Source of the DNA: a virus
Taxonomy: Duplodnaviria; Heunggongvirae; Uroviricota; Caudoviricetes
Strand: one strand, 5' to 3'
IMG/VR virus record: IMGVR_UViG_2602041568_000006
Coordinates: 1-14,285 of that record
DNA length: 14,285 nt
In this document: piece after piece, positions 1 through 14,285 of the stretch
How positions within the stretch are numbered: the first letter of the stretch is position 1
Layout: every line of letters begins with the position of its first letter
Made by a program: the position numbers and the translations under genes
The notes under the pieces: model-generated
What the model saw: the letters and a program-made list of their open reading frames with translations, nothing else
Database searches by the model: none
What the model was told of the DNA's origin: nothing

Positions 1-552
1 ACGGGCTGCACTTTCCGGTAAGGCATCCGCCAGGTCATTACGAACCAGCCACCAGCACAGTTCCGGCATTGTCACAACGTGACTGTCATCAAAACCGAGA
101 TCCCGACGCACAACAGACAATACCCAGCGGGCACAGTTATCCGTTGCCATTGATTCCAGCCGTTCCGTGAACTGATCGCGCAACTGGTTATCGCAGTGCC
201 AGCACAGACGGATTGCGCCCGGCGCGTGCCGCATTGTGGTCATGTTCTCGCTGTGCCAGTCGGAATGAGGCCACTGACAGCCCTTTTCACGAAGTAACCA
301 GCTTTCAAGACATTCCACGCCACCAGCACGACGGATCACTGCCTCATTGCGGAACACGCCCCGAACGGCAGGATCATCCGCCAGCGGTTGTGATACCGCC
401 GGAACGGCACCACTGGCAAAAGATGAATAACGTTCCGGCTCAGGCTCCAACAGGACACGCCCCTGCATAAACAGGGGCATCAGCTCTGAACCTGGCCTGA
501 ACAATACGATCCCCATACGCGGGGCAATTTCAGGAGTCAGTAGTGCTCTCAC
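1..552 (-). CDS. Partial conserved prophage protein, Cys/His-rich (CQWPH...CWHCDNQ motif), possibly DUF968/YdfU-like; 3' end outside window
   Basis: Hand translation of the minus strand from 480 to 1 gives an open frame of at least 160 codons (MPLFMQGRVLLEPEPERYSS...LCWHCDNQLRDQF...). It is absent from the ORF track because it runs off the window. Start is ambiguous: GTG at 552 with a GAGG SD, or ATG at 516 or 480. Family assignment is from memory only. Confidence 0.45.
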   Translation of the reverse strand, partial: MRALLTPEIAPRMGIVLFRPGSELMPLFMQGRVLLEPEPERYSSFASGAVPAVSQPLADDPAVRGVFRNEAVIRRAGGVECLESWLLREKGCQWPHSDWHSENMTTMRHAPGAIRLCWHCDNQLRDQFTERLESMATDNCARWVLSVVRRDLGFDDSHVVTMPELCWWLVRNDLADALPESAAR

Positions 553-559
553 GGTCACC

Positions 560-1369
560 TCAATGAACGGTATCGAGCAGCTTTAACAGCTCAGGGAATC
601 GGGATTCGAAGAAATGCGGCTGCGTCTCGCGCGGATTTGCGGGACTGGTGATGTTCTTGCCGAACATGCAGCCTTTCGCTGTCAGCGACCAGAATTTTTT
701 GATGTTGTTAATCGCAGTGCGGCTGTATCGTTCACGTTGTTCAACGATCCCCAGCTTCGCCATCTGGTGATATGCCTGATTAGCTGTCAGGCGGATACCA
801 TACTGCTTCAGCAGTGCACTCAATGATAGCGTGGGGCGGCTTGAGCCATCAGGCGCGTCAGCAGGAGCATCAATGGCATAGCGCGGTGCCAGATTCGGTA
901 AGCCAACAGCCTCCTGGAGTTTCTGACAGGCACCAAGCACTGAAGAGTTAGACAGGTTTAACTCCCGGCGCATAAAGTCCAGCAGGATCACGCCAGCCTG
1001 CATCTTGTCAGCAGCCTGTCCGGATAATTTTTCCGGTGCGCTGGTTACCATATCGAAAGTACGGATCACCTTCAGATGGAATGACGGGCTGATCCACATT
1101 GCATAGGCATACACCAGTTCCTTGCAGACATACGTTCCCCGTTCATTTCCCCCATGAATCACACTCACCGGGTCAACACCCAAATTCTGGGTGTTGGTCA
1201 ATTCATGAACAAGCTCAACAGTTTGTTGGCTGGAAAGAAACTTTCCCGGCTCCTTGGTTCTGGCATTTGCACCAGATGCTACTGCTGCGCGATGCAGATC
1301 GTTCAGGCTGTAACGCCCATAAGCATCACGACGAACTTCAATACCATCAATGACCATCAGATTATTCAT
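560..1369 (-). CDS. KilA-N domain protein (antirepressor/Roi-like phage DNA-binding protein)
   Basis: 269-aa ORF with ATG start at 1369 preceded by AAGAGGAGAAA. The N-terminal ~100 aa fit the KilA-N pattern (YSLNDLHRAA...GGNERGTYVCKELVYAYAMWISPSFHLKVI). Confidence 0.7.
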   Translation of the reverse strand: MNNLMVIDGIEVRRDAYGRYSLNDLHRAAVASGANARTKEPGKFLSSQQTVELVHELTNTQNLGVDPVSVIHGGNERGTYVCKELVYAYAMWISPSFHLKVIRTFDMVTSAPEKLSGQAADKMQAGVILLDFMRRELNLSNSSVLGACQKLQEAVGLPNLAPRYAIDAPADAPDGSSRPTLSLSALLKQYGIRLTANQAYHQMAKLGIVEQRERYSRTAINNIKKFWSLTAKGCMFGKNITSPANPRETQPHFFESRFPELLKLLDTVH

Positions 1370-1388
1370 ACTTCGTTTCTCCTCTTAA

Positions 1389-1778
1389 TCAGGCGGCTGC
1401 ACCCGCCGTTTTCTCGTACTTACTGATAGTGATCTCGACCTTCCCTTCCGGGATAACCGGTCCCCACTCCACCAGCATTCTTTTCACCTGACTGTCGTCT
1501 TCCCACACACCCGCGTGGGTCAGGGCGTCAAACAGTGCCTTGTTATAGTTGTCCAGATCGCGGATCCGGTTATCCGGAGGAAACAACACGATCTCCACTG
1601 AAGCAGGTGCCGACGTTGGTTTTGGCAGACGACGTAACTGCTCAACTATTGCTGCGCACGCCGCGCTCTGAAATTTTCGCCCCGCCGCGCTTATCAGGCT
1701 CTTACCAGAAAATGCCCCTTTGTTGGGGTGTCGCCAGTACGTGTTCACGCTGGGCGGAAAAGGCAAGATCAGCTTCAT
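1389..1778 (-). CDS. rusA: Holliday-junction resolvase RusA (crossover junction endodeoxyribonuclease)
   Basis: 129-aa ORF; the N-terminal LPFPPSVNTYW motif, size and acidic residues (DLDN) are typical of RusA. ATGA overlap with the upstream gene at 1775-1778. Confidence 0.8.
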   Translation of the reverse strand: MKLILPFPPSVNTYWRHPNKGAFSGKSLISAAGRKFQSAACAAIVEQLRRLPKPTSAPASVEIVLFPPDNRIRDLDNYNKALFDALTHAGVWEDDSQVKRMLVEWGPVIPEGKVEITISKYEKTAGAAA

Positions 1779-2101
1779 ACTTTCAGGCCCCTCTCATGTA
1801 ACCAGTGGGTTGCACGCAGCCTTGCGTTTTCCTCACCGGCAAGCAGTGCGCGGATAATCCCGACCGCCTCGCTGTCGTCGTCCTTCACCGCGGTATGAAG
1901 CGTTATCCCCCGGGCCACTCCACGCTTTATCGTGATGACGCCTTTTTTCTCCAGTGCGCGAAGATGCTCCACCGCTGCATTCACTGAACGGTATCCCAGC
2001 ATGGTTGCCACCTCCTGATTGGTTGGCGGAAAGCCACGCTCTTTCTGATAAGAAATCAGCATATCCAGCACCTGCTGCTGGCATTGAGTTAATGTCGTCA
2101 T
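1775..2101 (-). CDS. LexA-like winged-helix DNA-binding protein lacking the S24 peptidase domain
   Basis: 108-aa ORF. Residues 5-68 align by eye with the E. coli LexA N-terminal domain (QQQVLDMLISY...PPT..EVA..LGYRS.NAA.EHLRALEKKGVI.I..G.ARGI.L). No Ser/Lys peptidase domain follows. ATGA overlaps at both ends. Confidence 0.7.
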   Translation of the reverse strand: MTTLTQCQQQVLDMLISYQKERGFPPTNQEVATMLGYRSVNAAVEHLRALEKKGVITIKRGVARGITLHTAVKDDDSEAVGIIRALLAGEENARLRATHWLHERGLKV

Positions 2102-2751
2102 GCCGCCATCTCCCTGACCAGTTTTTCCGCCTGCTGGCGAACCTGCGCCAGAAACGCCTCACCACATGCCTCAAGTTCATCGCGCCCGATGTAGCTGATT
2201 GCCGGTCCCTTCCAGGTCTTGTCAAAAACAGCAATAGCACCAGCGAAAAAAGCTCCTGTCGGTACCTGCTTCTCGTCTTTCGGGATAAACCAGACAGGCA
2301 GTTCAAAACCAATACGCCCGCGAATAAAAGCAATATGATCTGCATCTTCCGGCCACCACACTTCGCTGGTGGCAGCTTTGATCAGGAAAACATAGCGCCC
2401 GCCCTTATCACGCATGGCACTGGCATGTTTCATGATGTAACGCATGCCGGTGATGTATTGCCCCTCATGCTGACTGGCGCGGCTGTATGGAGGATTACCA
2501 AAGGCAGCACCTTTAAGCTCCGCAAGGCGTTCTGACCAGTCATGCGCCAGCGCGTTGTCTTCCGCCGTGTAATACGCGGCACATTTGGCGTTATCACCGT
2601 CAGTGAACAGATCCAGAACAAACGGGCCAAACAGGGTGTTAATTCCCCAGAAAATGTTGTCCGGCGTGCGCCACTGATCACCCACTTCCTTCAGTTCATG
2701 GGCTGGTTTGTTCCGCAGTTCCACCAGCTCCTGGCAATATTTATTACTCAT
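2098..2751 (-). CDS. Phage DNA N6-adenine methyltransferase (Dam-type, orphan)
   Basis: NPPY catalytic motif (AAFGNPPYSRA), typical of phage N-6-adenine methyltransferases. Start placed at ATG 2751 (MSNKYCQ...), which overlaps the upstream stop as TAATG; the track's longer 2784 start would overlap the upstream gene. Confidence 0.75.
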   Translation of the reverse strand: MSNKYCQELVELRNKPAHELKEVGDQWRTPDNIFWGINTLFGPFVLDLFTDGDNAKCAAYYTAEDNALAHDWSERLAELKGAAFGNPPYSRASQHEGQYITGMRYIMKHASAMRDKGGRYVFLIKAATSEVWWPEDADHIAFIRGRIGFELPVWFIPKDEKQVPTGAFFAGAIAVFDKTWKGPAISYIGRDELEACGEAFLAQVRQQAEKLVREMAA

Positions 2752-3245
2752 TAAGCCCCCACGTAATTCCCTGACAGATACCACTCTTCACCCGATGCAG
2801 CGCGCTTGCTGCTTTTCCGTAAACACTGCTCACGACGCACCAGAAAATTGTTTCGTTCTGGCTGGGAGTGGCTTTCACGGAATGCCGCCATCCACACCGT
2901 TGCAGCACGACGGTATAGGCCCCTGGACTCCAGTTCTTCCGCCTGGCGGGTCAGGCACAAAATCACCCGGGGATCGTTAGTGCCGACATAGAAATTGCGC
3001 ACAGGTCTGGTTTCACGAACTGGTTGTGGCTCCGGCTCCTGCGCTCTCTCAGTCAGGCGTGGGAAATGTCTGCGTGTATCTCCTTCACAACGGTGAGCCA
3101 CACGCCCACTCTGACGTAACTTGCTTGCTGACTGCAGAACGCGCTGCCGTGAGTAACCTGCAAAAGCATCCGCAATGTCTCCGGAAGTACACCCCGGATG
3201 GGCTTCAATGAATTTCTGAACTTCATTCAAAAGACTCATGATCAC
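2751..3245 (-). CDS. yfdN: YfdN-like prophage protein with N-terminal winged-helix-like region
   Basis: 164-aa ORF, the same length I recall for K-12 CPS-53 YfdN, and it sits next to the methyltransferase and replication-like gene as yfdM/yfdN/yfdO do. The 3245 start is GTG; ATG at 3239 with a GGGGG SD 6 nt upstream is an alternative. Symbol is recalled, not verified. Confidence 0.5.
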   Translation of the reverse strand: MIMSLLNEVQKFIEAHPGCTSGDIADAFAGYSRQRVLQSASKLRQSGRVAHRCEGDTRRHFPRLTERAQEPEPQPVRETRPVRNFYVGTNDPRVILCLTRQAEELESRGLYRRAATVWMAAFRESHSQPERNNFLVRREQCLRKSSKRAASGEEWYLSGNYVGA

Positions 3246-4060
3246 CCCCTGAATCCTGCCGGGATCTGGCTGTAATCCACGTTGTCGTAACTGGCTTTGA
3301 AGTACGGGTCCTCGCGTCTGGCTGCAGATACCGCAGGAACTTCCCAGGATTCTTCGAAATGACGATCCGGACCAAAGAACGTGACAGCCTGTTTCACAAA
3401 TTGTGTGCCGCTGTTACCCATCGCAGATACCCAGCACGAGTAGCGTTTCACACCTTCCAGCATGGTTTCGGGGTTTACCCCCTCATTCAAACGGGCTTTC
3501 CAGGCTTTGAAGGCTGCTGATTTTGAATTGCCACCAGCACGTTTGGGGTATGCCAGCCATGCCTGCTCAAACTCCGGAGAGTATTCCGGTCGGTTTGAAC
3601 GAACTCGCACAGACTCATCAGCAGATGCACCAACAGCTATTGGTTCATTGACTGGTTCTTTGACTGGTTCAAAAGAGTGACTGGTTCTGGGTGAATCTCC
3701 TGCACTACCCCCTGGTGCAACTCCTGCACTACCTGGTGAATTTGCTGCACCAGATAGTGAATTATTTGCACTACCCCCTAGTGAATCTCCTGCACCATCA
3801 AGATGAAGAAGATAGATATTACTTGAGTTACCTTTTTCACCTTTCCGGGTGACTTTTTTTACCAGCCCGGACTCACAGAGGGCCGCAATATGATTCATCA
3901 CAGAACGTTTGCTAATCTCGCACTGGTCAGCAATATGCTGGTAGCTGGGCCAGCACTCACCCTGATCGCTGGCATTATCAGCCAGCTTGATCAGAACCAG
4001 TTTTCGCAATGGATTACCCACTCGAATTTTCATCGCTTTAACCATCAGCTCCATACTCAT
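3242..4060 (-). CDS. Phage replication initiator / replisome organiser-like protein (N-terminal HTH, repeat-rich linker, C-terminal AWLAYPKR domain)
   Basis: 272-aa ORF with GGAGG SD 6 nt upstream of ATG 4060. The N-terminus (NPLRKLVLIKLADNASDQGECWPSYQHIADQCEISKRSVMNHIAAL) is HTH-like, followed by a G/S/A/P low-complexity linker and a C-terminal EFEQAWLAYPKRAGGNSKSAAFKAWKARL motif typical of phage replication proteins. Corresponds in position to the O-like yfdO remnant. Confidence 0.6.
   Translation of the reverse strand: MSMELMVKAMKIRVGNPLRKLVLIKLADNASDQGECWPSYQHIADQCEISKRSVMNHIAALCESGLVKKVTRKGEKGNSSNIYLLHLDGAGDSLGGSANNSLSGAANSPGSAGVAPGGSAGDSPRTSHSFEPVKEPVNEPIAVGASADESVRVRSNRPEYSPEFEQAWLAYPKRAGGNSKSAAFKAWKARLNEGVNPETMLEGVKRYSCWVSAMGNSGTQFVKQAVTFFGPDRHFEESWEVPAVSAARREDPYFKASYDNVDYSQIPAGFRG
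3648..3795. repeat. Mosaic of short direct repeats inside the replication-protein gene, encoding the low-complexity linker
   Basis: GACTGGTTC occurs three times (3649, 3662, 3679); GTGAATCTCCTGCAC twice (3691, 3781); CTCCTGCACTACC twice (3697, 3721). Confidence 0.55.
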
Positions 4061-4281
4061 GCTGCACCTCCGAGATGCTTCATGTTTTTTCCGGAGCGAA
4101 AGGCTATAAGCGGCATACTGACGCGGTAATTACGGCCCAGCGGTTCACAAATCACCTTCTGACATTCACGGTCAACCAGGCTAACACGTAGAACATGCCC
4201 TGCAGGCGTGGTGTACCACTGACCCGGACGAGGACAACGGAAAGTCTGATTGGTAAAACGTTTGAAAATATTCCGGATCAT
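4057..4281 (-). CDS. Hypothetical 74-aa basic protein, translationally coupled within the replication operon
   Basis: ATGA overlaps with the upstream gene (4278-4281) and downstream gene (4057-4060). No family recognised. Confidence 0.45.
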   Translation of the reverse strand: MIRNIFKRFTNQTFRCPRPGQWYTTPAGHVLRVSLVDRECQKVICEPLGRNYRVSMPLIAFRSGKNMKHLGGAA

Positions 4282-5426
4282 TTGCGCCCCCTTACCTCTG
4301 AAGGGTTCAGCGACAAATTTATGAGGCAGGCCAGCGCCGAAGCATCATTAATATAGTCATATAAGCTAACAGCCAGCGGAGATTCGGCTTTTGCCAACAT
4401 AGGATAAAGCTGCTGCAGCCAGACCTGATGAATTGATGAAATGTAGGAACAGAGAACGCTGGCGTTATGTGCAACGTCGCTCGGTACAGCGGGCTTTGAA
4501 AGCTGTTTCTCCATCTGGTTAAAGGCATTGATGTATGCCTCTTTGAACTGGGCAGCACGTTTACCCGTGAAACCCATAGCAAGAAACGCAAAGCCGTCGC
4601 GGGTTATTTGATAGCAAGGTAGTTTGCGGCCTGATGCGTCGATGTACTCACTGAGCTGGAAATTCAGCTCAGTAAATTCGGCAGAGCATTCAAGAGACGC
4701 AATTTTTTGAATGACGTTTTTGTGTTGTTTGCCGAAATAACTAGCAACAGCCAGAGAAGAAGTAACAACTTTGTCTGCAATAATGCAAAGTTCAGGTTGA
4801 ACTAAGGCAGGGATCGTAGCCATGATGGCAGCCTCCGTATGCAATGGATAACTTCCACCACCGGAAACGCCAATTTCGCTGGTGGTGAACTGAGCAGGGT
4901 TGGCGTAACCGGCGCATACGGAAACCGGCGCACCTTTCGGTGCCCCCACCCAGCCCACCATAATTTGGGTATAGCTGAGTTGTAGCAACAAAAAAGACGC
5001 TAACGCGCCAATTGTCGCCGTATGCAATTCCAGGACGCCAATCCCGGCACCCGCTTTATAAGGTGCCTGAACAGTGTAACGTCCCGGAATGGCAGAATCA
5101 ATGTGCTGGTGGTCCTTCACACTCAACAAAATCACGCCTGAATTTCCACAAAGGACTAAAGCACTCATGCGGGTAGTCTTTGCGAAGATAGATAACGCGC
5201 TGTGTTTCTGGCTCCCAACGAATAACATGAACATAAAGTCCTCTTCCGTCACGAAACCAGCGGTTAAGTTCCTGCACAACTCGCCCCCCACAGTCAGGTA
5301 AAGTTCTCTGTGGTTACTTACAGCCAGGTGATTTGGTAATCTGCATTCATGCCGTAACAACAGGTGTGCAGCGACACTGACCACCAGCTGTTGCGACAAA
5401 CGGTTATTTGCCGTTAAACTGTTCAT
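4278..5426 (-). CDS. Rha-family phage regulatory protein; Rha domain begins at internal Met (ATG 4823, GGAGG SD) after an uncharacterised ~200-codon in-frame N-terminal extension
   Basis: Continuous 382-codon ORF. Residues 202-290 (MATIPALVQPELCIIADKVVTSSLAVASYFGKQHKNVIQKI...EFTELNFQ...RDGFAFLAMGFTGKRAAQFKEAYINAFNQME) match the Phage_pRha pattern. A strong GGAGG lies 8 nt upstream of the internal ATG at 4823. The N-terminal 200 aa are A/G/S/L/V/H-rich and poorly charged. The 5426 ATG overlaps the upstream stop as ATGA. Confidence 0.5.
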   Translation of the reverse strand: MNSLTANNRLSQQLVVSVAAHLLLRHECRLPNHLAVSNHRELYLTVGGELCRNLTAGFVTEEDFMFMLFVGSQKHSALSIFAKTTRMSALVLCGNSGVILLSVKDHQHIDSAIPGRYTVQAPYKAGAGIGVLELHTATIGALASFLLLQLSYTQIMVGWVGAPKGAPVSVCAGYANPAQFTTSEIGVSGGGSYPLHTEAAIMATIPALVQPELCIIADKVVTSSLAVASYFGKQHKNVIQKIASLECSAEFTELNFQLSEYIDASGRKLPCYQITRDGFAFLAMGFTGKRAAQFKEAYINAFNQMEKQLSKPAVPSDVAHNASVLCSYISSIHQVWLQQLYPMLAKAESPLAVSLYDYINDASALACLINLSLNPSEVRGRK

Positions 5427-6058
5427 GCGTTAGTTTCTCCACAGACACAAAACGCCACGACGCCCGGAGCTGCACACTCGCGGGCGTTACTCTTTTCCGG
5501 CGCACAAAAAACACGAAATAACAGTGTTAAATGCTCCTGCCACTTCGCCATTACTTGGTAGCTGTTCTCTTCGATTTGCTCACGCTCAGCTTGGTCAATA
5601 ACTCCATCAGCAGTTGCCTTGCGTAAGTACTGGGAATGCTTGCCAATCCATTCTATTGACTCCATCAGCCGCTGATTAATGTCACCATTGTCAATATCAT
5701 CAATGACCACCAGCGGCACAAACACCCCATTACTACGACGGGCTATTGCATCCGTTACATGCCTGGTACCACTGGCATCCTGTAAAACCATGGCCCACTC
5801 AAGTGGAAAAATTTGATCCCCACCGCTACGCAGTCTGTTATGCAATTGATCTTTTGCTGGGGTGATATCATCAGATTTATACAAACCAAGAATTTCTGCT
5901 GCTTCCTCATAGCCATGAGGTAAATCAGCAATCGTTCTTCGTATTGCTGCCACCAGCCATGCTGGTTGCTTATCAACTTTCCATTCAGGTTCTTTACCCA
6001 CGTTTAAGCCCTCATATCTGTGGTTTCTGTAAATCGATTTATCCATTAGATTTTTCAT
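5423..6058 (-). CDS. CII-like / YdaT-family early regulatory protein (position-based assignment)
   Basis: ORF immediately downstream of the Cro-like gene. The track start at 6115 is GTG; in-frame ATGs at 6058 (MKNLMDKS) and 6046 are more plausible and overlap the 3' end of cro. Function is inferred from position in the operon, not from motifs. Confidence 0.45.
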   Translation of the reverse strand: MKNLMDKSIYRNHRYEGLNVGKEPEWKVDKQPAWLVAAIRRTIADLPHGYEEAAEILGLYKSDDITPAKDQLHNRLRSGGDQIFPLEWAMVLQDASGTRHVTDAIARRSNGVFVPLVVIDDIDNGDINQRLMESIEWIGKHSQYLRKATADGVIDQAEREQIEENSYQVMAKWQEHLTLLFRVFCAPEKSNARECAAPGVVAFCVCGETNA

Positions 6059-6239
6059 AAAGCTCAGGTTTAAATGGCAACCGTCCGCAAGTTCTATATG
6101 CAGCCTCTGCTGCACGTCCTTTTGGAATTAACTGGCCAGGACGGTTTCGCCACTGATAAACGGCTTCAGTTGTTATGCCGAAAAAAGCAGCAACTTTCTC
6201 AATGCTGCCGAAGTAGCTTTCGATATCGTCAGTCGTCAT
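6039..6239 (-). CDS. Cro-like HTH repressor (YdaS/Cro family)
   Basis: 66-aa ORF divergent from the cI-like gene. Contains an HTH-like segment (IEKVAAFFGITTEAVYQWRNR) and has a GGAGG(G) SD just upstream of ATG 6239. Confidence 0.7.
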   Translation of the reverse strand: MTTDDIESYFGSIEKVAAFFGITTEAVYQWRNRPGQLIPKGRAAEAAYRTCGRLPFKPELYEKSNG

Positions 6240-6250
6240 ATGCCCTCCAA

Positions 6251-6315
6251 ACTAAGTTTTATTAGATGTTAATTATCAATCTATCTTAGGTCAATAAAAA
6301 CTAAGATTACTTAGT
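6251..6315. promoter_or_regulatory. OR-like tripartite operator between cro and cI: 16-bp sites of the ACTAAG-N4-CTTAGT family
   Basis: Sites at 6251-6266 (ACTAAGTTTTATTAGA), 6275-6290 (degenerate, ATCAATCTATCTTAGG) and 6300-6315 (ACTAAGATTACTTAGT, perfect 6-bp arms), spaced about 24-25 bp centre to centre as in lambda OR1-3. Confidence 0.45.
6266..6294 (-). promoter_or_regulatory. Candidate pR-like sigma70 promoter for cro (TTGACC-N17-TAACAT on the minus strand)
   Basis: -35 TTGACC at 6294-6289 and -10 TAACAT at 6271-6266 with a 17-bp spacer; overlapped by the operator half-sites. Confidence 0.35.
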
Positions 6316-6336
6316 AATTAAAGAAATGGTGCTCCT

Positions 6337-6963
6337 ATGGAAACGGTTGGTCAGCGTATAAAAGCTCTGAGAAGAGTTACCAGAACGTCCCAGAAAGAAT
6401 TGGGTAAATTTTGTGGAGTAAGTGACGTTGCTGTGGGGTACTGGGAGAAAGACATCAATGTCCCTGGTGGGGAAGCACTTTCAAAATTAGCGAAGTTCTT
6501 CAATACGTCAATAGATTACATTCTTTATGGTGCGGAGTTTGAAGGCAAACTCGTCACAAACATGCGCAGAGTTCCTGTAATCTCGTGGGTTCAGGCTGGG
6601 CAGTTTACTGAGTGCAGGACAGCAGAAGTGTTTAGTGAAGTAGACAAGTGGGTAGATACATCATTAAAGATTGGTGATAACTCATTTGCATTGGAGGTTA
6701 AAGGCGACTCCATGACTAACCCTAACGGCCTCCCAACAATACCAGAAGGCGCAACAGTGATTGTAGATCCTGATGCAGAACCCCGGCATGGAAAAATAGT
6801 CATCGCTAGACTTGATGGAACAAACGAAGCCACAGTAAAAAAATTAGTTATCGATGGCCCTCAAAAGTTTTTAGTGCCATTAAATCCCCGGTACCCCAAC
6901 ATCCCGATCAATGGTAATTGCCTCATCATTGGTGTAGTCAAAGGAGTTCAATACGAACTCTAG
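6337..6963 (+). CDS. CI-like prophage repressor (N-terminal XRE HTH, C-terminal S24 LexA-like autopeptidase domain)
   Basis: 208-aa ORF. N-terminal HTH (QRIKALRRVTRTSQKELGKFCGVSDVAVGYWEK) and C-terminal S24 motifs (GDSMTNP...; VKKL Lys). No obvious SD, suggesting a leaderless or poorly translated mRNA as for lambda cI. Confidence 0.85.
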   Translation: METVGQRIKALRRVTRTSQKELGKFCGVSDVAVGYWEKDINVPGGEALSKLAKFFNTSIDYILYGAEFEGKLVTNMRRVPVISWVQAGQFTECRTAEVFSEVDKWVDTSLKIGDNSFALEVKGDSMTNPNGLPTIPEGATVIVDPDAEPRHGKIVIARLDGTNEATVKKLVIDGPQKFLVPLNPRYPNIPINGNCLIIGVVKGVQYEL

Positions 6964-6991
6964 CCCCCCTTTTCTCTAACCAAAACACCGA

Positions 6992-7045
6992 ACTAAGAAA
7001 AGTTTGGTGTTTTCTCTTGCCATCAAAACTAAGTTAAGTTAGATT
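6992..7045 (+). promoter_or_regulatory. Operator-like sites downstream of cI (ACTAAGAAAAGTTTGG, ACTAAGTTAAGTTAGA) with a possible TTGCCA-N17-TAGATT promoter: candidate OL/pL
   Basis: Sites at 6992-7007 and 7028-7043 share the ACTAAG half-site with the OR sites. Possible -35 TTGCCA at 7017-7022 and -10 TAGATT at 7040-7045. Confidence 0.3.
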
Positions 7046-7117
7046 TTATATCAAAGATAACGAACAGGCAGGACGCCCACGAAGTAGCCGCCGGTGGCGG
7101 GATGATTCGTTAGCAAC

Positions 7118-7154
7118 AAAAAAGCGCCCTACAGGACGCTTTGCTCTTTAAAAA
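7118..7154. terminator. Hairpin with minus-strand U-tract (terminator for the 7308-7802 gene), abutting a boxA-like TGCTCTTTAAAAA on the plus strand
   Basis: Stem 7124-7129 / 7134-7139 with loop TACA. On the minus strand it forms 6 bp including one G-U and is followed by UUUUUU (complement of 7118-7123). On the plus strand the stem has a C-A mismatch and is followed by TTGCTCTTTAAAAA (7141-7154). Confidence 0.5.
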
Positions 7155-7307
7155 TCAGTAACCCTCACTTTGGGCCTGGACCTGGTGGCCTGGGACGAGG
7201 AGGAATATGAAAAGGCTCTATTGGTCGACTCATTATCCAATCCTATTATGTCTCATTTCTTCGGTTTCGGTGGTTTCGGCTTCGGAGGTACATGTCCGTG
7301 AACTGGA

Positions 7308-7802
7308 TTATGCTTGTTGGTCATCATTAATATCCGTTAGTTCATTCTCTAGAGGTAGATCTCCCGCACACCAAGCTATAAATTTTTCTTTGGTTGTTAA
7401 ATCGTACTTAGTTGGAACACCAGCAAAAATACAGGCCCGAATGAAAGCCGCTCGTTCAAGTGATTTCCATGGATTACTATCAGTATCTTGGATTTTTAAA
7501 TACCTAGCTTGCAACTGATCTTCAGGAAGGGTATCAGACTCAATCAGCAGTCTTTTGTAATGCCTCGCTTGCTCTTTAGACATTCCAGCCTCCTGGCCAA
7601 ACTGATAGACCAACTGAAGAACCGAAAGTACGGCAACAAACAAACCGAAAATAAATAAATTACTGTACGGGGCGAAAACTGAAAAACCGAGAACGATTAA
7701 CATCAACGTTATTAATTTATCAATGCGAGTTAACAACGTGTAATTCATCTTCTCCAATACATAAGAGTAGTGAACATAAAATTTATAATCGTCTCTGGTC
7801 AT
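7308..7802 (-). CDS. AT-rich membrane protein with an N-terminal two-helix hairpin and soluble acidic C-terminal domain; candidate superinfection-exclusion/abortive-infection moron
   Basis: 164-aa ORF with two predicted TM helices (LITLMLIVLGFSVFAPY, LFIFGLFVAVLSVLQLVYQF). AT-rich third codon positions, own orientation opposite to the flanking genes, and a downstream minus-strand terminator at 7118-7139. Overlaps the antisense plus ORF 7207-7518. Confidence 0.5.
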   Translation of the reverse strand: MTRDDYKFYVHYSYVLEKMNYTLLTRIDKLITLMLIVLGFSVFAPYSNLFIFGLFVAVLSVLQLVYQFGQEAGMSKEQARHYKRLLIESDTLPEDQLQARYLKIQDTDSNPWKSLERAAFIRACIFAGVPTKYDLTTKEKFIAWCAGDLPLENELTDINDDQQA

Positions 7803-7901
7803 ATTAGTCTCAGTTTTCCTTGGGTGGTTTTGGAGGAACTGGAGGCTTTTGTCTTAACGGCACATGCCTCTCCTCATACTTATCTACACATAGATCCATA
7901 T

Positions 7902-7958
7902 AAATCCTTATCGTTGTTGGGGAGGGTTACATAATAACCAAATCCTTGTTGTTGGGGA
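7902..7958. repeat. Direct repeat AAATCCTT(ATC)GTTGTTGGGGA, two copies about 38 bp apart, in the non-coding region upstream of the early-left genes
   Basis: Copies at 7902-7923 and 7940-7958, identical apart from a 3-nt insertion. Confidence 0.5.
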
Positions 7959-8185
7959 ATAACCAGGTCCACCTCGCCTGATGTGGCTAAAAGCAGGCAC
8001 ATAACAGCTAAGTATTTTCAACCAGAGAGAATCCTTAGCGTTGTGGTGAATGCGGCTCAGCGCACGCGGGTTAAGGTTGAGGCTGACAGTCGACCTTCTG
8101 TGGATACCCACCCGCCTGGTGTGCAACCTTCGCCAGGCACCGGGAGGCACCCGGCACCACAACTTTATGCTGTGTGTAGTCCTGG

Positions 8186-8231
8186 CGGTACCAGTTTGTA
8201 CCCTTGCTTCCGGCTGGTACCGTCCTTTTTA
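8186..8231 (+). terminator. Terminator-like hairpin (9-bp stem CGGTACCAG / CTGGTACCG, then TCCTTTTT) within the GC-rich leader upstream of the yfdP-like gene
   Basis: Perfect inverted repeat 8186-8194 / 8214-8222 with a 19-nt loop, followed by a T-run at 8225-8230. Other GC hairpins lie at 8074-8096 and 8140-8154. Confidence 0.35.
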
Positions 8232-8367
8232 CAAAACAGAGAAGAGCATCACCGGACGACGGGCTCATAACCCAATCCATCCGGGCGGCTGCCACCGCAG
8301 GTGTTCTTCTCTGTTTTGTGGAGAAACTAATCGGCCTTGCAGGGTCGATATGATGAGGAGCAGCAAA

Positions 8368-8730
8368 ATGGCTAGCGAACGCAGTACTGATGTGCAGGCA
8401 TTTATCGGGGAGCTGGACGGCGGCGTATTTGAAACCAAAATCGGCGCAGTTCTCAGTGAAGTCGCTTCCGGTGTGATGAACACGAAAACCAAAGGTAAGG
8501 TCTCACTCAACCTGGAAATCGAACCATTTGATGAGAACCGTGTGAAAATCAAACACAAACTCTCATATGTTCGCCCGACTAACCGTGGGAAAATTTCCGA
8601 AGAAGACACCACCGAAACGCCGATGTATGTCAATCGCGGTGGTCGCCTGACTATTCTGCAGGAAGACCAGGGACAATTACTGACTCTTGCCGGTGAGCCT
8701 GACGGAAAACTCCGCGCAGCAGGTCATTAA
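8368..8730 (+). CDS. yfdP: YfdP-like early-left prophage protein
   Basis: ATG at 8368 preceded by GAGGAG 7 nt upstream gives 120 aa, the length I recall for K-12 YfdP, and it is followed by the yfdQ/R/S-like genes in the same order. The upstream in-frame extension of the track ORF lies in a GC-rich structured region. Confidence 0.55.
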   Translation: MASERSTDVQAFIGELDGGVFETKIGAVLSEVASGVMNTKTKGKVSLNLEIEPFDENRVKIKHKLSYVRPTNRGKISEEDTTETPMYVNRGGRLTILQEDQGQLLTLAGEPDGKLRAAGH

Positions 8731-8795
8731 TATCGTTCTTAATTAACTGATTATTTATCTCATCACTGAATATCTTAATATAGTGAGGACTTATT

Positions 8796-9620
8796 ATGTC
8801 TCAGAACTTAGACGCAACCGCAATTAATCAAATCCATGCCCTTATTTCTGCTCAGGGTGTTAATGACATTATCAGTAAGATTGGTGCCGATGCTGTGGCA
8901 TTGCCTGAGAATTTCCGCATTCATGATCTGGAAAAATTTAATTTAAATCGCTTCCGTTTCCGTGGTGCACTTTCCACTGCCAGCATCGATGACTTTACCC
9001 GTTATTCTAAAGATCTTGCAGATGAAGGCACCCGCTGCTTTATCGATGCCGATAATATGCGAGCCGTCAGTGTGCTTAACCTGGGTACTATTGATGAACC
9101 AGGTCACGCAGATAACACCGCCACTCTCAAACTGAAAAAGACAGCACCGTTCTCTGCTCTGTTGTCTGTTAATGGCGAGCGTAACTCCCAGAAGTCACTG
9201 GCAGAATGGATTGAAGACTGGGCCGACTACCTTGTGGGCTTTGATGCTAATGGTGACGCCATTCAGGCAACCAAAGCGGCTGCGGCGATCCGTAAAATCA
9301 CAATTGAAGCGAACCAGACCGCTGATTTTGAAGACAATGACTTCAGCGGCAAACGCTCCCTGATGGAGTCTGTCGAAGCGAAGACCAAAGACATTATGCC
9401 AGTGGCATTTGAATTTAAATGCGTTCCGTTTGAAGGTCTGAAAGAACGTCCGTTTAAATTACGCCTCAGAATTATCACTGGCGATCGTCCTGTACTGGTT
9501 CTGCGCATTATTCAGCTGGAGGCGGTGCAGGAAGAAATGGCTAACGAATTTCGTGATCTGCTTGTTGAGAAATTCAAGGACAGCAAAGTAGAAACCTTTA
9601 TTGGTACTTTCACCGCCTGA
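8796..9620 (+). CDS. yfdQ: YfdQ-like protein (DUF2303-type prophage protein)
   Basis: 274-aa ORF with a GAGG SD 7 nt upstream of ATG 8796; length and position match my recollection of YfdQ in CPS-53. Confidence 0.6.
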
Positions 9621-9747
9621 TTTCATTACTGCAAATGCCCCTGCGGGGGCATTTATGGAAACGTAATTTACTCAATAATCGCCGGATGGTGAGGGATTCT
9701 TTTTACCAGAATTCAGCGCGGTGCAGCGCATATACGTGGAGAACAAA

Positions 9748-10284
9748 ATGTCATTTATCAAAACTTTTTCTGGGAAGCATTTTTATTATGACAGGATAAA
9801 TAAAGACGACATCGATATTAACGATATCGCGGTTTCCCTTTCAAATATCTGTCGCTTTGCCGGTCATCTTTCGCACTTCTACAGCGTCGCCCAACATGCG
9901 GTTCTTTGCAGCCAGCTGGTGCCGCAGGAATTTGCTTTTGAAGCGTTAATGCATGATGCAACAGAAGCGTATTGCCAGGACATTCCCGCACCACTGAAAC
10001 GCCTTCTTCCTGACTATAAACGGATGGAAGAAAAAATAGACGCCGTAATCCGTGAGAAATACGGGTTACCACCGGTTATGAGTACGCCCGTGAAATATGC
10101 CGATCTCATCATGCTGGCAACCGAACGCCGCGATCTCGGGCTTGATGATGGCTCTTTCTGGCCTGTACTGGAAGGTATCCCGGCAACAGAGATGTTCAAC
10201 GTGATTCCACTGGCACCAGGCCATGCCTACGGGATGTTTATGGAACGCTTTAACGAATTATCGGAGTTACGCAAATGCGCATGA
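9748..10284 (+). CDS. yfdR: HD-domain phosphohydrolase, YfdR-like 5'-deoxynucleotidase
   Basis: HD-domain motifs (SVAQHAV...ALMHDATEAY). ATG at 9748 with GGAG SD gives 178 aa, the length recalled for YfdR. The track start at 9721 is GTG. Confidence 0.7.
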   Translation: MSFIKTFSGKHFYYDRINKDDIDINDIAVSLSNICRFAGHLSHFYSVAQHAVLCSQLVPQEFAFEALMHDATEAYCQDIPAPLKRLLPDYKRMEEKIDAVIREKYGLPPVMSTPVKYADLIMLATERRDLGLDDGSFWPVLEGIPATEMFNVIPLAPGHAYGMFMERFNELSELRKCA

Positions 10285-10637
10285 ATGTTTTCGAAATGGA
10301 AGGATTTCTTCGCGGGAAATGTGTACCGCGAGATCTGAAAGTGAATGAAACGGATGCTGAATACCTGGTGCGTAAATTTGATGCGCTTGAAGCTAAATGT
10401 GCAGCACTGGAAAACAAAGTAATACCAGTGTCAGCTGAACTGCCGCCAGCGAATGAAAGTGTTCTGTTATTTGATGCTAATGGAGAAGGCTGGCTGATTG
10501 GCTGGCGTTCTCTCTGGTATACATGGGGGCAAAAAGAAACCGGAGAATGGCAGTGGACATTTCAGGTCGGGGACCTTGAAAACGTCAACATCACTCACTG
10601 GGCAGTAATGCCAAAAGCACCGGAGGCTGGAGCATAA
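10275..10637 (+). CDS. yfdS: YfdS-like protein
   Basis: 120-aa ORF overlapping the end of the HD-domain gene; TAATG overlap with the next gene. Length and order match my recollection of YfdS. Confidence 0.5.
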   Translation: MRMNVFEMEGFLRGKCVPRDLKVNETDAEYLVRKFDALEAKCAALENKVIPVSAELPPANESVLLFDANGEGWLIGWRSLWYTWGQKETGEWQWTFQVGDLENVNITHWAVMPKAPEAGA

Positions 10638-11446
10638 TGACCACATTTACCGATAAAGAACTGATTAAAGAAATCAAAGAACGAATCAGCAGCATGGACG
10701 TGCGAGACAATGTTGAGCGCCGTGCTTATGAAATTGCTCTGGCATCGCTGGAAGAGGATCCGGTGGCATGGCTGCATTCAGACAATGGCTTAGGTATTCC
10801 GGCAATAACCAGGAGTAAAAACATTGCTGACAGTTGGTTATCAAAGGGCTGGTATGTTCAGCCGCTATATATAGCTAAGCCAGTGCCGGTGGTGCCAGAT
10901 GCTCGTCCGTCTTTAAATAATGGCATAGTCGGTTTTGATGAAGGCTGGAACGCCTGCCGCGCTGCCATGCTCTATGGTGCCGTACCTGCAAGCCAGGCTT
11001 ACAAGTTGCCACAAACGCAGTTTAAACAGGTTGCTGACCTCTACGAAATGCAATTTGATGACGGTCGCACTTGTGCCTTTCACACTGATGCGCAAAAGGC
11101 TGTGCAATGGCTTCAGGCGTGCGACGGAAACAGGGTTCAGGAATACGTTAAGCTGGAACGATTGCAGAACGCACTGTCTGGCAACTCTCCGGTAACTCCG
11201 GATGGTTGGGTTATGGTGCCGAAGAGACTAACAGCCGAGAACGGCGCTAAGGGGGCGCTATCCGGTGAATTTTCAGAAACTACGTTTATAAGCTGCCTGG
11301 AATGCTTTGGCGATGATGATTGCGATACCTGTGACGGGAGCGGACGTATTGAAATTAAAGTGCCAGTCACGTGGTCGACCATAAAATCTATCTGGGATAA
11401 AGGTATCGAGTATTTTGCAGCAAAACCATCACAAGAGGTGAAGTGA
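10637..11446 (+). CDS. Hypothetical early-left protein with C-terminal DnaJ-type CxxCxGxG zinc-finger-like motif
   Basis: 269-aa ORF with the motif CLECFGDDDCDTCDGSG near the C-terminus. Translationally coupled at both ends. Possibly the full-length counterpart of the shorter K-12 yfdT. Confidence 0.55.
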   Translation: MTTFTDKELIKEIKERISSMDVRDNVERRAYEIALASLEEDPVAWLHSDNGLGIPAITRSKNIADSWLSKGWYVQPLYIAKPVPVVPDARPSLNNGIVGFDEGWNACRAAMLYGAVPASQAYKLPQTQFKQVADLYEMQFDDGRTCAFHTDAQKAVQWLQACDGNRVQEYVKLERLQNALSGNSPVTPDGWVMVPKRLTAENGAKGALSGEFSETTFISCLECFGDDDCDTCDGSGRIEIKVPVTWSTIKSIWDKGIEYFAAKPSQEVK

Positions 11447-12018
11447 TGAACAACTTAATGATCGACCTTGAGACGATGGGGAAAAATAAGGATGCACCGA
11501 TCGTTTCCATTGGCGCGGTGTTCTTCACTCCAGAAACCGGAGACATCGGACAAGAATTCTATACGGTTGTTAGCCTGGAAAGTGCTATGGGGCAAGGAGC
11601 TACACCTGACGGCGATACCATCCTGTGGTGGTTGAAACAAAGCCCTGAAGCACGAGCTGCAATCTGTATTGATGATACTTTGTCGATCAGCGATGCTCTC
11701 TCAGAACTAAATCATTTCATTAACCGGCACGCAGACAATACGAAATATTTAAAAGTCTGGGGTAACGGAGCCACCTTCGACAACGTAATTTTACGTGGAG
11801 CTTATGAGCGAGCAGGACAAATCTGCCCGTGGGCATACTGGAATGACCACGATGTACGCACGATCGTTACGCTTGGGCGTTCCATCGGATTCGACCCCAA
11901 AATGGACATGCCTTTCGATGGCGAACGGCACAACGCCCTGGCTGATGCCCGTCATCAGGCAAAATATGTTTCCGCTATCTGGCAGAAATTAATTCCTGCC
12001 ACCAGCACAGAATTATGA
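11446..12018 (+). CDS. DEDDh-family 3'-5' exonuclease (DnaQ-like fold)
   Basis: Exo I motif (MIDLETMG) and a C-terminal H-x4-D motif (HNALADARHQ). Start placed at ATG 11446 (AAGAGG SD 7 nt upstream), overlapping the upstream TGA; the track start at 11443 is GTG. Confidence 0.7.
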   Translation: MNNLMIDLETMGKNKDAPIVSIGAVFFTPETGDIGQEFYTVVSLESAMGQGATPDGDTILWWLKQSPEARAAICIDDTLSISDALSELNHFINRHADNTKYLKVWGNGATFDNVILRGAYERAGQICPWAYWNDHDVRTIVTLGRSIGFDPKMDMPFDGERHNALADARHQAKYVSAIWQKLIPATSTEL

Positions 12019-12054
12019 TTTTCCCGGGTGCAGCCGGTTTTGATGGAGAAAATT

Positions 12055-12336
12055 ATGAACACCTTGTTTTTACTGATGGCTGAATTCAATACCCCTAACA
12101 TTGAACTCTCAGCAGTTAGCCAAAAGTACTTTGGCATGAGTCCAGCCACGGCAGAAGCAAAAGCAAACGCTTGTAAGTTGCCCGTTCCAACATATCGCAT
12201 CGGCACATCACAAAAAGCAAAACGTTGCATCAATATTCAGGATCTTGCGGAATACATAGACAAAAGACGAGAAGAAGGACGTATCGAGTGGGAACAGGTC
12301 AGAACAAGCAAACAGAAGGGCAAAGAACATCACTAA
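12055..12336 (+). CDS. PrtN-family / excisionase-like small DNA-binding protein
   Basis: Start at ATG 12055 with a GGAG SD 6 nt upstream gives a 93-aa product (MNTLFLLMAEF...KLPVPTYRIGTSQKAKRCINIQDLAEYIDKRREEG) resembling the pyocin-activator PrtN / phage excisionase family. The track ORF begins at GTG 12028. Ends at the terminator. Confidence 0.55.
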   Translation: MNTLFLLMAEFNTPNIELSAVSQKYFGMSPATAEAKANACKLPVPTYRIGTSQKAKRCINIQDLAEYIDKRREEGRIEWEQVRTSKQKGKEHH

Positions 12337-12368
12337 ATAAAAAACCCGCCTAAAGGCGGGTTTTCAAA
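12336..12368. terminator. Bidirectional rho-independent terminator between the convergent early-left operon and the accessory cassette
   Basis: A-run 12336-12344, stem CCCGCC 12345-12350, loop TAAA, stem GGCGGG 12355-12360, then TTTT 12361-12364. The U-tract is stronger when read on the minus strand. Confidence 0.7.
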
Positions 12369-12383
12369 AAGCACCAGCTATGA

Positions 12384-12557
12384 TCATGCTGCTTTGCGAC
12401 GACGAAGCTTACCCTGCTGCTCTTTACCAGAGACAGTAGCGTGAGTGAACGCATTATGAGCAGCCTTCATCAGAACTTCAACAGCAGCACCCATACCTGC
12501 GAATGCTTTCATTGTGTCGAACTTAACCTGTGGCTTGGTTGCTTTTTGATCTTCCAT
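12384..12557 (-). CDS. Unlisted 57-aa ORF (MEDQKATKPQVKFDTMKAFAGMGAAVEVLMKAAHNAFTHATVSGKEQQGKLRRRKAA), third gene of the accessory operon
   Basis: Hand translation. ATG at 12557-12555 is preceded by AGGAG 6 nt upstream; TGA at 12386-12384 is followed directly by the terminator. Below the ORF-track length cutoff. Predicted helical with a basic C-terminal tail. Confidence 0.4.
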   Translation of the reverse strand: MEDQKATKPQVKFDTMKAFAGMGAAVEVLMKAAHNAFTHATVSGKEQQGKLRRRKAA

Positions 12558-12596
12558 AGAAAACTCCTGAAGTTATACCGAAACAATTCCTGTTGT

Positions 12597-13016
12597 TTAC
12601 TCATCATCAATAGATGATACGCAATATTTATTTTTAAATTTAAGGTTCTTTGGCGTAACTTCATCAGAGATATCAAAACCGTCCAGAATTCTATTGAATG
12701 TAGCTTCTGGCATATCATCATGAACAGAAATCTCACCCGATCGCTGCTTTCTAACCATGTTATCCACTCGCCAAATTATAGCTTCAGCGTAAACAACATA
12801 ACTTGGATGCTTGATAAAGCGATGATCACCAGAATTCAAGATGCAAGACGGATCGTGGGGGACACCATCCTTGATACTAGAAATATTAACAACTAAAACA
12901 CAATAACAATCGTTAACGGGGTAATAAACAGGATCATTACAAATCACATGAAGATGATTGCATGGCCCAGTTGGGGCAAGCACAGTTCCTTTCCTGTATG
13001 GCTGATAATCCGTCAT
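12597..13016 (-). CDS. 139-aa Cys/His-rich protein of unrecognised family, translationally coupled to the Panacea-like gene; candidate toxin/effector
   Basis: ATGA overlap with the upstream gene at 13013-13016, AT-rich codon usage, and no motif I recognise (GPCNHLHVICNDPVYYPVNDCYC...). The toxin role is inferred only from gene order (socAB-like). Confidence 0.5.
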   Translation of the reverse strand: MTDYQPYRKGTVLAPTGPCNHLHVICNDPVYYPVNDCYCVLVVNISSIKDGVPHDPSCILNSGDHRFIKHPSYVVYAEAIIWRVDNMVRKQRSGEISVHDDMPEATFNRILDGFDISDEVTPKNLKFKNKYCVSSIDDE

Positions 13017-13585
13017 GATAATTGCAAAGAAAATTCCTTAAGTTTCTGAGATTCTTCCATTTTGCCAATTATGCGATTAGCCTCATCCTCGCTTTTACCC
13101 TCACTGATCAGCATTTCTTTCAGGTCTATAGGCTTACGAGAATTGCCAGGATCGTGCCACTCTGGACAAACGCTTTCTAAATGCGTCATATTTGCGAGAT
13201 CAAATCGGTTCATATGCCCATACCGAGAATAGATTTCATCTAAAATCCGGATATCTGCACGACTCAATTCATCAAAGACCTCGTCTGCATCCATTTCCCT
13301 CGGATCTGAACGCAACGATACATTATGCCCGTTCGTCTCTATCAAGTTGTACCAGTAGTCACCAATGCCTTCAGCCTTACCGCGAATCAAGTTCAGCGTA
13401 TTCGACATGACTGGTCCAAATTTCATAGAGTAAAGGCTATCTTCGCCGATCATCCTGCCATGCTTCAAAATCGACTGGCGGTTAGACAGATAGAGCAACT
13501 TCATCAATTTCAGATATGCCATGCGCCCACCTCGCTTAAGAAGTAGGTATGCAGCCATTTGAGCTACTTTTTCTTCGCAAAACAT
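13013..13585 (-). CDS. Panacea-domain (DUF4065, SocA/GepA-like) protein; candidate antitoxin
   Basis: 190-aa ORF with GAGG SD 9 nt upstream of ATG 13585. Matches the Panacea pattern as I recall it (AAYLLLKRGG...LKLMKLLYLSNRQSILKHGRMIGEDSLYSMKFGPVMSNTL) and has the C-terminal THLESVCPEW-type motif. Confidence 0.6.
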   Translation of the reverse strand: MFCEEKVAQMAAYLLLKRGGRMAYLKLMKLLYLSNRQSILKHGRMIGEDSLYSMKFGPVMSNTLNLIRGKAEGIGDYWYNLIETNGHNVSLRSDPREMDADEVFDELSRADIRILDEIYSRYGHMNRFDLANMTHLESVCPEWHDPGNSRKPIDLKEMLISEGKSEDEANRIIGKMEESQKLKEFSLQLS

Positions 13586-14285
13586 ATAAGAAACCTCAAA
13601 GATAGTGAACTTTATAATTATTCTCGATACTTCATGGGTTGCTTCATCACCAACACGAGCTTCTTATGGTGTGCCCACTTGGGCCTAAGCAACCAGTTAC
13701 CTCGTTTGTCAAGTTTATAGCTGGCTTTAACCATGGTCAATTGAAGTGATGAGCAAATGATGCTTTCTAAGAATAACAGGTTCCCAATAGGCTCCCACAA
13801 AGTGTATAACTAGTTGTTTTTCAAAAACGGTACATCCTATCGAGCATTGGTGCAACGCTAAACCGACCACTCCAGTGAACGTCAGTTTTTTCAGGCATTG
13901 CGCTGGTTTGGTTGATTTTTTGCATTTCAGAATTACCGTGCATTTTCAAATGTAGAGATTATTTTATCGATATATCATGGGGTTATGTTATTCAGCATCA
14001 CTATTCAGGAGGCTCAATAGCGGGGTACTATACCATAACAACAGGAAGCGCCTGTCTCATTGCAAAAGAAAATTGAGATCCTCTCAAGGCATGAAGCTCT
14101 CACGAAGTGATGGAAATAATCTTATTAGCCGTTAACTTTGTTAAGGCCAATGATAAACAATCCAGGTTCGACGATAAATAAAAAATCACACATTAAACTC
14201 TGGTGATATATCTCCCTGCTAATAGCATTGATAGAGAAAAAAGGGTAATGACTCCAACTTATTGATAGTGTTTTATGTTCAGATA

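What the first reader, a model, noticed from the sequence alone, without database searches (positions are those of the whole stretch)
1775..2101. Phage-encoded LexA DNA-binding domain without a peptidase domain
The 108-aa protein keeps the LexA winged-helix domain but lacks the self-cleaving S24 domain. It might bind SOS boxes as a non-cleavable repressor or mimic, decoupling some host or phage promoters from RecA-mediated induction. It is embedded in the replication/nin operon beside an orphan Dam methyltransferase.
Basis: partly seen in the sequence, partly recalled or inferred. Interest (0 to 1): 0.5.

Follow-up and report, generated by a model that had tools for sequence, protein, structure and literature searches.

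The report
Prophage LexA-like DNA-binding protein, no protease
This is a real and very common prophage gene (in about 41% of complete E. coli genomes) for a short copy of the SOS repressor LexA that keeps the DNA-reading part, replaces the self-cleaving part with a small helical tail, and has no tested function.

Summary
The ORF at 1775-2101 (- strand, 108 aa) has a full-length LexA_DNA_bind domain (Pfam E 2.9e-19). Its model superposes on LexA in the E. coli LexA-DNA complex at 0.9 Å with 50% identity. There is no S24 peptidase. The gene sits in the early-right operon, PerC-Dam-[this gene]-RusA, with ATGA stop/start overlaps on both sides.

It is not new as an object. It matches PHROG 362 full length, RefSeq names it "LexA family protein", and it is SfV orf42. 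It occurs in 2233 of 5426 complete E. coli genomes, and relatives occur in prophages across Enterobacteriaceae. I found no experimental paper on it.

New here:
- A conserved two-helix C-terminal tail replaces the protease domain.
- Purifying selection is strong (pN/pS 0.05).
- RusA is the constant neighbour; the upstream methyltransferase is swapped among three unrelated families or is absent.
- The four LexA residues that read CTGT (S39, N41, A42, E45) are all kept. In GIL01 gp6, the one characterised phage LexA-domain protein (an activator with its own operator), only the serine is unchanged.

Best reading (about 0.4): a RecA-proof, LexA-type regulator acting on CTGT-type boxes. Main rival (about 0.3): a gp6-like regulator with its own operator. 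DNA binding, dimerisation and targets are untested.

The parts
1775..2101 (-). Gene for the 108-aa LexA-like protein (homologue of SfV orf42; RefSeq 'LexA family protein' WP_000210170.1 at the same position in a near-identical prophage)
   Evidence: ORF. Pfam PF01726 E 2.9e-19. phrog_362 E 1.2e-59, full length. RefSeq annotation. pN/pS 0.05.
1892..2101 (-). Winged helix-turn-helix domain, residues 1-70 (helices 6-22, 28-35, 40-52; wing strands 56-58 and 66-68)
   Evidence: AF2 model with alignment, pLDDT 78-89 over this part. 0.9 Å rmsd to 3jso LexA. pN/pS 0.003.
1946..1987 (-). Recognition helix, residues 39-52 (SVNAAVEHLRALEK). It keeps LexA S39, N41, A42 and E45. E44 is replaced by V.
   Evidence: Alignments to E. 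coli LexA. Contact residues taken from PMC11442139, bioRxiv 10.1101/2020.07.14.201889 and PMC3091678.
1793..1879 (-). Conserved C-terminal two-helix module, residues 75-103 (helices 75-88 and 93-103). It stands where LexA has its linker and S24 domain. Proposed oligomerisation element (inferred).
   Evidence: AF2 secondary structure, pLDDT 87-88. Always-hydrophobic positions 82, 83, 86, 87, 97, 100, 101, with A97 and L101 invariant. No PDB sequence relative.
1835..1840 (-). A88-G89, which aligns at low confidence with the LexA A84-G85 cleavage site. Not conserved across the family and predicted helical, so not regarded as a cleavage site.
   Evidence: alignment; not conserved; helix.
2110..2114 (-). 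Shine-Dalgarno-like GGGAG, 8 nt upstream of the ATG, inside the 3' end of dam
   Evidence: Read directly from the sequence.
2098..2101 (-). ATGA overlap: dam stop codon and start codon of the LexA-like gene (translational coupling)
   Evidence: The same 4-nt overlap is seen in Cronobacter and Salmonella prophages.
1775..1778 (-). ATGA overlap: stop codon of the LexA-like gene and rusA start codon
   Evidence: Conserved in Cronobacter, Salmonella, Atlantibacter and Kosakonia prophages.
2098..2751 (-). Orphan phage N6-adenine methyltransferase (Dam, PF05869). The mechanical ORF extends to a GTG at 2784. RefSeq starts it at the ATG at 2751.
1389..1778 (-). RusA Holliday-junction resolvase, the near-constant downstream partner
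   Evidence: Neighbour census.
2751..3245 (-). PerC/YfdN-type regulator gene, upstream member of the same tightly packed operon
6266..6294 (-). pR-like sigma-70 promoter (TTGACC-17-TAACAT) upstream of cro. Presumed source of the transcript that reaches the LexA-like gene.
   Evidence: Operator-like palindromes at 6283-6318. No convincing - strand terminator between cro and rusA.
6337..6963 (+). CI-type prophage repressor (HTH_3 + Peptidase_S24). This is the RecA-cleavable switch that controls the operon.

Best explanation
The gene encodes a two-module DNA-binding protein. Residues 1-70 are a LexA-type winged helix that derives from a proteobacterial LexA and still carries LexA's CTGT-reading residues. 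Residues 75-103 are a conserved two-helix module in place of the S24 protease/dimerisation domain.

The gene has no promoter of its own. It is translationally coupled to dam and rusA in the early-right operon, so the protein is made only after the CI repressor is inactivated, that is, during prophage induction or infection. During SOS-triggered induction RecA* is also destroying host LexA.

I propose three steps:
1. It assembles through the C-terminal helices, most simply as a dimer.
2. It binds palindromes built from CTGT-type half-sites.
3. It acts as a RecA-insensitive LexA surrogate, holding LexA-box promoters closed. These could be host SOS genes and/or LexA-controlled genes of this or co-resident prophages.

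Shown: the gene, the fold, loss of the protease domain, retention of the base-reading residues, strong purifying selection, the operon position, and the distribution of the family.

Inferred: oligomerisation through the tail, the DNA target, repression rather than activation, and the benefit to the phage.
For: Domain and fold: Pfam E 2.9e-19. 0.9 Å rmsd and 50% identity to LexA in the LexA-DNA complex 3jso.

No S24 domain, and the score is below the lexA equivalog cut-off.

Base-reading residues:
- S39, N41, A42 and E45 are identical to E. coli LexA. These are the residues reported to mediate direct readout of CTGT (PMC11442139; bioRxiv 10.1101/2020.07.14.201889).
- S39, N41 and A42 are also invariant in a set of full-length LexA orthologues.
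- GIL01 gp6, which recognises a different palindrome, has K, T and R at the positions of N41, A42 and E45 (PMC6182141).

Selection: 44 nucleotide variants give only 9 protein variants. pN/pS is 0.05 overall, 0.003 in the winged helix and 0.12 in the tail.

Tail: conserved across genera, with seven always-hydrophobic positions. Confidently helical, joined by a lower-confidence linker.

Timing:
- The gene lies in the pR operon with 4-nt overlaps and no internal promoter or terminator found.
- In the Klebsiella/Enterobacter clade the homologue lies downstream of a near-consensus SOS box (TACTGTTTATTTATACAGTA), so there too it should be switched on when LexA is cleaved.

Precedent for phage factors that damp or re-wire the SOS response: GIL01 gp7 and Listeria AriS.
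Against: - No DNA-binding or in vivo data exist for this family. No paper was found in 10 literature searches (including).
- E44, listed as a DNA-contacting residue in PMC3091678, is V here and is never E in the family. The backbone contact R28 is lost.
- Other clades have L, T, I, G or A at position 45. All Enterobacteriaceae share the same SOS box (my own background knowledge). This variation therefore argues that the family as a whole is not locked to that box.
- The window has only one exact CTGT-N8-ACAG. It has a GC-rich spacer, lies inside the Rha ORF, and is at chance level.
- Cronobacter, Atlantibacter, Kosakonia, Leclercia and Pseudescherichia loci have no AT-rich-spacer SOS-like palindrome within about 4-6 kb of the gene; two have only off-consensus, one-mismatch palindromes.
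- Dimerisation is not demonstrated. The monomer model cannot show it, and a helical hydrophobic-moment test was not significant.
- With a different dimerisation element, the half-site spacing need not be N8.
- The only characterised analogue is an activator.
Confidence: 0.4

Rival explanations
1. A gp6-type, phage-specific regulator. The LexA fold has been recruited to recognise an operator of the phage's own, somewhere outside this window (for example in the late or lysis region). There it activates or represses phage genes and has no role at host SOS boxes.
For: GIL01 gp6 is exactly this: a 66-aa LexA_DNA_bind-only protein (Pfam E 7.9e-14) that activates the late promoter P3 from its own palindrome (PMC6182141). 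Positions 42, 44 and 45 of the recognition helix vary between clades of the enterobacterial family while synteny is kept. That pattern is expected if protein and operator co-evolve within phages. E44 and R28 of LexA are lost in every member. Standalone LexA-domain proteins are widespread in phages with very different hosts.
Against: No candidate operator was found. Intergenic palindromes in the window are only terminators and the CI/Cro operators. No shared SOS-like palindrome lies near the gene in other clades. In this clade the four primary LexA base-reading residues are unchanged, whereas three of the four are changed in gp6. Position 45 also varies (E/D/S/Q/T) among genuine LexA orthologues, so that variation is weak evidence for altered specificity. 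Late transcription in lambdoid phages is already handled by Q, which is present next to the module.
Confidence: 0.3
2. A DNA-transaction accessory rather than a transcription factor. The protein would work with its translationally coupled neighbour RusA, and perhaps the upstream methyltransferase. It might target, load or restrain the resolvase on phage DNA. This would resemble the small DNA-binding protein NinH in the lambda nin region, which is a Fis mimic.
For: RusA directly follows the gene, with overlapping stop/start codons, in 100 of 108 family loci (80 of these are near-identical E. coli copies) and in E. coli, Shigella, Citrobacter, Salmonella, Cronobacter, Atlantibacter, Kosakonia, Leclercia, Raoultella and Pseudescherichia. 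The upstream slot is filled by three unrelated methyltransferase families (PF05869, PF02086, PF00145) or by PerC. NinH shows that nin regions carry small dimeric DNA-binding proteins (PMC7166090, abstract seen).
Against: Gene order in lambdoid nin regions is conserved by modular descent, so adjacency is weak evidence. RusA is common in phages without this gene (my own background knowledge, for example DLP12 and phage 82). Some members lack RusA: mEp460, mEp390 and the Klebsiella clade. A sequence-specific recognition helix under near-absolute constraint (pN/pS 0.003) fits an operator-binding regulator better than an architectural protein.
Confidence: 0.12
3. An SOS-box competitor or LexA antagonist rather than a repressor. 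A weakly binding or monomeric winged helix would occupy LexA half-sites or interfere with LexA on DNA. This would change the order or strength of SOS gene expression instead of shutting it.
For: It shares the retained base-reading residues with the best explanation. The backbone contact R28 and E44 are lost, which should lower affinity. Dimerisation is unproven.
Against: A conserved extra module of about 30 residues is hard to explain for a simple monomeric competitor. Nothing measured here supports antagonism specifically.
Confidence: 0.06
4. A decaying remnant of a captured lexA gene with no function.
For: It resembles a LexA truncated shortly after the cleavage-site region. The profile alignment runs to LexA residue 87.
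Against: pN/pS is 0.05, with no internal stops in 44 nucleotide variants. The full-length family is conserved at 40-60% identity across about ten genera. The start and stop codons are coupled to the neighbours. It is present in 41% of complete E. coli genomes.
Confidence: 0.01

Closest known systems
GIL01 gp6 (Bacillus thuringiensis tectivirus; Fornelos et al. 2018, PMC6182141)
   Same: Phage-encoded. Consists of a LexA_DNA_bind winged helix without the S24 domain (both match PF01726). Encoded in an early operon that opens on SOS induction. About 44-50% identical to the N-terminal domain of the LexA of its own host lineage, which suggests capture from a host lexA.
   Different: gp6 is 66 aa and ends after the wing. 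This protein has a further conserved two-helix module. The two are not detectably related by BLASTP (35% identity in a forced MAFFT alignment), so they are probably independent captures. gp6 has changed the base-reading positions (K, T and R at LexA 41, 42 and 45) and binds GaCACAnnTGTGaC as an activator. This protein keeps N41, A42 and E45. Its function is untested.
E. coli LexA (SOS repressor; PDB 3jso, 1jhf, 1lea)
   Same: The winged-helix fold is the same (0.9 Å rmsd, 50% identity). S39, N41, A42, E45, H46, K53 and the wing R64-G65-I66 are identical.
   Different: No S24 catalytic/dimerisation domain (S119 and K156 are absent). No conserved A-G cleavage site. No SOS box at its own gene. 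E44V and R28N. A C-terminal helical hairpin stands in place of the cleavage loop and beta-domain. Encoded by a prophage inside an operon. Fails the TIGR00498 cut-off.
PHROG 362 / RefSeq 'LexA family protein (transcriptional regulator)' of lambdoid prophages (SfV orf42, SfII, cdtI, mEp460 'LexA DNA binding domain protein', Stx2a/Stx2c phages)
   Same: This is that family. The match is full length (E 1.2e-59) and 96-100% identical in 50 phage records and 80 IMG/VR contigs. Same synteny.
   Different: Nothing structural. The database names ('transcriptional repressor', and in some records 'SOS-response repressor and protease LexA' or 'RecA-mediated autopeptidases') are inferred from the domain. 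The protease and autopeptidase names are wrong, because that domain is absent.
LexA N-terminal cleavage fragment (residues 1-84) and non-cleavable LexA mutants (lexA3/Ind-, S119A)
   Same: Conceptually it is the same object as a LexA that RecA* cannot inactivate. The isolated N-terminal domain is known to retain specific but weaker operator binding (my own background knowledge: Hurstel et al. 1986; Kim and Little 1992).
   Different: The natural fragment is unstable and lacks a dimerisation element. The phage protein has an added conserved module and is under selection as a stable product.
Other mobile-element modulators of SOS: GIL01 gp7 (LexA co-repressor), Listeria phage AriS (RecA-level inhibitor), plasmid PsiB, prophage DinI
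   Same: A mobile element tunes the host SOS response around the time of induction or entry. PsiB is cited from my own background knowledge.
   Different: Those act on the LexA protein or on RecA, not by supplying a substitute DNA-binding domain. There is no sequence or fold relationship.

Membership tests
Bona fide LexA (NCBIfam TIGR00498 equivalog) | N-terminal LexA-type winged helix-turn-helix | tested here: met
   PF01726 E 2.9e-19, positions 1-65 of 65. 0.9 Å rmsd to 3jso.
Bona fide LexA (NCBIfam TIGR00498 equivalog) | C-terminal S24 peptidase/dimerisation domain with the Ser119-Lys156 dyad | tested here: not met
   The protein ends at residue 108. No PF00717 match. TIGR00498 aligns only positions 1-91 of 203 and scores 70.5 against a cut-off of 110.95.
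Bona fide LexA (NCBIfam TIGR00498 equivalog) | Ala84-Gly85 self-cleavage site in a strand-loop-strand region | tested here: not met
   A88-G89 aligns to it only at low per-column confidence. It is not conserved in the family. The region is predicted helical.
Bona fide LexA (NCBIfam TIGR00498 equivalog) | Residues that read CTGT (S39, N41, A42, E45) | tested here: met
   All four are identical. The residue list comes from PMC11442139. E44 and R28 are not kept.
Bona fide LexA (NCBIfam TIGR00498 equivalog) | Binds CTGT-N8-ACAG operators and represses SOS genes | not testable with these tools
   Needs EMSA, DAP-seq or reporter assays.
Bona fide LexA (NCBIfam TIGR00498 equivalog) | Autoregulated from an SOS box at its own promoter | tested here: not met
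   No own promoter. The gene is overlapped by dam and rusA. No SOS box lies nearby.
Phage LexA-domain-only regulators (GIL01 gp6 type) | Phage-encoded protein made of a LexA_DNA_bind domain without S24 | tested here: met
   gp6 itself matches PF01726 at E 7.9e-14.
Phage LexA-domain-only regulators (GIL01 gp6 type) | Direct sequence relationship to gp6 | tested here: not met
   BLASTP gives no alignment. MAFFT gives 35% identity over 66 residues. Each protein is closer to the LexA of its own host lineage.
Phage LexA-domain-only regulators (GIL01 gp6 type) | Altered recognition residues (gp6 K38) and an operator of its own at a late promoter, with activation | tested here: inconclusive
   The recognition residues are LexA-like, not gp6-like. 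No candidate operator is present in the window. Activation cannot be tested here.
PHROG 362 / enterobacterial prophage 'LexA family protein' | Full-length match, about 106 aa, including the C-terminal helices | tested here: met
   E 1.2e-59, residues 1-108 against profile 1-106 of 106. Tail conserved in 36 diverse members.
PHROG 362 / enterobacterial prophage 'LexA family protein' | Position in the nin region of a lambdoid prophage, immediately upstream of rusA | tested here: met
Restriction-modification controller (C) proteins | Small HTH_3-type regulator with a C-box, controlling a linked R-M pair | tested here: not met
   The fold is a LexA winged helix, not HTH_3. No restriction gene is present. 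The methyltransferase is orphan and absent in 28 of 108 family loci.
Known anti-phage defence systems (PADLOC) | Match to a defence-system protein model | tested here: not met
   Only a marginal generic winged-helix match (CARF3, E 3.6e-4).

The most novel reading that the evidence does not exclude
Prophages in about four of ten E. coli strains, and in many other Enterobacteriaceae, carry a RecA-proof LexA surrogate. It would be made only after induction and would dimerise through a new helical module. It would then re-close LexA-box promoters while host LexA is being destroyed. The phage would thereby shut off the host SOS programme, including error-prone polymerases, colicins, and LexA-controlled antirepressors of rival prophages, during its own lytic growth.
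Probability: 0.3. Interest if true: 0.65.

Novelty: new member of a known kind. Interest (0 to 1): 0.35.

Why it matters
If the protein binds SOS boxes, a very common prophage gene would be an unrecognised second input into the E. coli SOS network. It is present in 2233 of 5426 complete E. coli genomes, including Stx-converting, cdt-converting and Shigella serotype-converting phages. That could affect mutagenesis, colicin release and cross-induction of co-resident prophages after DNA-damaging antibiotics. It would also be a second, independently evolved case of phages recruiting the LexA DNA-binding domain, after GIL01 gp6.

If instead it has its own operator, it is an ordinary phage regulator. 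The main practical outcome would then be to correct the database names that call it a "protease" or "autopeptidase".

Either way the question is cheap to settle at the bench.

Tried and rejected
- **Retained LexA cleavage site.** HMMER and hhalign extend the alignment to LexA residue 87, and A88-G89 falls on A84-G85. The pair is not conserved in the family and the segment is predicted helical. Rejected.
- **SOS boxes in the window.** There is one exact CTGT-N8-ACAG at 5308-5323, inside the Rha ORF, with a GC-rich spacer and poor flanks. With one mismatch allowed, 5 are found against 4.9 expected. Other spacings from 0 to 20 give nothing notable. Treated as chance.
- **Cis target at the late-region methyltransferase.** A near-consensus SOS box lies in codons 3-9 of that gene, outside the window. 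The same box is kept in Citrobacter, Morganella and Providencia phages, where tblastn over the 11.6-12.3 kb fetched around the box found no LexA-like gene. It is therefore most simply a host LexA site. Not linked.
- **Unbiased search for intergenic palindromes.** Only terminators and the CI/Cro operators were found.
- **SOS-like symmetric palindromes near the gene in other clades.** None is consistent.
- **Dam as an obligate partner or C-protein model.** The upstream gene is PF05869, PF02086, PF00145 or PerC. Rejected as obligate.
- **Defence-system membership.** None.
- **Tail against PDB sequences.** No match. Foldseek hits beyond LexA are generic winged-helix regulators at 8-11 Å rmsd.
- **Helical hydrophobic moment of the two tail helices.** Not different from shuffles, so this gives no support for or against dimerisation.
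- **Single-sequence AlphaFold.** Poor model, pLDDT 54. Replaced by the model built with an alignment.
- **Literature.** No experimental paper on this enterobacterial family in 10 full-text searches. The SfV genome paper and the LexA-DNA structure paper are not held in the library.
- **Names for the closest non-family LexA relatives.** Uninformative.
Full report
**1. The observation**

The ORF at 1775-2101 on the - strand starts with ATG and encodes 108 aa.
- It matches Pfam LexA_DNA_bind over the whole profile (residues 1-65, E 2.9e-19).
- It matches E. coli LexA chains in the PDB at E about 1e-15.
- A single-sequence AlphaFold model was poor (pLDDT 54).
- A model built on a 36-sequence family alignment has mean pLDDT 83 and shows helices 6-22, 28-35 and 40-52, a two-strand wing, a lower-confidence linker, and two further helices at 75-88 and 93-103.
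- The winged helix superposes on LexA in the LexA-DNA crystal structure 3jso at 0.9 Å over 67-68 residues with 50-51% identity.
- There is no Peptidase_S24 match. The NCBIfam lexA equivalog covers only positions 1-91 of 203 and scores 70.5 against a cut-off of 110.95.

**2. Context**

The window is part of an SfV-like lambdoid prophage of E. coli. In a near-identical genome the prophage is integrated at dusA, beside zur and dinF.

On the - strand the early-right operon runs in this order:
- pR-like promoter (6266-6294)
- cro
- a CII-like gene
- a Rha/Ash gene
- a small ORF
- an O-like replication gene
- PerC/YfdN
- Dam (PF05869)
- the LexA-like gene
- RusA
- a KilA-N gene

The divergent CI gene (6337-6963) has HTH_3 plus Peptidase_S24 and is the RecA-cleavable switch.

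The LexA-like ATG overlaps the dam stop codon (ATGA at 2098-2101). Its own stop overlaps the rusA ATG (ATGA at 1775-1778). A GGGAG lies 8 nt upstream of the start. No internal promoter or convincing - strand terminator was found. The gene should therefore be expressed as a delayed-early gene after CI is inactivated.

**3. Is it a known thing?**

Yes, as a catalogued gene.
- It matches phrog_362 ('transcriptional repressor') full length at E 1.2e-59.
- RefSeq calls it 'LexA family protein'.
- 61 phage records hold a match, and 50 of them are 95-100% identical. These include SfV (orf42), SfII, SfIV, cdtI, mEp460 ('LexA DNA binding domain protein') and Stx2a/Stx2c-converting phages.
- Over 560 IMG/VR stretches encode a relative.
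- 2233 of 5426 complete E. coli genomes carry it, with up to 4 copies per genome.
- Some records name it 'SOS-response repressor and protease LexA' or 'RecA-mediated autopeptidases'. Those names are wrong, because the protease domain is absent.

Profile searches show a family of 105-135-aa proteins, 40-60% identical to this one. It occurs in prophages of Salmonella, Citrobacter, Cronobacter, Klebsiella, Enterobacter, Atlantibacter, Kosakonia, Leclercia, Raoultella, Pseudescherichia and Hafnia.

Ten full-text literature searches found no experimental work on this family (including).

Standalone LexA-domain proteins are also common in predicted viral structures, for example from Tectiviridae and Mycobacterium phage Wildcat.

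**4. What the family alignment adds**

Invariant or nearly invariant positions include Q8, G23, P26, E30, G36, S39, N41, L50, K53, R64-G65-I66, A97 and L101.

The part after the wing is a conserved family feature, with consensus EAVxLLRALLAGExxARxRAIxFLxxRG. Positions 82, 83, 86, 87, 97, 100 and 101 are hydrophobic in every member. This segment has no sequence relative in the PDB.

HMMER and hhalign carry the alignment with LexA as far as LexA residue 87, which places A88-G89 on the A84-G85 cleavage site. Per-column confidence there is low, the pair is not conserved across the family, and the segment is predicted helical. I do not regard it as a cleavage site. It is compatible with descent from a lexA gene truncated just beyond the cleavage region.

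Across 83 loci there are 44 distinct nucleotide sequences but only 9 proteins, and none has an internal stop. pN/pS is 0.05 overall, 0.003 in the winged helix and 0.12 in the tail. The gene is functional and tightly constrained.

**5. DNA-reading residues**

Published descriptions of the E. coli LexA-DNA complex say this:
- Readout of CTGT is mediated primarily by S39, N41, A42 and E45 (PMC11442139).
- N41 and E45 are the key base contacts and R28 is a backbone contact (bioRxiv 10.1101/2020.07.14.201889).
- An older summary also lists E44 (PMC3091678).

The window protein has S39, N41, A42 and E45, but V44 and N28.

In a set of full-length LexA orthologues, S39, N41 and A42 are invariant, R28 is nearly invariant, and position 45 is E, D, S, Q, T or R.

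Within the phage family:
- S39 and N41 are invariant.
- Position 44 is never E.
- R28 is never kept.
- Position 45 is E in the E. coli, Salmonella, Kosakonia and Enterobacter clades, D in Cronobacter and Atlantibacter, and L, T, I, G or A elsewhere.

This clade therefore very probably still recognises a CTGT-like half-site. The family as a whole is not visibly locked to one operator.

**6. The characterised analogue**

GIL01 gp6 of a Bacillus thuringiensis tectivirus is a 66-aa truncated LexA homologue. It binds its own palindrome, GaCACAnnTGTGaC, overlapping the -35 element of the late promoter P3, and activates it. K38 is essential (PMC6182141).

gp6 also matches PF01726. It is not detectably related to the window protein by BLASTP. 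It ends after the wing and has K, T and R where LexA and the window protein have N41, A42 and E45.

The two proteins look like independent captures of a host LexA domain. One has a re-tuned specificity. The other has the ancestral reading residues and an added C-terminal module.

**7. Neighbours**

I took a census of 111 fetched loci. Three of them are true lexA genes of Betaproteobacteria, which leaves 108 family loci; 80 of those are near-identical E. coli copies.
- RusA lies directly downstream in 100.
- The upstream gene is a PF05869 Dam in 60, PerC in 28, a D12-class methyltransferase (PF02086) in 8, and a C5 methyltransferase (PF00145) in 4.
- The 130-135-aa Klebsiella/Enterobacter clade has a different arrangement: a phrog_1813 ORF, then the LexA-like gene, then a 67-aa phrog_1212 ORF, then RusA or DUF968.
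- In that clade the unit is preceded by a near-consensus SOS box. In Klebsiella the box sits in front of a dinI gene (TACTGTTTATTTATACAGTA).

RusA, not Dam, is the constant partner. In both arrangements the gene lies in a unit that is switched on when RecA* is active.

**8. Search for targets**

- The window holds one exact CTGT-N8-ACAG (5308-5323). It is inside the Rha ORF, has a GC-rich spacer and is at chance level.
- Other spacings give nothing.
- Intergenic palindromes are terminators and the CI/Cro operators only.
- Related prophages have good SOS boxes. One lies in the first codons of the late-region N6_N4 methyltransferase. The same box is conserved in Citrobacter, Morganella and Providencia phages, where tblastn over the 11.6-12.3 kb fetched around it found no LexA-like gene. 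It is therefore most simply a host LexA site.
- No AT-rich-spacer SOS-like palindrome lies near the gene in the Cronobacter, Atlantibacter, Kosakonia, Leclercia or Pseudescherichia loci; the only hits there are off-consensus, one-mismatch palindromes in two loci.

If the protein is a transcription factor, its sites are in the host chromosome or in distant parts of the phage.

**9. Mechanism**

Best reading (confidence about 0.4): a RecA-insensitive LexA-type regulator.
- It is made from the early-right operon.
- It is assembled through the C-terminal helices, most simply as a dimer. In LexA the missing S24 domain provides dimerisation, and the isolated LexA N-terminal domain binds operators only weakly (my own background knowledge).
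- It binds palindromes of CTGT-type half-sites and so keeps LexA-box promoters closed while host LexA is cleaved.

Sections 1-5 and 7 are shown. Oligomerisation, the target, and the direction of regulation are inferred. A helical hydrophobic-moment test did not help, and no multimer prediction could be run.

Rivals:
- A gp6-like regulator with an operator of its own (about 0.3).
- An accessory to RusA or to DNA transactions, in the manner of lambda NinH (about 0.12; PMC7166090).
- A weak competitor or antagonist at SOS boxes (about 0.06).
- A dead remnant (about 0.01, contradicted).

There is no match to known defence systems.

**10. Verdict**

The finding is real and correctly described, but it is not a new object. 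It is one copy of a very common, already annotated prophage family.

What remains open is the function. The computational evidence here gives several new points: the conserved tail, the retained LexA reading residues in contrast to gp6, the constant RusA partner, the very strong constraint and the 41% prevalence. These make the SOS-surrogate idea reasonable and easy to test, but they do not establish it.

Novelty: a new member of a known kind (phage LexA-domain-only regulators). Interest: 0.35.

Noticed in passing
L001:1163-1182 (about 1.8 kb beyond the left end of the window); SfV L008:34170-34189; L009:9310-9329; L115, L116, L117:6146-6165: A near-consensus SOS box (TACTGTAAAAATAAACAGTG) lies inside codons 3-9 of the late-region N6_N4 DNA methyltransferase gene, between Q and the holin gene. 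It is conserved, with spacer changes, in Citrobacter phiNP, Morganella IME1369_02 and Providencia PSTRCR_117lys, and is degraded in Klebsiella Kp4866-6. This suggests host LexA control of a late-region methyltransferase, independent of the LexA-like gene.
   Followed up: partly
L016:1103-1122, L001:9534-9553, L018:996-1015: A near-consensus SOS box (TACTGTTTTTATATACAGTA) lies inside the coding sequence of a 230-aa CI-type (XRE + S24) repressor allele in related prophages. The CI allele in this window does not have it. Its function is unknown.
   Followed up: no
L002:5385-6593; L015:4560-5979; L026, L030, L031: In the Klebsiella/Enterobacter clade the LexA-like gene is longer (130-135 aa, with an N-terminal extension). 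It is flanked by conserved ORFs of unknown function (phrog_1813 upstream, 67-aa phrog_1212 downstream). It lies behind a strong SOS box, with dinI as first gene in Klebsiella. This looks like an SOS-inducible unit.
   Followed up: partly
window 2098-2784 and the equivalent position in L005, L009, L011, L013, L021-L024, L032, L033: The slot immediately upstream of the LexA-like gene is filled by three unrelated DNA methyltransferase families (PF05869, PF02086, PF00145), sometimes two in tandem, or by none (PerC directly upstream). This is non-homologous replacement at a fixed position.
   Followed up: partly
window 12597-13585 (- strand): A SocA/Panacea antitoxin-domain gene (13013-13585, Pfam E 2.2e-19) overlaps by 4 nt a 139-aa ORF with no Pfam match (12597-13016, phrog_19071). 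This is a candidate Panacea-type toxin-antitoxin pair at the prophage end, next to the dusA remnant. Neither gene is in PADLOC.
   Followed up: partly
window 7308-7802 (- strand): A 164-aa ORF of unknown function (phrog_6315, no Pfam match) with a long hydrophobic stretch, in the gap downstream of cI. This is the position where lambdoid phages often carry exclusion morons.
   Followed up: no
proteins P0132, P0133, P0148, P0151, P0153, P0156, P0159, P0162, P0163 (not in the window): Proteins of 140-350 aa with two tandem LexA_DNA_bind-like stretches (possible single-chain pseudo-dimers) appear among distant hits. One is from a Planctomycetaceae MAG.
   Followed up: no
proteins P0025, P0092, P0098, P0121, P0253, P0254 (not in the window): Database proteins that join Dam or RusA domains to the LexA-like domain (179-243 aa). 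They are probably frameshift or read-through gene calls across the ATGA overlaps rather than real fusions.
   Followed up: no
L001:16191-19593: In the near-identical genome the prophage sits at dusA, a few kb from zur and dinF, so the prophage LexA-like gene lies about 14 kb from dinF. By my own background knowledge, the host lexA gene lies just beyond dinF. This is probably a coincidence of the dusA integration hot spot.
   Followed up: no
phage records listed: Several GenBank records name this 108-aa protein 'SOS-response repressor and protease LexA' or 'RecA-mediated autopeptidases'. RefSeq phage records label the adjacent Dam as 'phosphoadenosine phosphosulfate reductase'. Both names look like annotation errors carried over from PHROG or FIG names.
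   Followed up: no

Follow-up and report, generated by a model that had tools for sequence, protein, structure and literature searches.

Immunity RNAs of the isrK and C4 type inside the long reading frame of a prophage Rha gene, and their likeness to the P4 eta/kil region

Immunity loci governed by antisense RNA

The immI region of phage P1 is a separate operon in which control is exerted via icd to ant by coupling. For P1 and P7 the order c4 antisense RNA, icd and ant has been described (Citron and Schuster 1990, as far as cited in PMC7313666; RF01695, RF03163). The immunity region of P4 comprises the nested genes eta and kil together with seqA, cI (CI RNA) and seqC (Forti et al. 1999, as summarized in PMC10111431; Barquist et al. 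2013, PMC3632133, in its account of P4). In the same summary the internal promoter of P4 is constitutive and Kil is a truncated Eta (Forti et al. 1999 via PMC10111431); full-length Eta is made only from the upstream promoter, coupled to an alpA homologue, and translation of Eta prevents termination (PMC10111431, in its treatment of P4). In Salmonella Gifsy-1 the locus isrK-orf45-anrP contains a promoter, isrK with its terminator, a C4-like RNA (STnc1160) and an antirepressor-type gene (Hershko-Shalev et al. 2016, PMC4825925), and C4 and isrK RNAs have been annotated beside the BRO and Rha genes of APSE phages from Hamiltonella (PMC7313666).

Here we describe a locus with the same elements from a lambdoid E. 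coli prophage (SfV/e14-like), where it lies in the early-right operon. The window, that is, the whole stretch of DNA analysed, has 14,285 nucleotides (IMG/VR record IMGVR_UViG_2602041568_000006), and a tRNA scan of it found no tRNA. All features named below lie on the minus strand. As in P4, isrK (SeqA) and C4 (CI) are found within one long ORF whose ATG overlaps the stop codon of the gene before it, the short product would start from an internal RBS, AGGAGGCTGCCATCATGGCTAC, which is the predicted antisense target, a promoter-like site lies just upstream of isrK, and Phage_ASH matches the equivalent frame. In the P4 sequence the Rfam matches of isrK and C4 are situated inside the ORF 8767..8168, whose ATG overlaps the stop of ORF88 (GCATGA), and the RBS/start region of P4 kil (65 aa) matches the window over 23 consecutive nucleotides (AGGAGGCTGCCATCATGGCTAC plus one base). 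There are also differences. P4 is a satellite, whereas the element here is the early-right operon of a lambdoid prophage; the gene upstream is the CII-like ymfL, where P4 has an AlpA-like one; a 181-aa Rha protein takes the place of the 65-aa Kil/Icd-like short product; isrK and C4 are separated by 24 nt and not by 107 nt; and the long ORF shares part of its DNA with a DUF4222 gene read in another frame. The specificities of a' and b' are not those of P4 either, the a'/a1/a2 set of P4 being different but mutually matching.

With immI of P1/P7 the locus shares that a' and b' of C4 can pair with a2 and b2 at the RBS of the gene next downstream, that a1 and b1 copies lie upstream, that the cargo is of the antirepressor type, and that there are specificity alleles. 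Unlike in P1, the b2 target here falls on rha's own SD, and the whole cassette lies within a longer ORF. The order of the elements is also that of Gifsy-1. In Gifsy-1, however, a stop precedes orf45 by two codons and anrP starts on the stop of orf45 (ATGA), and therefore this prophage has no long nested ORF; its locus follows antQ instead of lying in the early-right operon, and its cargo is of the P22_AR_N type. A Gifsy-like locus gave no megablast match in the phage collection. Modules of the Gifsy-1 type function without the long ORF. In APSE, a' and b' of C4 likewise match the region upstream of an adjacent antirepressor-type gene and Rha-family genes are nearby, but the C4 target reported there is a BRO-N gene and a nested long ORF is not described (PMC7313666).

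The Rha gene and the RNAs upstream of it

The long ORF (4278..5426, 382 aa, ATG start) corresponds to P4 eta. Within it lies the short product (4278..4823, 181 aa), a Rha-family regulatory protein and the positional equivalent of P4 kil and of P1 icd/ant; ATG 5426 and ATG 4823 are in the same frame and share the stop at 4278. The initial annotation had placed the Rha domain only after an internal GGAGG-N8-ATG, and this is borne out by the domain searches. Phage_pRha of Pfam covers aa 222-307 of the long ORF (E = 1.7e-32) or aa 21-106 of the short form (E = 5.2e-33), and the TIGR02681 match concurs, so that both models put the domain at the N-terminus of the 181-aa form; the scores for the family (PF09669/TIGR02681) are 112-118 bits as compared to cut-offs of 29.9 and 45.95. 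The internal ATG (4823..4821) is residue 202 and is preceded by GGAGG (4836..4832) at a spacing of 8 nt, as read from the sequence. The domain-consistent start of Rha is ATG 4823. The conserved MAT(I/V)P start of rha and an identical RBS recur in unrelated cargo genes and in P4 kil. From its position, Rha would be an antirepressor-type regulator.

The same frame runs from ATG 5426 through the 603 nt upstream of rha, which hold in succession the DUF4222 gene, a promoter-like site, an isrK/SeqA-type RNA with its terminator, a C4/CI-type antisense RNA and a leader. Residues 1-201 consist to 55% of A, G, S, L, V and H (44% in the Rha part) and to 11% of D, E, K and R (17% in the Rha part), in agreement with the earlier description of about 600 bp that stay open but encode a charge-poor sequence rich in the former residues. 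This odd composition is simply that of structured RNA genes and of the alternative frame of another gene when they are translated. No model in NCBIfam matched the extension. Absent from the initial annotation were isrK and C4 with the sites they target, the DUF4222 gene and the probable promoter inside the ORF.

The DUF4222 gene (5098..5277, 59 aa, GTG start) is annotated in relatives, lies in a frame different from that of the long ORF and is well supported by Pfam (PF13973, E = 9.5e-14, 51.1 bits against a cut-off of 27). The third codon position of DUF4222, equal to position 2 of the long frame, accounts for 17 of 24 variable columns and, in a second comparison, for 21 of 36. The distribution of substitutions thus indicates that the frame under protein-level selection in this stretch is DUF4222. 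The G+C content by codon position of the long frame in aa 1-116 mirrors the DUF4222 frame, and this measure is therefore uninformative for the rest of the extension.

The isrK/P4 SeqA-type RNA (4990..5066; RF01394, 61.2 bits, gathering score 50) ends in an intrinsic terminator found by a terminator scan, with the stem at 5009..4996 and a U-run (U6) at 4995..4990. It carries two candidate decoy sites, a1 (UUGGCGU, 5041..5035), which is complementary to a' of C4 over 7 bp, and b1 (UGCAUACGG, 5026..5018), which can pair with b' over 8-9 bp. The match to the c4-a1b1 family RF03163 is below threshold (21.4 bits against 46.7). Upstream of isrK we noted a putative sigma-70 promoter (5073..5101) with 8 of 12 consensus matches: a -35 element TTGATT (5101..5096), a spacer of 17 nt, a -10 element TACACT (5078..5073) and a +1 at G5066. 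With these 8/12 matches it is below the threshold of the sigma-70 scan, which did not report it. It is kept in relatives of 84% identity and its +1 agrees with the transcription start of Gifsy-1 isrK, which is also the start of the Rfam isrK model (PMC4825925). An internal isrK promoter is probable.

The C4/P4 CI-type antisense RNA (4878..4965) matches RF01695 over the full length of the model (1-87) with 80.7 bits (gathering score 45). Its b' loop (UUUCCGUAUGCG, 4924..4913) is complementary to b2 and b1, and its a' segment (ACGCCAA, 4906..4900) to a2 and a1 over 7 bp each. The target a2 (UUGGCGU, 4867..4873) would form a duplex of -10.3 kcal/mol with a'. The target b2 (UGCAUACGGAGG, 4832..4843) contains the SD of rha, and the predicted b'/b2 duplex, GGAGG included, has 11 bp and -16.7 kcal/mol. 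The read-through RNA folds into an unusually stable structure (z = -5.1, -118.6 kcal/mol) in which the SD region pairs with C4 in cis. Among 24 diverse homologues, 14 of the 24 predicted pairs in the outer stem and the two internal hairpins of C4 show double-sided compensatory changes, the stem of hairpin 2 being uninformative in this count as it was fixed by the search pattern.

The pairing between loop and targets is maintained across alleles. In 79 unique loci we found 24 loop alleles, most of them with a matching b2 over the SD and a matching b1 in isrK. Over these alleles the loop pairs with b2 of its own locus by 9.9 bp and with b2 of other loci by 6.0 bp; for b1 the values are 7.7 bp and 5.7 bp (permutation p <= 1e-4 in both cases). 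The C4 and isrK RNAs inside the ORF are thus predicted to control the internal start codon. The gene behind this start is exchangeable: Rha, P22_AR_N, Bro-N, AntA or, by N-terminal sequence, Icd/Kil-like proteins occupy the position across loci, and some of these cargo genes appear to be of the antirepressor type.

Openness of the long frame

We suggest, with a probability of about 0.6, that the locus encodes a nested pair of the P4 eta/kil type (382 and 181 aa) with an immunity-RNA cassette inside, the extension being a translated pass-through. The analogy with P4 suggests that the long frame is translated. Of the readings offered in the initial annotation, we accordingly favour that of two isoforms by internal initiation, in view of the P4 eta/kil homology and of the conservation of the frame, for which a stop or an indel near the junction in relatives had been considered informative: 57 of the 58 unique relatives have kept the long frame open, at a length of 606 or 600 nt.

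A different reading, possible but in our view on the unlikely side, takes the extension as an untranslated leader. The products would then be DUF4222, IsrK, C4 and the 181-aa Rha, the 382-aa ORF would be an annotation artefact, and its openness would be inherited from a conserved, G+C-rich RNA cassette and from chance. A pure annotation artefact, with Pfam Ash as a spurious translation of RNA, was our own first conclusion, which we revised because of the stop-triplet counts given below and the P4 eta/kil precedent. The leader reading is favoured by the RNA genes, the terminator and the promoter-like site inside the extension, by the shorter alternatives which PGAP annotates in close relatives, and by Gifsy-1 and the divergent modules, which do without the long frame, the frames of the divergent modules being broken. 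In addition, the codon-position statistics that the initial annotation had proposed turned out differently for the two frames. In three sets the variable columns fall on the long-frame codon positions as 13/17/19, 8/21/7 and 29/31/25, hence without the third-position bias which the DUF4222 frame has, and the peptide sequence of the extension appears to be unconstrained. Also, openness between two subtypes is not significant by itself: at 84% identity 22.5% of random placements of 56 substitutions leave the frame open, and therefore inter-subtype openness alone proves nothing.

Against an untranslated leader stands the distribution of stop triplets. None of the 24 polymorphic stop triplets is in the long frame, as compared to 12 and 12 in the other two (P = 2e-4 to 1.3e-2, a moderate statistic which depends on the mutation model), and within 5426..5278 taken by itself the contrast shrinks to 0 in frame against 8. 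In 54 unique loci with differing upstream contexts, the stretch from the isrK +1 to the gene ATG has 2 distinct stop events in frame against 22 and 15, events which are not fully independent, given that these loci share ancestry and exchange modules by recombination. This avoidance spans diverged allele types, hypervariable spacers included, and in the same 54 unique loci no stop depletion was found upstream of isrK. The only indel among the open sequences is one of 6 nt. Moreover, a 201-codon open frame arose in 115 of 200,000 first-order Markov sequences of like composition, that is, with a prior probability of about 6e-4 per frame, and is rarer than chance would give. Finally, the homologous long ORF of P4 is reported to be translated and functional (PMC10111431, in its treatment of P4). 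It thus appears that the openness of the long frame is selected rather than its sequence. The third view in the initial annotation, non-coding DNA open by chance, is in this way right about an amino-acid sequence without constraint and a stretch that encodes RNAs, but the openness itself does not look accidental.

The position of the long ORF in the operon also bears on the leader reading. The upstream gene ymfL (5423..5974; PGAP ymfL in identical DNA) encodes a CII/CP76-like regulator (Pfam Phage_CP76), and its stop overlaps the start of the long ORF as ATGA (5423..5426) in the geometry of translational coupling, with GGAG (5440..5437) 10 nt upstream; ymfL and the long ORF would thereby be coupled. 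The ATG of the long ORF sits 360 nt upstream of the isrK +1. The ATGA is present in all 70 extracted sequences by construction, and this number carries no weight since the motif was the anchor for extracting the relatives. The coupling arrangement nevertheless recurs in two unrelated contexts, and this argues against a leader. The GCATGA is also found at P4 eta/ORF88 and at P4-like loci. In most contexts examined the in-frame ORF begins upstream of the internal promoter, several times with an ATGA on the preceding gene. Downstream, a gene of 74 aa (4057..4281) overlaps the rha stop with its ATG (ATGA), and the replication gene (4060..3242) overlaps the 74-aa gene in like manner. As all neighbouring genes have such start/stop overlaps, the operon is a chain of coupled ORFs, in which an untranslated gap of 600 nt with a terminator would be the sole break if the extension were not translated.

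Less probable is that transcripts from the internal promoter are translated from the conserved AUG near the 5' end of C4 (4961..4959). This AUG is in frame with rha and, as no stop precedes rha here, would give a Rha isoform of 227 aa which replaces or joins the 382-aa form. By position it is homologous to the AUG that opens Gifsy-1 orf45, and the two align (nt 106 here, nt 107 there), the nucleotides being conserved but not the peptide; orf45 is translated and required for anrP expression (PMC4825925). Of the 69 unique loci that have the C4 AUG, 56 carry it in the frame of the gene start. Yet the AUG lacks a preceding SD and belongs to the outer stem of C4. A start at this site leaves unexplained the stop avoidance further upstream through isrK (0 in frame against 14 and 8), and it has to be set against a strong SD and a C4 target that both belong to the 4823 start.

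We give next to no credence to a genuine two-domain protein, with an N-terminal domain before Rha, or to an upstream gene that has lost its stop as the initial annotation had considered: one protein is indeed annotated in RefSeq and GenBank and Pfam Phage_ASH (PF10554) matches aa 117-212 with 64.1 bits (cut-off 26), but this match overlies isrK, C4, the leader and the 11 codons that open rha, substitutions are even over the codon positions, compensatory changes in the RNAs lead to radical amino-acid changes, the same type of extension precedes unrelated cargo proteins, and the sole protein-like constraint upstream, DUF4222, is in another frame with its own stop. The Ash profile also matches the obsolete 'cI protein' CDS of P4 across the C4 region, and the P4 immunity factor is described as an RNA. 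From the matches over the RNA cassette here and over the P4 'cI' CDS it follows that the family models an Eta-type leader frame and not a folded domain.

Proposed control and its meaning for prophages

For the nested pair with its translated pass-through we suggest the following steps. In the lysogen, the internal promoter would give terminated IsrK and some read-through RNA, which would be processed to C4. C4 would cover the SD of rha and, by analogy with P4 and P1, would also cause premature termination; by this occlusion and termination Rha and the downstream replication genes would be kept silent. Once the early promoter upstream becomes active, ribosomes coming off ymfL could re-initiate at the overlapping ATG 5426 and, without changing frame, traverse DUF4222 (which is in the other frame), isrK, C4 and the leader to enter rha. 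The act of translation, and not the peptide, would then block the terminator and the antisense pairing, and early transcripts would turn insensitive to immunity. The 382-aa long form would be the product of these transcripts, whereas the 181-aa form could be made from the internal SD once C4 is titrated, for example by IsrK. The scheme needs two frames translated across DUF4222, and it needs ribosomes to move past an intrinsic terminator and the very stable structure of the read-through RNA. Besides the pass-through, the same DNA would encode two regulatory RNAs and, read in a second frame, DUF4222.

More tentatively, we propose that the frame is selected only for openness, whatever its sequence, and that the b1/b'/b2 alleles form a network of RNA cross-immunity between helpers and satellites. 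The alleles (at least 24 in our sample) would be common to lambdoid prophages and P4-like satellites, with interchangeable cargo downstream.

In the public records the locus is a single 382-aa 'Rha family protein' (RefSeq, GenBank), relatives are called 'ash family protein' and the equivalent CDS of SfV 'transcriptional regulator'; an RNA gene is annotated at the locus in none of the records examined. The locus is very common among E. coli prophages: a query of 801 nt gave partial matches in 2,984 of 5,426 complete genomes and matches over at least 80% of its length in 634.

In summary, the analysis corrects how the function of a common locus of E. coli prophages is read, and it accounts for the Pfam Ash family. 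The locus is a compact regulatory device that comprises two immunity RNAs, a terminator, a small gene in an overlapping frame, probably an internal promoter, and what may be two nested products. Without opening a new class of mechanism, this would carry over to Rha-bearing lambdoid prophages the logic of P4 eta/kil, where translation across a cassette of immunity RNAs serves as an anti-termination switch, and it offers a concrete case of an ORF that is apparently selected for its openness and not for its sequence.

An RNA cassette inside the extended rha frame

The long open reading frame on the minus strand (5426..4278, 382 aa, ATG start) is annotated in RefSeq and GenBank, on identical or related DNA, as a single "Rha" protein. 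As the initial annotation had pointed out, its Rha domain is not N-terminal (Pfam Phage_pRha, residues 222-307; TIGR02681, residues 218-311) and follows an internal in-frame ATG at 4823 (residue 202), which is separated by 8 nt from a GGAGG at 4836..4832. The unusual composition of the extension, residues 1-201, is likewise confirmed, with 55% A/G/S/L/V/H and 11% charged residues; for the Rha part these values are 44% and 17%.

Searching with Rfam at curated thresholds, we found two RNA genes within the extension, both on the strand of the ORF: isrK (RF01394, 5066..4990, 61.2 bits), an RNA of the P4 SeqA type, and the C4 antisense RNA (RF01695, 4965..4878, 80.7 bits), of the P1 C4/P4 CI type. 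The 3′ end of isrK is an intrinsic terminator, which a terminator scan found as well. Directly upstream of isrK on the minus strand lies the promoter-like site TTGATT-17-TACACT with a predicted +1 at G5066. The site matches the consensus at only 8 of 12 positions; it is conserved in relatives, and its position corresponds to the mapped start of Gifsy-1 isrK, where the Rfam isrK match begins as well (PMC4825925). We take it as the putative isrK promoter.

The extension also overlaps a DUF4222 gene of 59 codons with a GTG start (5277..5098, minus strand, Pfam DUF4222 E 9.5e-14), which is read in a frame other than that of the long ORF and is annotated by PGAP in close relatives. Of the 24 variable columns against relatives of 84% identity, 17 are third positions of DUF4222 codons and hence position 2 in the long frame; protein-level selection in this stretch therefore acts on the DUF4222 frame. 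The same relatives conserve a perfect small hairpin, AACGG-CAAATAA-CCGTT, at 5415..5399 (minus strand), 8 nt past the stop of the CII-like gene ymfL, where the long ORF has its opening codons.

The loop of the second C4 hairpin (b', UUUCCGUAUGCG) has two complementary sequences: UGCAUACGGAGG at 4843..4832, with the rha Shine-Dalgarno (SD) sequence inside it, and UGCAUACGG within isrK. The C4 segment a' (ACGCCAA) is complementary to UUGGCGU at two places, downstream at 4873..4867 and in isrK. A pattern scan of viral contigs yielded 119 loci (79 unique). The unique loci hold 24 different b' loop sequences (at least 24 alleles in L004-L122); in most of them b' has a match about 50 nt downstream which overlaps the SD of the next gene (b2), plus a copy in the upstream isrK (b1). 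Pairing is better within a locus than with the targets of other loci, with means of 9.9 vs 6.0 bp for b2 and 7.7 vs 5.7 bp for b1 (permutation p <= 1e-4 for both). Compensatory changes are seen in 14 of 24 predicted C4 pairs, and the read-through RNA 5066..4810 has a much more stable fold than shuffled sequences (z = -5.1); in that fold C4 pairs in cis with the SD region. ATG 4823 is therefore most probably where translation of a 181-aa Rha protein starts under RNA control; in this product the Rha domain is N-terminal, as usual. We put the probability of the RNA cassette, and likewise that of the 4823 start, at well over 0.9.

Openness of the long frame

Our initial reading of the 382-aa ORF was that of an artefact; it was changed by a frame which is open without conservation of its peptide and by the eta/kil precedent of satellite phage P4. 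Random sequences of matched composition contain a 201-codon open frame in just 115 of 200,000 cases; the extension is thus not trivially open by chance, one of the readings that the initial annotation had offered. Among 58 unique sequences with the ymfL-to-start context the long frame is open in 57, the lengths being 606 or 600 nt with a single indel of 6 nt. The sole exception (L078, 605 nt), whose frame is broken by a 1-nt deletion and has 9 in-frame stops, may reflect prophage decay or an error in sequencing. No polymorphic stop triplet falls in the long frame, against 12 in each of the two others; given that the long frame receives 0.30 (all changes) or 0.17 (transitions) of the stop-creating substitutions, P is 2e-4 to 1.3e-2. 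Outside DUF4222 the variable columns are spread evenly by long-frame codon position (13/17/19 and 29/31/25).

A wider set comprises 54 unique loci that share the C4-to-start spacing and differ in isrK spacers and upstream contexts. Between the isrK +1 and the gene ATG we counted 2 distinct stop events in frame, both from a single divergent locus, vs 22 and 15 in the other frames; upstream of isrK no stop depletion was found in these loci (18, 27 and 22 distinct events by frame). These stop-avoidance statistics are of moderate strength and come from related sequences; that the frame survives open between the two subtypes is not significant alone, as it does so in 22.5% of random substitution placements. 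In four loci (L005, L014, L026, L107) the C4-to-start spacing is 105 instead of 106, with an SD-ATG spacer 1 nt shorter, and the leader frame is out of frame with the cargo, the gene following the cassette, running open for 167-321 codons over a small cargo gene. What is conserved may be an open leader frame and not its in-frame fusion to the cargo.

The eta/kil layout and a model for control

In P4, isrK (SeqA) and C4 (CI) lie within ORF 8767..8168, whose ATG overlaps the ORF88 stop (GCATGATGATG). The kil gene (65 aa) starts inside this ORF, and its RBS/start region is identical to the window over 23 nt. In the summary that PMC10111431 gives of Forti et al. 1999, Kil is Eta in truncated form; the full-length protein is made only from an upstream promoter, with its translation coupled to the alpA homologue and preventing termination. 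Similarly, ATG 5426 overlaps the ymfL stop (CGCATGA) and has a GGAG 10 nt before it, the long ORF holds the promoter-like site together with isrK and C4, and the short form begins at the antisense-controlled SD. Every structural point of the eta/kil layout is thus found in the window as well.

In this operon each neighbouring gene overlaps the stop of its predecessor, and a 600-nt terminator-bearing stretch, if untranslated, would alone interrupt the series. The overlaps (ATGA or GTGA at 5426, 4281, 4060 and 3245, minus strand) link ymfL, the long Rha ORF, a 74-aa ORF, an HTH_36/DnaD-like replication gene and a PerC-like gene; the Dam methylase gene comes next with a longer overlap. The genes from ymfL to the Dam methylase gene probably form a tightly coupled early operon.

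The demonstrated parts are the RNA genes, the complementarities and how they covary, the nested frames, the reading frame of DUF4222 and the stop avoidance; on these we build a model that follows what is known of P4, P1 and Gifsy-1. In a lysogen, transcription from the putative internal promoter would give IsrK and some read-through RNA, the source of C4. C4 would block the rha SD and promote termination, and Rha and the downstream replication genes would be silent. C4 could be titrated by IsrK or by the a1/b1 copies in cis. Once the early promoter is derepressed, ribosomes coupled from ymfL would translate the long frame over the cassette; this would override terminator and antisense control, and the 382-aa form would be made.

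That the long frame is such a translated pass-through is the reading we somewhat favour. It requires, however, that two frames are translated over DUF4222, and the Gifsy-1 cassette can work without a long ORF; there a stop lies two codons before orf45, whose own stop overlaps the anrP ATG. The frames are also broken in divergent modules. As a rival variant, initiation could take place at AUG 4961 and give a 227-aa form; this codon is homologous to the start codon of orf45, which is translated in Gifsy-1, and is in frame with rha in the window. A true functional N-terminal domain in the extension, with its unconserved peptide, is very unlikely.

Ash family, cargo genes and mosaic surroundings

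The building blocks are known: P1/P7 C4, P4 CI, isrK/SeqA, the Gifsy-1 isrK-orf45-anrP circuit, the nested eta/kil genes, and isrK-C4 pairs from lambdoid prophages and APSE (PMC3632133, PMC7313666, PMC4825925, PMC10111431). Three features are not described in the cited literature: the location of the architecture in an SfV/e14-like E. coli prophage, between its CII-like ymfL and its replication genes; a short product that is Rha; and the overlap with DUF4222, a gene read in a second frame. Pfam PF10554 (Phage_ASH, "Ash protein family") matches 5078..4791 (aa 117-212 of the long ORF), a region encoding exactly isrK, C4, the leader and the first cargo-gene codons; it also matches an obsolete CDS, the "cI protein" that is still annotated in the RefSeq record of P4 (L123, 8521..8330), exactly over the RNA genes. 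Phage_ASH and the PGAP "ash family protein" thus model a leader frame of the Eta type that runs across isrK and C4; they do not represent a conserved protein fold.

Elsewhere in the window, a SocA/Panacea-domain antitoxin gene (13585..13013, minus strand) is followed by a 139-aa ORF (13016..12597, minus strand), annotated in phage PhiR47_1 as the toxin-antitoxin pair PanA/PanT. A 164-aa ORF with hydrophobic segments (7802..7308, minus strand) and a 226-aa ORF (8050..8730), neither with a Pfam match, lie between the S24 repressor and DUF2303 genes (6964..8795), a typical position for moron or exclusion genes. The repressor/cro region (6325..7017) resembles the ymfK/ymfT (e14-like) type of the relative L002. 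The 801 nt around the cassette are 99.8% identical to the relative L001, whose repressor differs (XRE-type). The window is a mosaic.

The genes after the cassette encode Rha, P22_AR_N, Bro-N or AntA proteins, or 64-65-aa proteins similar in sequence to P4 Kil. Several other small cargo proteins gave no Pfam match; they often have the SD and the first residues MAT(I/V)P in common. SD, spacer and these residues are common to unrelated cargo genes (window 4843..4809, L002-L122, P4 8381..8350), so the recombination junction between cassette and cargo probably lies a few codons inside the cargo gene. The b' allele of the window, UUUCCGUAUGCG, precedes a Rha of 181 aa, a 77-aa protein, a 120-aa Rha-like protein and an 81-aa protein. 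One allele before such differing cargo suggests modular exchange between elements, and cross-immunity between them is possible.

Follow-up and report, generated by a model that had tools for sequence, protein, structure and literature searches.

A conserved leader RNA and a boxA element behind a candidate early-left promoter of SfV/SfIV-like lambdoid prophages

In phage lambda, pL is a sigma-70 promoter that lies downstream of cI in the same orientation and is overlapped by OL, which holds three operators. The early-left transcript carries a boxA followed by a boxB, its first downstream gene is N, and readthrough is needed to reach the recombination and excision genes. The N-less lambdoid phages HK022 and HK639 have a structured RNA of ~70 nt, put, at the start of pL, with terminators downstream. 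The put RNAs consist of two tandem stems, work without boxA or Nus factors, and act via the zinc-binding domain of the RNA polymerase beta' subunit. A host counterpart is the rrn antitermination leader, which has the arrangement boxB-boxA-boxC and involves NusB, NusE, NusA, NusG, SuhB, and S4. Rho targets long untranslated RNA, and boxA together with Nus factors protects rRNA and CRISPR transcripts (PMC7665894). The effect of boxA can also be negative: in suhB, a boxA within ~50 nt of the start codon represses expression (bioRxiv 10.1101/091223). Among lambdoid phages, SfII, SfIV, and SfV have been reported to lack N, cII, and cIII (PMC3851460).

Here, we analyze a stretch of 14,285 nt (hereafter, the window) that is part of an SfV/SfIV/CPS-53-like lambdoid prophage of Escherichia coli. 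The segment directly downstream of cI combines features of all these systems. With lambda, it shares an operator that overlaps a candidate sigma-70 promoter downstream of cI in the same orientation, a boxA in the predicted early transcript, and the need for readthrough to recombination and excision genes. With put, it shares a structured, promoter-proximal RNA some 70 nt long that begins the candidate pL transcript of an N-less lambdoid phage, with terminators downstream. With the E. coli rrn leader, it shares the order of structured RNA and then boxA, the boxA core (UGCUCUUUA) being identical, and, as at rrn and CRISPR boxA sites, the element comes at the beginning of a long untranslated transcript. 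It departs from lambda in that structured RNA precedes boxA, no boxB or N protein is found, and the first downstream gene is a convergent insertion; from put in that the leader is a three-way junction; and from rrn in that the upstream RNA is not similar to rrn boxB and the whole is phage-borne and, by prediction, repressor controlled. Whether positions 6992 to 7156 are the cI-controlled pL and transcript start of an SfV/SfIV/e14-type N-less lambdoid prophage, equipped with an N-independent antitermination signal, is in our judgment evenly poised. The features on which the analysis draws are as follows.

6239–6039, minus strand: cro
6337–6963, plus strand: cI-type repressor gene (Pfam matches to HTH_3 and Peptidase_S24)
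6982–7019, plus strand: predicted intrinsic terminator of cI, a 13-bp stem with the loop AAGAAA, then UUUUCUCUU; the first ACTAAG (6992–6997) lies at its apex
6992–7007, no strand assigned: weak operator-like site ACTAAGAAAAGTTTGG, matching ACTAAG-N5-TTAG with one mismatch; single good half-site
7017–7045, plus strand: candidate early-left promoter pL, TTGCCA (7017–7022), 17-nt spacer, TAGATT (7040–7045)
7028–7043, no strand assigned: OL1-like operator ACTAAGTTAAGTTAGA, matching ACTAAG-N5-TTAG exactly and covering the spacer and −10 of pL
7055–7117, plus strand: conserved promoter-proximal leader RNA motif (covariance model R1, 66.8 bits, E = 3e-19)
7121–7142, minus strand: predicted intrinsic terminator of the convergent 164-aa gene
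7142–7154, plus strand: boxA element TGCTCTTTAAAAA; its core (7143–7153) matches GYTCTTTAANA exactly
7197–7518, plus strand: Shine-Dalgarno sequence GAGGAGG (7197–7203) and an open reading frame of 103 aa (7207–7518, ATG at 7207)
7308–7802, minus strand: gene for a 164-aa protein (phrog_6315, E = 9e-64; annotated by PGAP), convergent to pL
8010–8232, plus strand: STnc100-like sRNA or leader element (Rfam RF02076, 43.1 bits against a gathering score of 47, E = 1.3e-7)
8368–8730, plus strand: yfdP, the first conserved early-left gene (PGAP annotation in contig L004; phrog_204)

The early-left promoter and its operators

A reading made from the sequence alone had proposed an OL/pL-type promoter on the plus strand directly 3' of cI, whose product PGAP names a "LexA family protein" in the E. 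coli W224N prophage, which is 98% identical to the window. The promoter TTGCCA-N17-TAGATT is indeed present, with 9/12 matches in a promoter scan and a predicted start at ~7052. By itself, this match is not above chance, since three such matches were found in 2.9 kb and 4.5 were expected from shuffled sequence. The same holds for the bare ACTAAG hexamer, which occurs at 6992–6997 and 7028–7033 and shows no enrichment in the window (7 versus 4.5 expected). It is the comparison with relatives, rather than the window by itself, that lends significance.

The extended pattern ACTAAG-N5-TTAG, allowing up to one mismatch, gives a clearer picture. It has five matches at four sites, all flanking cI, where 0.58 was expected and only 1/200 shuffles reached five. 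Two sites fall in the cro-cI intergenic region (6251 and 6300) and two just 3' of cI (6992 and 7028), with no others in the window. The site at 7028–7043 equals the OR site at 6251–6266 in 13/16 positions, and relatives of the same immunity keep it, save for the first base in two variants (L004 and L020). Of the two operator-like sites noted earlier, both are present as sequence, but only this one is convincing, compared with three in lambda. The site at 6992 may be a weak operator or a coincidence; its operator status is doubtful because the second half-site is poor and because it occupies the apex of the cI terminator, whose hairpin (6982–7012) is stable in its own right (−15.6 kcal/mol, z = −4.67, with none of 200 shuffles equally good).

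Comparison with relatives supports the promoter more strongly. Searches with an exact pattern from the downstream hairpin and another from the leader yielded more than 200 viral contigs. In heteroimmune relatives, this spot is taken by at least six unrelated promoter/operator modules (for example, TTGACA-N16-CATAAT and TTGACA-N17-TAAATT). All of them lead into the one leader, and their −10 elements end ~10 to 20 nt before the conserved leader or its helix P1. SfIV is a case in point: right after its own cI terminator, it has TTGACA-N16-CATAAT with its own operator type, followed by the leader as in 7059–7156 of the window. Its repressor is different, and its GTACC-type operators are found at its own OR and directly after cI only (7 matches versus 0.24 expected; 0/200 shuffles). 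In the loci inspected for neighbors, a cI-like gene usually ends ~100 to 250 nt upstream of the leader on the same strand, and the order cI, promoter, leader, early genes recurs in Yersinia phage YeP1, Pantoea phage AH07, Pectobacterium phage ZF40, and the e14 element of E. coli K-12. Since different promoter modules join one leader, it is at the transcription start that immunity-specific sequence gives way to shared sequence, as is classical for lambdoid phages.

Megablast and blastn comparisons with relatives likewise show the window to be a mosaic. Positions 6200–7099 are 99.8% identical to mEp460_4F5, 6200–7156 are 94% identical to vB_EcoS-569R4, and 7059–7156 are 84% identical to SfIV. 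The following segment, 7157–7904, is cargo that is not common to these three genomes, while 7905–8500 is common to 569R4 and SfIV, both with different repressors; mEp460_4F5 shares sequence from 7969.

Given the operator overlap and the unrelated modules of heteroimmune relatives at the same position, comparative evidence argues that 7017–7045 is very probably a repressor-controlled early-left promoter. An alternative is that it is nonfunctional and that early-left transcription starts downstream of 7803, for instance, at the STnc100-like element near 8010, which presumably has its own promoter; the weakness of the promoter match, at chance level for its density, would fit. Yet a pattern scan finds no operator-type site between 7803 and 8367, and this stretch, being common to heteroimmune phages, cannot be the source of immunity-specific control. 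A downstream start, which we consider highly improbable, is also at odds with the near-consensus promoters that relatives have at the homologous position. By itself, a repressor-controlled pL at 7017–7045 is ordinary for a lambdoid prophage; what is unusual is the covarying, unannotated, widely distributed leader RNA and its link to a consensus boxA in N-less phages.

The conserved leader RNA

The main conserved feature of the locus is a structured leader of ~70 nt between the promoter and boxA, which the sequence-only reading did not pick up. It forms a three-way junction made of P1 (7059–7064 with 7105–7110), P2 (GGC-AGGAC-GCC), and the hairpin P3, whose loop has the consensus GGCRUAUGAAKR in intact copies. 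The invariant core of the leader is GCCCACGAAGUAGCC, together with the conserved P3 loop GGCRUAUGAA, and ~25 unpaired bases are invariant from Escherichia to Providencia.

When the three-helix model is applied to 41 distinct sequences, 91.7% of cells are paired, compared with 23 to 45% when the partners are slid by 1 to 3 columns. Ten pairs change on both sides, and none of 500 shuffles reaches the observed values. RNAalifold independently recovers P2, P3, and P1, the last shortened and with its inner end shifted. In some members, P1 is fully replaced (AACGAA/UUCGUU, AGCGAA/UUCGCU, CCACC/GGUGG, and, in a T5-like phage, AGGAAC/GUUCCU). P2 shows no variation on both sides, the T5-like copy keeping the stem with a different loop, and this helix is not proven by covariation. 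The predicted fold is no more stable than that of shuffled sequence (z = −0.7), so the case for the structure is made by covariation and not by stability.

The leader occurs in SfV, SfII, SfIV, ST64B, ZF40, Yersinia and Pantoea phages, K-12 e14, and T5-like Providencia phages. The covariance model R1 detects it in YeP1, AH07, ZF40, mEp237, and the T5-like Providencia phage PR1, as well as between ymfK and ymfJ of e14 (78.6 bits; NC_000913.3, 1202106–1202180, minus strand, upstream of ymfJ). Among the matches of a 15-mer scan of species genomes, only four were real; most arose by chance in GC-rich genomes. Within the window, there is no second copy in the pR operon, and one weak plus-strand match to R1 (2285–2350, 14.8 bits) is probably due to chance. 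Neither the window copy nor the intact SfIV copy has a match in Rfam 15 at E values up to 10, the phage and K-12 records examined carry no annotation of the leader, and literature searches with motif sequence strings returned no relevant paper. The leader is therefore an RNA motif well supported by covariation that is missing from Rfam, from the K-12 annotation, and from these phage records.

Intact copies score 80 to 97 bits with R1, compared with the 66.8 bits of the window copy. Relative to the W224N prophage, 11 nt (TATGAATGACC) are missing from the P3 loop and 3' arm in the window, and the junction left by this deletion is found in 0 of 5,426 complete E. coli genomes. Since the missing bases include the conserved P3 loop, the window copy may be impaired.

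The likeness in size and position to put led to no match at the sequence level. HK022 putL was derived from NC_002166, with its numbering checked against PMC9378689, and the HK639 record has an annotated putL-like RNA. R1 has no match in either of the loci that hold the put sites (8 kb of HK022 and 16 kb of HK639), and blastn finds no similarity. By these comparisons, the leader is not a detectable member of the put family. A link to the Nus-dependent mEp phages was also considered and set aside, since those described in PMC11893012 form a separate group, one with an N-like protein.

boxA, the adjoining hairpin, and the convergent gene

A hairpin ahead of boxA had been noted from the sequence, and it is present at 7121–7142; what the sequence-only reading missed is its main role. 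It is bidirectional in form, but its folding energy is −14.3 kcal/mol on the minus strand versus −8.8 kcal/mol on the plus strand, where a C.A mismatch stands in place of a U.G pair and the U tract is interrupted. On the minus strand, a terminator scan finds nine pairs followed by TTTTTTGTTGC. Because it folds better there and has this tail, the hairpin is predicted to be chiefly the terminator of the minus-strand gene.

That gene encodes a 164-aa protein with two hydrophobic segments that, as read from the translation, resemble membrane-spanning helices. Homologues with 31 to 37% identity occur in Fels-2 and in Yersinia, Providencia, and Elizabethkingia phages. As a member of phrog_6315 with homologues at the protein level, the gene is real, and it is an inserted accessory gene (a "moron"). 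A PADLOC search for a defense role gave no match for this protein or its neighbors. Early-left transcription from the plus-strand pL would thus be convergent to a minus-strand membrane protein gene, as had been suggested.

The hairpin bears on what the leader might be. Rather than controlling elongation, the leader could act as a 5' untranslated region stabilizer or processing site, or it could, in loci of this kind, be the body of a ~95-nt early sRNA whose 3' end is the hairpin. Conservation does run from about the transcription start to just past the hairpin and its U-rich sequence, P1 lies within ~8 nt of the predicted 5' end, and sRNAs can arise from prophage early leaders. However, many loci have no hairpin, and in them, the leader runs directly into ribosome-binding sites and genes. 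The hairpin is also weak on the plus strand, and a simple stabilizer needs no set of unpaired bases kept invariant from Escherichia to Providencia, so that we consider a role of this kind unlikely.

The boxA itself agrees with the rrn boxA TGCTCTTTAACAA at 12/13 positions, as first reported, and its first nine bases are identical to those of E. coli rrn boxA. The one mismatch is position 11, which is the N of the functional boxA consensus GYTCTTTAANA derived by Baniulyte et al. (bioRxiv 10.1101/091223). Judged from the crystal structure (PMC3177189), it seems to lie outside the bases contacted by NusB-NusE. The element is located ~90 nt from the predicted transcription start and is the only match to the consensus in the window (0.09 expected; 17/200 shuffles had at least one).

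More telling than this single match is how the element varies. In the 119 loci that a search with just the hairpin sequence returned, boxA positions 2 to 9 are invariant; position 1 has three bases, position 11 is C or A, and position 10 is G in one variant (3 loci). Positions 1 and 11 are those left free in the functional consensus. Immediately past ...AATC, at least five different cargos begin, and 17 nt beyond the stem are conserved across five or more cargo junctions. The element also follows the leader where the hairpin is absent, namely, in two T5-like Providencia phages and in contigs L357 and L359. In the T5-like phages, the promoter TTGCTT-N17-TATACT is followed by the leader and, after 8 nt, by CGCTCTTTAAAAA. 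In all, 80/162 distinct contexts have a strict boxA no more than 300 nt past the leader, where 0.01 was expected, a figure to be read knowing that two of the three underlying scans selected for the hairpin or boxA.

The concern that the boxA match might be an artefact of A/T tracts flanking a terminator is not borne out, given that it follows the leader in several contexts, some of them lacking the hairpin. In its fuller form, this explanation accepts the promoter and operator as real and holds the boxA match to be functionless; the hairpin and its flanks would be a bidirectional terminator module that belongs to convergent inserted genes and was brought along by recombination, and the leader would have some other role. 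The clearly better hairpin on the minus strand, with its T6 tail, fits such a module, and so does the fact that a strict boxA always comes together with minus-strand cargo; the boxA match alone reaches only about P = 0.09 in the window. Against this stand the boxA elements without a hairpin, the retention of the 17 nt across cargo junctions, and variation that falls nearly always at positions 1 and 11, the one variant with G at position 10 aside. We therefore give little weight to a functionless boxA. Sequence comparison indicates that it is a real conserved element rather than a by-product of terminator flanks, and we lean slightly toward the view that it binds NusB-NusE and matters.

The association with minus-strand cargo can be put in numbers. 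The longer downstream open reading frame is on the minus rather than the plus strand in 44/44 distinct loci with a strict boxA versus 32/70 without one; the 44 loci represent only about five cargo types and are not independent. About half of the leader-bearing loci have no boxA, and those inspected run straight into translated plus-strand genes. It follows that either the leader works without boxA or the roles of the two elements are separate.

An OL/pL-nutL-N layout had been suggested for the window, and the nutL-N part of it is not supported. Downstream of boxA, neither the window nor its relatives have a conserved hairpin that could be boxB; past ...AATC, the sequence diverges at once. In many relatives, boxA is followed by only a short conserved AATCTGG, and no boxC was recognized. 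A search for arginine-richness across all open reading frames in the window yielded only small nested ones, none of them a credible N-like protein, in line with the reported absence of N from SfIV, SfII, and SfV (PMC3851460). GAGGAGG-N3-ATG is present at 7207 as described, and the open reading frame that it precedes has no arginine-rich motif, again as described, and no other N-like features. This frame has no Pfam match above threshold (one weak match to HapK falls below it) and no PHROG family, is not called by PGAP, and is antisense over two-thirds of its length (7308–7518) to the membrane protein gene. Lacking a family and a PGAP call and overlapping, in antisense, a gene with protein-level conservation, it is probably spurious and not a gene. 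Its available copies are closely similar, with no diverged ones among them.

A possible N-independent antitermination signal

The path of a transcript from pL is what makes antitermination worth proposing. From ~7052 to yfdP, there is ~1.3 kb without a credible translated plus-strand gene, including the antisense of the 164-aa gene and the STnc100-like element, whose 3' end is a stem followed by CUUUUU and which lies in the path of pL transcripts before yfdP. Because this untranslated and antisense stretch precedes yfdP and then the recombination and excision genes, the transcript would need antitermination. This need, together with the protection that boxA and Nus factors give to rRNA and CRISPR transcripts, leads us to propose an N-independent signal.

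In the mechanism that we envisage, repressor bound at 7028–7043, over the spacer and −10 of TTGCCA-N17-TAGATT, would place pL under cI control. Transcription from ~7052 would at once yield the three-way-junction leader (7055–7117) and then boxA (7142–7154). The two together would recruit host Nus factors (NusB/NusE with their partners), alter RNA polymerase, or both, so that early-left transcription would withstand Rho and perhaps intrinsic terminators as well. The minus-strand terminator between them would stop the convergent gene from reading into pL and cI. The complexes formed at rrn-type boxA sites counter Rho rather than strong intrinsic terminators; therefore, boxA alone may not suffice to pass the STnc100-like terminator.

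From these patterns, we infer that leader and boxA together would constitute the N-independent antitermination signal. That the leader RNA is itself an antitermination element is possible, although we rate this somewhat below even. More tentative still, and on balance doubtful, is the broader reading in which 7055–7117 is a damaged representative of a class of promoter-proximal phage leader RNA, widespread and as yet undescribed, that, alone or with boxA, confers processive antitermination free of any phage protein.

The same elements could act in the opposite direction, as in suhB: a Nus complex bound to boxA would block translation initiation and promote Rho-dependent attenuation, so that the early-left genes would be expressed at a low level or at a set time. 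In the window, SfIV, and a T5-like phage, 42 to 53 nt separate boxA from the next ATG, and such spacing is the geometry that was used to find suhB-type boxA sites (bioRxiv 10.1101/091223). In the window, however, the ATG in question belongs to the open reading frame at 7207, which is probably no gene. Moreover, the excision and recombination genes lie far beyond untranslated antisense sequence, so that readthrough is what the phage needs, and we regard a negative role as improbable.

Many enterobacterial temperate phages lack N, including the Shigella serotype-converting phages SfII, SfIV, and SfV, as does the K-12 element e14. The link between leader and boxA offers a concrete hypothesis for how they pass terminators or Rho, one that can be tested in E. 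coli K-12 by way of e14. If the broader reading is true, the leader would be a further class of RNA-based antitermination beside put and EAR, used by N-less lambdoid phages, e14, and T5-like phages. The link to boxA would carry antitermination by boxA and Nus factors, described for rRNA, suhB, and CRISPR arrays, over to the early operons of N-less phages. It would also explain how accessory genes in the opposite orientation can sit right after pL without silencing the genes downstream.

Occurrence of the leader RNA in the window, e14 and a T5-like phage

In the window, the leader RNA, a conserved three-way-junction motif downstream of the candidate early-left promoter pL, is altered in its P3 stem-loop, which lacks 11 nt (TATGAATGACC) present in the related prophage of E. 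coli W224N, with 98% identity. A search of 5,426 complete genomes of E. coli found no copy of the deletion junction.

The same motif occurs, unannotated, in the cryptic prophage e14 of E. coli K-12, flanked by ymfK (cohE) and ymfJ. There it is preceded by a promoter (TTGACA-N16-CATAAT) with operators of the type found in SfIV, a relative with a different repressor; boxA, the Nus-factor site motif, is absent from this e14 locus. A further copy lies in the terminal repeat of the Providencia phage vB_PreS_PR1, where a promoter, the leader motif and CGCTCTTTAAAAA sit upstream of genes in the region containing the DNA-transfer genes A2 and A1. As vB_PreS_PR1 is a virulent T5-like phage, the element is not restricted to temperate lambdoid phages.

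Leader RNA features
Window 7098-7099: deletion point, 11 nt of P3, from the comparison with W224N
L365 (the record with the e14 stretch) 7107-7181, NC_000913.3 1202106-1202180, minus strand: leader RNA motif
L227 (vB_PreS_PR1) 1960-2090: promoter, leader motif and CGCTCTTTAAAAA

OR-region sites and Rfam matches in the pR operon

The three sites of the OR region, between cro and cI, are spaced 24-25 bp apart, and a perfect palindrome (ACTAAGATTACTTAGT) covers the likely cI promoter, not pR; the arrangement in lambda is different. Within the pR operon, a mechanical ORF (4278..5426) contains Rfam matches to both C4 antisense RNA and isrK, each above its gathering score, which suggests that the prophage may carry a P1/P7-type c4 immunity RNA module.

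Features of the OR region and pR operon
6251-6266: OR-region site
6275-6290: OR-region site, weak
6300-6315: OR-region site
4965..4878, minus strand: C4 antisense RNA, 80.7 bits
5066..4990, minus strand: isrK, 61.2 bits

The variable slot and the yfdP leader

A variable slot separates pL from the yfdP leader, and other phages fill it with different cargo. Here it holds a minus-strand gene for a 164-aa protein with two hydrophobic segments resembling membrane-spanning helices; distant homologues reach as far as an Elizabethkingia phage, and comparison with known defence systems gave no match. Upstream of the minus-strand gene start, within 7903-7970, lie two pairs of direct repeats, GTTGTTGGGGA at 7913 and 7948 and AATAACC... 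at 7933 and 7958.

Features between pL and yfdP
7308-7802, minus strand: 164-aa protein gene, phrog_6315
8010-8232, plus strand: STnc100-like match (RF02076, a prophage sRNA family), Rfam

At 43.1 bits (E 1.3e-7), the STnc100-like match narrowly misses the gathering score, 47, of its family. It falls in a conserved non-coding region upstream of yfdP that is common to phages of different immunity, and its 3' end forms a long stem followed by CUUUUU. The yfdP leader also contains an inverted repeat whose 25-nt arms lie at 8231-8255 and 8295-8319.

Follow-up and report, generated by a model that had tools for sequence, protein, structure and literature searches.

The 14,285-nt stretch of DNA analysed here (the window; IMG/VR record IMGVR_UViG_2602041568_000006, Caudoviricetes) carries, between a cI-type repressor gene and yfdP/yfdQ, a cassette arranged in the order leader/promoter piece, 29-aa micro-ORF, gene for a 164-aa protein with two transmembrane segments (2TM), two further micro-ORFs and terminator (Table 1). 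The carrier is a lambdoid prophage of E. coli resembling SfV, ST64B and e14, and the cassette is located within its pL unit. As stated in an earlier, sequence-only reading of this DNA, the 2TM gene lies on the strand opposite to both flanking units, repressor and yfdP/yfdQ being on the plus strand.

Table 1. Features of the cassette and its surroundings (positions refer to the window)
Feature	Position	Strand	Remarks
cI-type repressor	6337-6963	+	Peptidase_S24 + HTH
Candidate early-left promoter pL, TTGCCA-17-TAGATT	7017-7045	+	Promoter-like site from scan; context, outside cassette
Operator-like site ACTAAGTTAAGTTAG overlapping candidate pL	7028-7042	+	Motif search
Intrinsic terminator, stem AAAGCGUCC/GGGCGCUUU and U-rich tail	7112-7142	-	9 bp stem, 7142-7121, then UUUUGUUGCU
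Downstream micro-ORF 2, 22 aa, MSRPIEPFHIPPRPRPPGPGPK	7165-7233	-	
Downstream micro-ORF 1, 24 aa, MMTNKHNPVHGHVPPKPKPPKPKK	7253-7327	-	Overlaps 3' end of 2TM gene by 20 nt, other frame
164-aa two-TM membrane protein, WP_001513551.1 ('hypothetical protein')	7308-7802	-	ATG-started ORF
Upstream micro-ORF, 29 aa, MDLCVDKYEERHVPLRQKPPVPPKPPKEN	7810-7899	-	Stop 7 nt before 2TM start
Portable promoter/5' leader piece	7905-7968	-	Nearly invariant in alignment of 15 divergent loci
Putative promoter, -35 TTCCCC (7959-7954), 17-nt spacer, -10 TATTAT (7936-7931)	7959-7931	-	By eye
yfdP/yfdQ	from ~8365	+	

The 2TM frame contains no stop codon and displays a pN/pS of 0.27 across 21 divergent loci, whereas the remaining five frames accumulate 135-190 stops in the same 21 loci (135-172 in the opposite-strand frames). 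Codon-level conservation thus confirms the frame as the sole conserved long reading frame of that gene region and as a real gene; non-conservation of this frame had been named beforehand as one of two findings that would refute the assignment. The alternative that the plus-strand ORF 7207-7518 is the true gene and the minus-strand ORF fortuitous can draw on its ATG start, its 103 open codons and a sub-threshold match to Pfam HapK (E = 0.0019), but this frame is unconserved across the 21 loci and homologues of the minus-strand product extend down to 25-37% identity in unrelated phages; the plus-strand gene is hence refuted and its residual probability practically negligible.

With respect to the protein itself, both structural features predicted from the sequence hold up. 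Hydropathy places two hydrophobic segments at approximately residues 30-46 and 50-67 with a turn of 3-4 residues in between, and the AlphaFold2 model (pLDDT 77-81) combines a long helical hairpin (helices 3-43 and 48-88) with four short C-terminal helices, in agreement with a two-helix membrane hairpin. The N-terminal 29 residues possess a net charge of +1, and the 97 residues of the C-terminal domain are charged as proposed, with 12 K/R versus 17 D/E. The protein matches PHROG 6315 (E = 9e-64); in the PHROGs search matches were restricted to families of 'unknown function', and scans against Pfam, NCBIfam and PADLOC gave no assignment. The family comprises 230 cluster representatives among 1.84 billion proteins, of ~130-190 aa, essentially all stand-alone apart from fragments and with no fused domains among the representatives; a profile search of genome contigs with alignment A1 retrieved three loci.

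A proline-rich ORF ends 6-20 nt before the 2TM gene in 34 of the 35 non-redundant loci with upstream sequence, the gap being 6-10 nt in most loci, and its core shows a pN/pS of 0.35, the two alternative frames having values of 1.24 and 2.25. Its stop in most loci overlaps the Shine-Dalgarno (SD)-like TGAGG of the 2TM gene, in the context cTGAGGt 5-6 nt before the ATG. The ORF is kept in relatives of 25-37% identity with consecutive prolines in every version, and the non-proline residues Y-E-E-R/K-H are conserved as well; the peptide has an acidic tail and a roughly neutral charge, and peptide versions read ..RQKPPVPPKPPKEN, ..RQRPPAPPKED and ..KRPEPPPKPDDSD. On the other hand, it is absent from a large Salmonella chromosomal subgroup that retains the 2TM gene, which argues against a simple model in which a lethal toxin needs a peptide antitoxin.

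The narrow gap, the embedded stop and the invariable prolines would also be expected of a micro-ORF that is mainly a cis-acting leader, its peptide being devoid of any function in trans. Ribosome pausing at PPVPPKPP, dependent on EF-P, or at the SD-overlapping stop would then tune effector synthesis to the condition of the translation machinery, a mechanism compatible with a defence role. Conserved proline-containing arrest peptides with a RAPP/RGPP core have indeed been documented upstream of diverse genes (PMC12992588). However, when the arrest core (RAPP/RGPP/RAPG/RAGP) was sought, no RAPP or RGPP was present in any of the cassette peptides, and RNA folding around the junction of micro-ORF and 2TM gene displays no significant structure (z = -0.43). 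Paralogues of the motif lie downstream, where they are unable to gate 2TM translation, in 19/24 loci, and in one homologue the motif forms an in-frame C-terminal tail; conservation of Y-E-E-R/K-H equally speaks against a leader, though arrest peptides can show that too. A leader function is considered possible rather than probable.

The downstream motif ORFs, at least one of which is found in each of these 19 loci, are always on the strand of the gene and have a pN/pS of 0.35 versus 1.6 and 2.2 in other frames. In the window, the 165 nt from stop codon to terminator are not empty but contain two such conserved micro-ORFs, a correction to the earlier reading. The downstream peptides are strongly basic, with the type encoded by downstream micro-ORF 2 recurring in loci L020, L042, L063, L065 and L069, and all three micro-ORFs encode H-[VI]-P-P-[KR]-P-[KR]-P-P-type peptides. 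To judge from the substitution patterns, all four cassette reading frames are under purifying selection. Existing annotations miss three of the four cassette genes, those of Fels-2 and a Yersinia phage even the main gene, and the first reading had likewise overlooked the three proline-rich micro-ORFs, which are the most unusual feature of the cassette.

Outside the cassette the peptide motif is essentially not encountered. Among 2.9 million viral contigs of IMG/VR the first motif pattern gave 19/19 cassette contigs, and 16 of the 24 contigs matching the second pattern, H[VI]PPRPRPP, are cassette contigs; the eight extra contigs were rejected as chance frames in DNA of 54-73% GC with no family member present. 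The Pectobacterium homologue P0013 carries the motif as an in-frame C-terminal extension, and in the AlphaFold model of this natural fusion the tail (pLDDT 46-65) does not dock with confidence on the C-terminal domain. The micropeptides had no match in Pfam, and a phmmer search with two of them through every PDB chain of 20 or more residues retrieved nothing at E <= 10.

Insect proline-rich antimicrobial peptides (PrAMPs) such as oncocin, pyrrhocoricin and apidaecin are ~20 residues long and bind the ribosomal exit tunnel or DnaK via a core of the P-R-P-x-P-P type preceded by an aromatic or aliphatic residue, Y-L-P-R-P-R-P-P in oncocin and Y-I-P-Q-P-R-P-P in apidaecin. The cassette core H-[VI]-P-P-[KR]-P-R-P-P resembles these cores, and together with several peptide genes per cassette, the exclusiveness of the motif and the basic nature of the downstream peptides this would fit active, ribosomally made PrAMP-like agents that inhibit translation or DnaK in the infected cell or its neighbours, with the 2TM protein as release channel, immunity or partner protein. 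The result would be a bacteriocin-like system or one of intracellular translation arrest. What is alike, however, are short strings of low complexity; the upstream peptide is acidic-tailed and near neutral, the peptides are without signal peptide or processing site and match no solved peptide or protein chain, and self-intoxication of the producer would need explaining. Such an antimicrobial role appears quite improbable.

With respect to its setting, the 2TM ORF has a GC content of 38.0%, as compared with 47.6% for the window and 51% and 47% for the flanking operons. The motif ACTAAGN5TTAG occurs in the window only at positions 6251, 6300/6301 and 7028 (chance expectation 0.01), and the sole operator-type motif outside the cI/cro region overlaps the promoter-like site upstream of the cassette. 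Since this candidate pL points towards the cassette from upstream, early-left transcripts must cross the cassette antisense, as had been surmised for the 2TM gene. The proposed location between cI and the early-left genes needs correction: the cassette is located downstream of pL/OL and inside the early-left unit, not between cI and pL.

On the opposite flank, the leader piece contains two CCCCAACAAC..AAGGATT repeats, the second of which provides the Shine-Dalgarno sequence AAGGA (7909-7905) of the upstream micro-ORF. The putative cassette promoter scored under threshold in a consensus promoter scan and was not detected by it. The same leader piece also precedes an unrelated minus-strand cargo gene in the sister phage vB_EcoM-689R6 and is absent from mEp460. 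A terminator had been predicted to belong to the gene; the hairpin is present, 22 nt past the stop of downstream micro-ORF 2, but is common to the alternative, unrelated cargo of vB_EcoM-689R6.

In mEp460, SfV and vB_EcoM-689R6 other genes stand in place of precisely the segment 7157-7904, with boundaries that coincide exactly with the stretch from the upstream micro-ORF through downstream micro-ORF 2. The complete segment is found in 47 of 5,426 E. coli genomes, the flanking pieces in 1,024. Low GC content and the exchange among related phages identify the segment as acquired cargo, in line with the horizontal acquisition previously deduced from AT-richness. Terminator, deviant composition and replacement among collinear phages, the characteristics of a moron, are all present, and the interval 7112-7968 is, by these sequence features, a self-contained minus-strand accessory ('moron') operon and exchangeable cargo.

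Orientation is preserved beyond the window. Wherever the flanks of a phage-borne relative can be read, the gene runs against the lytic genes around it, and it converges with cI even though the repressor alleles range from 32 to 100% identity; in distant members it is found between Q and the holin gene or within early operons of P2 type, always counter-oriented. Genes antisense to lytic genes and with their own promoter are described in the literature as typical prophage accessory loci. The Salmonella chromosomal subgroup adjoins sopE-type effector genes, and a single cluster of it counts 1,564 sequences. This wide fixation, as might be expected of a host-beneficial gene, and the lack of a match to any defence-system model would suit a membrane factor that has nothing to do with phage defence and serves lysogenic conversion or housekeeping, such as a modulator of stress or of the envelope that benefits the host, or a regulator of the prophage's own lysis or induction. 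On the other hand, the orientation opposite to the lytic genes speaks against participation in the lysis of the carrier phage, exclusion and defence cargo is typically found at the kinds of site occupied here (near cI, Q-holin, P2-type early region), and sequence and fold signals resembling SLATT proteins point elsewhere, so that a housekeeping role is judged unlikely.

The SLATT signals are repeated and weak. Among 116 family members, 44 match NCBIfam SLATT_4, 12 SLATT_1 and two SLATT_fungal (E <= 0.1), and no family other than the SLATT ones is matched by more than six of the 116 at this threshold. The best SLATT_4 match has E = 2.2e-5, under the 55-bit cut-off; no member reaches a curated SLATT cut-off (Pfam SLATT_1-6 or NCBIfam NF03363x), none of the 116 members is matched by a Pfam SLATT model at E <= 0.01, and the window protein itself does not match the SLATT profiles at E <= 1. 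In a Foldseek search of BFVD, seven of the ten top matches are annotated SLATT (E 0.09-0.6), with probabilities of 0.66-0.99 overall and 0.94-0.99 among the best four, and UniRef names two homologues SLATT. The architecture of SLATT proteins, a small protein with an adjacent two-TM hairpin and flanking helices, is recovered by hydropathy and in the AlphaFold2 model, and remote homology is indicated by recurrent sub-threshold profile matches together with fold similarity. Profile and model comparisons thus describe the 164-aa protein as resembling a divergent member of the SLATT-like family, under all curated cut-offs.

SLATT proteins, the original description of which is reportedly that of Burroughs et al. 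in 2015, are predicted pore-forming effectors that act in DRT10 defence, where activation of the SLATT component is stated to be an open question (DRT10 preprint). A SMODS/CD-NTase, SLOG, TIR or reverse-transcriptase partner was found neither in the window nor at any related locus examined. As no nucleotide-signalling or reverse-transcriptase partner is encoded at these loci, the family lacks the means by which SLATT proteins are usually activated. No mention of proline-rich micro-ORFs was found in the SLATT literature searched, and a literature search on SLATT and prophages, proline-rich small ORFs, anti-phage pores and prophage defence found the cassette undescribed. The PANGU NAP-effector systems are unrelated.

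The best explanation, with a probability of about one half, is that the cassette is a moron operon encoding a SLATT-type effector that excludes phages, equipped with micropeptide partners and silenced by pL transcription. The 2TM protein would be an inner-membrane effector of a divergent SLATT type, its two termini both facing the cytoplasm, which may oligomerize and permeabilize or depolarize the membrane, and membrane damage would lead to superinfection exclusion of, or abortive infection by, other phages, an outcome proposed for SLATT effectors and known for lambda RexB and SieB. By analogy with such genes, we infer an exclusion or abortive-infection role of the cassette. The proline-rich micropeptides are most likely partners of the effector, acting in trans and produced along with it via translational coupling; in the preferred version they would gate the cytoplasmic C-terminal domain or regulate it in the manner of antitoxins. 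As the upstream pL drives head-on lytic transcription through the operon, the latter should be silenced during induction, which would provide self-immunity at that stage. Expression confined to the lysogen, as put forward in the sequence-only reading, is likewise a prediction. The absence of a PADLOC match, the failure to reach a curated SLATT cut-off, best Foldseek E-values of only 0.09-0.2, the missing signalling or reverse-transcriptase partner, a cassette promoter that is weak by consensus, the Salmonella subgroup devoid of the upstream micro-ORF and the low confidence of tail docking in the P0013 model stand against this explanation.

A further reading, in which the micropeptides, present in one to four copies, are functional parts of a SLATT-type system and the cassette constitutes an undescribed prophage immune module, is speculative and on balance doubtful. 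The peptides would then sense the translation state of the infected cell via polyproline/EF-P pausing coupled to effector synthesis, or act as PrAMP-like effectors or pore-gating ligands. In either case they would take over the activating part that nucleotide signals or reverse transcriptases play in other SLATT systems. If it is true that the peptides couple effector synthesis to translation status or act PrAMP-like, this would represent a new principle in phage defence.

Irrespective of the reading, the cassette of ~800 bp offers a minimal and genetically tractable system for the control of a two-helix effector, in which strictly associated conserved micropeptides occur instead of an enzyme or sensor partner. 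It also adds a recurrent, unannotated type of cargo to classic exclusion sites, that is near cI, between Q and the lysis genes and in P2-type early regions.

Among known systems, the cassette shares with SLATT systems the small two-TM helical hairpin, the flanking cytoplasmic helices and the carriage on mobile elements and prophages, but has proline-rich micro-ORFs in place of a nucleotide-signalling or reverse-transcriptase partner. A type II toxin-antitoxin-like module would be compatible with the order of the genes and their spacing of 6-10 nt, whereas the Salmonella subgroup devoid of the upstream micro-ORF speaks against obligatory neutralization. A short conserved consecutive-proline ORF just upstream is reminiscent of arrest and polyproline leaders (RAPP-like ApdA/ApdP, SecM, EF-P-dependent pauses), which differ in that the cassette peptides are without RAPP/RGPP core and have paralogues downstream or fused C-terminally. 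Compared with PrAMPs, the cassette peptides are of other origin, are synthesized intracellularly and have no homology or solved-structure match.

RexAB, likewise cargo adjoining cI, is expressed in the lysogen, and RexB is thought to depolarize the cell upon superinfection. RexB, however, has four TM segments, is encoded on the same strand and transcript as cI and needs the sensor RexA, whereas the window protein has only two TM segments, is encoded opposite to cI and has no RexA-like gene nearby. The remote-homology comparison with SieB and RexB suggested earlier came out negative: hhalign of the family profile gave probabilities of 0.5% for SieB and 0.4% for RexB, both below 1%, which rules out homology to either, and Pfam PF14163 does not match the window protein, with lambda SieB as control at 1e-29. 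Of the analogy to lysogen exclusion genes drawn in the sequence-only reading, a sequence relationship to SieB or RexB and a match in PADLOC thus fall away; the position, which mirrors that of lambda sieB, stands. In both cases the carrier phage faces the question of its own immunity. SieB self-immunity uses the internal in-frame product Esc and is not known to involve flanking micro-ORFs such as those of the cassette. The sas antisense RNA is described in the literature as also taking part in it. Lambda sieB (34482-35036, +), a small membrane protein gene expressed from the prophage, lies between ral and N, both on the minus strand, and the cassette likewise places the gene of a small membrane protein antisense in a lambdoid pL operon, an analogy of position and not of membership.

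The two-transmembrane (2TM) gene between the repressor and the early-left genes is accompanied on both sides by tiny proline-rich reading frames, a previously unannotated micropeptide gene set that distinguishes the cassette, which is best regarded as a moron encoding a SLATT-like membrane effector.

Features of the cassette and its surroundings
Feature	Position	Strand	Description
Left arm	560-6239	minus	
C4 antisense RNA	4878-4965	minus	Rfam, 80.7 bits, above gathering score
isrK Hfq-binding RNA	4990-5066	minus	61.2 bits, above gathering score
LexA/cI-type repressor	6337-6963	plus	Peptidase_S24 (1.6e-27) and HTH_3
Candidate pL	7017-7045	plus	promoter-like TTGCCA-17-TAGATT
Cassette terminator	7142-7112	minus	9-bp hairpin, then U-run
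Downstream micro-ORF 2	7165-7233	minus	MSRPIEPFHIPPRPRPPGPGPK
Downstream micro-ORF 1	7253-7327	minus	MMTNKHNPVHGHVPPKPKPPKPKK
2TM gene	7308-7802	minus	ATG start, 164 aa (ORF listing)
Upstream micro-ORF	7810-7899	minus	MDLCVDKYEERHVPLRQKPPVPPKPPKEN; own AAGGA Shine-Dalgarno
Direct repeats	7903-7923, 7941-7960, 8030-8050		AATCCTTnnnGTTGTKGGGRA (plus-strand reading)
Cassette promoter candidate	7959-7954, 7936-7931	minus	by eye only; TTCCCC, 17-nt spacer, TATTAT
STnc100-like RNA	8010-8232	plus	43.1 bits, gathering score 47
226-aa ORF	8050-8730	plus	only last ~120 codons match PHROG 204; probably artefact of a long open frame
yfdP/yfdQ-type early genes	from ~8365	plus	far-side flank of 2TM gene; RefSeq yfdP start ~8371
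Second STnc100-like match	9612-9791	plus	much weaker, 20 bits; after yfdQ
139-aa ORF	12597-13016	minus	4-nt overlap with 190-aa ORF
190-aa ORF	13013-13585	minus	

As the left arm opens with a P22-Cro-like gene followed by a CII-like gene, the window represents a lambdoid prophage immunity region. The segment is present at 99.5% identity in RefSeq E. coli genomes, where the 2TM product (WP_001513551.1, 'hypothetical protein') is neighboured by ymfK/ymfT/ymfL and yfdP/yfdQ/yfdR homologues. The sequence-only reading had described an acquired, AT-rich minus-strand gene which opposes both flanking units, possesses its own terminator and encodes a two-helix hairpin with a charged C-terminus, and these features are borne out by the orientation of the ORF, the terminator hairpin, a GC content of 38% versus 47.6% for the window, adjoining hydrophobic stretches at residues 30-46 and 50-67 and an acidic C-terminal half. 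That the minus-strand frame might not be conserved, as had also been considered, is answered by codons 1-130 of 21 non-redundant homologous loci, with a pS of 0.82, a pN of 0.22 (ratio 0.27) and 0 stops, versus 188-190 stops in the other two same-strand frames and 135-172 in the three opposite-strand frames; the unconserved plus-strand ORF 7207-7518 is rejected as a real gene. Products of 31-37% identity were found by tblastn in Fels-2, a Yersinia P2-like phage, a Providencia lambdoid phage and phage EKP1. In Fels-2 (NC_010463; 4001-4459 of locus L002) and Yersinia phage vB_YenM_42.18 (4001-4453 of locus L003) the family member, preceded by a proline-rich ORF, is unannotated and opposite-strand 'hypothetical' ORFs, STM2733.1 and vBYenM4218_008, respectively, have been called over the gene, both probably mis-annotations.

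When the flanks of distant homologues were inspected, a very short annotated ORF was seen to terminate 7-9 nt ahead of the gene. In the window, the TGA stop of the upstream micro-ORF is located 7 nt ahead of the 2TM ATG, and in 34 of the 35 non-redundant loci having upstream sequence the gene is preceded, at a distance of 6-20 nt, by the end of a proline-rich ORF. Such an ORF, 7-14 nt away, is found also in relatives with only 25-37% identity residing in Q-holin intervals, P2-type early operons and one 55% GC metagenomic contig. The peptide core, [YF]-x-E-[RK]-H-[MLV]-P-x(3-4)-[RK]-P-P-x-P-P-K, is by its substitution ratio under purifying selection (pN/pS 0.35 versus 1.24 and 2.25 in the other, often stop-containing frames). 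Both downstream micro-ORFs sit between the 2TM gene and the terminator in the window, and one to three such motif ORFs, on the gene's strand every time, are found in 19 of 24 loci with a pN/pS of 0.35 versus 1.6 and 2.2 in other frames; judged by these ratios, selection acts on all four frames, the 2TM gene and the three micro-ORFs. In a Pectobacterium homologue the motif is located in-frame at the protein C-terminus (..GHIPPRPRPPAPPKAQN).

The peptide motif is, as far as a scan of 2.9 million viral contigs with the back-translated motif tells, exclusive to the cassette. All 19 contigs matching HVPPKP[RS]PP carry a cassette, as do 16 of the 24 matching H[VI]PPRPRPP; the other eight, of 54-73% GC and without a family member, match in Arg/Pro-rich frames. 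The micropeptides had no match in Pfam and PDB, and a literature search found no published description of them. We take H-I-P-P-R-P-R-P-P to resemble the cores of insect proline-rich antimicrobial peptides, as a lead only.

With respect to their role, the upstream micro-ORF may serve as a translational leader, as a polyproline run is situated 15-35 nt ahead of the ATG and in most loci the micro-ORF stop is contained in a Shine-Dalgarno-like cTGAGGt, 5-6 nt from the ATG; however, the micropeptides lack the documented RAPP/RGPP arrest core (PMC12992588). Two comparative observations, paralogues located 3' of the gene and the occurrence of the motif as a fusion to the protein, lead us to prefer partner peptides acting in trans to a leader acting purely in cis. 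A simple toxin-antitoxin pair of micro-ORF and 2TM gene is argued against by a widely fixed Salmonella chromosomal subgroup (L077, L129-L134) that keeps the 2TM gene without the upstream micro-ORF. This subgroup, with clusters of up to 1,564 sequences, adjoins a SopE-family effector gene, often also a DUF1398 gene, and looks like a domesticated remnant.

The 2TM protein had zero matches to Pfam, NCBIfam and PADLOC models and a sole PHROG match, PHROG 6315 of 'unknown function'. A profile search against 1.84 billion cluster representatives recovered 230 relatives at E <= 1e-3, which among the matches listed, fragments aside, are stand-alone proteins of ~130-190 aa. Two homologues bear the UniRef name 'SLATT domain', a class of predicted pore-forming immune effectors, and sub-threshold matches to NCBIfam SLATT_4 (best 2.2e-5) came from 44 of 116 divergent members, to SLATT_1 from 12 and to SLATT_fungal from two, with unrelated families matched by at most six each. 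The best matches of the AlphaFold2 model (pLDDT 77) among predicted viral structures are annotated giant-virus SLATT proteins (probability 0.94-0.99, E only 0.09-0.2); among solved structures only generic helical hairpins resemble it. Three independent lines, namely names, sub-threshold profiles and predicted fold, converge, yet none of the 116 members passed a curated SLATT cut-off or matched a Pfam SLATT model, and we therefore call the protein a divergent SLATT-like family rather than a certified SLATT member. The protein is not a SieB or RexB homologue, as profile-profile comparison with the lambda proteins gave a probability <1%.

The site is, by blastn comparison with three sister phages lacking the 2TM gene, a cargo slot. 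Homology to mEp460 breaks off at 7099 and returns at 7969, and homology to vB_EcoM-689R6 breaks off at 7156 and returns at 7905; therefore the segment exchanged in the latter, 7157-7904, comprises exactly the upstream micro-ORF, the 2TM gene and the two downstream micro-ORFs. In their place vB_EcoM-689R6 carries an unrelated 144-aa ORF (1990-2424 (-) of locus L076), which employs the leader piece (7905-7968) and terminator of the cassette. As leader and terminator are retained, the micro-ORFs travel with the 2TM gene and not with the expression signals. The use of these signals by an unrelated ORF points to a conserved 'socket' in which exchangeable cargo would be expressed in the lysogen. Cargo in mEp460 and SfV is plus-strand. 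The full segment occurs in only 47 of 5,426 complete E. coli genomes, its flanks in 1,024. The promoter candidate sits within the nearly invariant leader. Of the direct repeats upstream of the cassette (CCCCAACAAC..AAGGATT in minus-strand reading), two belong to this portable piece and the third to the phage backbone.

Other elements of the window deserve mention. C4 and the adjacent isrK, both inside a 382-aa minus-strand ORF (4278-5426; 'ash family' in the annotation of the matching E. coli ACN002 region), represent an immunity RNA module of the P1/P7 C4 type within a lambdoid early-right operon. The STnc100-like RNA occupies the GC-rich gene-free gap of ~560 bp from cassette to yfdP and might serve the early-left transcript as a leader or antitermination-type RNA. 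From the annotation of the near-identical E. coli ACN002 region we take the 190-aa ORF to be a Panacea-domain protein and the 139-aa ORF to be the 'hypothetical' one there, with a PrtN-like gene upstream; the two resemble a toxin-antitoxin pair of the PanA type, situated where the prophage ends.

Wherever a cI-type repressor gene was detected among the 60-odd related viral contigs, it converges with the 2TM gene, which ends ~350-450 bp from the repressor 3' end; these repressors are 32% to 100% identical to the window cI, and yfdP/yfdQ are found in only part of the contigs. Distant members reside between Q antiterminator and holin, between lysis and terminase genes or inside P2-type early operons, with flanking genes opposed every time. 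The 15-nt operator-type ACTAAGN5TTAG has only three occurrences in the window, two in the cI/cro interval and a third at 7028-7042 (chance expectation 0.01); the third overlaps the promoter-like sequence and marks the candidate pL upstream of the cassette. Antisense early-left transcription, as initially considered, fits this placement, from which transcripts must cross the cassette head-on en route to yfdP. On the plus strand the terminator hairpin is directly followed by TGCTCTTTAA (7142-7151; sole copy in the window, region 7121-7151), presumably near the rrn/lambda boxA consensus, and the two may together provide pL transcripts with an antitermination site of the boxB/boxA kind, the hairpin being doubly used.

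The sequence-only reading thus stands in its arguments from position and evolution, and we infer, with good motivation, an exclusion function of the cassette. The 2TM protein would be a prophage-expressed, pore-type effector of the inner membrane aborting or excluding superinfecting phages, the micropeptides its partners or regulators co-made by translational coupling, and pL read-through would silence the operon while the prophage itself grows lytically. The layout of the cassette agrees with the signature that has been published for prophage accessory loci (PMC7067206), and its geometry with respect to pL is alike to that of lambda sieB inside the pL operon.

Follow-up and report, generated by a model that had tools for sequence, protein, structure and literature searches.

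A divergent STnc100/PasD-type RNA in the early-left leader of an SfV/ST64B/CPS-53-type lambdoid prophage

The 565-bp gap at positions 7803-8367 of an SfV/ST64B/CPS-53-type lambdoid prophage was found to carry a divergent structured RNA of the STnc100/PasD superfamily, a group known from prophages. It forms the untranslated leader of an early-left (PL-side) operon, yfdP-yfdQ-yfdR-...-xis-int. On balance it seems most likely, from the comparisons described here, that this leader would yield a discrete trans-acting small RNA (sRNA) of the Hfq type, with a terminator that would also limit read-through into yfdP. Positions refer to the window, the whole 14,285-nt stretch of DNA that was analysed, and its features are collected in Table 1.

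Table 1 Features in and around the leader upstream of yfdP, with the evidence for each.
Feature	Position	Strand	Basis or remarks
PL candidate, TTGCCA-17-TAGATT	7017..7045	+	Sole sigma-70-like site in a scan of 6900-8500
boxA-like TGCTCTTTAAAAA	7142..7154	+	About 95 nt past the PL candidate; one mismatch to the rrn boxA TGCTCTTTAACAA
Two imperfect direct repeats	7902..7958 (7902-7923, 7940-7958)	+	Repeat search and direct reading
Conserved 38-mer CCACCTCGCCTGATGTGGCTAAAAGCAGGCACATAACA	7969..8006	+	97% identical in Cronobacter phage phiES15
5' hairpin GCUAAG...CUUAGC before the core	8007..8039	+	Minimum-free-energy fold; equivalent of the 5' leader in the Rfam model of STnc100
STnc100/PasD-superfamily core	8039..8164	+	Rfam and own covariance models, covariation
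Single-stranded linker UUUAUGCUGUGUGUAGUCCU, candidate seed region	8164..8183	+	Conservation
Intrinsic terminator	8184..8230	+	Stem 8184-8196 with 8212-8224, U5 at 8226-8230; folds
Long near-perfect hairpin of about 25 bp	8226..8324	+	Inverted repeat with 25-nt arms; includes the terminator U-tract
yfdP ribosome-binding site GAGGAG (8355-8360) and start codon (8368-8370)	8355..8370	+	Direct reading

Results

The leader and its non-coding status

The gap is the exact interval between the start of the minus-strand ORF 7308-7802, a 164-aa gene that forms its left border, and the yfdP ATG. Further to the left lie cI (6337-6963), cro (6039-6239), a cII-like gene and a Rha-type gene, and to the right yfdP and yfdQ, YfdP matching phrog_204 at 1e-49. 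This layout agrees with those of SfIV, ST64B and an E. coli prophage adjoining tRNA-Thr.

The earlier note, made from the sequence alone, had described the interval as a 565-bp non-coding leader, and comparison with ST64B and 118970_sal3 bore this out. Mismatches in the leader are spread evenly over the codon phases (19/21/22) and its gaps are mostly not multiples of three bases, whereas the neighbouring yfdP coding sequence displays a coding signature (20/26/67). ORFs 7983-8270, 8050-8367 and 7770-7934 inside the gap matched no Pfam or PHROG family, and ORF 8050-8367 is an N-terminal extension of yfdP. A protein-coding region, such as the 226-aa ORF 8050-8730 or the frameshifted 'hypothetical protein' of RefSeq, would be in keeping with the several frames that are open across the gap and with the annotation of SfIV_34, SfIV_35 and one PGAP pseudogene over the region, the 226-aa ORF being a long form of the yfdP homologue in the SfIV annotation (SfIV_34). 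However, the core RNA described below has covarying helices and occurs upstream of unrelated genes in other frames, and coding frames in the gap were ruled out by the codon-phase, indel and Pfam/PHROG tests, such that the probability of a coding region here is negligible.

Identity and fold of the core RNA

An Rfam/Infernal scan returned a match to STnc100 (RF02076) of 43.1 bits (E = 8.3e-8), covering model positions 1-206 of 206 and window positions 8010-8232 (+). This score is just under the 47-bit gathering threshold of the family, and the window is absent from a scan at that threshold. Canonical copies in the same loci clear the cut-off with 76.6-132 bits. STnc100 was the sole convincing family, the next best match having E = 0.28. 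Two covariance models of our own were also applied. Model R2, which was built from 36 canonical cores (H1 of the CCCCCU type) and includes none of the window's subfamily, gave 75.1 bits (E = 1.1e-16); model R1 gave 82.2 bits, with the window belonging to its seed. A weak R1 match at 9624-9731 (13 bits) was dismissed as noise since its fold is not significant (z = -1.8), and ARAGORN found no tRNA-like gene in the window.

The core is closed by P1, in which 8040-8048 pairs with 8155-8163, followed by the junction AAU. Within this frame are H1 (8052-8067), P2 (8068-8070 with 8111-8113), H4 (8114-8121 with 8131-8138) and H5 (8140-8154), and a pseudoknot is formed between AAGGUUG (8073-8079) and CAACCUU (8124-8130). 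The earlier note had claimed at least two GC stems here besides the T-run hairpin; these were confirmed and extended to five helices.

Covariation, which the same note had named among the checks on its structured block, disclosed a conserved structure. Across 121 distinct relatives, 95.4% of cells pair and compensatory changes on both sides occur in 22 of the 26 pairs; none of 500 shuffles reached the observed values, and slid controls paired at 38-45%. In a separate MAFFT alignment 15 of the 26 pairs were compensatory. The pseudoknot was represented by 61 distinct helix sequences, true partners forming 5.55 bp on average as against 4.07 bp for mismatched partners. From Escherichia to Pantoea, Erwinia and Rahnella the junctions have the same nucleotides throughout, whereas the helices covary, and in mEp460 the same P1 frame surrounds another insert. 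The core structure is specific to the + strand, the strand being fixed by G-U as the commonest pair at one H4 position; the fold of 8005-8240 has z = -4.3 on the + strand and -1.9 on the - strand.

In common with STnc100, PasD1/PasD2 and EcOnc27/sRNA103, Hfq-associated sRNAs from prophages of Salmonella, EPEC and EHEC, the window has the closing P1, the GAAU junction, H1 with a CUNNGCG loop, and H4. It also shares with RNAs of this type the invariant UCACCGGGAGGCACCCGGCAC hairpin, the full-length Rfam match, the linker followed by an intrinsic terminator, and the carriage by a prophage. It differs from them in H1, which reads GCGGCU... instead of CCCCCU..., in the Rfam score below 47 bits, and in its setting, as the core lies between cI/PL and yfdP in an early-left operon and not in the usual late region near Q, stx, esterase and lysis genes. 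The late-region location is a habit of the STnc100/PasD family, not its definition.

Sequences upstream of the core

The tandem direct repeat of 19-22 bp that had been reported upstream of the hairpins was recovered. Two repeats, AAATCCTTATCGTTGTTGGGGA (22 nt) and AAATCCTTGTTGTTGGGGA (19 nt), share the exact 11-mer GTTGTTGGGGA, but they start 38 bp apart and therefore are not strictly tandem. They are degenerate copies of the 5' flank of the core together with the 5' strand of P1 (compare 8030-8051), and a third partial copy at 8030-8044 forms the 5' edge of the structured RNA. Both recur, with variation, in SfIV. No significant fold was found for the segment 7803-8010 (z = -0.33).

The 38-mer that follows the repeats recurs in Salmonella phage 118970_sal3 and, in a Qin-like prophage, ahead of ydfC. 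It may serve for processing or may be a promoter of an unrecognised kind; the scan showed no sigma-70 consensus in it. Next to it is the 5' hairpin, within which the Rfam alignment begins. A promoter belonging to the core itself was sought and rejected, as the scan gave no sigma-70 site and the -10/-35 match of the 38-mer is poor by eye.

No sigma-70 promoter close upstream of the core was found in the scan of 6900-8500, and the PL candidate is the only promoter-like site able to feed the gap from the left. Operator-like sites at 6992-7007 and 7028-7043, overlapped by this candidate, resemble the perfect palindrome ACTAAG-N4-CTTAGT located between cro and cI (6300-6315). A transcript starting there would have to cross the antisense of the 164-aa gene and a hairpin at 7121-7142 before reaching the core, about 990 nt away. 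SfIV has AGCTCTTTAACAA at the place equivalent to the boxA-like site, after a different promoter; a boxA-like function of 7142-7154 is putative, judged from sequence likeness.

Linker, terminator and downstream hairpin

The linker motif UUGCUGUGUG(U/A)AGUC is shared by the window, ST64B, 118970_sal3 and phiES15, which have unrelated terminators: in phages of Escherichia, Salmonella and Cronobacter the linker is retained and the terminator varies. A search for a linker target within the window matched only its own site. From position 8183 on, the sequence recombines separately from the core.

The 9-bp perfect-stem hairpin with a T-run that had been noticed at first reading is part of the terminator stem, CGGTACCAG (8186-8194) with CTGGTACCG (8214-8222), and the stem extends to 11-13 bp ahead of the T5. 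The 5' arm weakly resembles DicF, with a 15-nt identity, TGGCGGTAYCAGTTT, in common with K-12 DicF. Membership of the DicF family was ruled out for this 3' hairpin: the Rfam model RF00039 gave 15.7 bits (E = 1.9) on 8171-8225, against a gathering threshold of 48 bits and 76.7 bits for true DicF.

Folding of 8160-8385 gave z = -5.6. ST64B, 118970_sal3 and mEp460 retain the stem of about 25 bp at 8226-8324, with a single compensatory change from G-C to A-U. In the yfdP 5' UTR of transcripts that read through, this stem is probably a site for processing of the RNase III type.

Distribution and settings of the relatives

The leader or parts of it were detected in 2781 of 5426 complete E. coli genomes, and in SfV, SfII, SfIV, ST64B and related phages. 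The K-12 CPS-53 prophage is without it; pawZ, a K-12 CPS-53 locus considered as a possible sRNA, is an annotated 15-bp pseudogene at the prophage end and irrelevant to the leader.

Where relatives have a terminator, the structured body is followed by a single-stranded, A/U-rich linker and then by a strong U-tailed hairpin. For 102 of the 162 unique family cores (about 63%) no terminator is present within 160 nt. Cores occur in back-to-back arrays with spacers of 8-30 nt; a Pantoea plasmid, for example, has two units of three cores each, and other loci have 4-6 copies. Some are placed directly before tRNA genes: in all 44 cases of a core less than 2 kb from a tRNA gene the two share one strand, and 8% of cores lie within 500 nt of such a gene compared with 3.7% of random positions, a modest enrichment.

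In the subfamily of the window, 27 of 49 unique cores have a dicB, kil or tciA start codon 28-33 nt downstream; 19 are 28 nt before dicB, 2 are 32 nt before tciA, and 6 precede kil (5 at 33 nt, 1 at 80 nt). E. coli K-12 Qin contains an unannotated core between dicF and dicB (locus L010, 2454-2583; 78 bits with R1, 66.6 bits with R2), and in P1 a core lies before tciA, downstream of an annotated 'dicF-like region' (locus L003, 2501-2626). The Qin dicBF leader and the P1 ban operon thus share with the window the core subfamily, a repressor-controlled early operon and an adjoining DicF-like element. In contrast to the window, the Qin and P1 cores are without a terminator of their own and end about 28-32 nt before the start codon. 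The order in Qin is DicF and then the core, whereas in the window the core comes first and is followed by the DicF-like hairpin, which is not a DicF member.

The antitermination question

Of the three functions offered by the earlier note, the sRNA agreed with the family and the layout; a put-like cis-acting antitermination RNA, which it named first, did not hold, and an attenuator of the riboswitch type proved unlikely. An RNA like those of HK022 would load onto RNA polymerase, allow it to pass terminators and replace N. The absence of a recognisable N-like gene between PL and yfdP was corroborated, since the ORFs in 7045-8368 match no protein family; the interval also includes at least two terminator-like hairpins, and the early-left operon leader contains a structured RNA. 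HK022 putL and putR and HK639 putL are likewise structured RNAs in early-operon leaders of lambdoid phages without N. However, the put signature GGCGGGYTCAGGAWGARCGGCAAT, derived from the extracted HK022 putL and putR and the annotated HK639 putL, gave no match in the whole window with up to 3 mismatches. The fold of the window, five helices and a pseudoknot over about 125 nt, differs from the two stems over about 70 nt of put. While put RNAs are located at the promoter or close to it, with one copy on the left and one on the right, the window has a single strong core and none on the PR side. This core does not open the transcript but lies about 990 nt from the PL candidate, and its own terminator follows directly. 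Models R1 and R2 had no match in the HK022 or HK639 immunity regions. Last, STnc100/PasD members also occur downstream of stx2 in Q-controlled late operons of phages having N (PMC12370729) and in arrays, settings that would make an antiterminator pointless. A put-like role is thus very improbable.

The conserved leader 7058-7115 just past PL had first been suspected to be put-like through the common pattern ACGAAC..GGCGGG..GAUGA. It was rejected, as it is without the put signature and its fold has z = -0.15.

In the lambda N leader, an RNase III-sensitive hairpin lies between nutL and the ribosome-binding site of N. The leader in the window has the same position, being the first long untranslated leader after PL, and likewise has a boxA-like element near the promoter and a long hairpin just upstream of the ribosome-binding site of the first gene. 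It differs in that it has no N gene and no recognised boxB of the lambda or P22 type, and the RNase III role proposed for 8226-8324 is conjectural.

Discussion

That the leader would produce an sRNA is supported by its superfamily membership, by the Hfq dependence of the studied members, and by its layout of structured body, linker and U-tailed terminator. PasD1 and PasD2 have been confirmed by Northern analysis, depend on Hfq for stability and are RIL-seq hubs (PMC8550237). EDL933 has 11 STnc100 copies, which are transcribed, one being confirmed by Northern analysis (PMC5331693), and EcOnc27/sRNA103 overlaps an STnc100 copy and binds Hfq (PMC12711010). A common ancestor of PasD and STnc100 has been proposed (bioRxiv 10.64898/2026.05.13.724894).

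By analogy with these relatives, transcription from the left would start at the PL candidate or at an unrecognised nearer promoter and would stop mostly at the U-tract, releasing a discrete RNA of about 190-220 nt. Hfq would stabilise this RNA, which would base-pair with targets in trans, the conserved linker being the most probable site of pairing. The terminator would also limit the transcription reaching yfdP, and the transcripts that read through it would carry the hairpin 8226-8324, probably being processed before yfdP translation.

Several observations run against this. No sigma-70-like promoter was found close upstream of the core, the PL candidate being about 990 nt off; most relatives are terminator-less and many are arrayed; and the search of the window disclosed no linker target. 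In addition, base-pairing sRNAs do not usually have a core with a pseudoknot and invariant junctions.

As most relatives have no terminator, are arrayed or precede dicB, kil or tciA by about 30 nt, the core may have a function of its own. It is possible, though we hold it with distinctly less confidence than the sRNA, that the 125-nt core is an autonomous functional domain for which the sRNA format is secondary. Temperate phages of Enterobacterales, and plasmids of the same order, would use such a domain in three ways: as a terminated sRNA like that of the window, in arrays, and as a 5'-UTR element about 30 nt before division inhibitors. It could bind a conserved host protein or ligand, or be a processing, stability or translation signal; in the window it would be a decoy or a cis-acting element of the PL transcript, and the terminator would be a late addition. 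This is consistent with the invariant junctions beside covarying helices, the conserved pseudoknot, the 102 terminator-less cores, the closely spaced arrays, the cores before tRNA genes and on their strand, and the mEp460 P1 frame with a different insert. The spacing before dicB (19 cores), kil (6) and tciA (2), 28-33 nt in 27 of 49, is easier to reconcile with a domain that is self-contained or acts in cis than with a simple sRNA scaffold. On the other hand, the studied members act as Hfq-dependent base-pairing sRNAs, no partner protein or ligand is known, and the proximity to tRNA genes is modest in excess. Moreover, the terminator and about 205 nt lie between the core and yfdP, hence the dicB/kil-type spacing is not kept in the window.

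It was also considered that the core senses a signal and decides whether the terminator 8184-8230 forms, gating yfdP-int as an attenuator or riboswitch. A structured domain immediately upstream of a terminator in a leader has this appearance, and downstream of the core some relatives have a terminator and others a ribosome-binding site, a pattern known from riboswitch classes. In the window the 3' arm of H4, CGCCAGG (8131-8137), is complementary to CCUGGCG (8182-8188) at the terminator base. This complementarity is not conserved in ST64B or phiES15, however, and inspection of 22 terminator-bearing relatives, with linkers of 8-45 nt, disclosed no systematic pairing with P1 or H5. The terminator segment recombines independently of the core, and no Rfam riboswitch family matched. 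As no conserved alternative pairing between the core and the varied terminators was seen in these relatives, a riboswitch expression platform is unlikely; the terminator must still attenuate read-through. The sRNA remains the function that we prefer for the leader.

In the E. coli genomes and phages that have it, the leader is unannotated or wrongly called protein-coding, and its STnc100-type identity corrects these annotations. In phages that have neither N nor put, PL transcription must pass a 1.3-kb untranslated leader containing terminators, and the boxA-like element near PL is a lead in this respect. The scope of the STnc100/PasD superfamily is widened from late-region cargo of pathogenic strains to immunity-proximal early operons of many temperate phages, and takes in P1 and the K-12 Qin dicBF operon. 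That these RNAs do more than base-pair is suggested by their conserved pseudoknotted fold, by the arrays and by the constant distance at which they precede division-inhibitor genes.

Genome context of the gap

The window comes from a lambdoid prophage of the SfV/SfIV/ST64B/CPS-53 type, of which it is the immunity and early region. The yfdP-yfdQ-yfdR operon continues in related elements to xis, int and the tRNA attachment site, and with cI and cro on the left and this operon on the right, the gap sits where lambda has nutL and N at its early-left position. The interval 7803-8367 extends precisely from the start of a minus-strand ORF for a 164-aa protein (7308-7802) to the yfdP ATG (8368-8370), and these 565 bp are non-coding, as the earlier note had held. 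The ORFs crossing the gap gave zero family matches in Pfam and PHROG, while the neighbouring proteins do match (YfdP, phrog_204, 1e-49; YfdQ, DUF2303, 8e-93). With ST64B and 118970_sal3, two Salmonella phages at 74% identity, as the reference, mismatches in the gap are even over the codon phases (19/21/22) and alignment gaps in the leader are mostly of 1-2 bases, whereas the adjacent yfdP sequence displays a coding pattern (20/26/67).

Features of the region (window coordinates)
Feature	Position	Strand	Remark
CII-like gene and Rha/Ant-type gene	farther left than cro and cI
cro	6039-6239	-	P22_Cro
cI	6337-6963	+	HTH plus peptidase S24
ORF crossing the gap	7770-7934
ORF crossing the gap	7983-8270
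ORF crossing the gap	8050-8367		yfdP N-terminal extension
P1	8040-8048 with 8155-8163	+	closes the domain; followed by GAAU junction
H1	8052-8067	+	loop of CUNNGCG type
P2		+	3-bp helix enclosing a variable insert
H4	8114-8121 with 8131-8138	+
H5	8140-8154	+	invariant hairpin CCGGG-AGGCA-CCCGG, abutting the P1 3' strand
Terminator	8184-8230	+	strong
yfdP, yfdQ, yfdR and so on	right of the gap

A promoter scan of 6900-8500 found one sigma-70-like promoter, TTGCCA-17-TAGATT at 7017-7045, directly after cI and overlapping operator-like sites akin to a perfect palindrome between cro and cI, ACTAAG-N4-CTTAGT. On this sequence evidence it is taken as the candidate early-left promoter, PL. If so, about 1.3 kb of untranslated RNA would precede yfdP, and the transcript would cross the 164-aa gene in antisense together with the terminator hairpin of that gene (7121-7142). 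On the 3' side of this hairpin, about 95 nt past the candidate PL, lies a boxA-like sequence, TGCTCTTTAAAAA (7142-7154, + strand), with one mismatch to rrn boxA; SfIV has AGCTCTTTAACAA at the equivalent position.

Several other elements were observed in this region. Just 3' of the candidate PL, the segment 7058-7115, especially 7061-7098 (+ strand, ACGAACAGGCAGGACGCCCACGAAGTAGCCGCCGGTGG), shows 92-100% identity across Salmonella, Shigella, Yersinia, Citrobacter and Pectobacterium phages despite differing operators and promoters; it displayed neither a put signature nor a significant fold. The 164-aa protein (phrog_6315), hydrophobic in appearance as judged by eye, is encoded by a gene inserted between the candidate PL and the conserved leader, where other phages have different minus-strand genes, and it is overlapped by a plus-strand ORF (7207-7518) with a strong ribosome-binding site and no family match. 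A C4 antisense RNA and an isrK-like RNA exceed their Rfam cut-offs, with 80.7 and 61.2 bits, at 4878-5066 (- strand), directly 5' of the Rha/Ant-type regulator gene (ORF 4278-4790, - strand) of the PR-side operon. Together with that gene they look like a c4/antirepressor module of the P1 immI type, and ST64B carries the same RNA pair.

Identification of the RNA family

A relaxed Rfam scan, a check recommended in the earlier note, gave as its sole convincing match STnc100 (RF02076) on 8010-8232 (+ strand), over the whole model length, with 43.1 bits and E 8e-8, covariance-model E-values being rough. As this score is just below the 47-bit cut-off, the match is missed by a standard gathering-threshold scan. 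To gather relatives of the core, a domain of about 125 nt at 8039-8164, IMG/VR and one genome for each species were searched with CACCNGGARGCACCNGGCAC, the best-conserved motif of its 3' part. The motif occurred at 272 sites, 209 of which (162 unique) also had GGTGAAT 74-111 nt upstream; hosts include Escherichia, Salmonella, Citrobacter, Enterobacter, Klebsiella, Kosakonia, Pantoea, Erwinia, Rahnella and others.

Two covariance models were built from these cores. R1, from 50 diverse cores, gave 82 bits on the window by construction, since the window is in its seed. R2 serves as the independent test: its 36 cores all carry the canonical CCCCCU-type H1 and leave out the subfamily of the window, and it still gave 75.1 bits on the window (E 1e-16, a rough value). 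Canonical copies at the same loci score 76.6-132 bits, above the Rfam cut-off, and thus membership of the block in the STnc100/PasD superfamily is secure.

Gathering by motif overlooks more divergent relatives, such as the variant RNA of mEp460 (2854-2990 of its locus, L009; 27 bits with R1). It occupies the same slot within the same P1 frame, GUUGUGGUG...CACCACAAC, with a different internal RNA whose hairpins are H1-like and H5-like but differ in sequence, and is followed by the same terminator and yfdP leader.

Fold of the core

The GC-rich multi-hairpin block described earlier was confirmed. The plus strand of 8005-8240 is much more stably folded than its shuffles (z = -4.3), unlike the minus strand (z = -1.9); 8160-8385 gave z = -5.6, while the left third of the gap (7803-8010) had no significant fold (z = -0.33). 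Covariation evidence for the fold, another check recommended there, is strong. Among 121 distinct relatives, in an alignment fitted to the model's structure and hence with pair counts biased towards it, 95.4% of cells pair and 22 of the 26 pairs change on both sides; none of 500 shuffles reached these values, and slid partners pair at 38-45%. An independent MAFFT alignment analysed with RNAalifold returned the same helices, 15 of 26 pairs being compensatory. At one H4 position the pair seen most often is G-U, which places the structure on the plus strand.

The core also contains a pseudoknot, in which the segment directly after H1 pairs with the H4 loop (in the window AAGGUUG, 8073-8079, with CAACCUU, 8124-8130). 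In 160 cores, with 61 different helix sequences, a custom script found the longest helix to average 5.55 bp for true partners versus 4.07 bp for mismatched ones.

Flanking parts of the leader

Two imperfect direct repeats, of 22 nt (7902-7923) and 19 nt (7940-7958), do occur upstream of the core; the earlier note had called them tandem, but they are 38 bp apart and so not strictly tandem. They are degenerate copies of the core's 5' flank and the 5' strand of P1 (compare AATCCTTAGCGTTGTGGTGAAT at 8030-8051), and from their sequence look like stubs left by core-core recombination. Mosaic joints at about 7905, 7969 and 8183 show that pieces of the leader recombine as modules. Between the repeats and the core, the 38-mer CCACCTCGCCTGATGTGGCTAAAAGCAGGCACATAACA (7969-8006, + strand) has no good sigma-70 consensus; it matches Cronobacter phage phiES15 at 97% identity and is also found upstream of ydfC in a Qin-like prophage (locus coordinates L005 2896-2933, L008 1680-1711).

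The core is followed by a single-stranded linker of about 20 nt, whose centre, UUGCUGUGUG(U/A)AGUC, is kept in E. coli, Salmonella and Cronobacter phages though the downstream terminators are unrelated. Next comes the predicted perfect-stem hairpin with T-run, CGGTACCAG/CTGGTACCG and T5 at 8186-8230. The 5' arm of this terminator has 15 nt in common with DicF, but DicF membership was rejected (15.7 bits against a 48-bit cut-off). The terminator U-tract is the first part of a long hairpin of about 25 bp (8226-8324), which ends 30 nt 5' of the yfdP ribosome-binding site and is conserved in ST64B, 118970_sal3 and mEp460 with one compensatory change.

Proposed function of the leader RNA

The earlier note had suggested a put-like antitermination RNA, an attenuator or an sRNA. 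A common signature was derived from HK022 putL and putR and the annotated HK639 "putL-like antiterminator RNA"; it was not found in the window with up to three mismatches allowed, and the window RNA is unlike these elements in how it folds, how large it is, how many copies occur and how far it lies from the promoter. Scans of the HK022 and HK639 immunity regions with R1 and R2 found nothing. Other members of the family lie 3' of stx2, in late operons under Q control (PMC12370729, PMC12711010), or in arrays of cores, places where an antiterminator would be purposeless. An attenuator or riboswitch is unlikely: terminator-bearing relatives have linkers of 8-45 nt, inspection showed no systematic pairing of linker or terminator with the core, and the sole such complementarity of the window is not kept in ST64B or phiES15.

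Published work on relatives describes discrete RNAs and Hfq-associated sRNAs (PMC8550237, PMC5331693, PMC12711010; bioRxiv 10.64898/2026.05.13.724894), and the window has the standard sRNA layout of body, linker, terminator and U-tail. Our analysis therefore supports the sRNA alternative and not the put-like one. Transcription from the left would end mostly at 8226-8230, releasing an RNA of about 190-220 nt that would act in trans with Hfq, probably via the conserved linker. The terminator would at the same time throttle entry into yfdP-...-int, and read-through transcripts may be processed at the long hairpin. More speculatively, the boxA-like sequence may shield the 1.3-kb untranslated PL leader from Rho by Nus-factor protection.

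Not everything about the core fits a plain sRNA; together with its invariant junction nucleotides, its distribution makes a function of the core itself a possible reading. Of the unique cores, about 63% lack a terminator within 160 nt, and several loci carry 3-6 back-to-back cores with spacers of 8-30 nt (L070, L108, L120, L054, L101, L129, L143); in Pantoea sp. plasmid pAPP145_2 (L070 948-1990) two three-core units are each closed by one terminator. Some cores are directly 5' of tRNA genes; wherever a tRNA gene lies within 2 kb of a core, the two share a strand (44 of 44 cores), and at L129 the two are interleaved, one core ending 8 nt before a tRNA-Met gene. Within the window's subfamily, in which H1 is non-canonical, 27 of 49 unique cores lie in front of one of three genes: dicB at a spacing of 28 nt, tciA at 32 nt, or kil, where the spacing is 33 nt in five cases and 80 nt in one.

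Among these is an unannotated core in Qin of E. coli K-12 MG1655 (L010 2454-2583; R1 78, R2 67 and Rfam 34 bits), which runs from 20 nt past dicF to 28 nt upstream of the start codon of dicB and goes unmentioned in the examined papers on dicBF and PasD/STnc100. In the C1-controlled ban operon of P1 (L003 2501-2626), a core of the window's subfamily ends about 32 nt before tciA, likewise in SJ46 (L007 3001-3126); in P1-like plasmid prophages the core is downstream of an annotated "dicF-like region" and tRNA genes.

Overall, the window holds a diverged member of a known family at an unusual location and not a new kind of system. Its recognition improves annotation and widens the range of the family to include early operons, Qin of K-12 and P1, with a complexity of the core that a plain sRNA does not explain.

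Follow-up and report, generated by a model that had tools for sequence, protein, structure and literature searches.

The window analysed here is the whole 14,285-nucleotide stretch of a Caudoviricetes virus record (IMG/VR IMGVR_UViG_2602041568_000006, positions 1 to 14,285). The original prediction placed at 12336-13720 an AT-rich cassette made of a Panacea-type antitoxin gene, a coupled gene for a 139-aa protein and a 57-aa ORF. The window does contain three ORFs on the minus strand, an ATGA overlap, Shine-Dalgarno sites, a terminator and a reduced G+C, all as described, and the ORFs are genuine rather than chance reading frames, given the PF13274 score of the 190-aa protein, the homologues of the 139-aa protein and the phrog_2741 match of the 57-aa protein. 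The features of the region are as follows:

12340..12365, no strand: bidirectional intrinsic terminator, common to the convergent early-left (xis) operon and the panA-panT-57-aa unit
12384..12557, minus strand: 57-aa ORF, phrog_2741 (function unknown; E 1e-33), phage backbone, G+C 0.477
12571..13778, minus strand: exchangeable PanAT module comprising panA, panT and the promoter region, its limits being those of the DNA replaced by a different cargo gene in related prophages
12597..13016, minus strand: panT, 139-aa toxin with a predicted MazF/Kid/CcdB-like fold, assigned to cluster T6 (Kurata et al. 2022), with a start codon that overlaps the stop of panA
13013..13585, minus strand: panA, 190-aa antitoxin; residues 27-137 form the Panacea domain, and helices at 155-161 and 166-189 make up the C-terminal part
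13712..13740, minus strand: promoter-like sequence (TTGACC-17-TAAACT) ahead of panA, identified solely by its resemblance to the consensus
13827..13949, minus strand: truncated dusA' stub of 40 codons (translation MHGNSEMQKINQTSAMPEKTDVHWSGRFSVAPMLD...), annotated as incomplete tRNA-dihydrouridine synthase in related sequences
13840..13946, no strand: attachment-site homology at the prophage-host junction, present both in free phage Lys8385Vzw and at the 5' end of uninterrupted E. coli dusA

As had been proposed, the genes lie on the opposite strand beyond the terminator of the early-left operon, and they converge with this plus-strand operon, which ends in an excisionase-like gene (12028..12336; PF11112, phrog_1300 excisionase). 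The strong terminator expected here is the hairpin at 12340-12365 (11-bp stem with six G-C pairs, 4-nt loop and T run; −19.4 kcal/mol, z = −3.4), and a run of A on its other side allows it to serve the convergent operon as well. The G+C content of 12336-13720 is 0.417, compared with 0.487 for the remaining phage, so the predicted difference stands for the region overall; it is due to panT (0.383) and panA (0.431), whereas the 57-aa ORF is at the backbone level. For the module at 12571-13778 the value is 0.406. A search for RNA genes and tRNAs in and near the module found none, and a type III or other RNA antitoxin is thus unlikely.

The identification of the 190-aa product as a Panacea antitoxin was confirmed by an HMM comparison with PF13274, which gave E = 2.2e-19 and 70.9 bits (the cut-off, the Pfam gathering threshold, being 25.7) over residues 27-137 and 109 of the 113 profile positions. 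The same domain is carried by 120/120 homologues among the matches listed, the RefSeq name of the protein is "Panacea domain-containing protein," and its AF2 model has a pLDDT of 92.9. Homologues are labelled "SocA family protein" in some databases. A Shine-Dalgarno sequence, GAGG, is located 10 nt upstream of panA.

The predicted coupling of the 190-aa and 139-aa genes can be read directly at 13013-13016, where the panA stop and the panT start overlap as ATGA. No Shine-Dalgarno sequence precedes the panT start, which together with the overlap fits translational coupling of panT to panA. When genomes were scanned for PanT homologues, using alignment A1 as the query, a PanA homologue was found immediately upstream of panT on the same strand in all 30 of the 30 loci having enough upstream DNA, with a gap of mostly −4 nt. 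The two-gene architecture spans Gamma-, Beta- and Alphaproteobacteria, and the identities of the PanA and PanT homologues to the window proteins are correlated (r = 0.94). Furthermore, the pair recurs in unrelated contexts, namely a Shewanella integrase island, the tail regions of Proteus and Chimaeribacter prophages, and Yersinia phage YeP1, where it lies beside int. Judged as in the FlaGs analysis of Kurata et al. (a partner gene within 100 nt and an architecture conserved across species), PanA and PanT form a two-gene system with obligate linkage.

PanT has 62 close clusters of homologues, and 2,704 representatives at 50% identity were recovered at E<=1e-3 (929 at E<=1e-10). RefSeq labels panT "hypothetical protein," with a start codon that drops 11 conserved residues and leaves a product of 128 aa. 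By sequence, whether single or as a profile, PanT has no real match in Pfam, NCBIfam, PADLOC or the PDB sequences, and its profile found no MazF among the latter. The Pfam PemK/MazF family (PF02452) matches neither the window PanT at E<=1 nor 50 family members at E<=0.1, and hhalign of the PanT family profile against E. coli MazF and Kid gave insignificant probabilities of 0.3 and 0.2. Weak matches to ICMT, DapC, hemocyanin and IgG were dismissed as chance. Structural modelling points to a MazF/CcdB-type SH3-like barrel, and the best fold matches are endoribonucleases without exception; this MazF/Kid-like fold argues against the earlier view that the 139-aa protein could not be placed. The MazF-like fold also includes CcdB, a gyrase poison. 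Across the PanT family the conserved residues are H21, D55, C58, H65, S72 and Y76, with H21 invariant; there is no conserved Arg, and the conserved set does not appear to correspond to the catalytic pair of MazF, Arg (R29) and Thr/Ser (T52).

A member of the same family has been validated experimentally in Pseudomonas moraviensis (Kurata et al. 2022, PNAS, PMC8832971). In this T6 pair, PanT (WP_083201923.1) is toxic, is rescued by and co-pulled down with PanA (WP_083354365.1), specifically inhibits 35S-Met incorporation, and is MazF-like by HHpred (PMC8832971). The T6 membership of the E. coli PanT rests on three assemblies or strains, other than P. moraviensis, that are shared with Dataset S1 of that study (PMC8832971). 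A homologue 56% identical to the window PanT (P0308), from Chimaeribacter coloradensis 2016-Iso4 (GCA_002858715.1; gap −1), matches T6 entry GCF_002858715.1 (A|T, −1), and the Pantoea septica LMG 5345 locus (L018; gap −4) and a Proteus pair (gap −4) likewise match their T6 entries. The nearest Pseudomonas sequence found, from phage Sirocco, has 47% identity. The E. coli prophage pair is a further member of the published PanAT family (cluster T6) and not a new toxin type, as the original prediction had suggested it might be. It shares with the P. moraviensis pair the toxin family, a Panacea domain without an N-terminal domain, a similar PanA N-terminus (MFCEEKVAQ here, compared with a corrected MIFSEQKVAQ), and an antitoxin gene that comes first with a −4 or −1 nt overlap. 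The P. moraviensis pair was scored "NotPhage," whereas the present one belongs to a dusA-integrating lambdoid prophage in an E. coli host. Several PanA partners were non-toxic in E. coli, including those of E. coli MOD1 and Salmonella phage Emek (PMC8832971); both belong to cluster T1 and not T6, and were therefore set aside as direct counter-evidence. A homologue of the window PanT or PanA is absent from phage Emek.

The module lies in a slot of variable content, flanked on one side by xis and on the other by the attachment site of the dusA-integrated prophage. E. coli EH53 aligns only to window positions 12000-12570 and 13779-14243, and both EH53 and mEp460 carry in the slot a 177-aa phrog_4350 gene instead of PanAT. 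Of 5,426 complete E. coli genomes, 207 (~4%) contain the module, which also occurs in Shiga-toxin-associated and APEC phages (Lys8385Vzw, SKA5). The unrelated gene in the slot and this patchy occurrence agree with the earlier proposal of a moron-like insertion rather than a core gene set. At the other end, the alignment with Lys8385Vzw reaches 13946 and prophage-free chromosomes align from 13840; dusA-targeting integrases have been described (PMC4482086).

Promoter-like sites in the region are no more numerous than in shuffles, so the promoter assignment for panA is weak. No operator-like palindrome was found upstream of panA, where there is just a 9-nt palindrome overlapping the −35-like hexamer. 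The dusA' stub is co-directional with panA and no terminator was found between the two; transcription from the host dusA promoter could extend into the module.

Taken together, positions 12571-13778 of the window very probably constitute a type II toxin-antitoxin operon of the PanA-PanT kind, an accessory element that a dusA-integrated lambdoid prophage carries between its excisionase gene and its attachment site. For the E. coli pair we infer the following working. The two genes would be transcribed leftward from their own upstream region, possibly also by read-through from dusA, and panT would be translated through its coupling to panA. PanA, a Panacea domain that stands alone except for a helical extension at its C terminus, would bind PanT directly and keep it inactive. 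Free PanT would arrest growth by blocking protein synthesis, as homology with the P. moraviensis member suggests, and RNA cleavage is the most probable means; its RNase chemistry is assumed, since the conserved residues are not the MazF Arg/Thr pair and include no Arg. In a lysogen, the module would most likely serve either in defence, by abortive infection or against superinfection, once an incoming phage releases it, or as an addiction module penalising prophage loss. None of the PADLOC-DB 2.0 models matched any of the three proteins at E<=1, and no literature linking the E. coli pair to defence was found.

Two readings of the gene set can be largely dismissed. It is most improbable that the 57-aa protein belongs to a three-gene system as a regulator, chaperone or second antitoxin. 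Its gene lies on the same strand 39 nt downstream of panT, has the predicted Shine-Dalgarno sequence (AGGAG, 7 nt upstream of its start), and is separated from panT by no terminator, the first being that ending at 12365; it is probably co-transcribed with panT, and accessory third genes are allowed by Kurata et al. (PMC8832971). The distribution of the gene nevertheless largely refutes such a role. In mEp460 and EH53 it occurs beside the unrelated 177-aa gene, without PanAT, and outside these E. coli phages it is missing from all of at least 30 PanAT loci, among them the Salmonella prophages, in which panT directly abuts xis. Its G+C is that of the backbone, its product matches phrog_2741 end to end, and the insertion breakpoint at 12570/12571 parts it from panT. 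The 57-aa gene is phage backbone outside the PanAT module, and the three-gene cassette of the original prediction is reduced to two genes. Just as improbable is a type VI system like SocAB of Caulobacter, with an antitoxin that acts as a ClpXP adaptor delivering the toxin for degradation. The likeness to socAB that had been pointed out holds for the gene order, in which the toxin gene comes after that of a Panacea-domain antitoxin, and the shared domain and the SocA label of some databases would favor it. However, PanA scores 14.4 bits against the NCBIfam SocA equivalog (NF047745), for which the cut-off is 190. SocB is unrelated to PanT and blocks the DnaN clamp; it forms a separate cluster, T10 (PMC8832971), whereas the partner here is MazF-like in fold. 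PanA and PanT of the tested T6 pair form a stable complex, as type II systems do (PMC8832971). The SocAB reading was rejected on these grounds, and ClpXP delivery is not expected for PanAT.

Other alternatives concern what a type II PanAT pair would do. PanT might use the MazF/CcdB scaffold for a non-RNase activity. It could be an enzyme, metal-dependent or built on Cys/His, with a translation component as its target, or it could be a stoichiometric inhibitor like CcdB. We regard this as unlikely, since all top fold matches are endoribonucleases and the tested T6 toxin specifically inhibits translation like MazF, not replication as CcdB would; in a local alignment that is itself non-significant, S46/S47 of PanT lie opposite MazF T52/T53, and H21 lies opposite H28, next to R29. 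A more elaborate proposal is that T6 PanTs are a distinct enzyme on this scaffold, in which H21 together with D55, C58 and H65 forms a metal site or a Cys-His-Asp-type centre that inactivates a translation component, and that the copy in the E. coli prophage works by abortive infection, with a Panacea antitoxin that senses the invading phage. We hold it to be more doubtful still. It is possible, with somewhat better prospects, that PanAT is mainly an addiction or stabilisation module: upon excision or loss of the prophage, labile PanA would decay, PanT would kill or arrest the cured cell, and the element would thereby be kept in dusA. The module adjoins recombination genes and the attachment site here, and likewise in Yersinia phage YeP1, the Shewanella island and the Salmonella prophages; integrative elements are known to be stabilised by toxin-antitoxin modules (also discussed in PMC8832971). 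On the other hand, related phages thrive with other cargo in the slot, and one Salmonella prophage keeps PanA while its PanT has decayed to 58 aa, which is unexpected if addiction is strictly required. The evidence does not separate addiction from defence.

As a type II pair, PanAT resembles MazEF and Kid-Kis (PemIK) in that the toxin is small and encoded downstream of the antitoxin, and in that a related T6 toxin blocks translation. It departs from them in that PanT lacks a PF02452 match, appears to conserve His/Asp/Cys/His in its family rather than the catalytic Arg/Thr, and carries two additional C-terminal helices, and in that PanA is a globular Panacea protein whereas MazE and Kis are AbrB- or RHH-type proteins with a disordered tail. 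A prophage Panacea-type antitoxin element that controls a translation-blocking toxin is also seen in CapRel-SJ46 and further Panacea-linked defence toxins of prophages (PMC9712102), which supports the view that Panacea senses phages (PMC10440598). Whereas the system here is predicted to consist of two proteins, with a MazF-fold toxin and a possible defence role, CapRel joins its parts in one polypeptide whose toxin is a toxSAS (a tRNA pyrophosphokinase), and both its defence and its trigger are demonstrated.

Earlier publications already cover the PanT family, its toxicity and its pairing with Panacea, and current concepts are unchanged by this locus. A "hypothetical protein" gene can now be annotated as a T6-type PanT toxin with a MazF fold. 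The prophage offers a native and tractable E. coli/lambdoid setting for asking what the Panacea domain senses and what the chemistry of the T6 toxin is. Furthermore, the slot between xis and attP of dusA-integrating phages swaps its cargo, and is thus a place to seek further accessory and defence genes.

Three minus-strand ORFs, encoding 190, 139 and 57 aa, run into a hairpin at 12340-12365 (-19.4 kcal/mol, z = -3.4 by folding), and the first two share an ATGA overlap. Shine-Dalgarno sequences were found for the 190-aa and 57-aa ORFs, the 139-aa ORF has none of its own, and G+C is 0.417 across these genes versus 0.487 in the remaining phage. The ORFs, overlap, terminator and lower G+C of the original prediction were thus all seen. 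The three-gene cassette is better described as a two-gene module, panA-panT, followed by a 57-aa ORF that is an unrelated gene of the phage backbone. The window spans the immunity and early genes of a lambdoid prophage, with the following features:

minus strand: cro, cII-like, Ash/Rha antirepressor, replication, dam, rusA and KilA-N genes
6337..6963, plus strand: cI-type S24 repressor gene
plus strand, downstream of the cI-type repressor gene: early-left operon
11443..12018, plus strand: 3'-5' exonuclease gene, near the end of the early-left operon
12028..12336, plus strand: PrtN/excisionase-like gene (xis), last of the early-left operon
12340-12365: strong hairpin flanked by A and T runs, at the end of the early-left operon
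12384..12557, minus strand: 57-aa ORF
12597..13016, minus strand: panT, 139 aa
13013..13585, minus strand: panA, 190 aa
13827..13949, minus strand: dusA' stub of 40 codons, left at the junction and directed into the PanAT module

Elsewhere in this region, a mechanically called ORF (4278..5426; 382 aa, with Ash and Rha domains in its product) contains matches to C4 antisense RNA (RF01695, 4878-4965, minus strand, 80.7 bits) and isrK (RF01394, 4990-5066, minus strand, 61.2 bits), both at the Rfam gathering level. The region looks like an isrK-C4-antirepressor immunity module of the P1/P7/Gifsy type, and the 5' part of the ORF probably represents RNA genes rather than coding sequence. A 164-aa ORF (7308-7802, minus strand; phrog_6315, without a Pfam match) separates the cI repressor gene from the early-left operon and runs against them in a stretch of low G+C (0.39); it is possibly a second moron, at the position of lambda rexAB.

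The 190-aa protein was rightly called a Panacea-like antitoxin, since its residues 27-137 match PF13274 with 70.9 bits. Its predicted structure (pLDDT 92.9) is a compact domain followed by C-terminal helices (155-161 and 166-189); against the SocA equivalog model it scores 14 bits versus the 190 required. A PanA homologue with 40% identity was observed in Escherichia phage PhiR5_2 (PV340546.1, 57243-57731), where no homologue of the window PanT was detected, which may reflect partner swapping of Panacea among coliphages.

The 139-aa protein had been regarded as unplaceable, perhaps a new type of PanT; it proves to be a MazF-fold member of a published family. No match to it was found in Pfam, NCBIfam, PADLOC or PDB sequences, and a word-indexed search retrieved no more than 62 close relatives, from Enterobacterales, Vibrio and Shewanella. 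When 1.84 billion representatives were searched with a profile, 2,704 relatives were obtained at E<=1e-3 (929 at E<=1e-10), nearly all of 125-150 aa. DUF4065 neighbourhoods were surveyed by Kurata et al. (2022), who named the domain Panacea and sorted its partners into 88 toxin clusters (PMC8832971). Cluster T6, mentioned about 87 times in their Dataset S1, includes entries from Yersiniaceae bacterium 2016Iso4 (GCF_002858715.1, A|T, gap -1), Pantoea septica LMG 5345 (gap -4) and Proteus vulgaris (gap -4) (PMC8832971). Homologues of the window PanT match these entries: one encoded in GCA_002858715.1 (56% identical, 1-nt overlap), one in P. septica LMG 5345 (4-nt overlap) and those of Proteus (4-nt overlap). 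These matches place the window PanT family in T6, an assignment made by cluster co-membership and not by direct alignment to the Pseudomonas moraviensis toxin.

Nine PanAT systems were validated, among them the T6 pair of P. moraviensis. The toxin of this pair, EndoA/PemK/MazF-like by HHpred, arrests growth and specifically inhibits 35S-methionine incorporation, and the cognate PanA restores growth and is co-purified with it (PMC8832971). At its N-terminus, this PanA (corrected sequence MIFSEQKVAQ) is similar to the window PanA (MFCEEKVAQ). Several PanA partners of another cluster, T1, showed no toxicity in E. coli (PMC8832971).

Linkage was measured at 32 loci from a collection of one genome per species. 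At all 30 with sufficient upstream DNA, a PanA homologue was observed immediately upstream on the same strand, mostly with a gap of -4 nt, and the identities of PanA and PanT to the window proteins are correlated (r = 0.94). A homologue of the 139-aa protein also comes directly after a Panacea gene in several unrelated settings: a Shewanella integrase island, prophage tail regions of Proteus and Chimaeribacter, Yersinia phage YeP1 beside int, and Salmonella prophages. panA and panT form an obligate, mobile pair of genes that are inherited together. The N-terminal PYRKGT motif of PanT is kept across genera (K9 and T11 at least 90%, G10 invariant), which supports translation of all 139 aa from the start within the ATGA overlap. 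The RefSeq toxin WP_014640052.1 (NZ_AP027829.1; L009 3298-3684) is given as 128 aa, from a start 11 codons downstream that would put a 29-nt gap after panA. In a 90%-identity protein collection, PanA and PanT fall into one cluster (cluster 3), which should be borne in mind for member counts and is probably an artefact of read-through or fused ORF calls, e.g., a 232-aa member.

The module is cargo. In E. coli EH53, which has the same prophage end, only 12000-12570 and 13779-14243 of the window align, and the interval between holds an unrelated 177-aa gene (L008 3455-3988); in phage mEp460 the order is int, 177-aa gene (L044 1771-2304), 57-aa gene, xis. The 177-aa protein belongs to phrog_4350 (E 2e-103) and has no Pfam or NCBIfam match. 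These limits define the swappable unit as 12571-13778, comprising panA, panT and 193 bp upstream, and make the xis-attP interval a site of cargo exchange. The 57-aa ORF (phrog_2741) is assigned to the backbone because its G+C is 0.477 versus 0.406 in the module, mEp460 and EH53 have it but lack the pair, tblastn found it at none of the other loci with the pair, and in Salmonella enterica dusA prophages the pair adjoins xis directly with the 57-aa gene absent. Lying 39 nt downstream of the pair without an intervening terminator, it is probably co-transcribed with panA-panT. In these Salmonella prophages (L046-L049), PanA is 88% identical to the window PanA and is followed by a 144-aa PanT; in one (L049) the toxin gene is cut down to a 58-aa remnant beside an intact panA, which suggests toxin decay. 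Among 5,426 complete E. coli genomes, 207 carry the module, each in a single chromosomal copy. Of 50,697 phage records, just 9 encode a homologue of the 139-aa protein.

Nearly all E. coli genomes contain positions 13840-14243, which cover the 5' end of the chromosomal gene dusA and the DNA upstream of it. In the free phage Lys8385Vzw the same cassette is flanked by the excisionase-like and integrase genes, and the phage aligns to the window as far as 13946. The 107 bp shared with the free phage (13840-13946) are thus the att homology, and the junction at this end of the window is the xis-proximal one of a prophage integrated in dusA, an integration class already described (PMC4482086). No terminator was found between the dusA' stub and the cassette, and given the orientation of the stub, read-through from a host promoter into the cassette is possible. 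An IS1 end occupies 14244-14285 (inverted repeat GGTAATGACTCCAAC...), the window stopping within IS1, whose insertion site is the DUF2713 (yjbL/M-like) region adjoining dusA.

A type II PanAT module is the best-supported reading: translationally coupled PanA would bind and silence the MazF-fold toxin, and freed PanT would block translation. That PanT is toxic and targets translation, and that PanA neutralises it directly, would hold by analogy with the tested T6 homologue, and it is solely the fold that suggests RNA cleavage by PanT. Across the wide family, H21 (invariant), L22, D55, C58, H65, F67, S72, Y76, G113 and S117 are conserved, joined by H23 and C26 among close relatives, which accounts for the initial description as a Cys/His protein. 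MazF has an Arg/Thr catalytic pair, whereas the PanT set differs and includes no conserved Arg; a non-significant local alignment, a hint only, puts H21 beside MazF R29, with S46/S47 facing T52/T53. The conserved His/Asp/Cys/His together with the lack of a conserved Arg leaves room for chemistry other than RNA cleavage.

Within the prophage, the module could act in abortive-infection defence, Panacea being the sensor, as proposed for the domain (PMC10440598), or it could serve prophage addiction. Neither PanA nor PanT is represented in PADLOC, and no published test of this pair was found in the literature. The module adds one member to a published, experimentally anchored PanT family, and anything new could come only from the catalytic chemistry of PanT or from the role of the module in the prophage.
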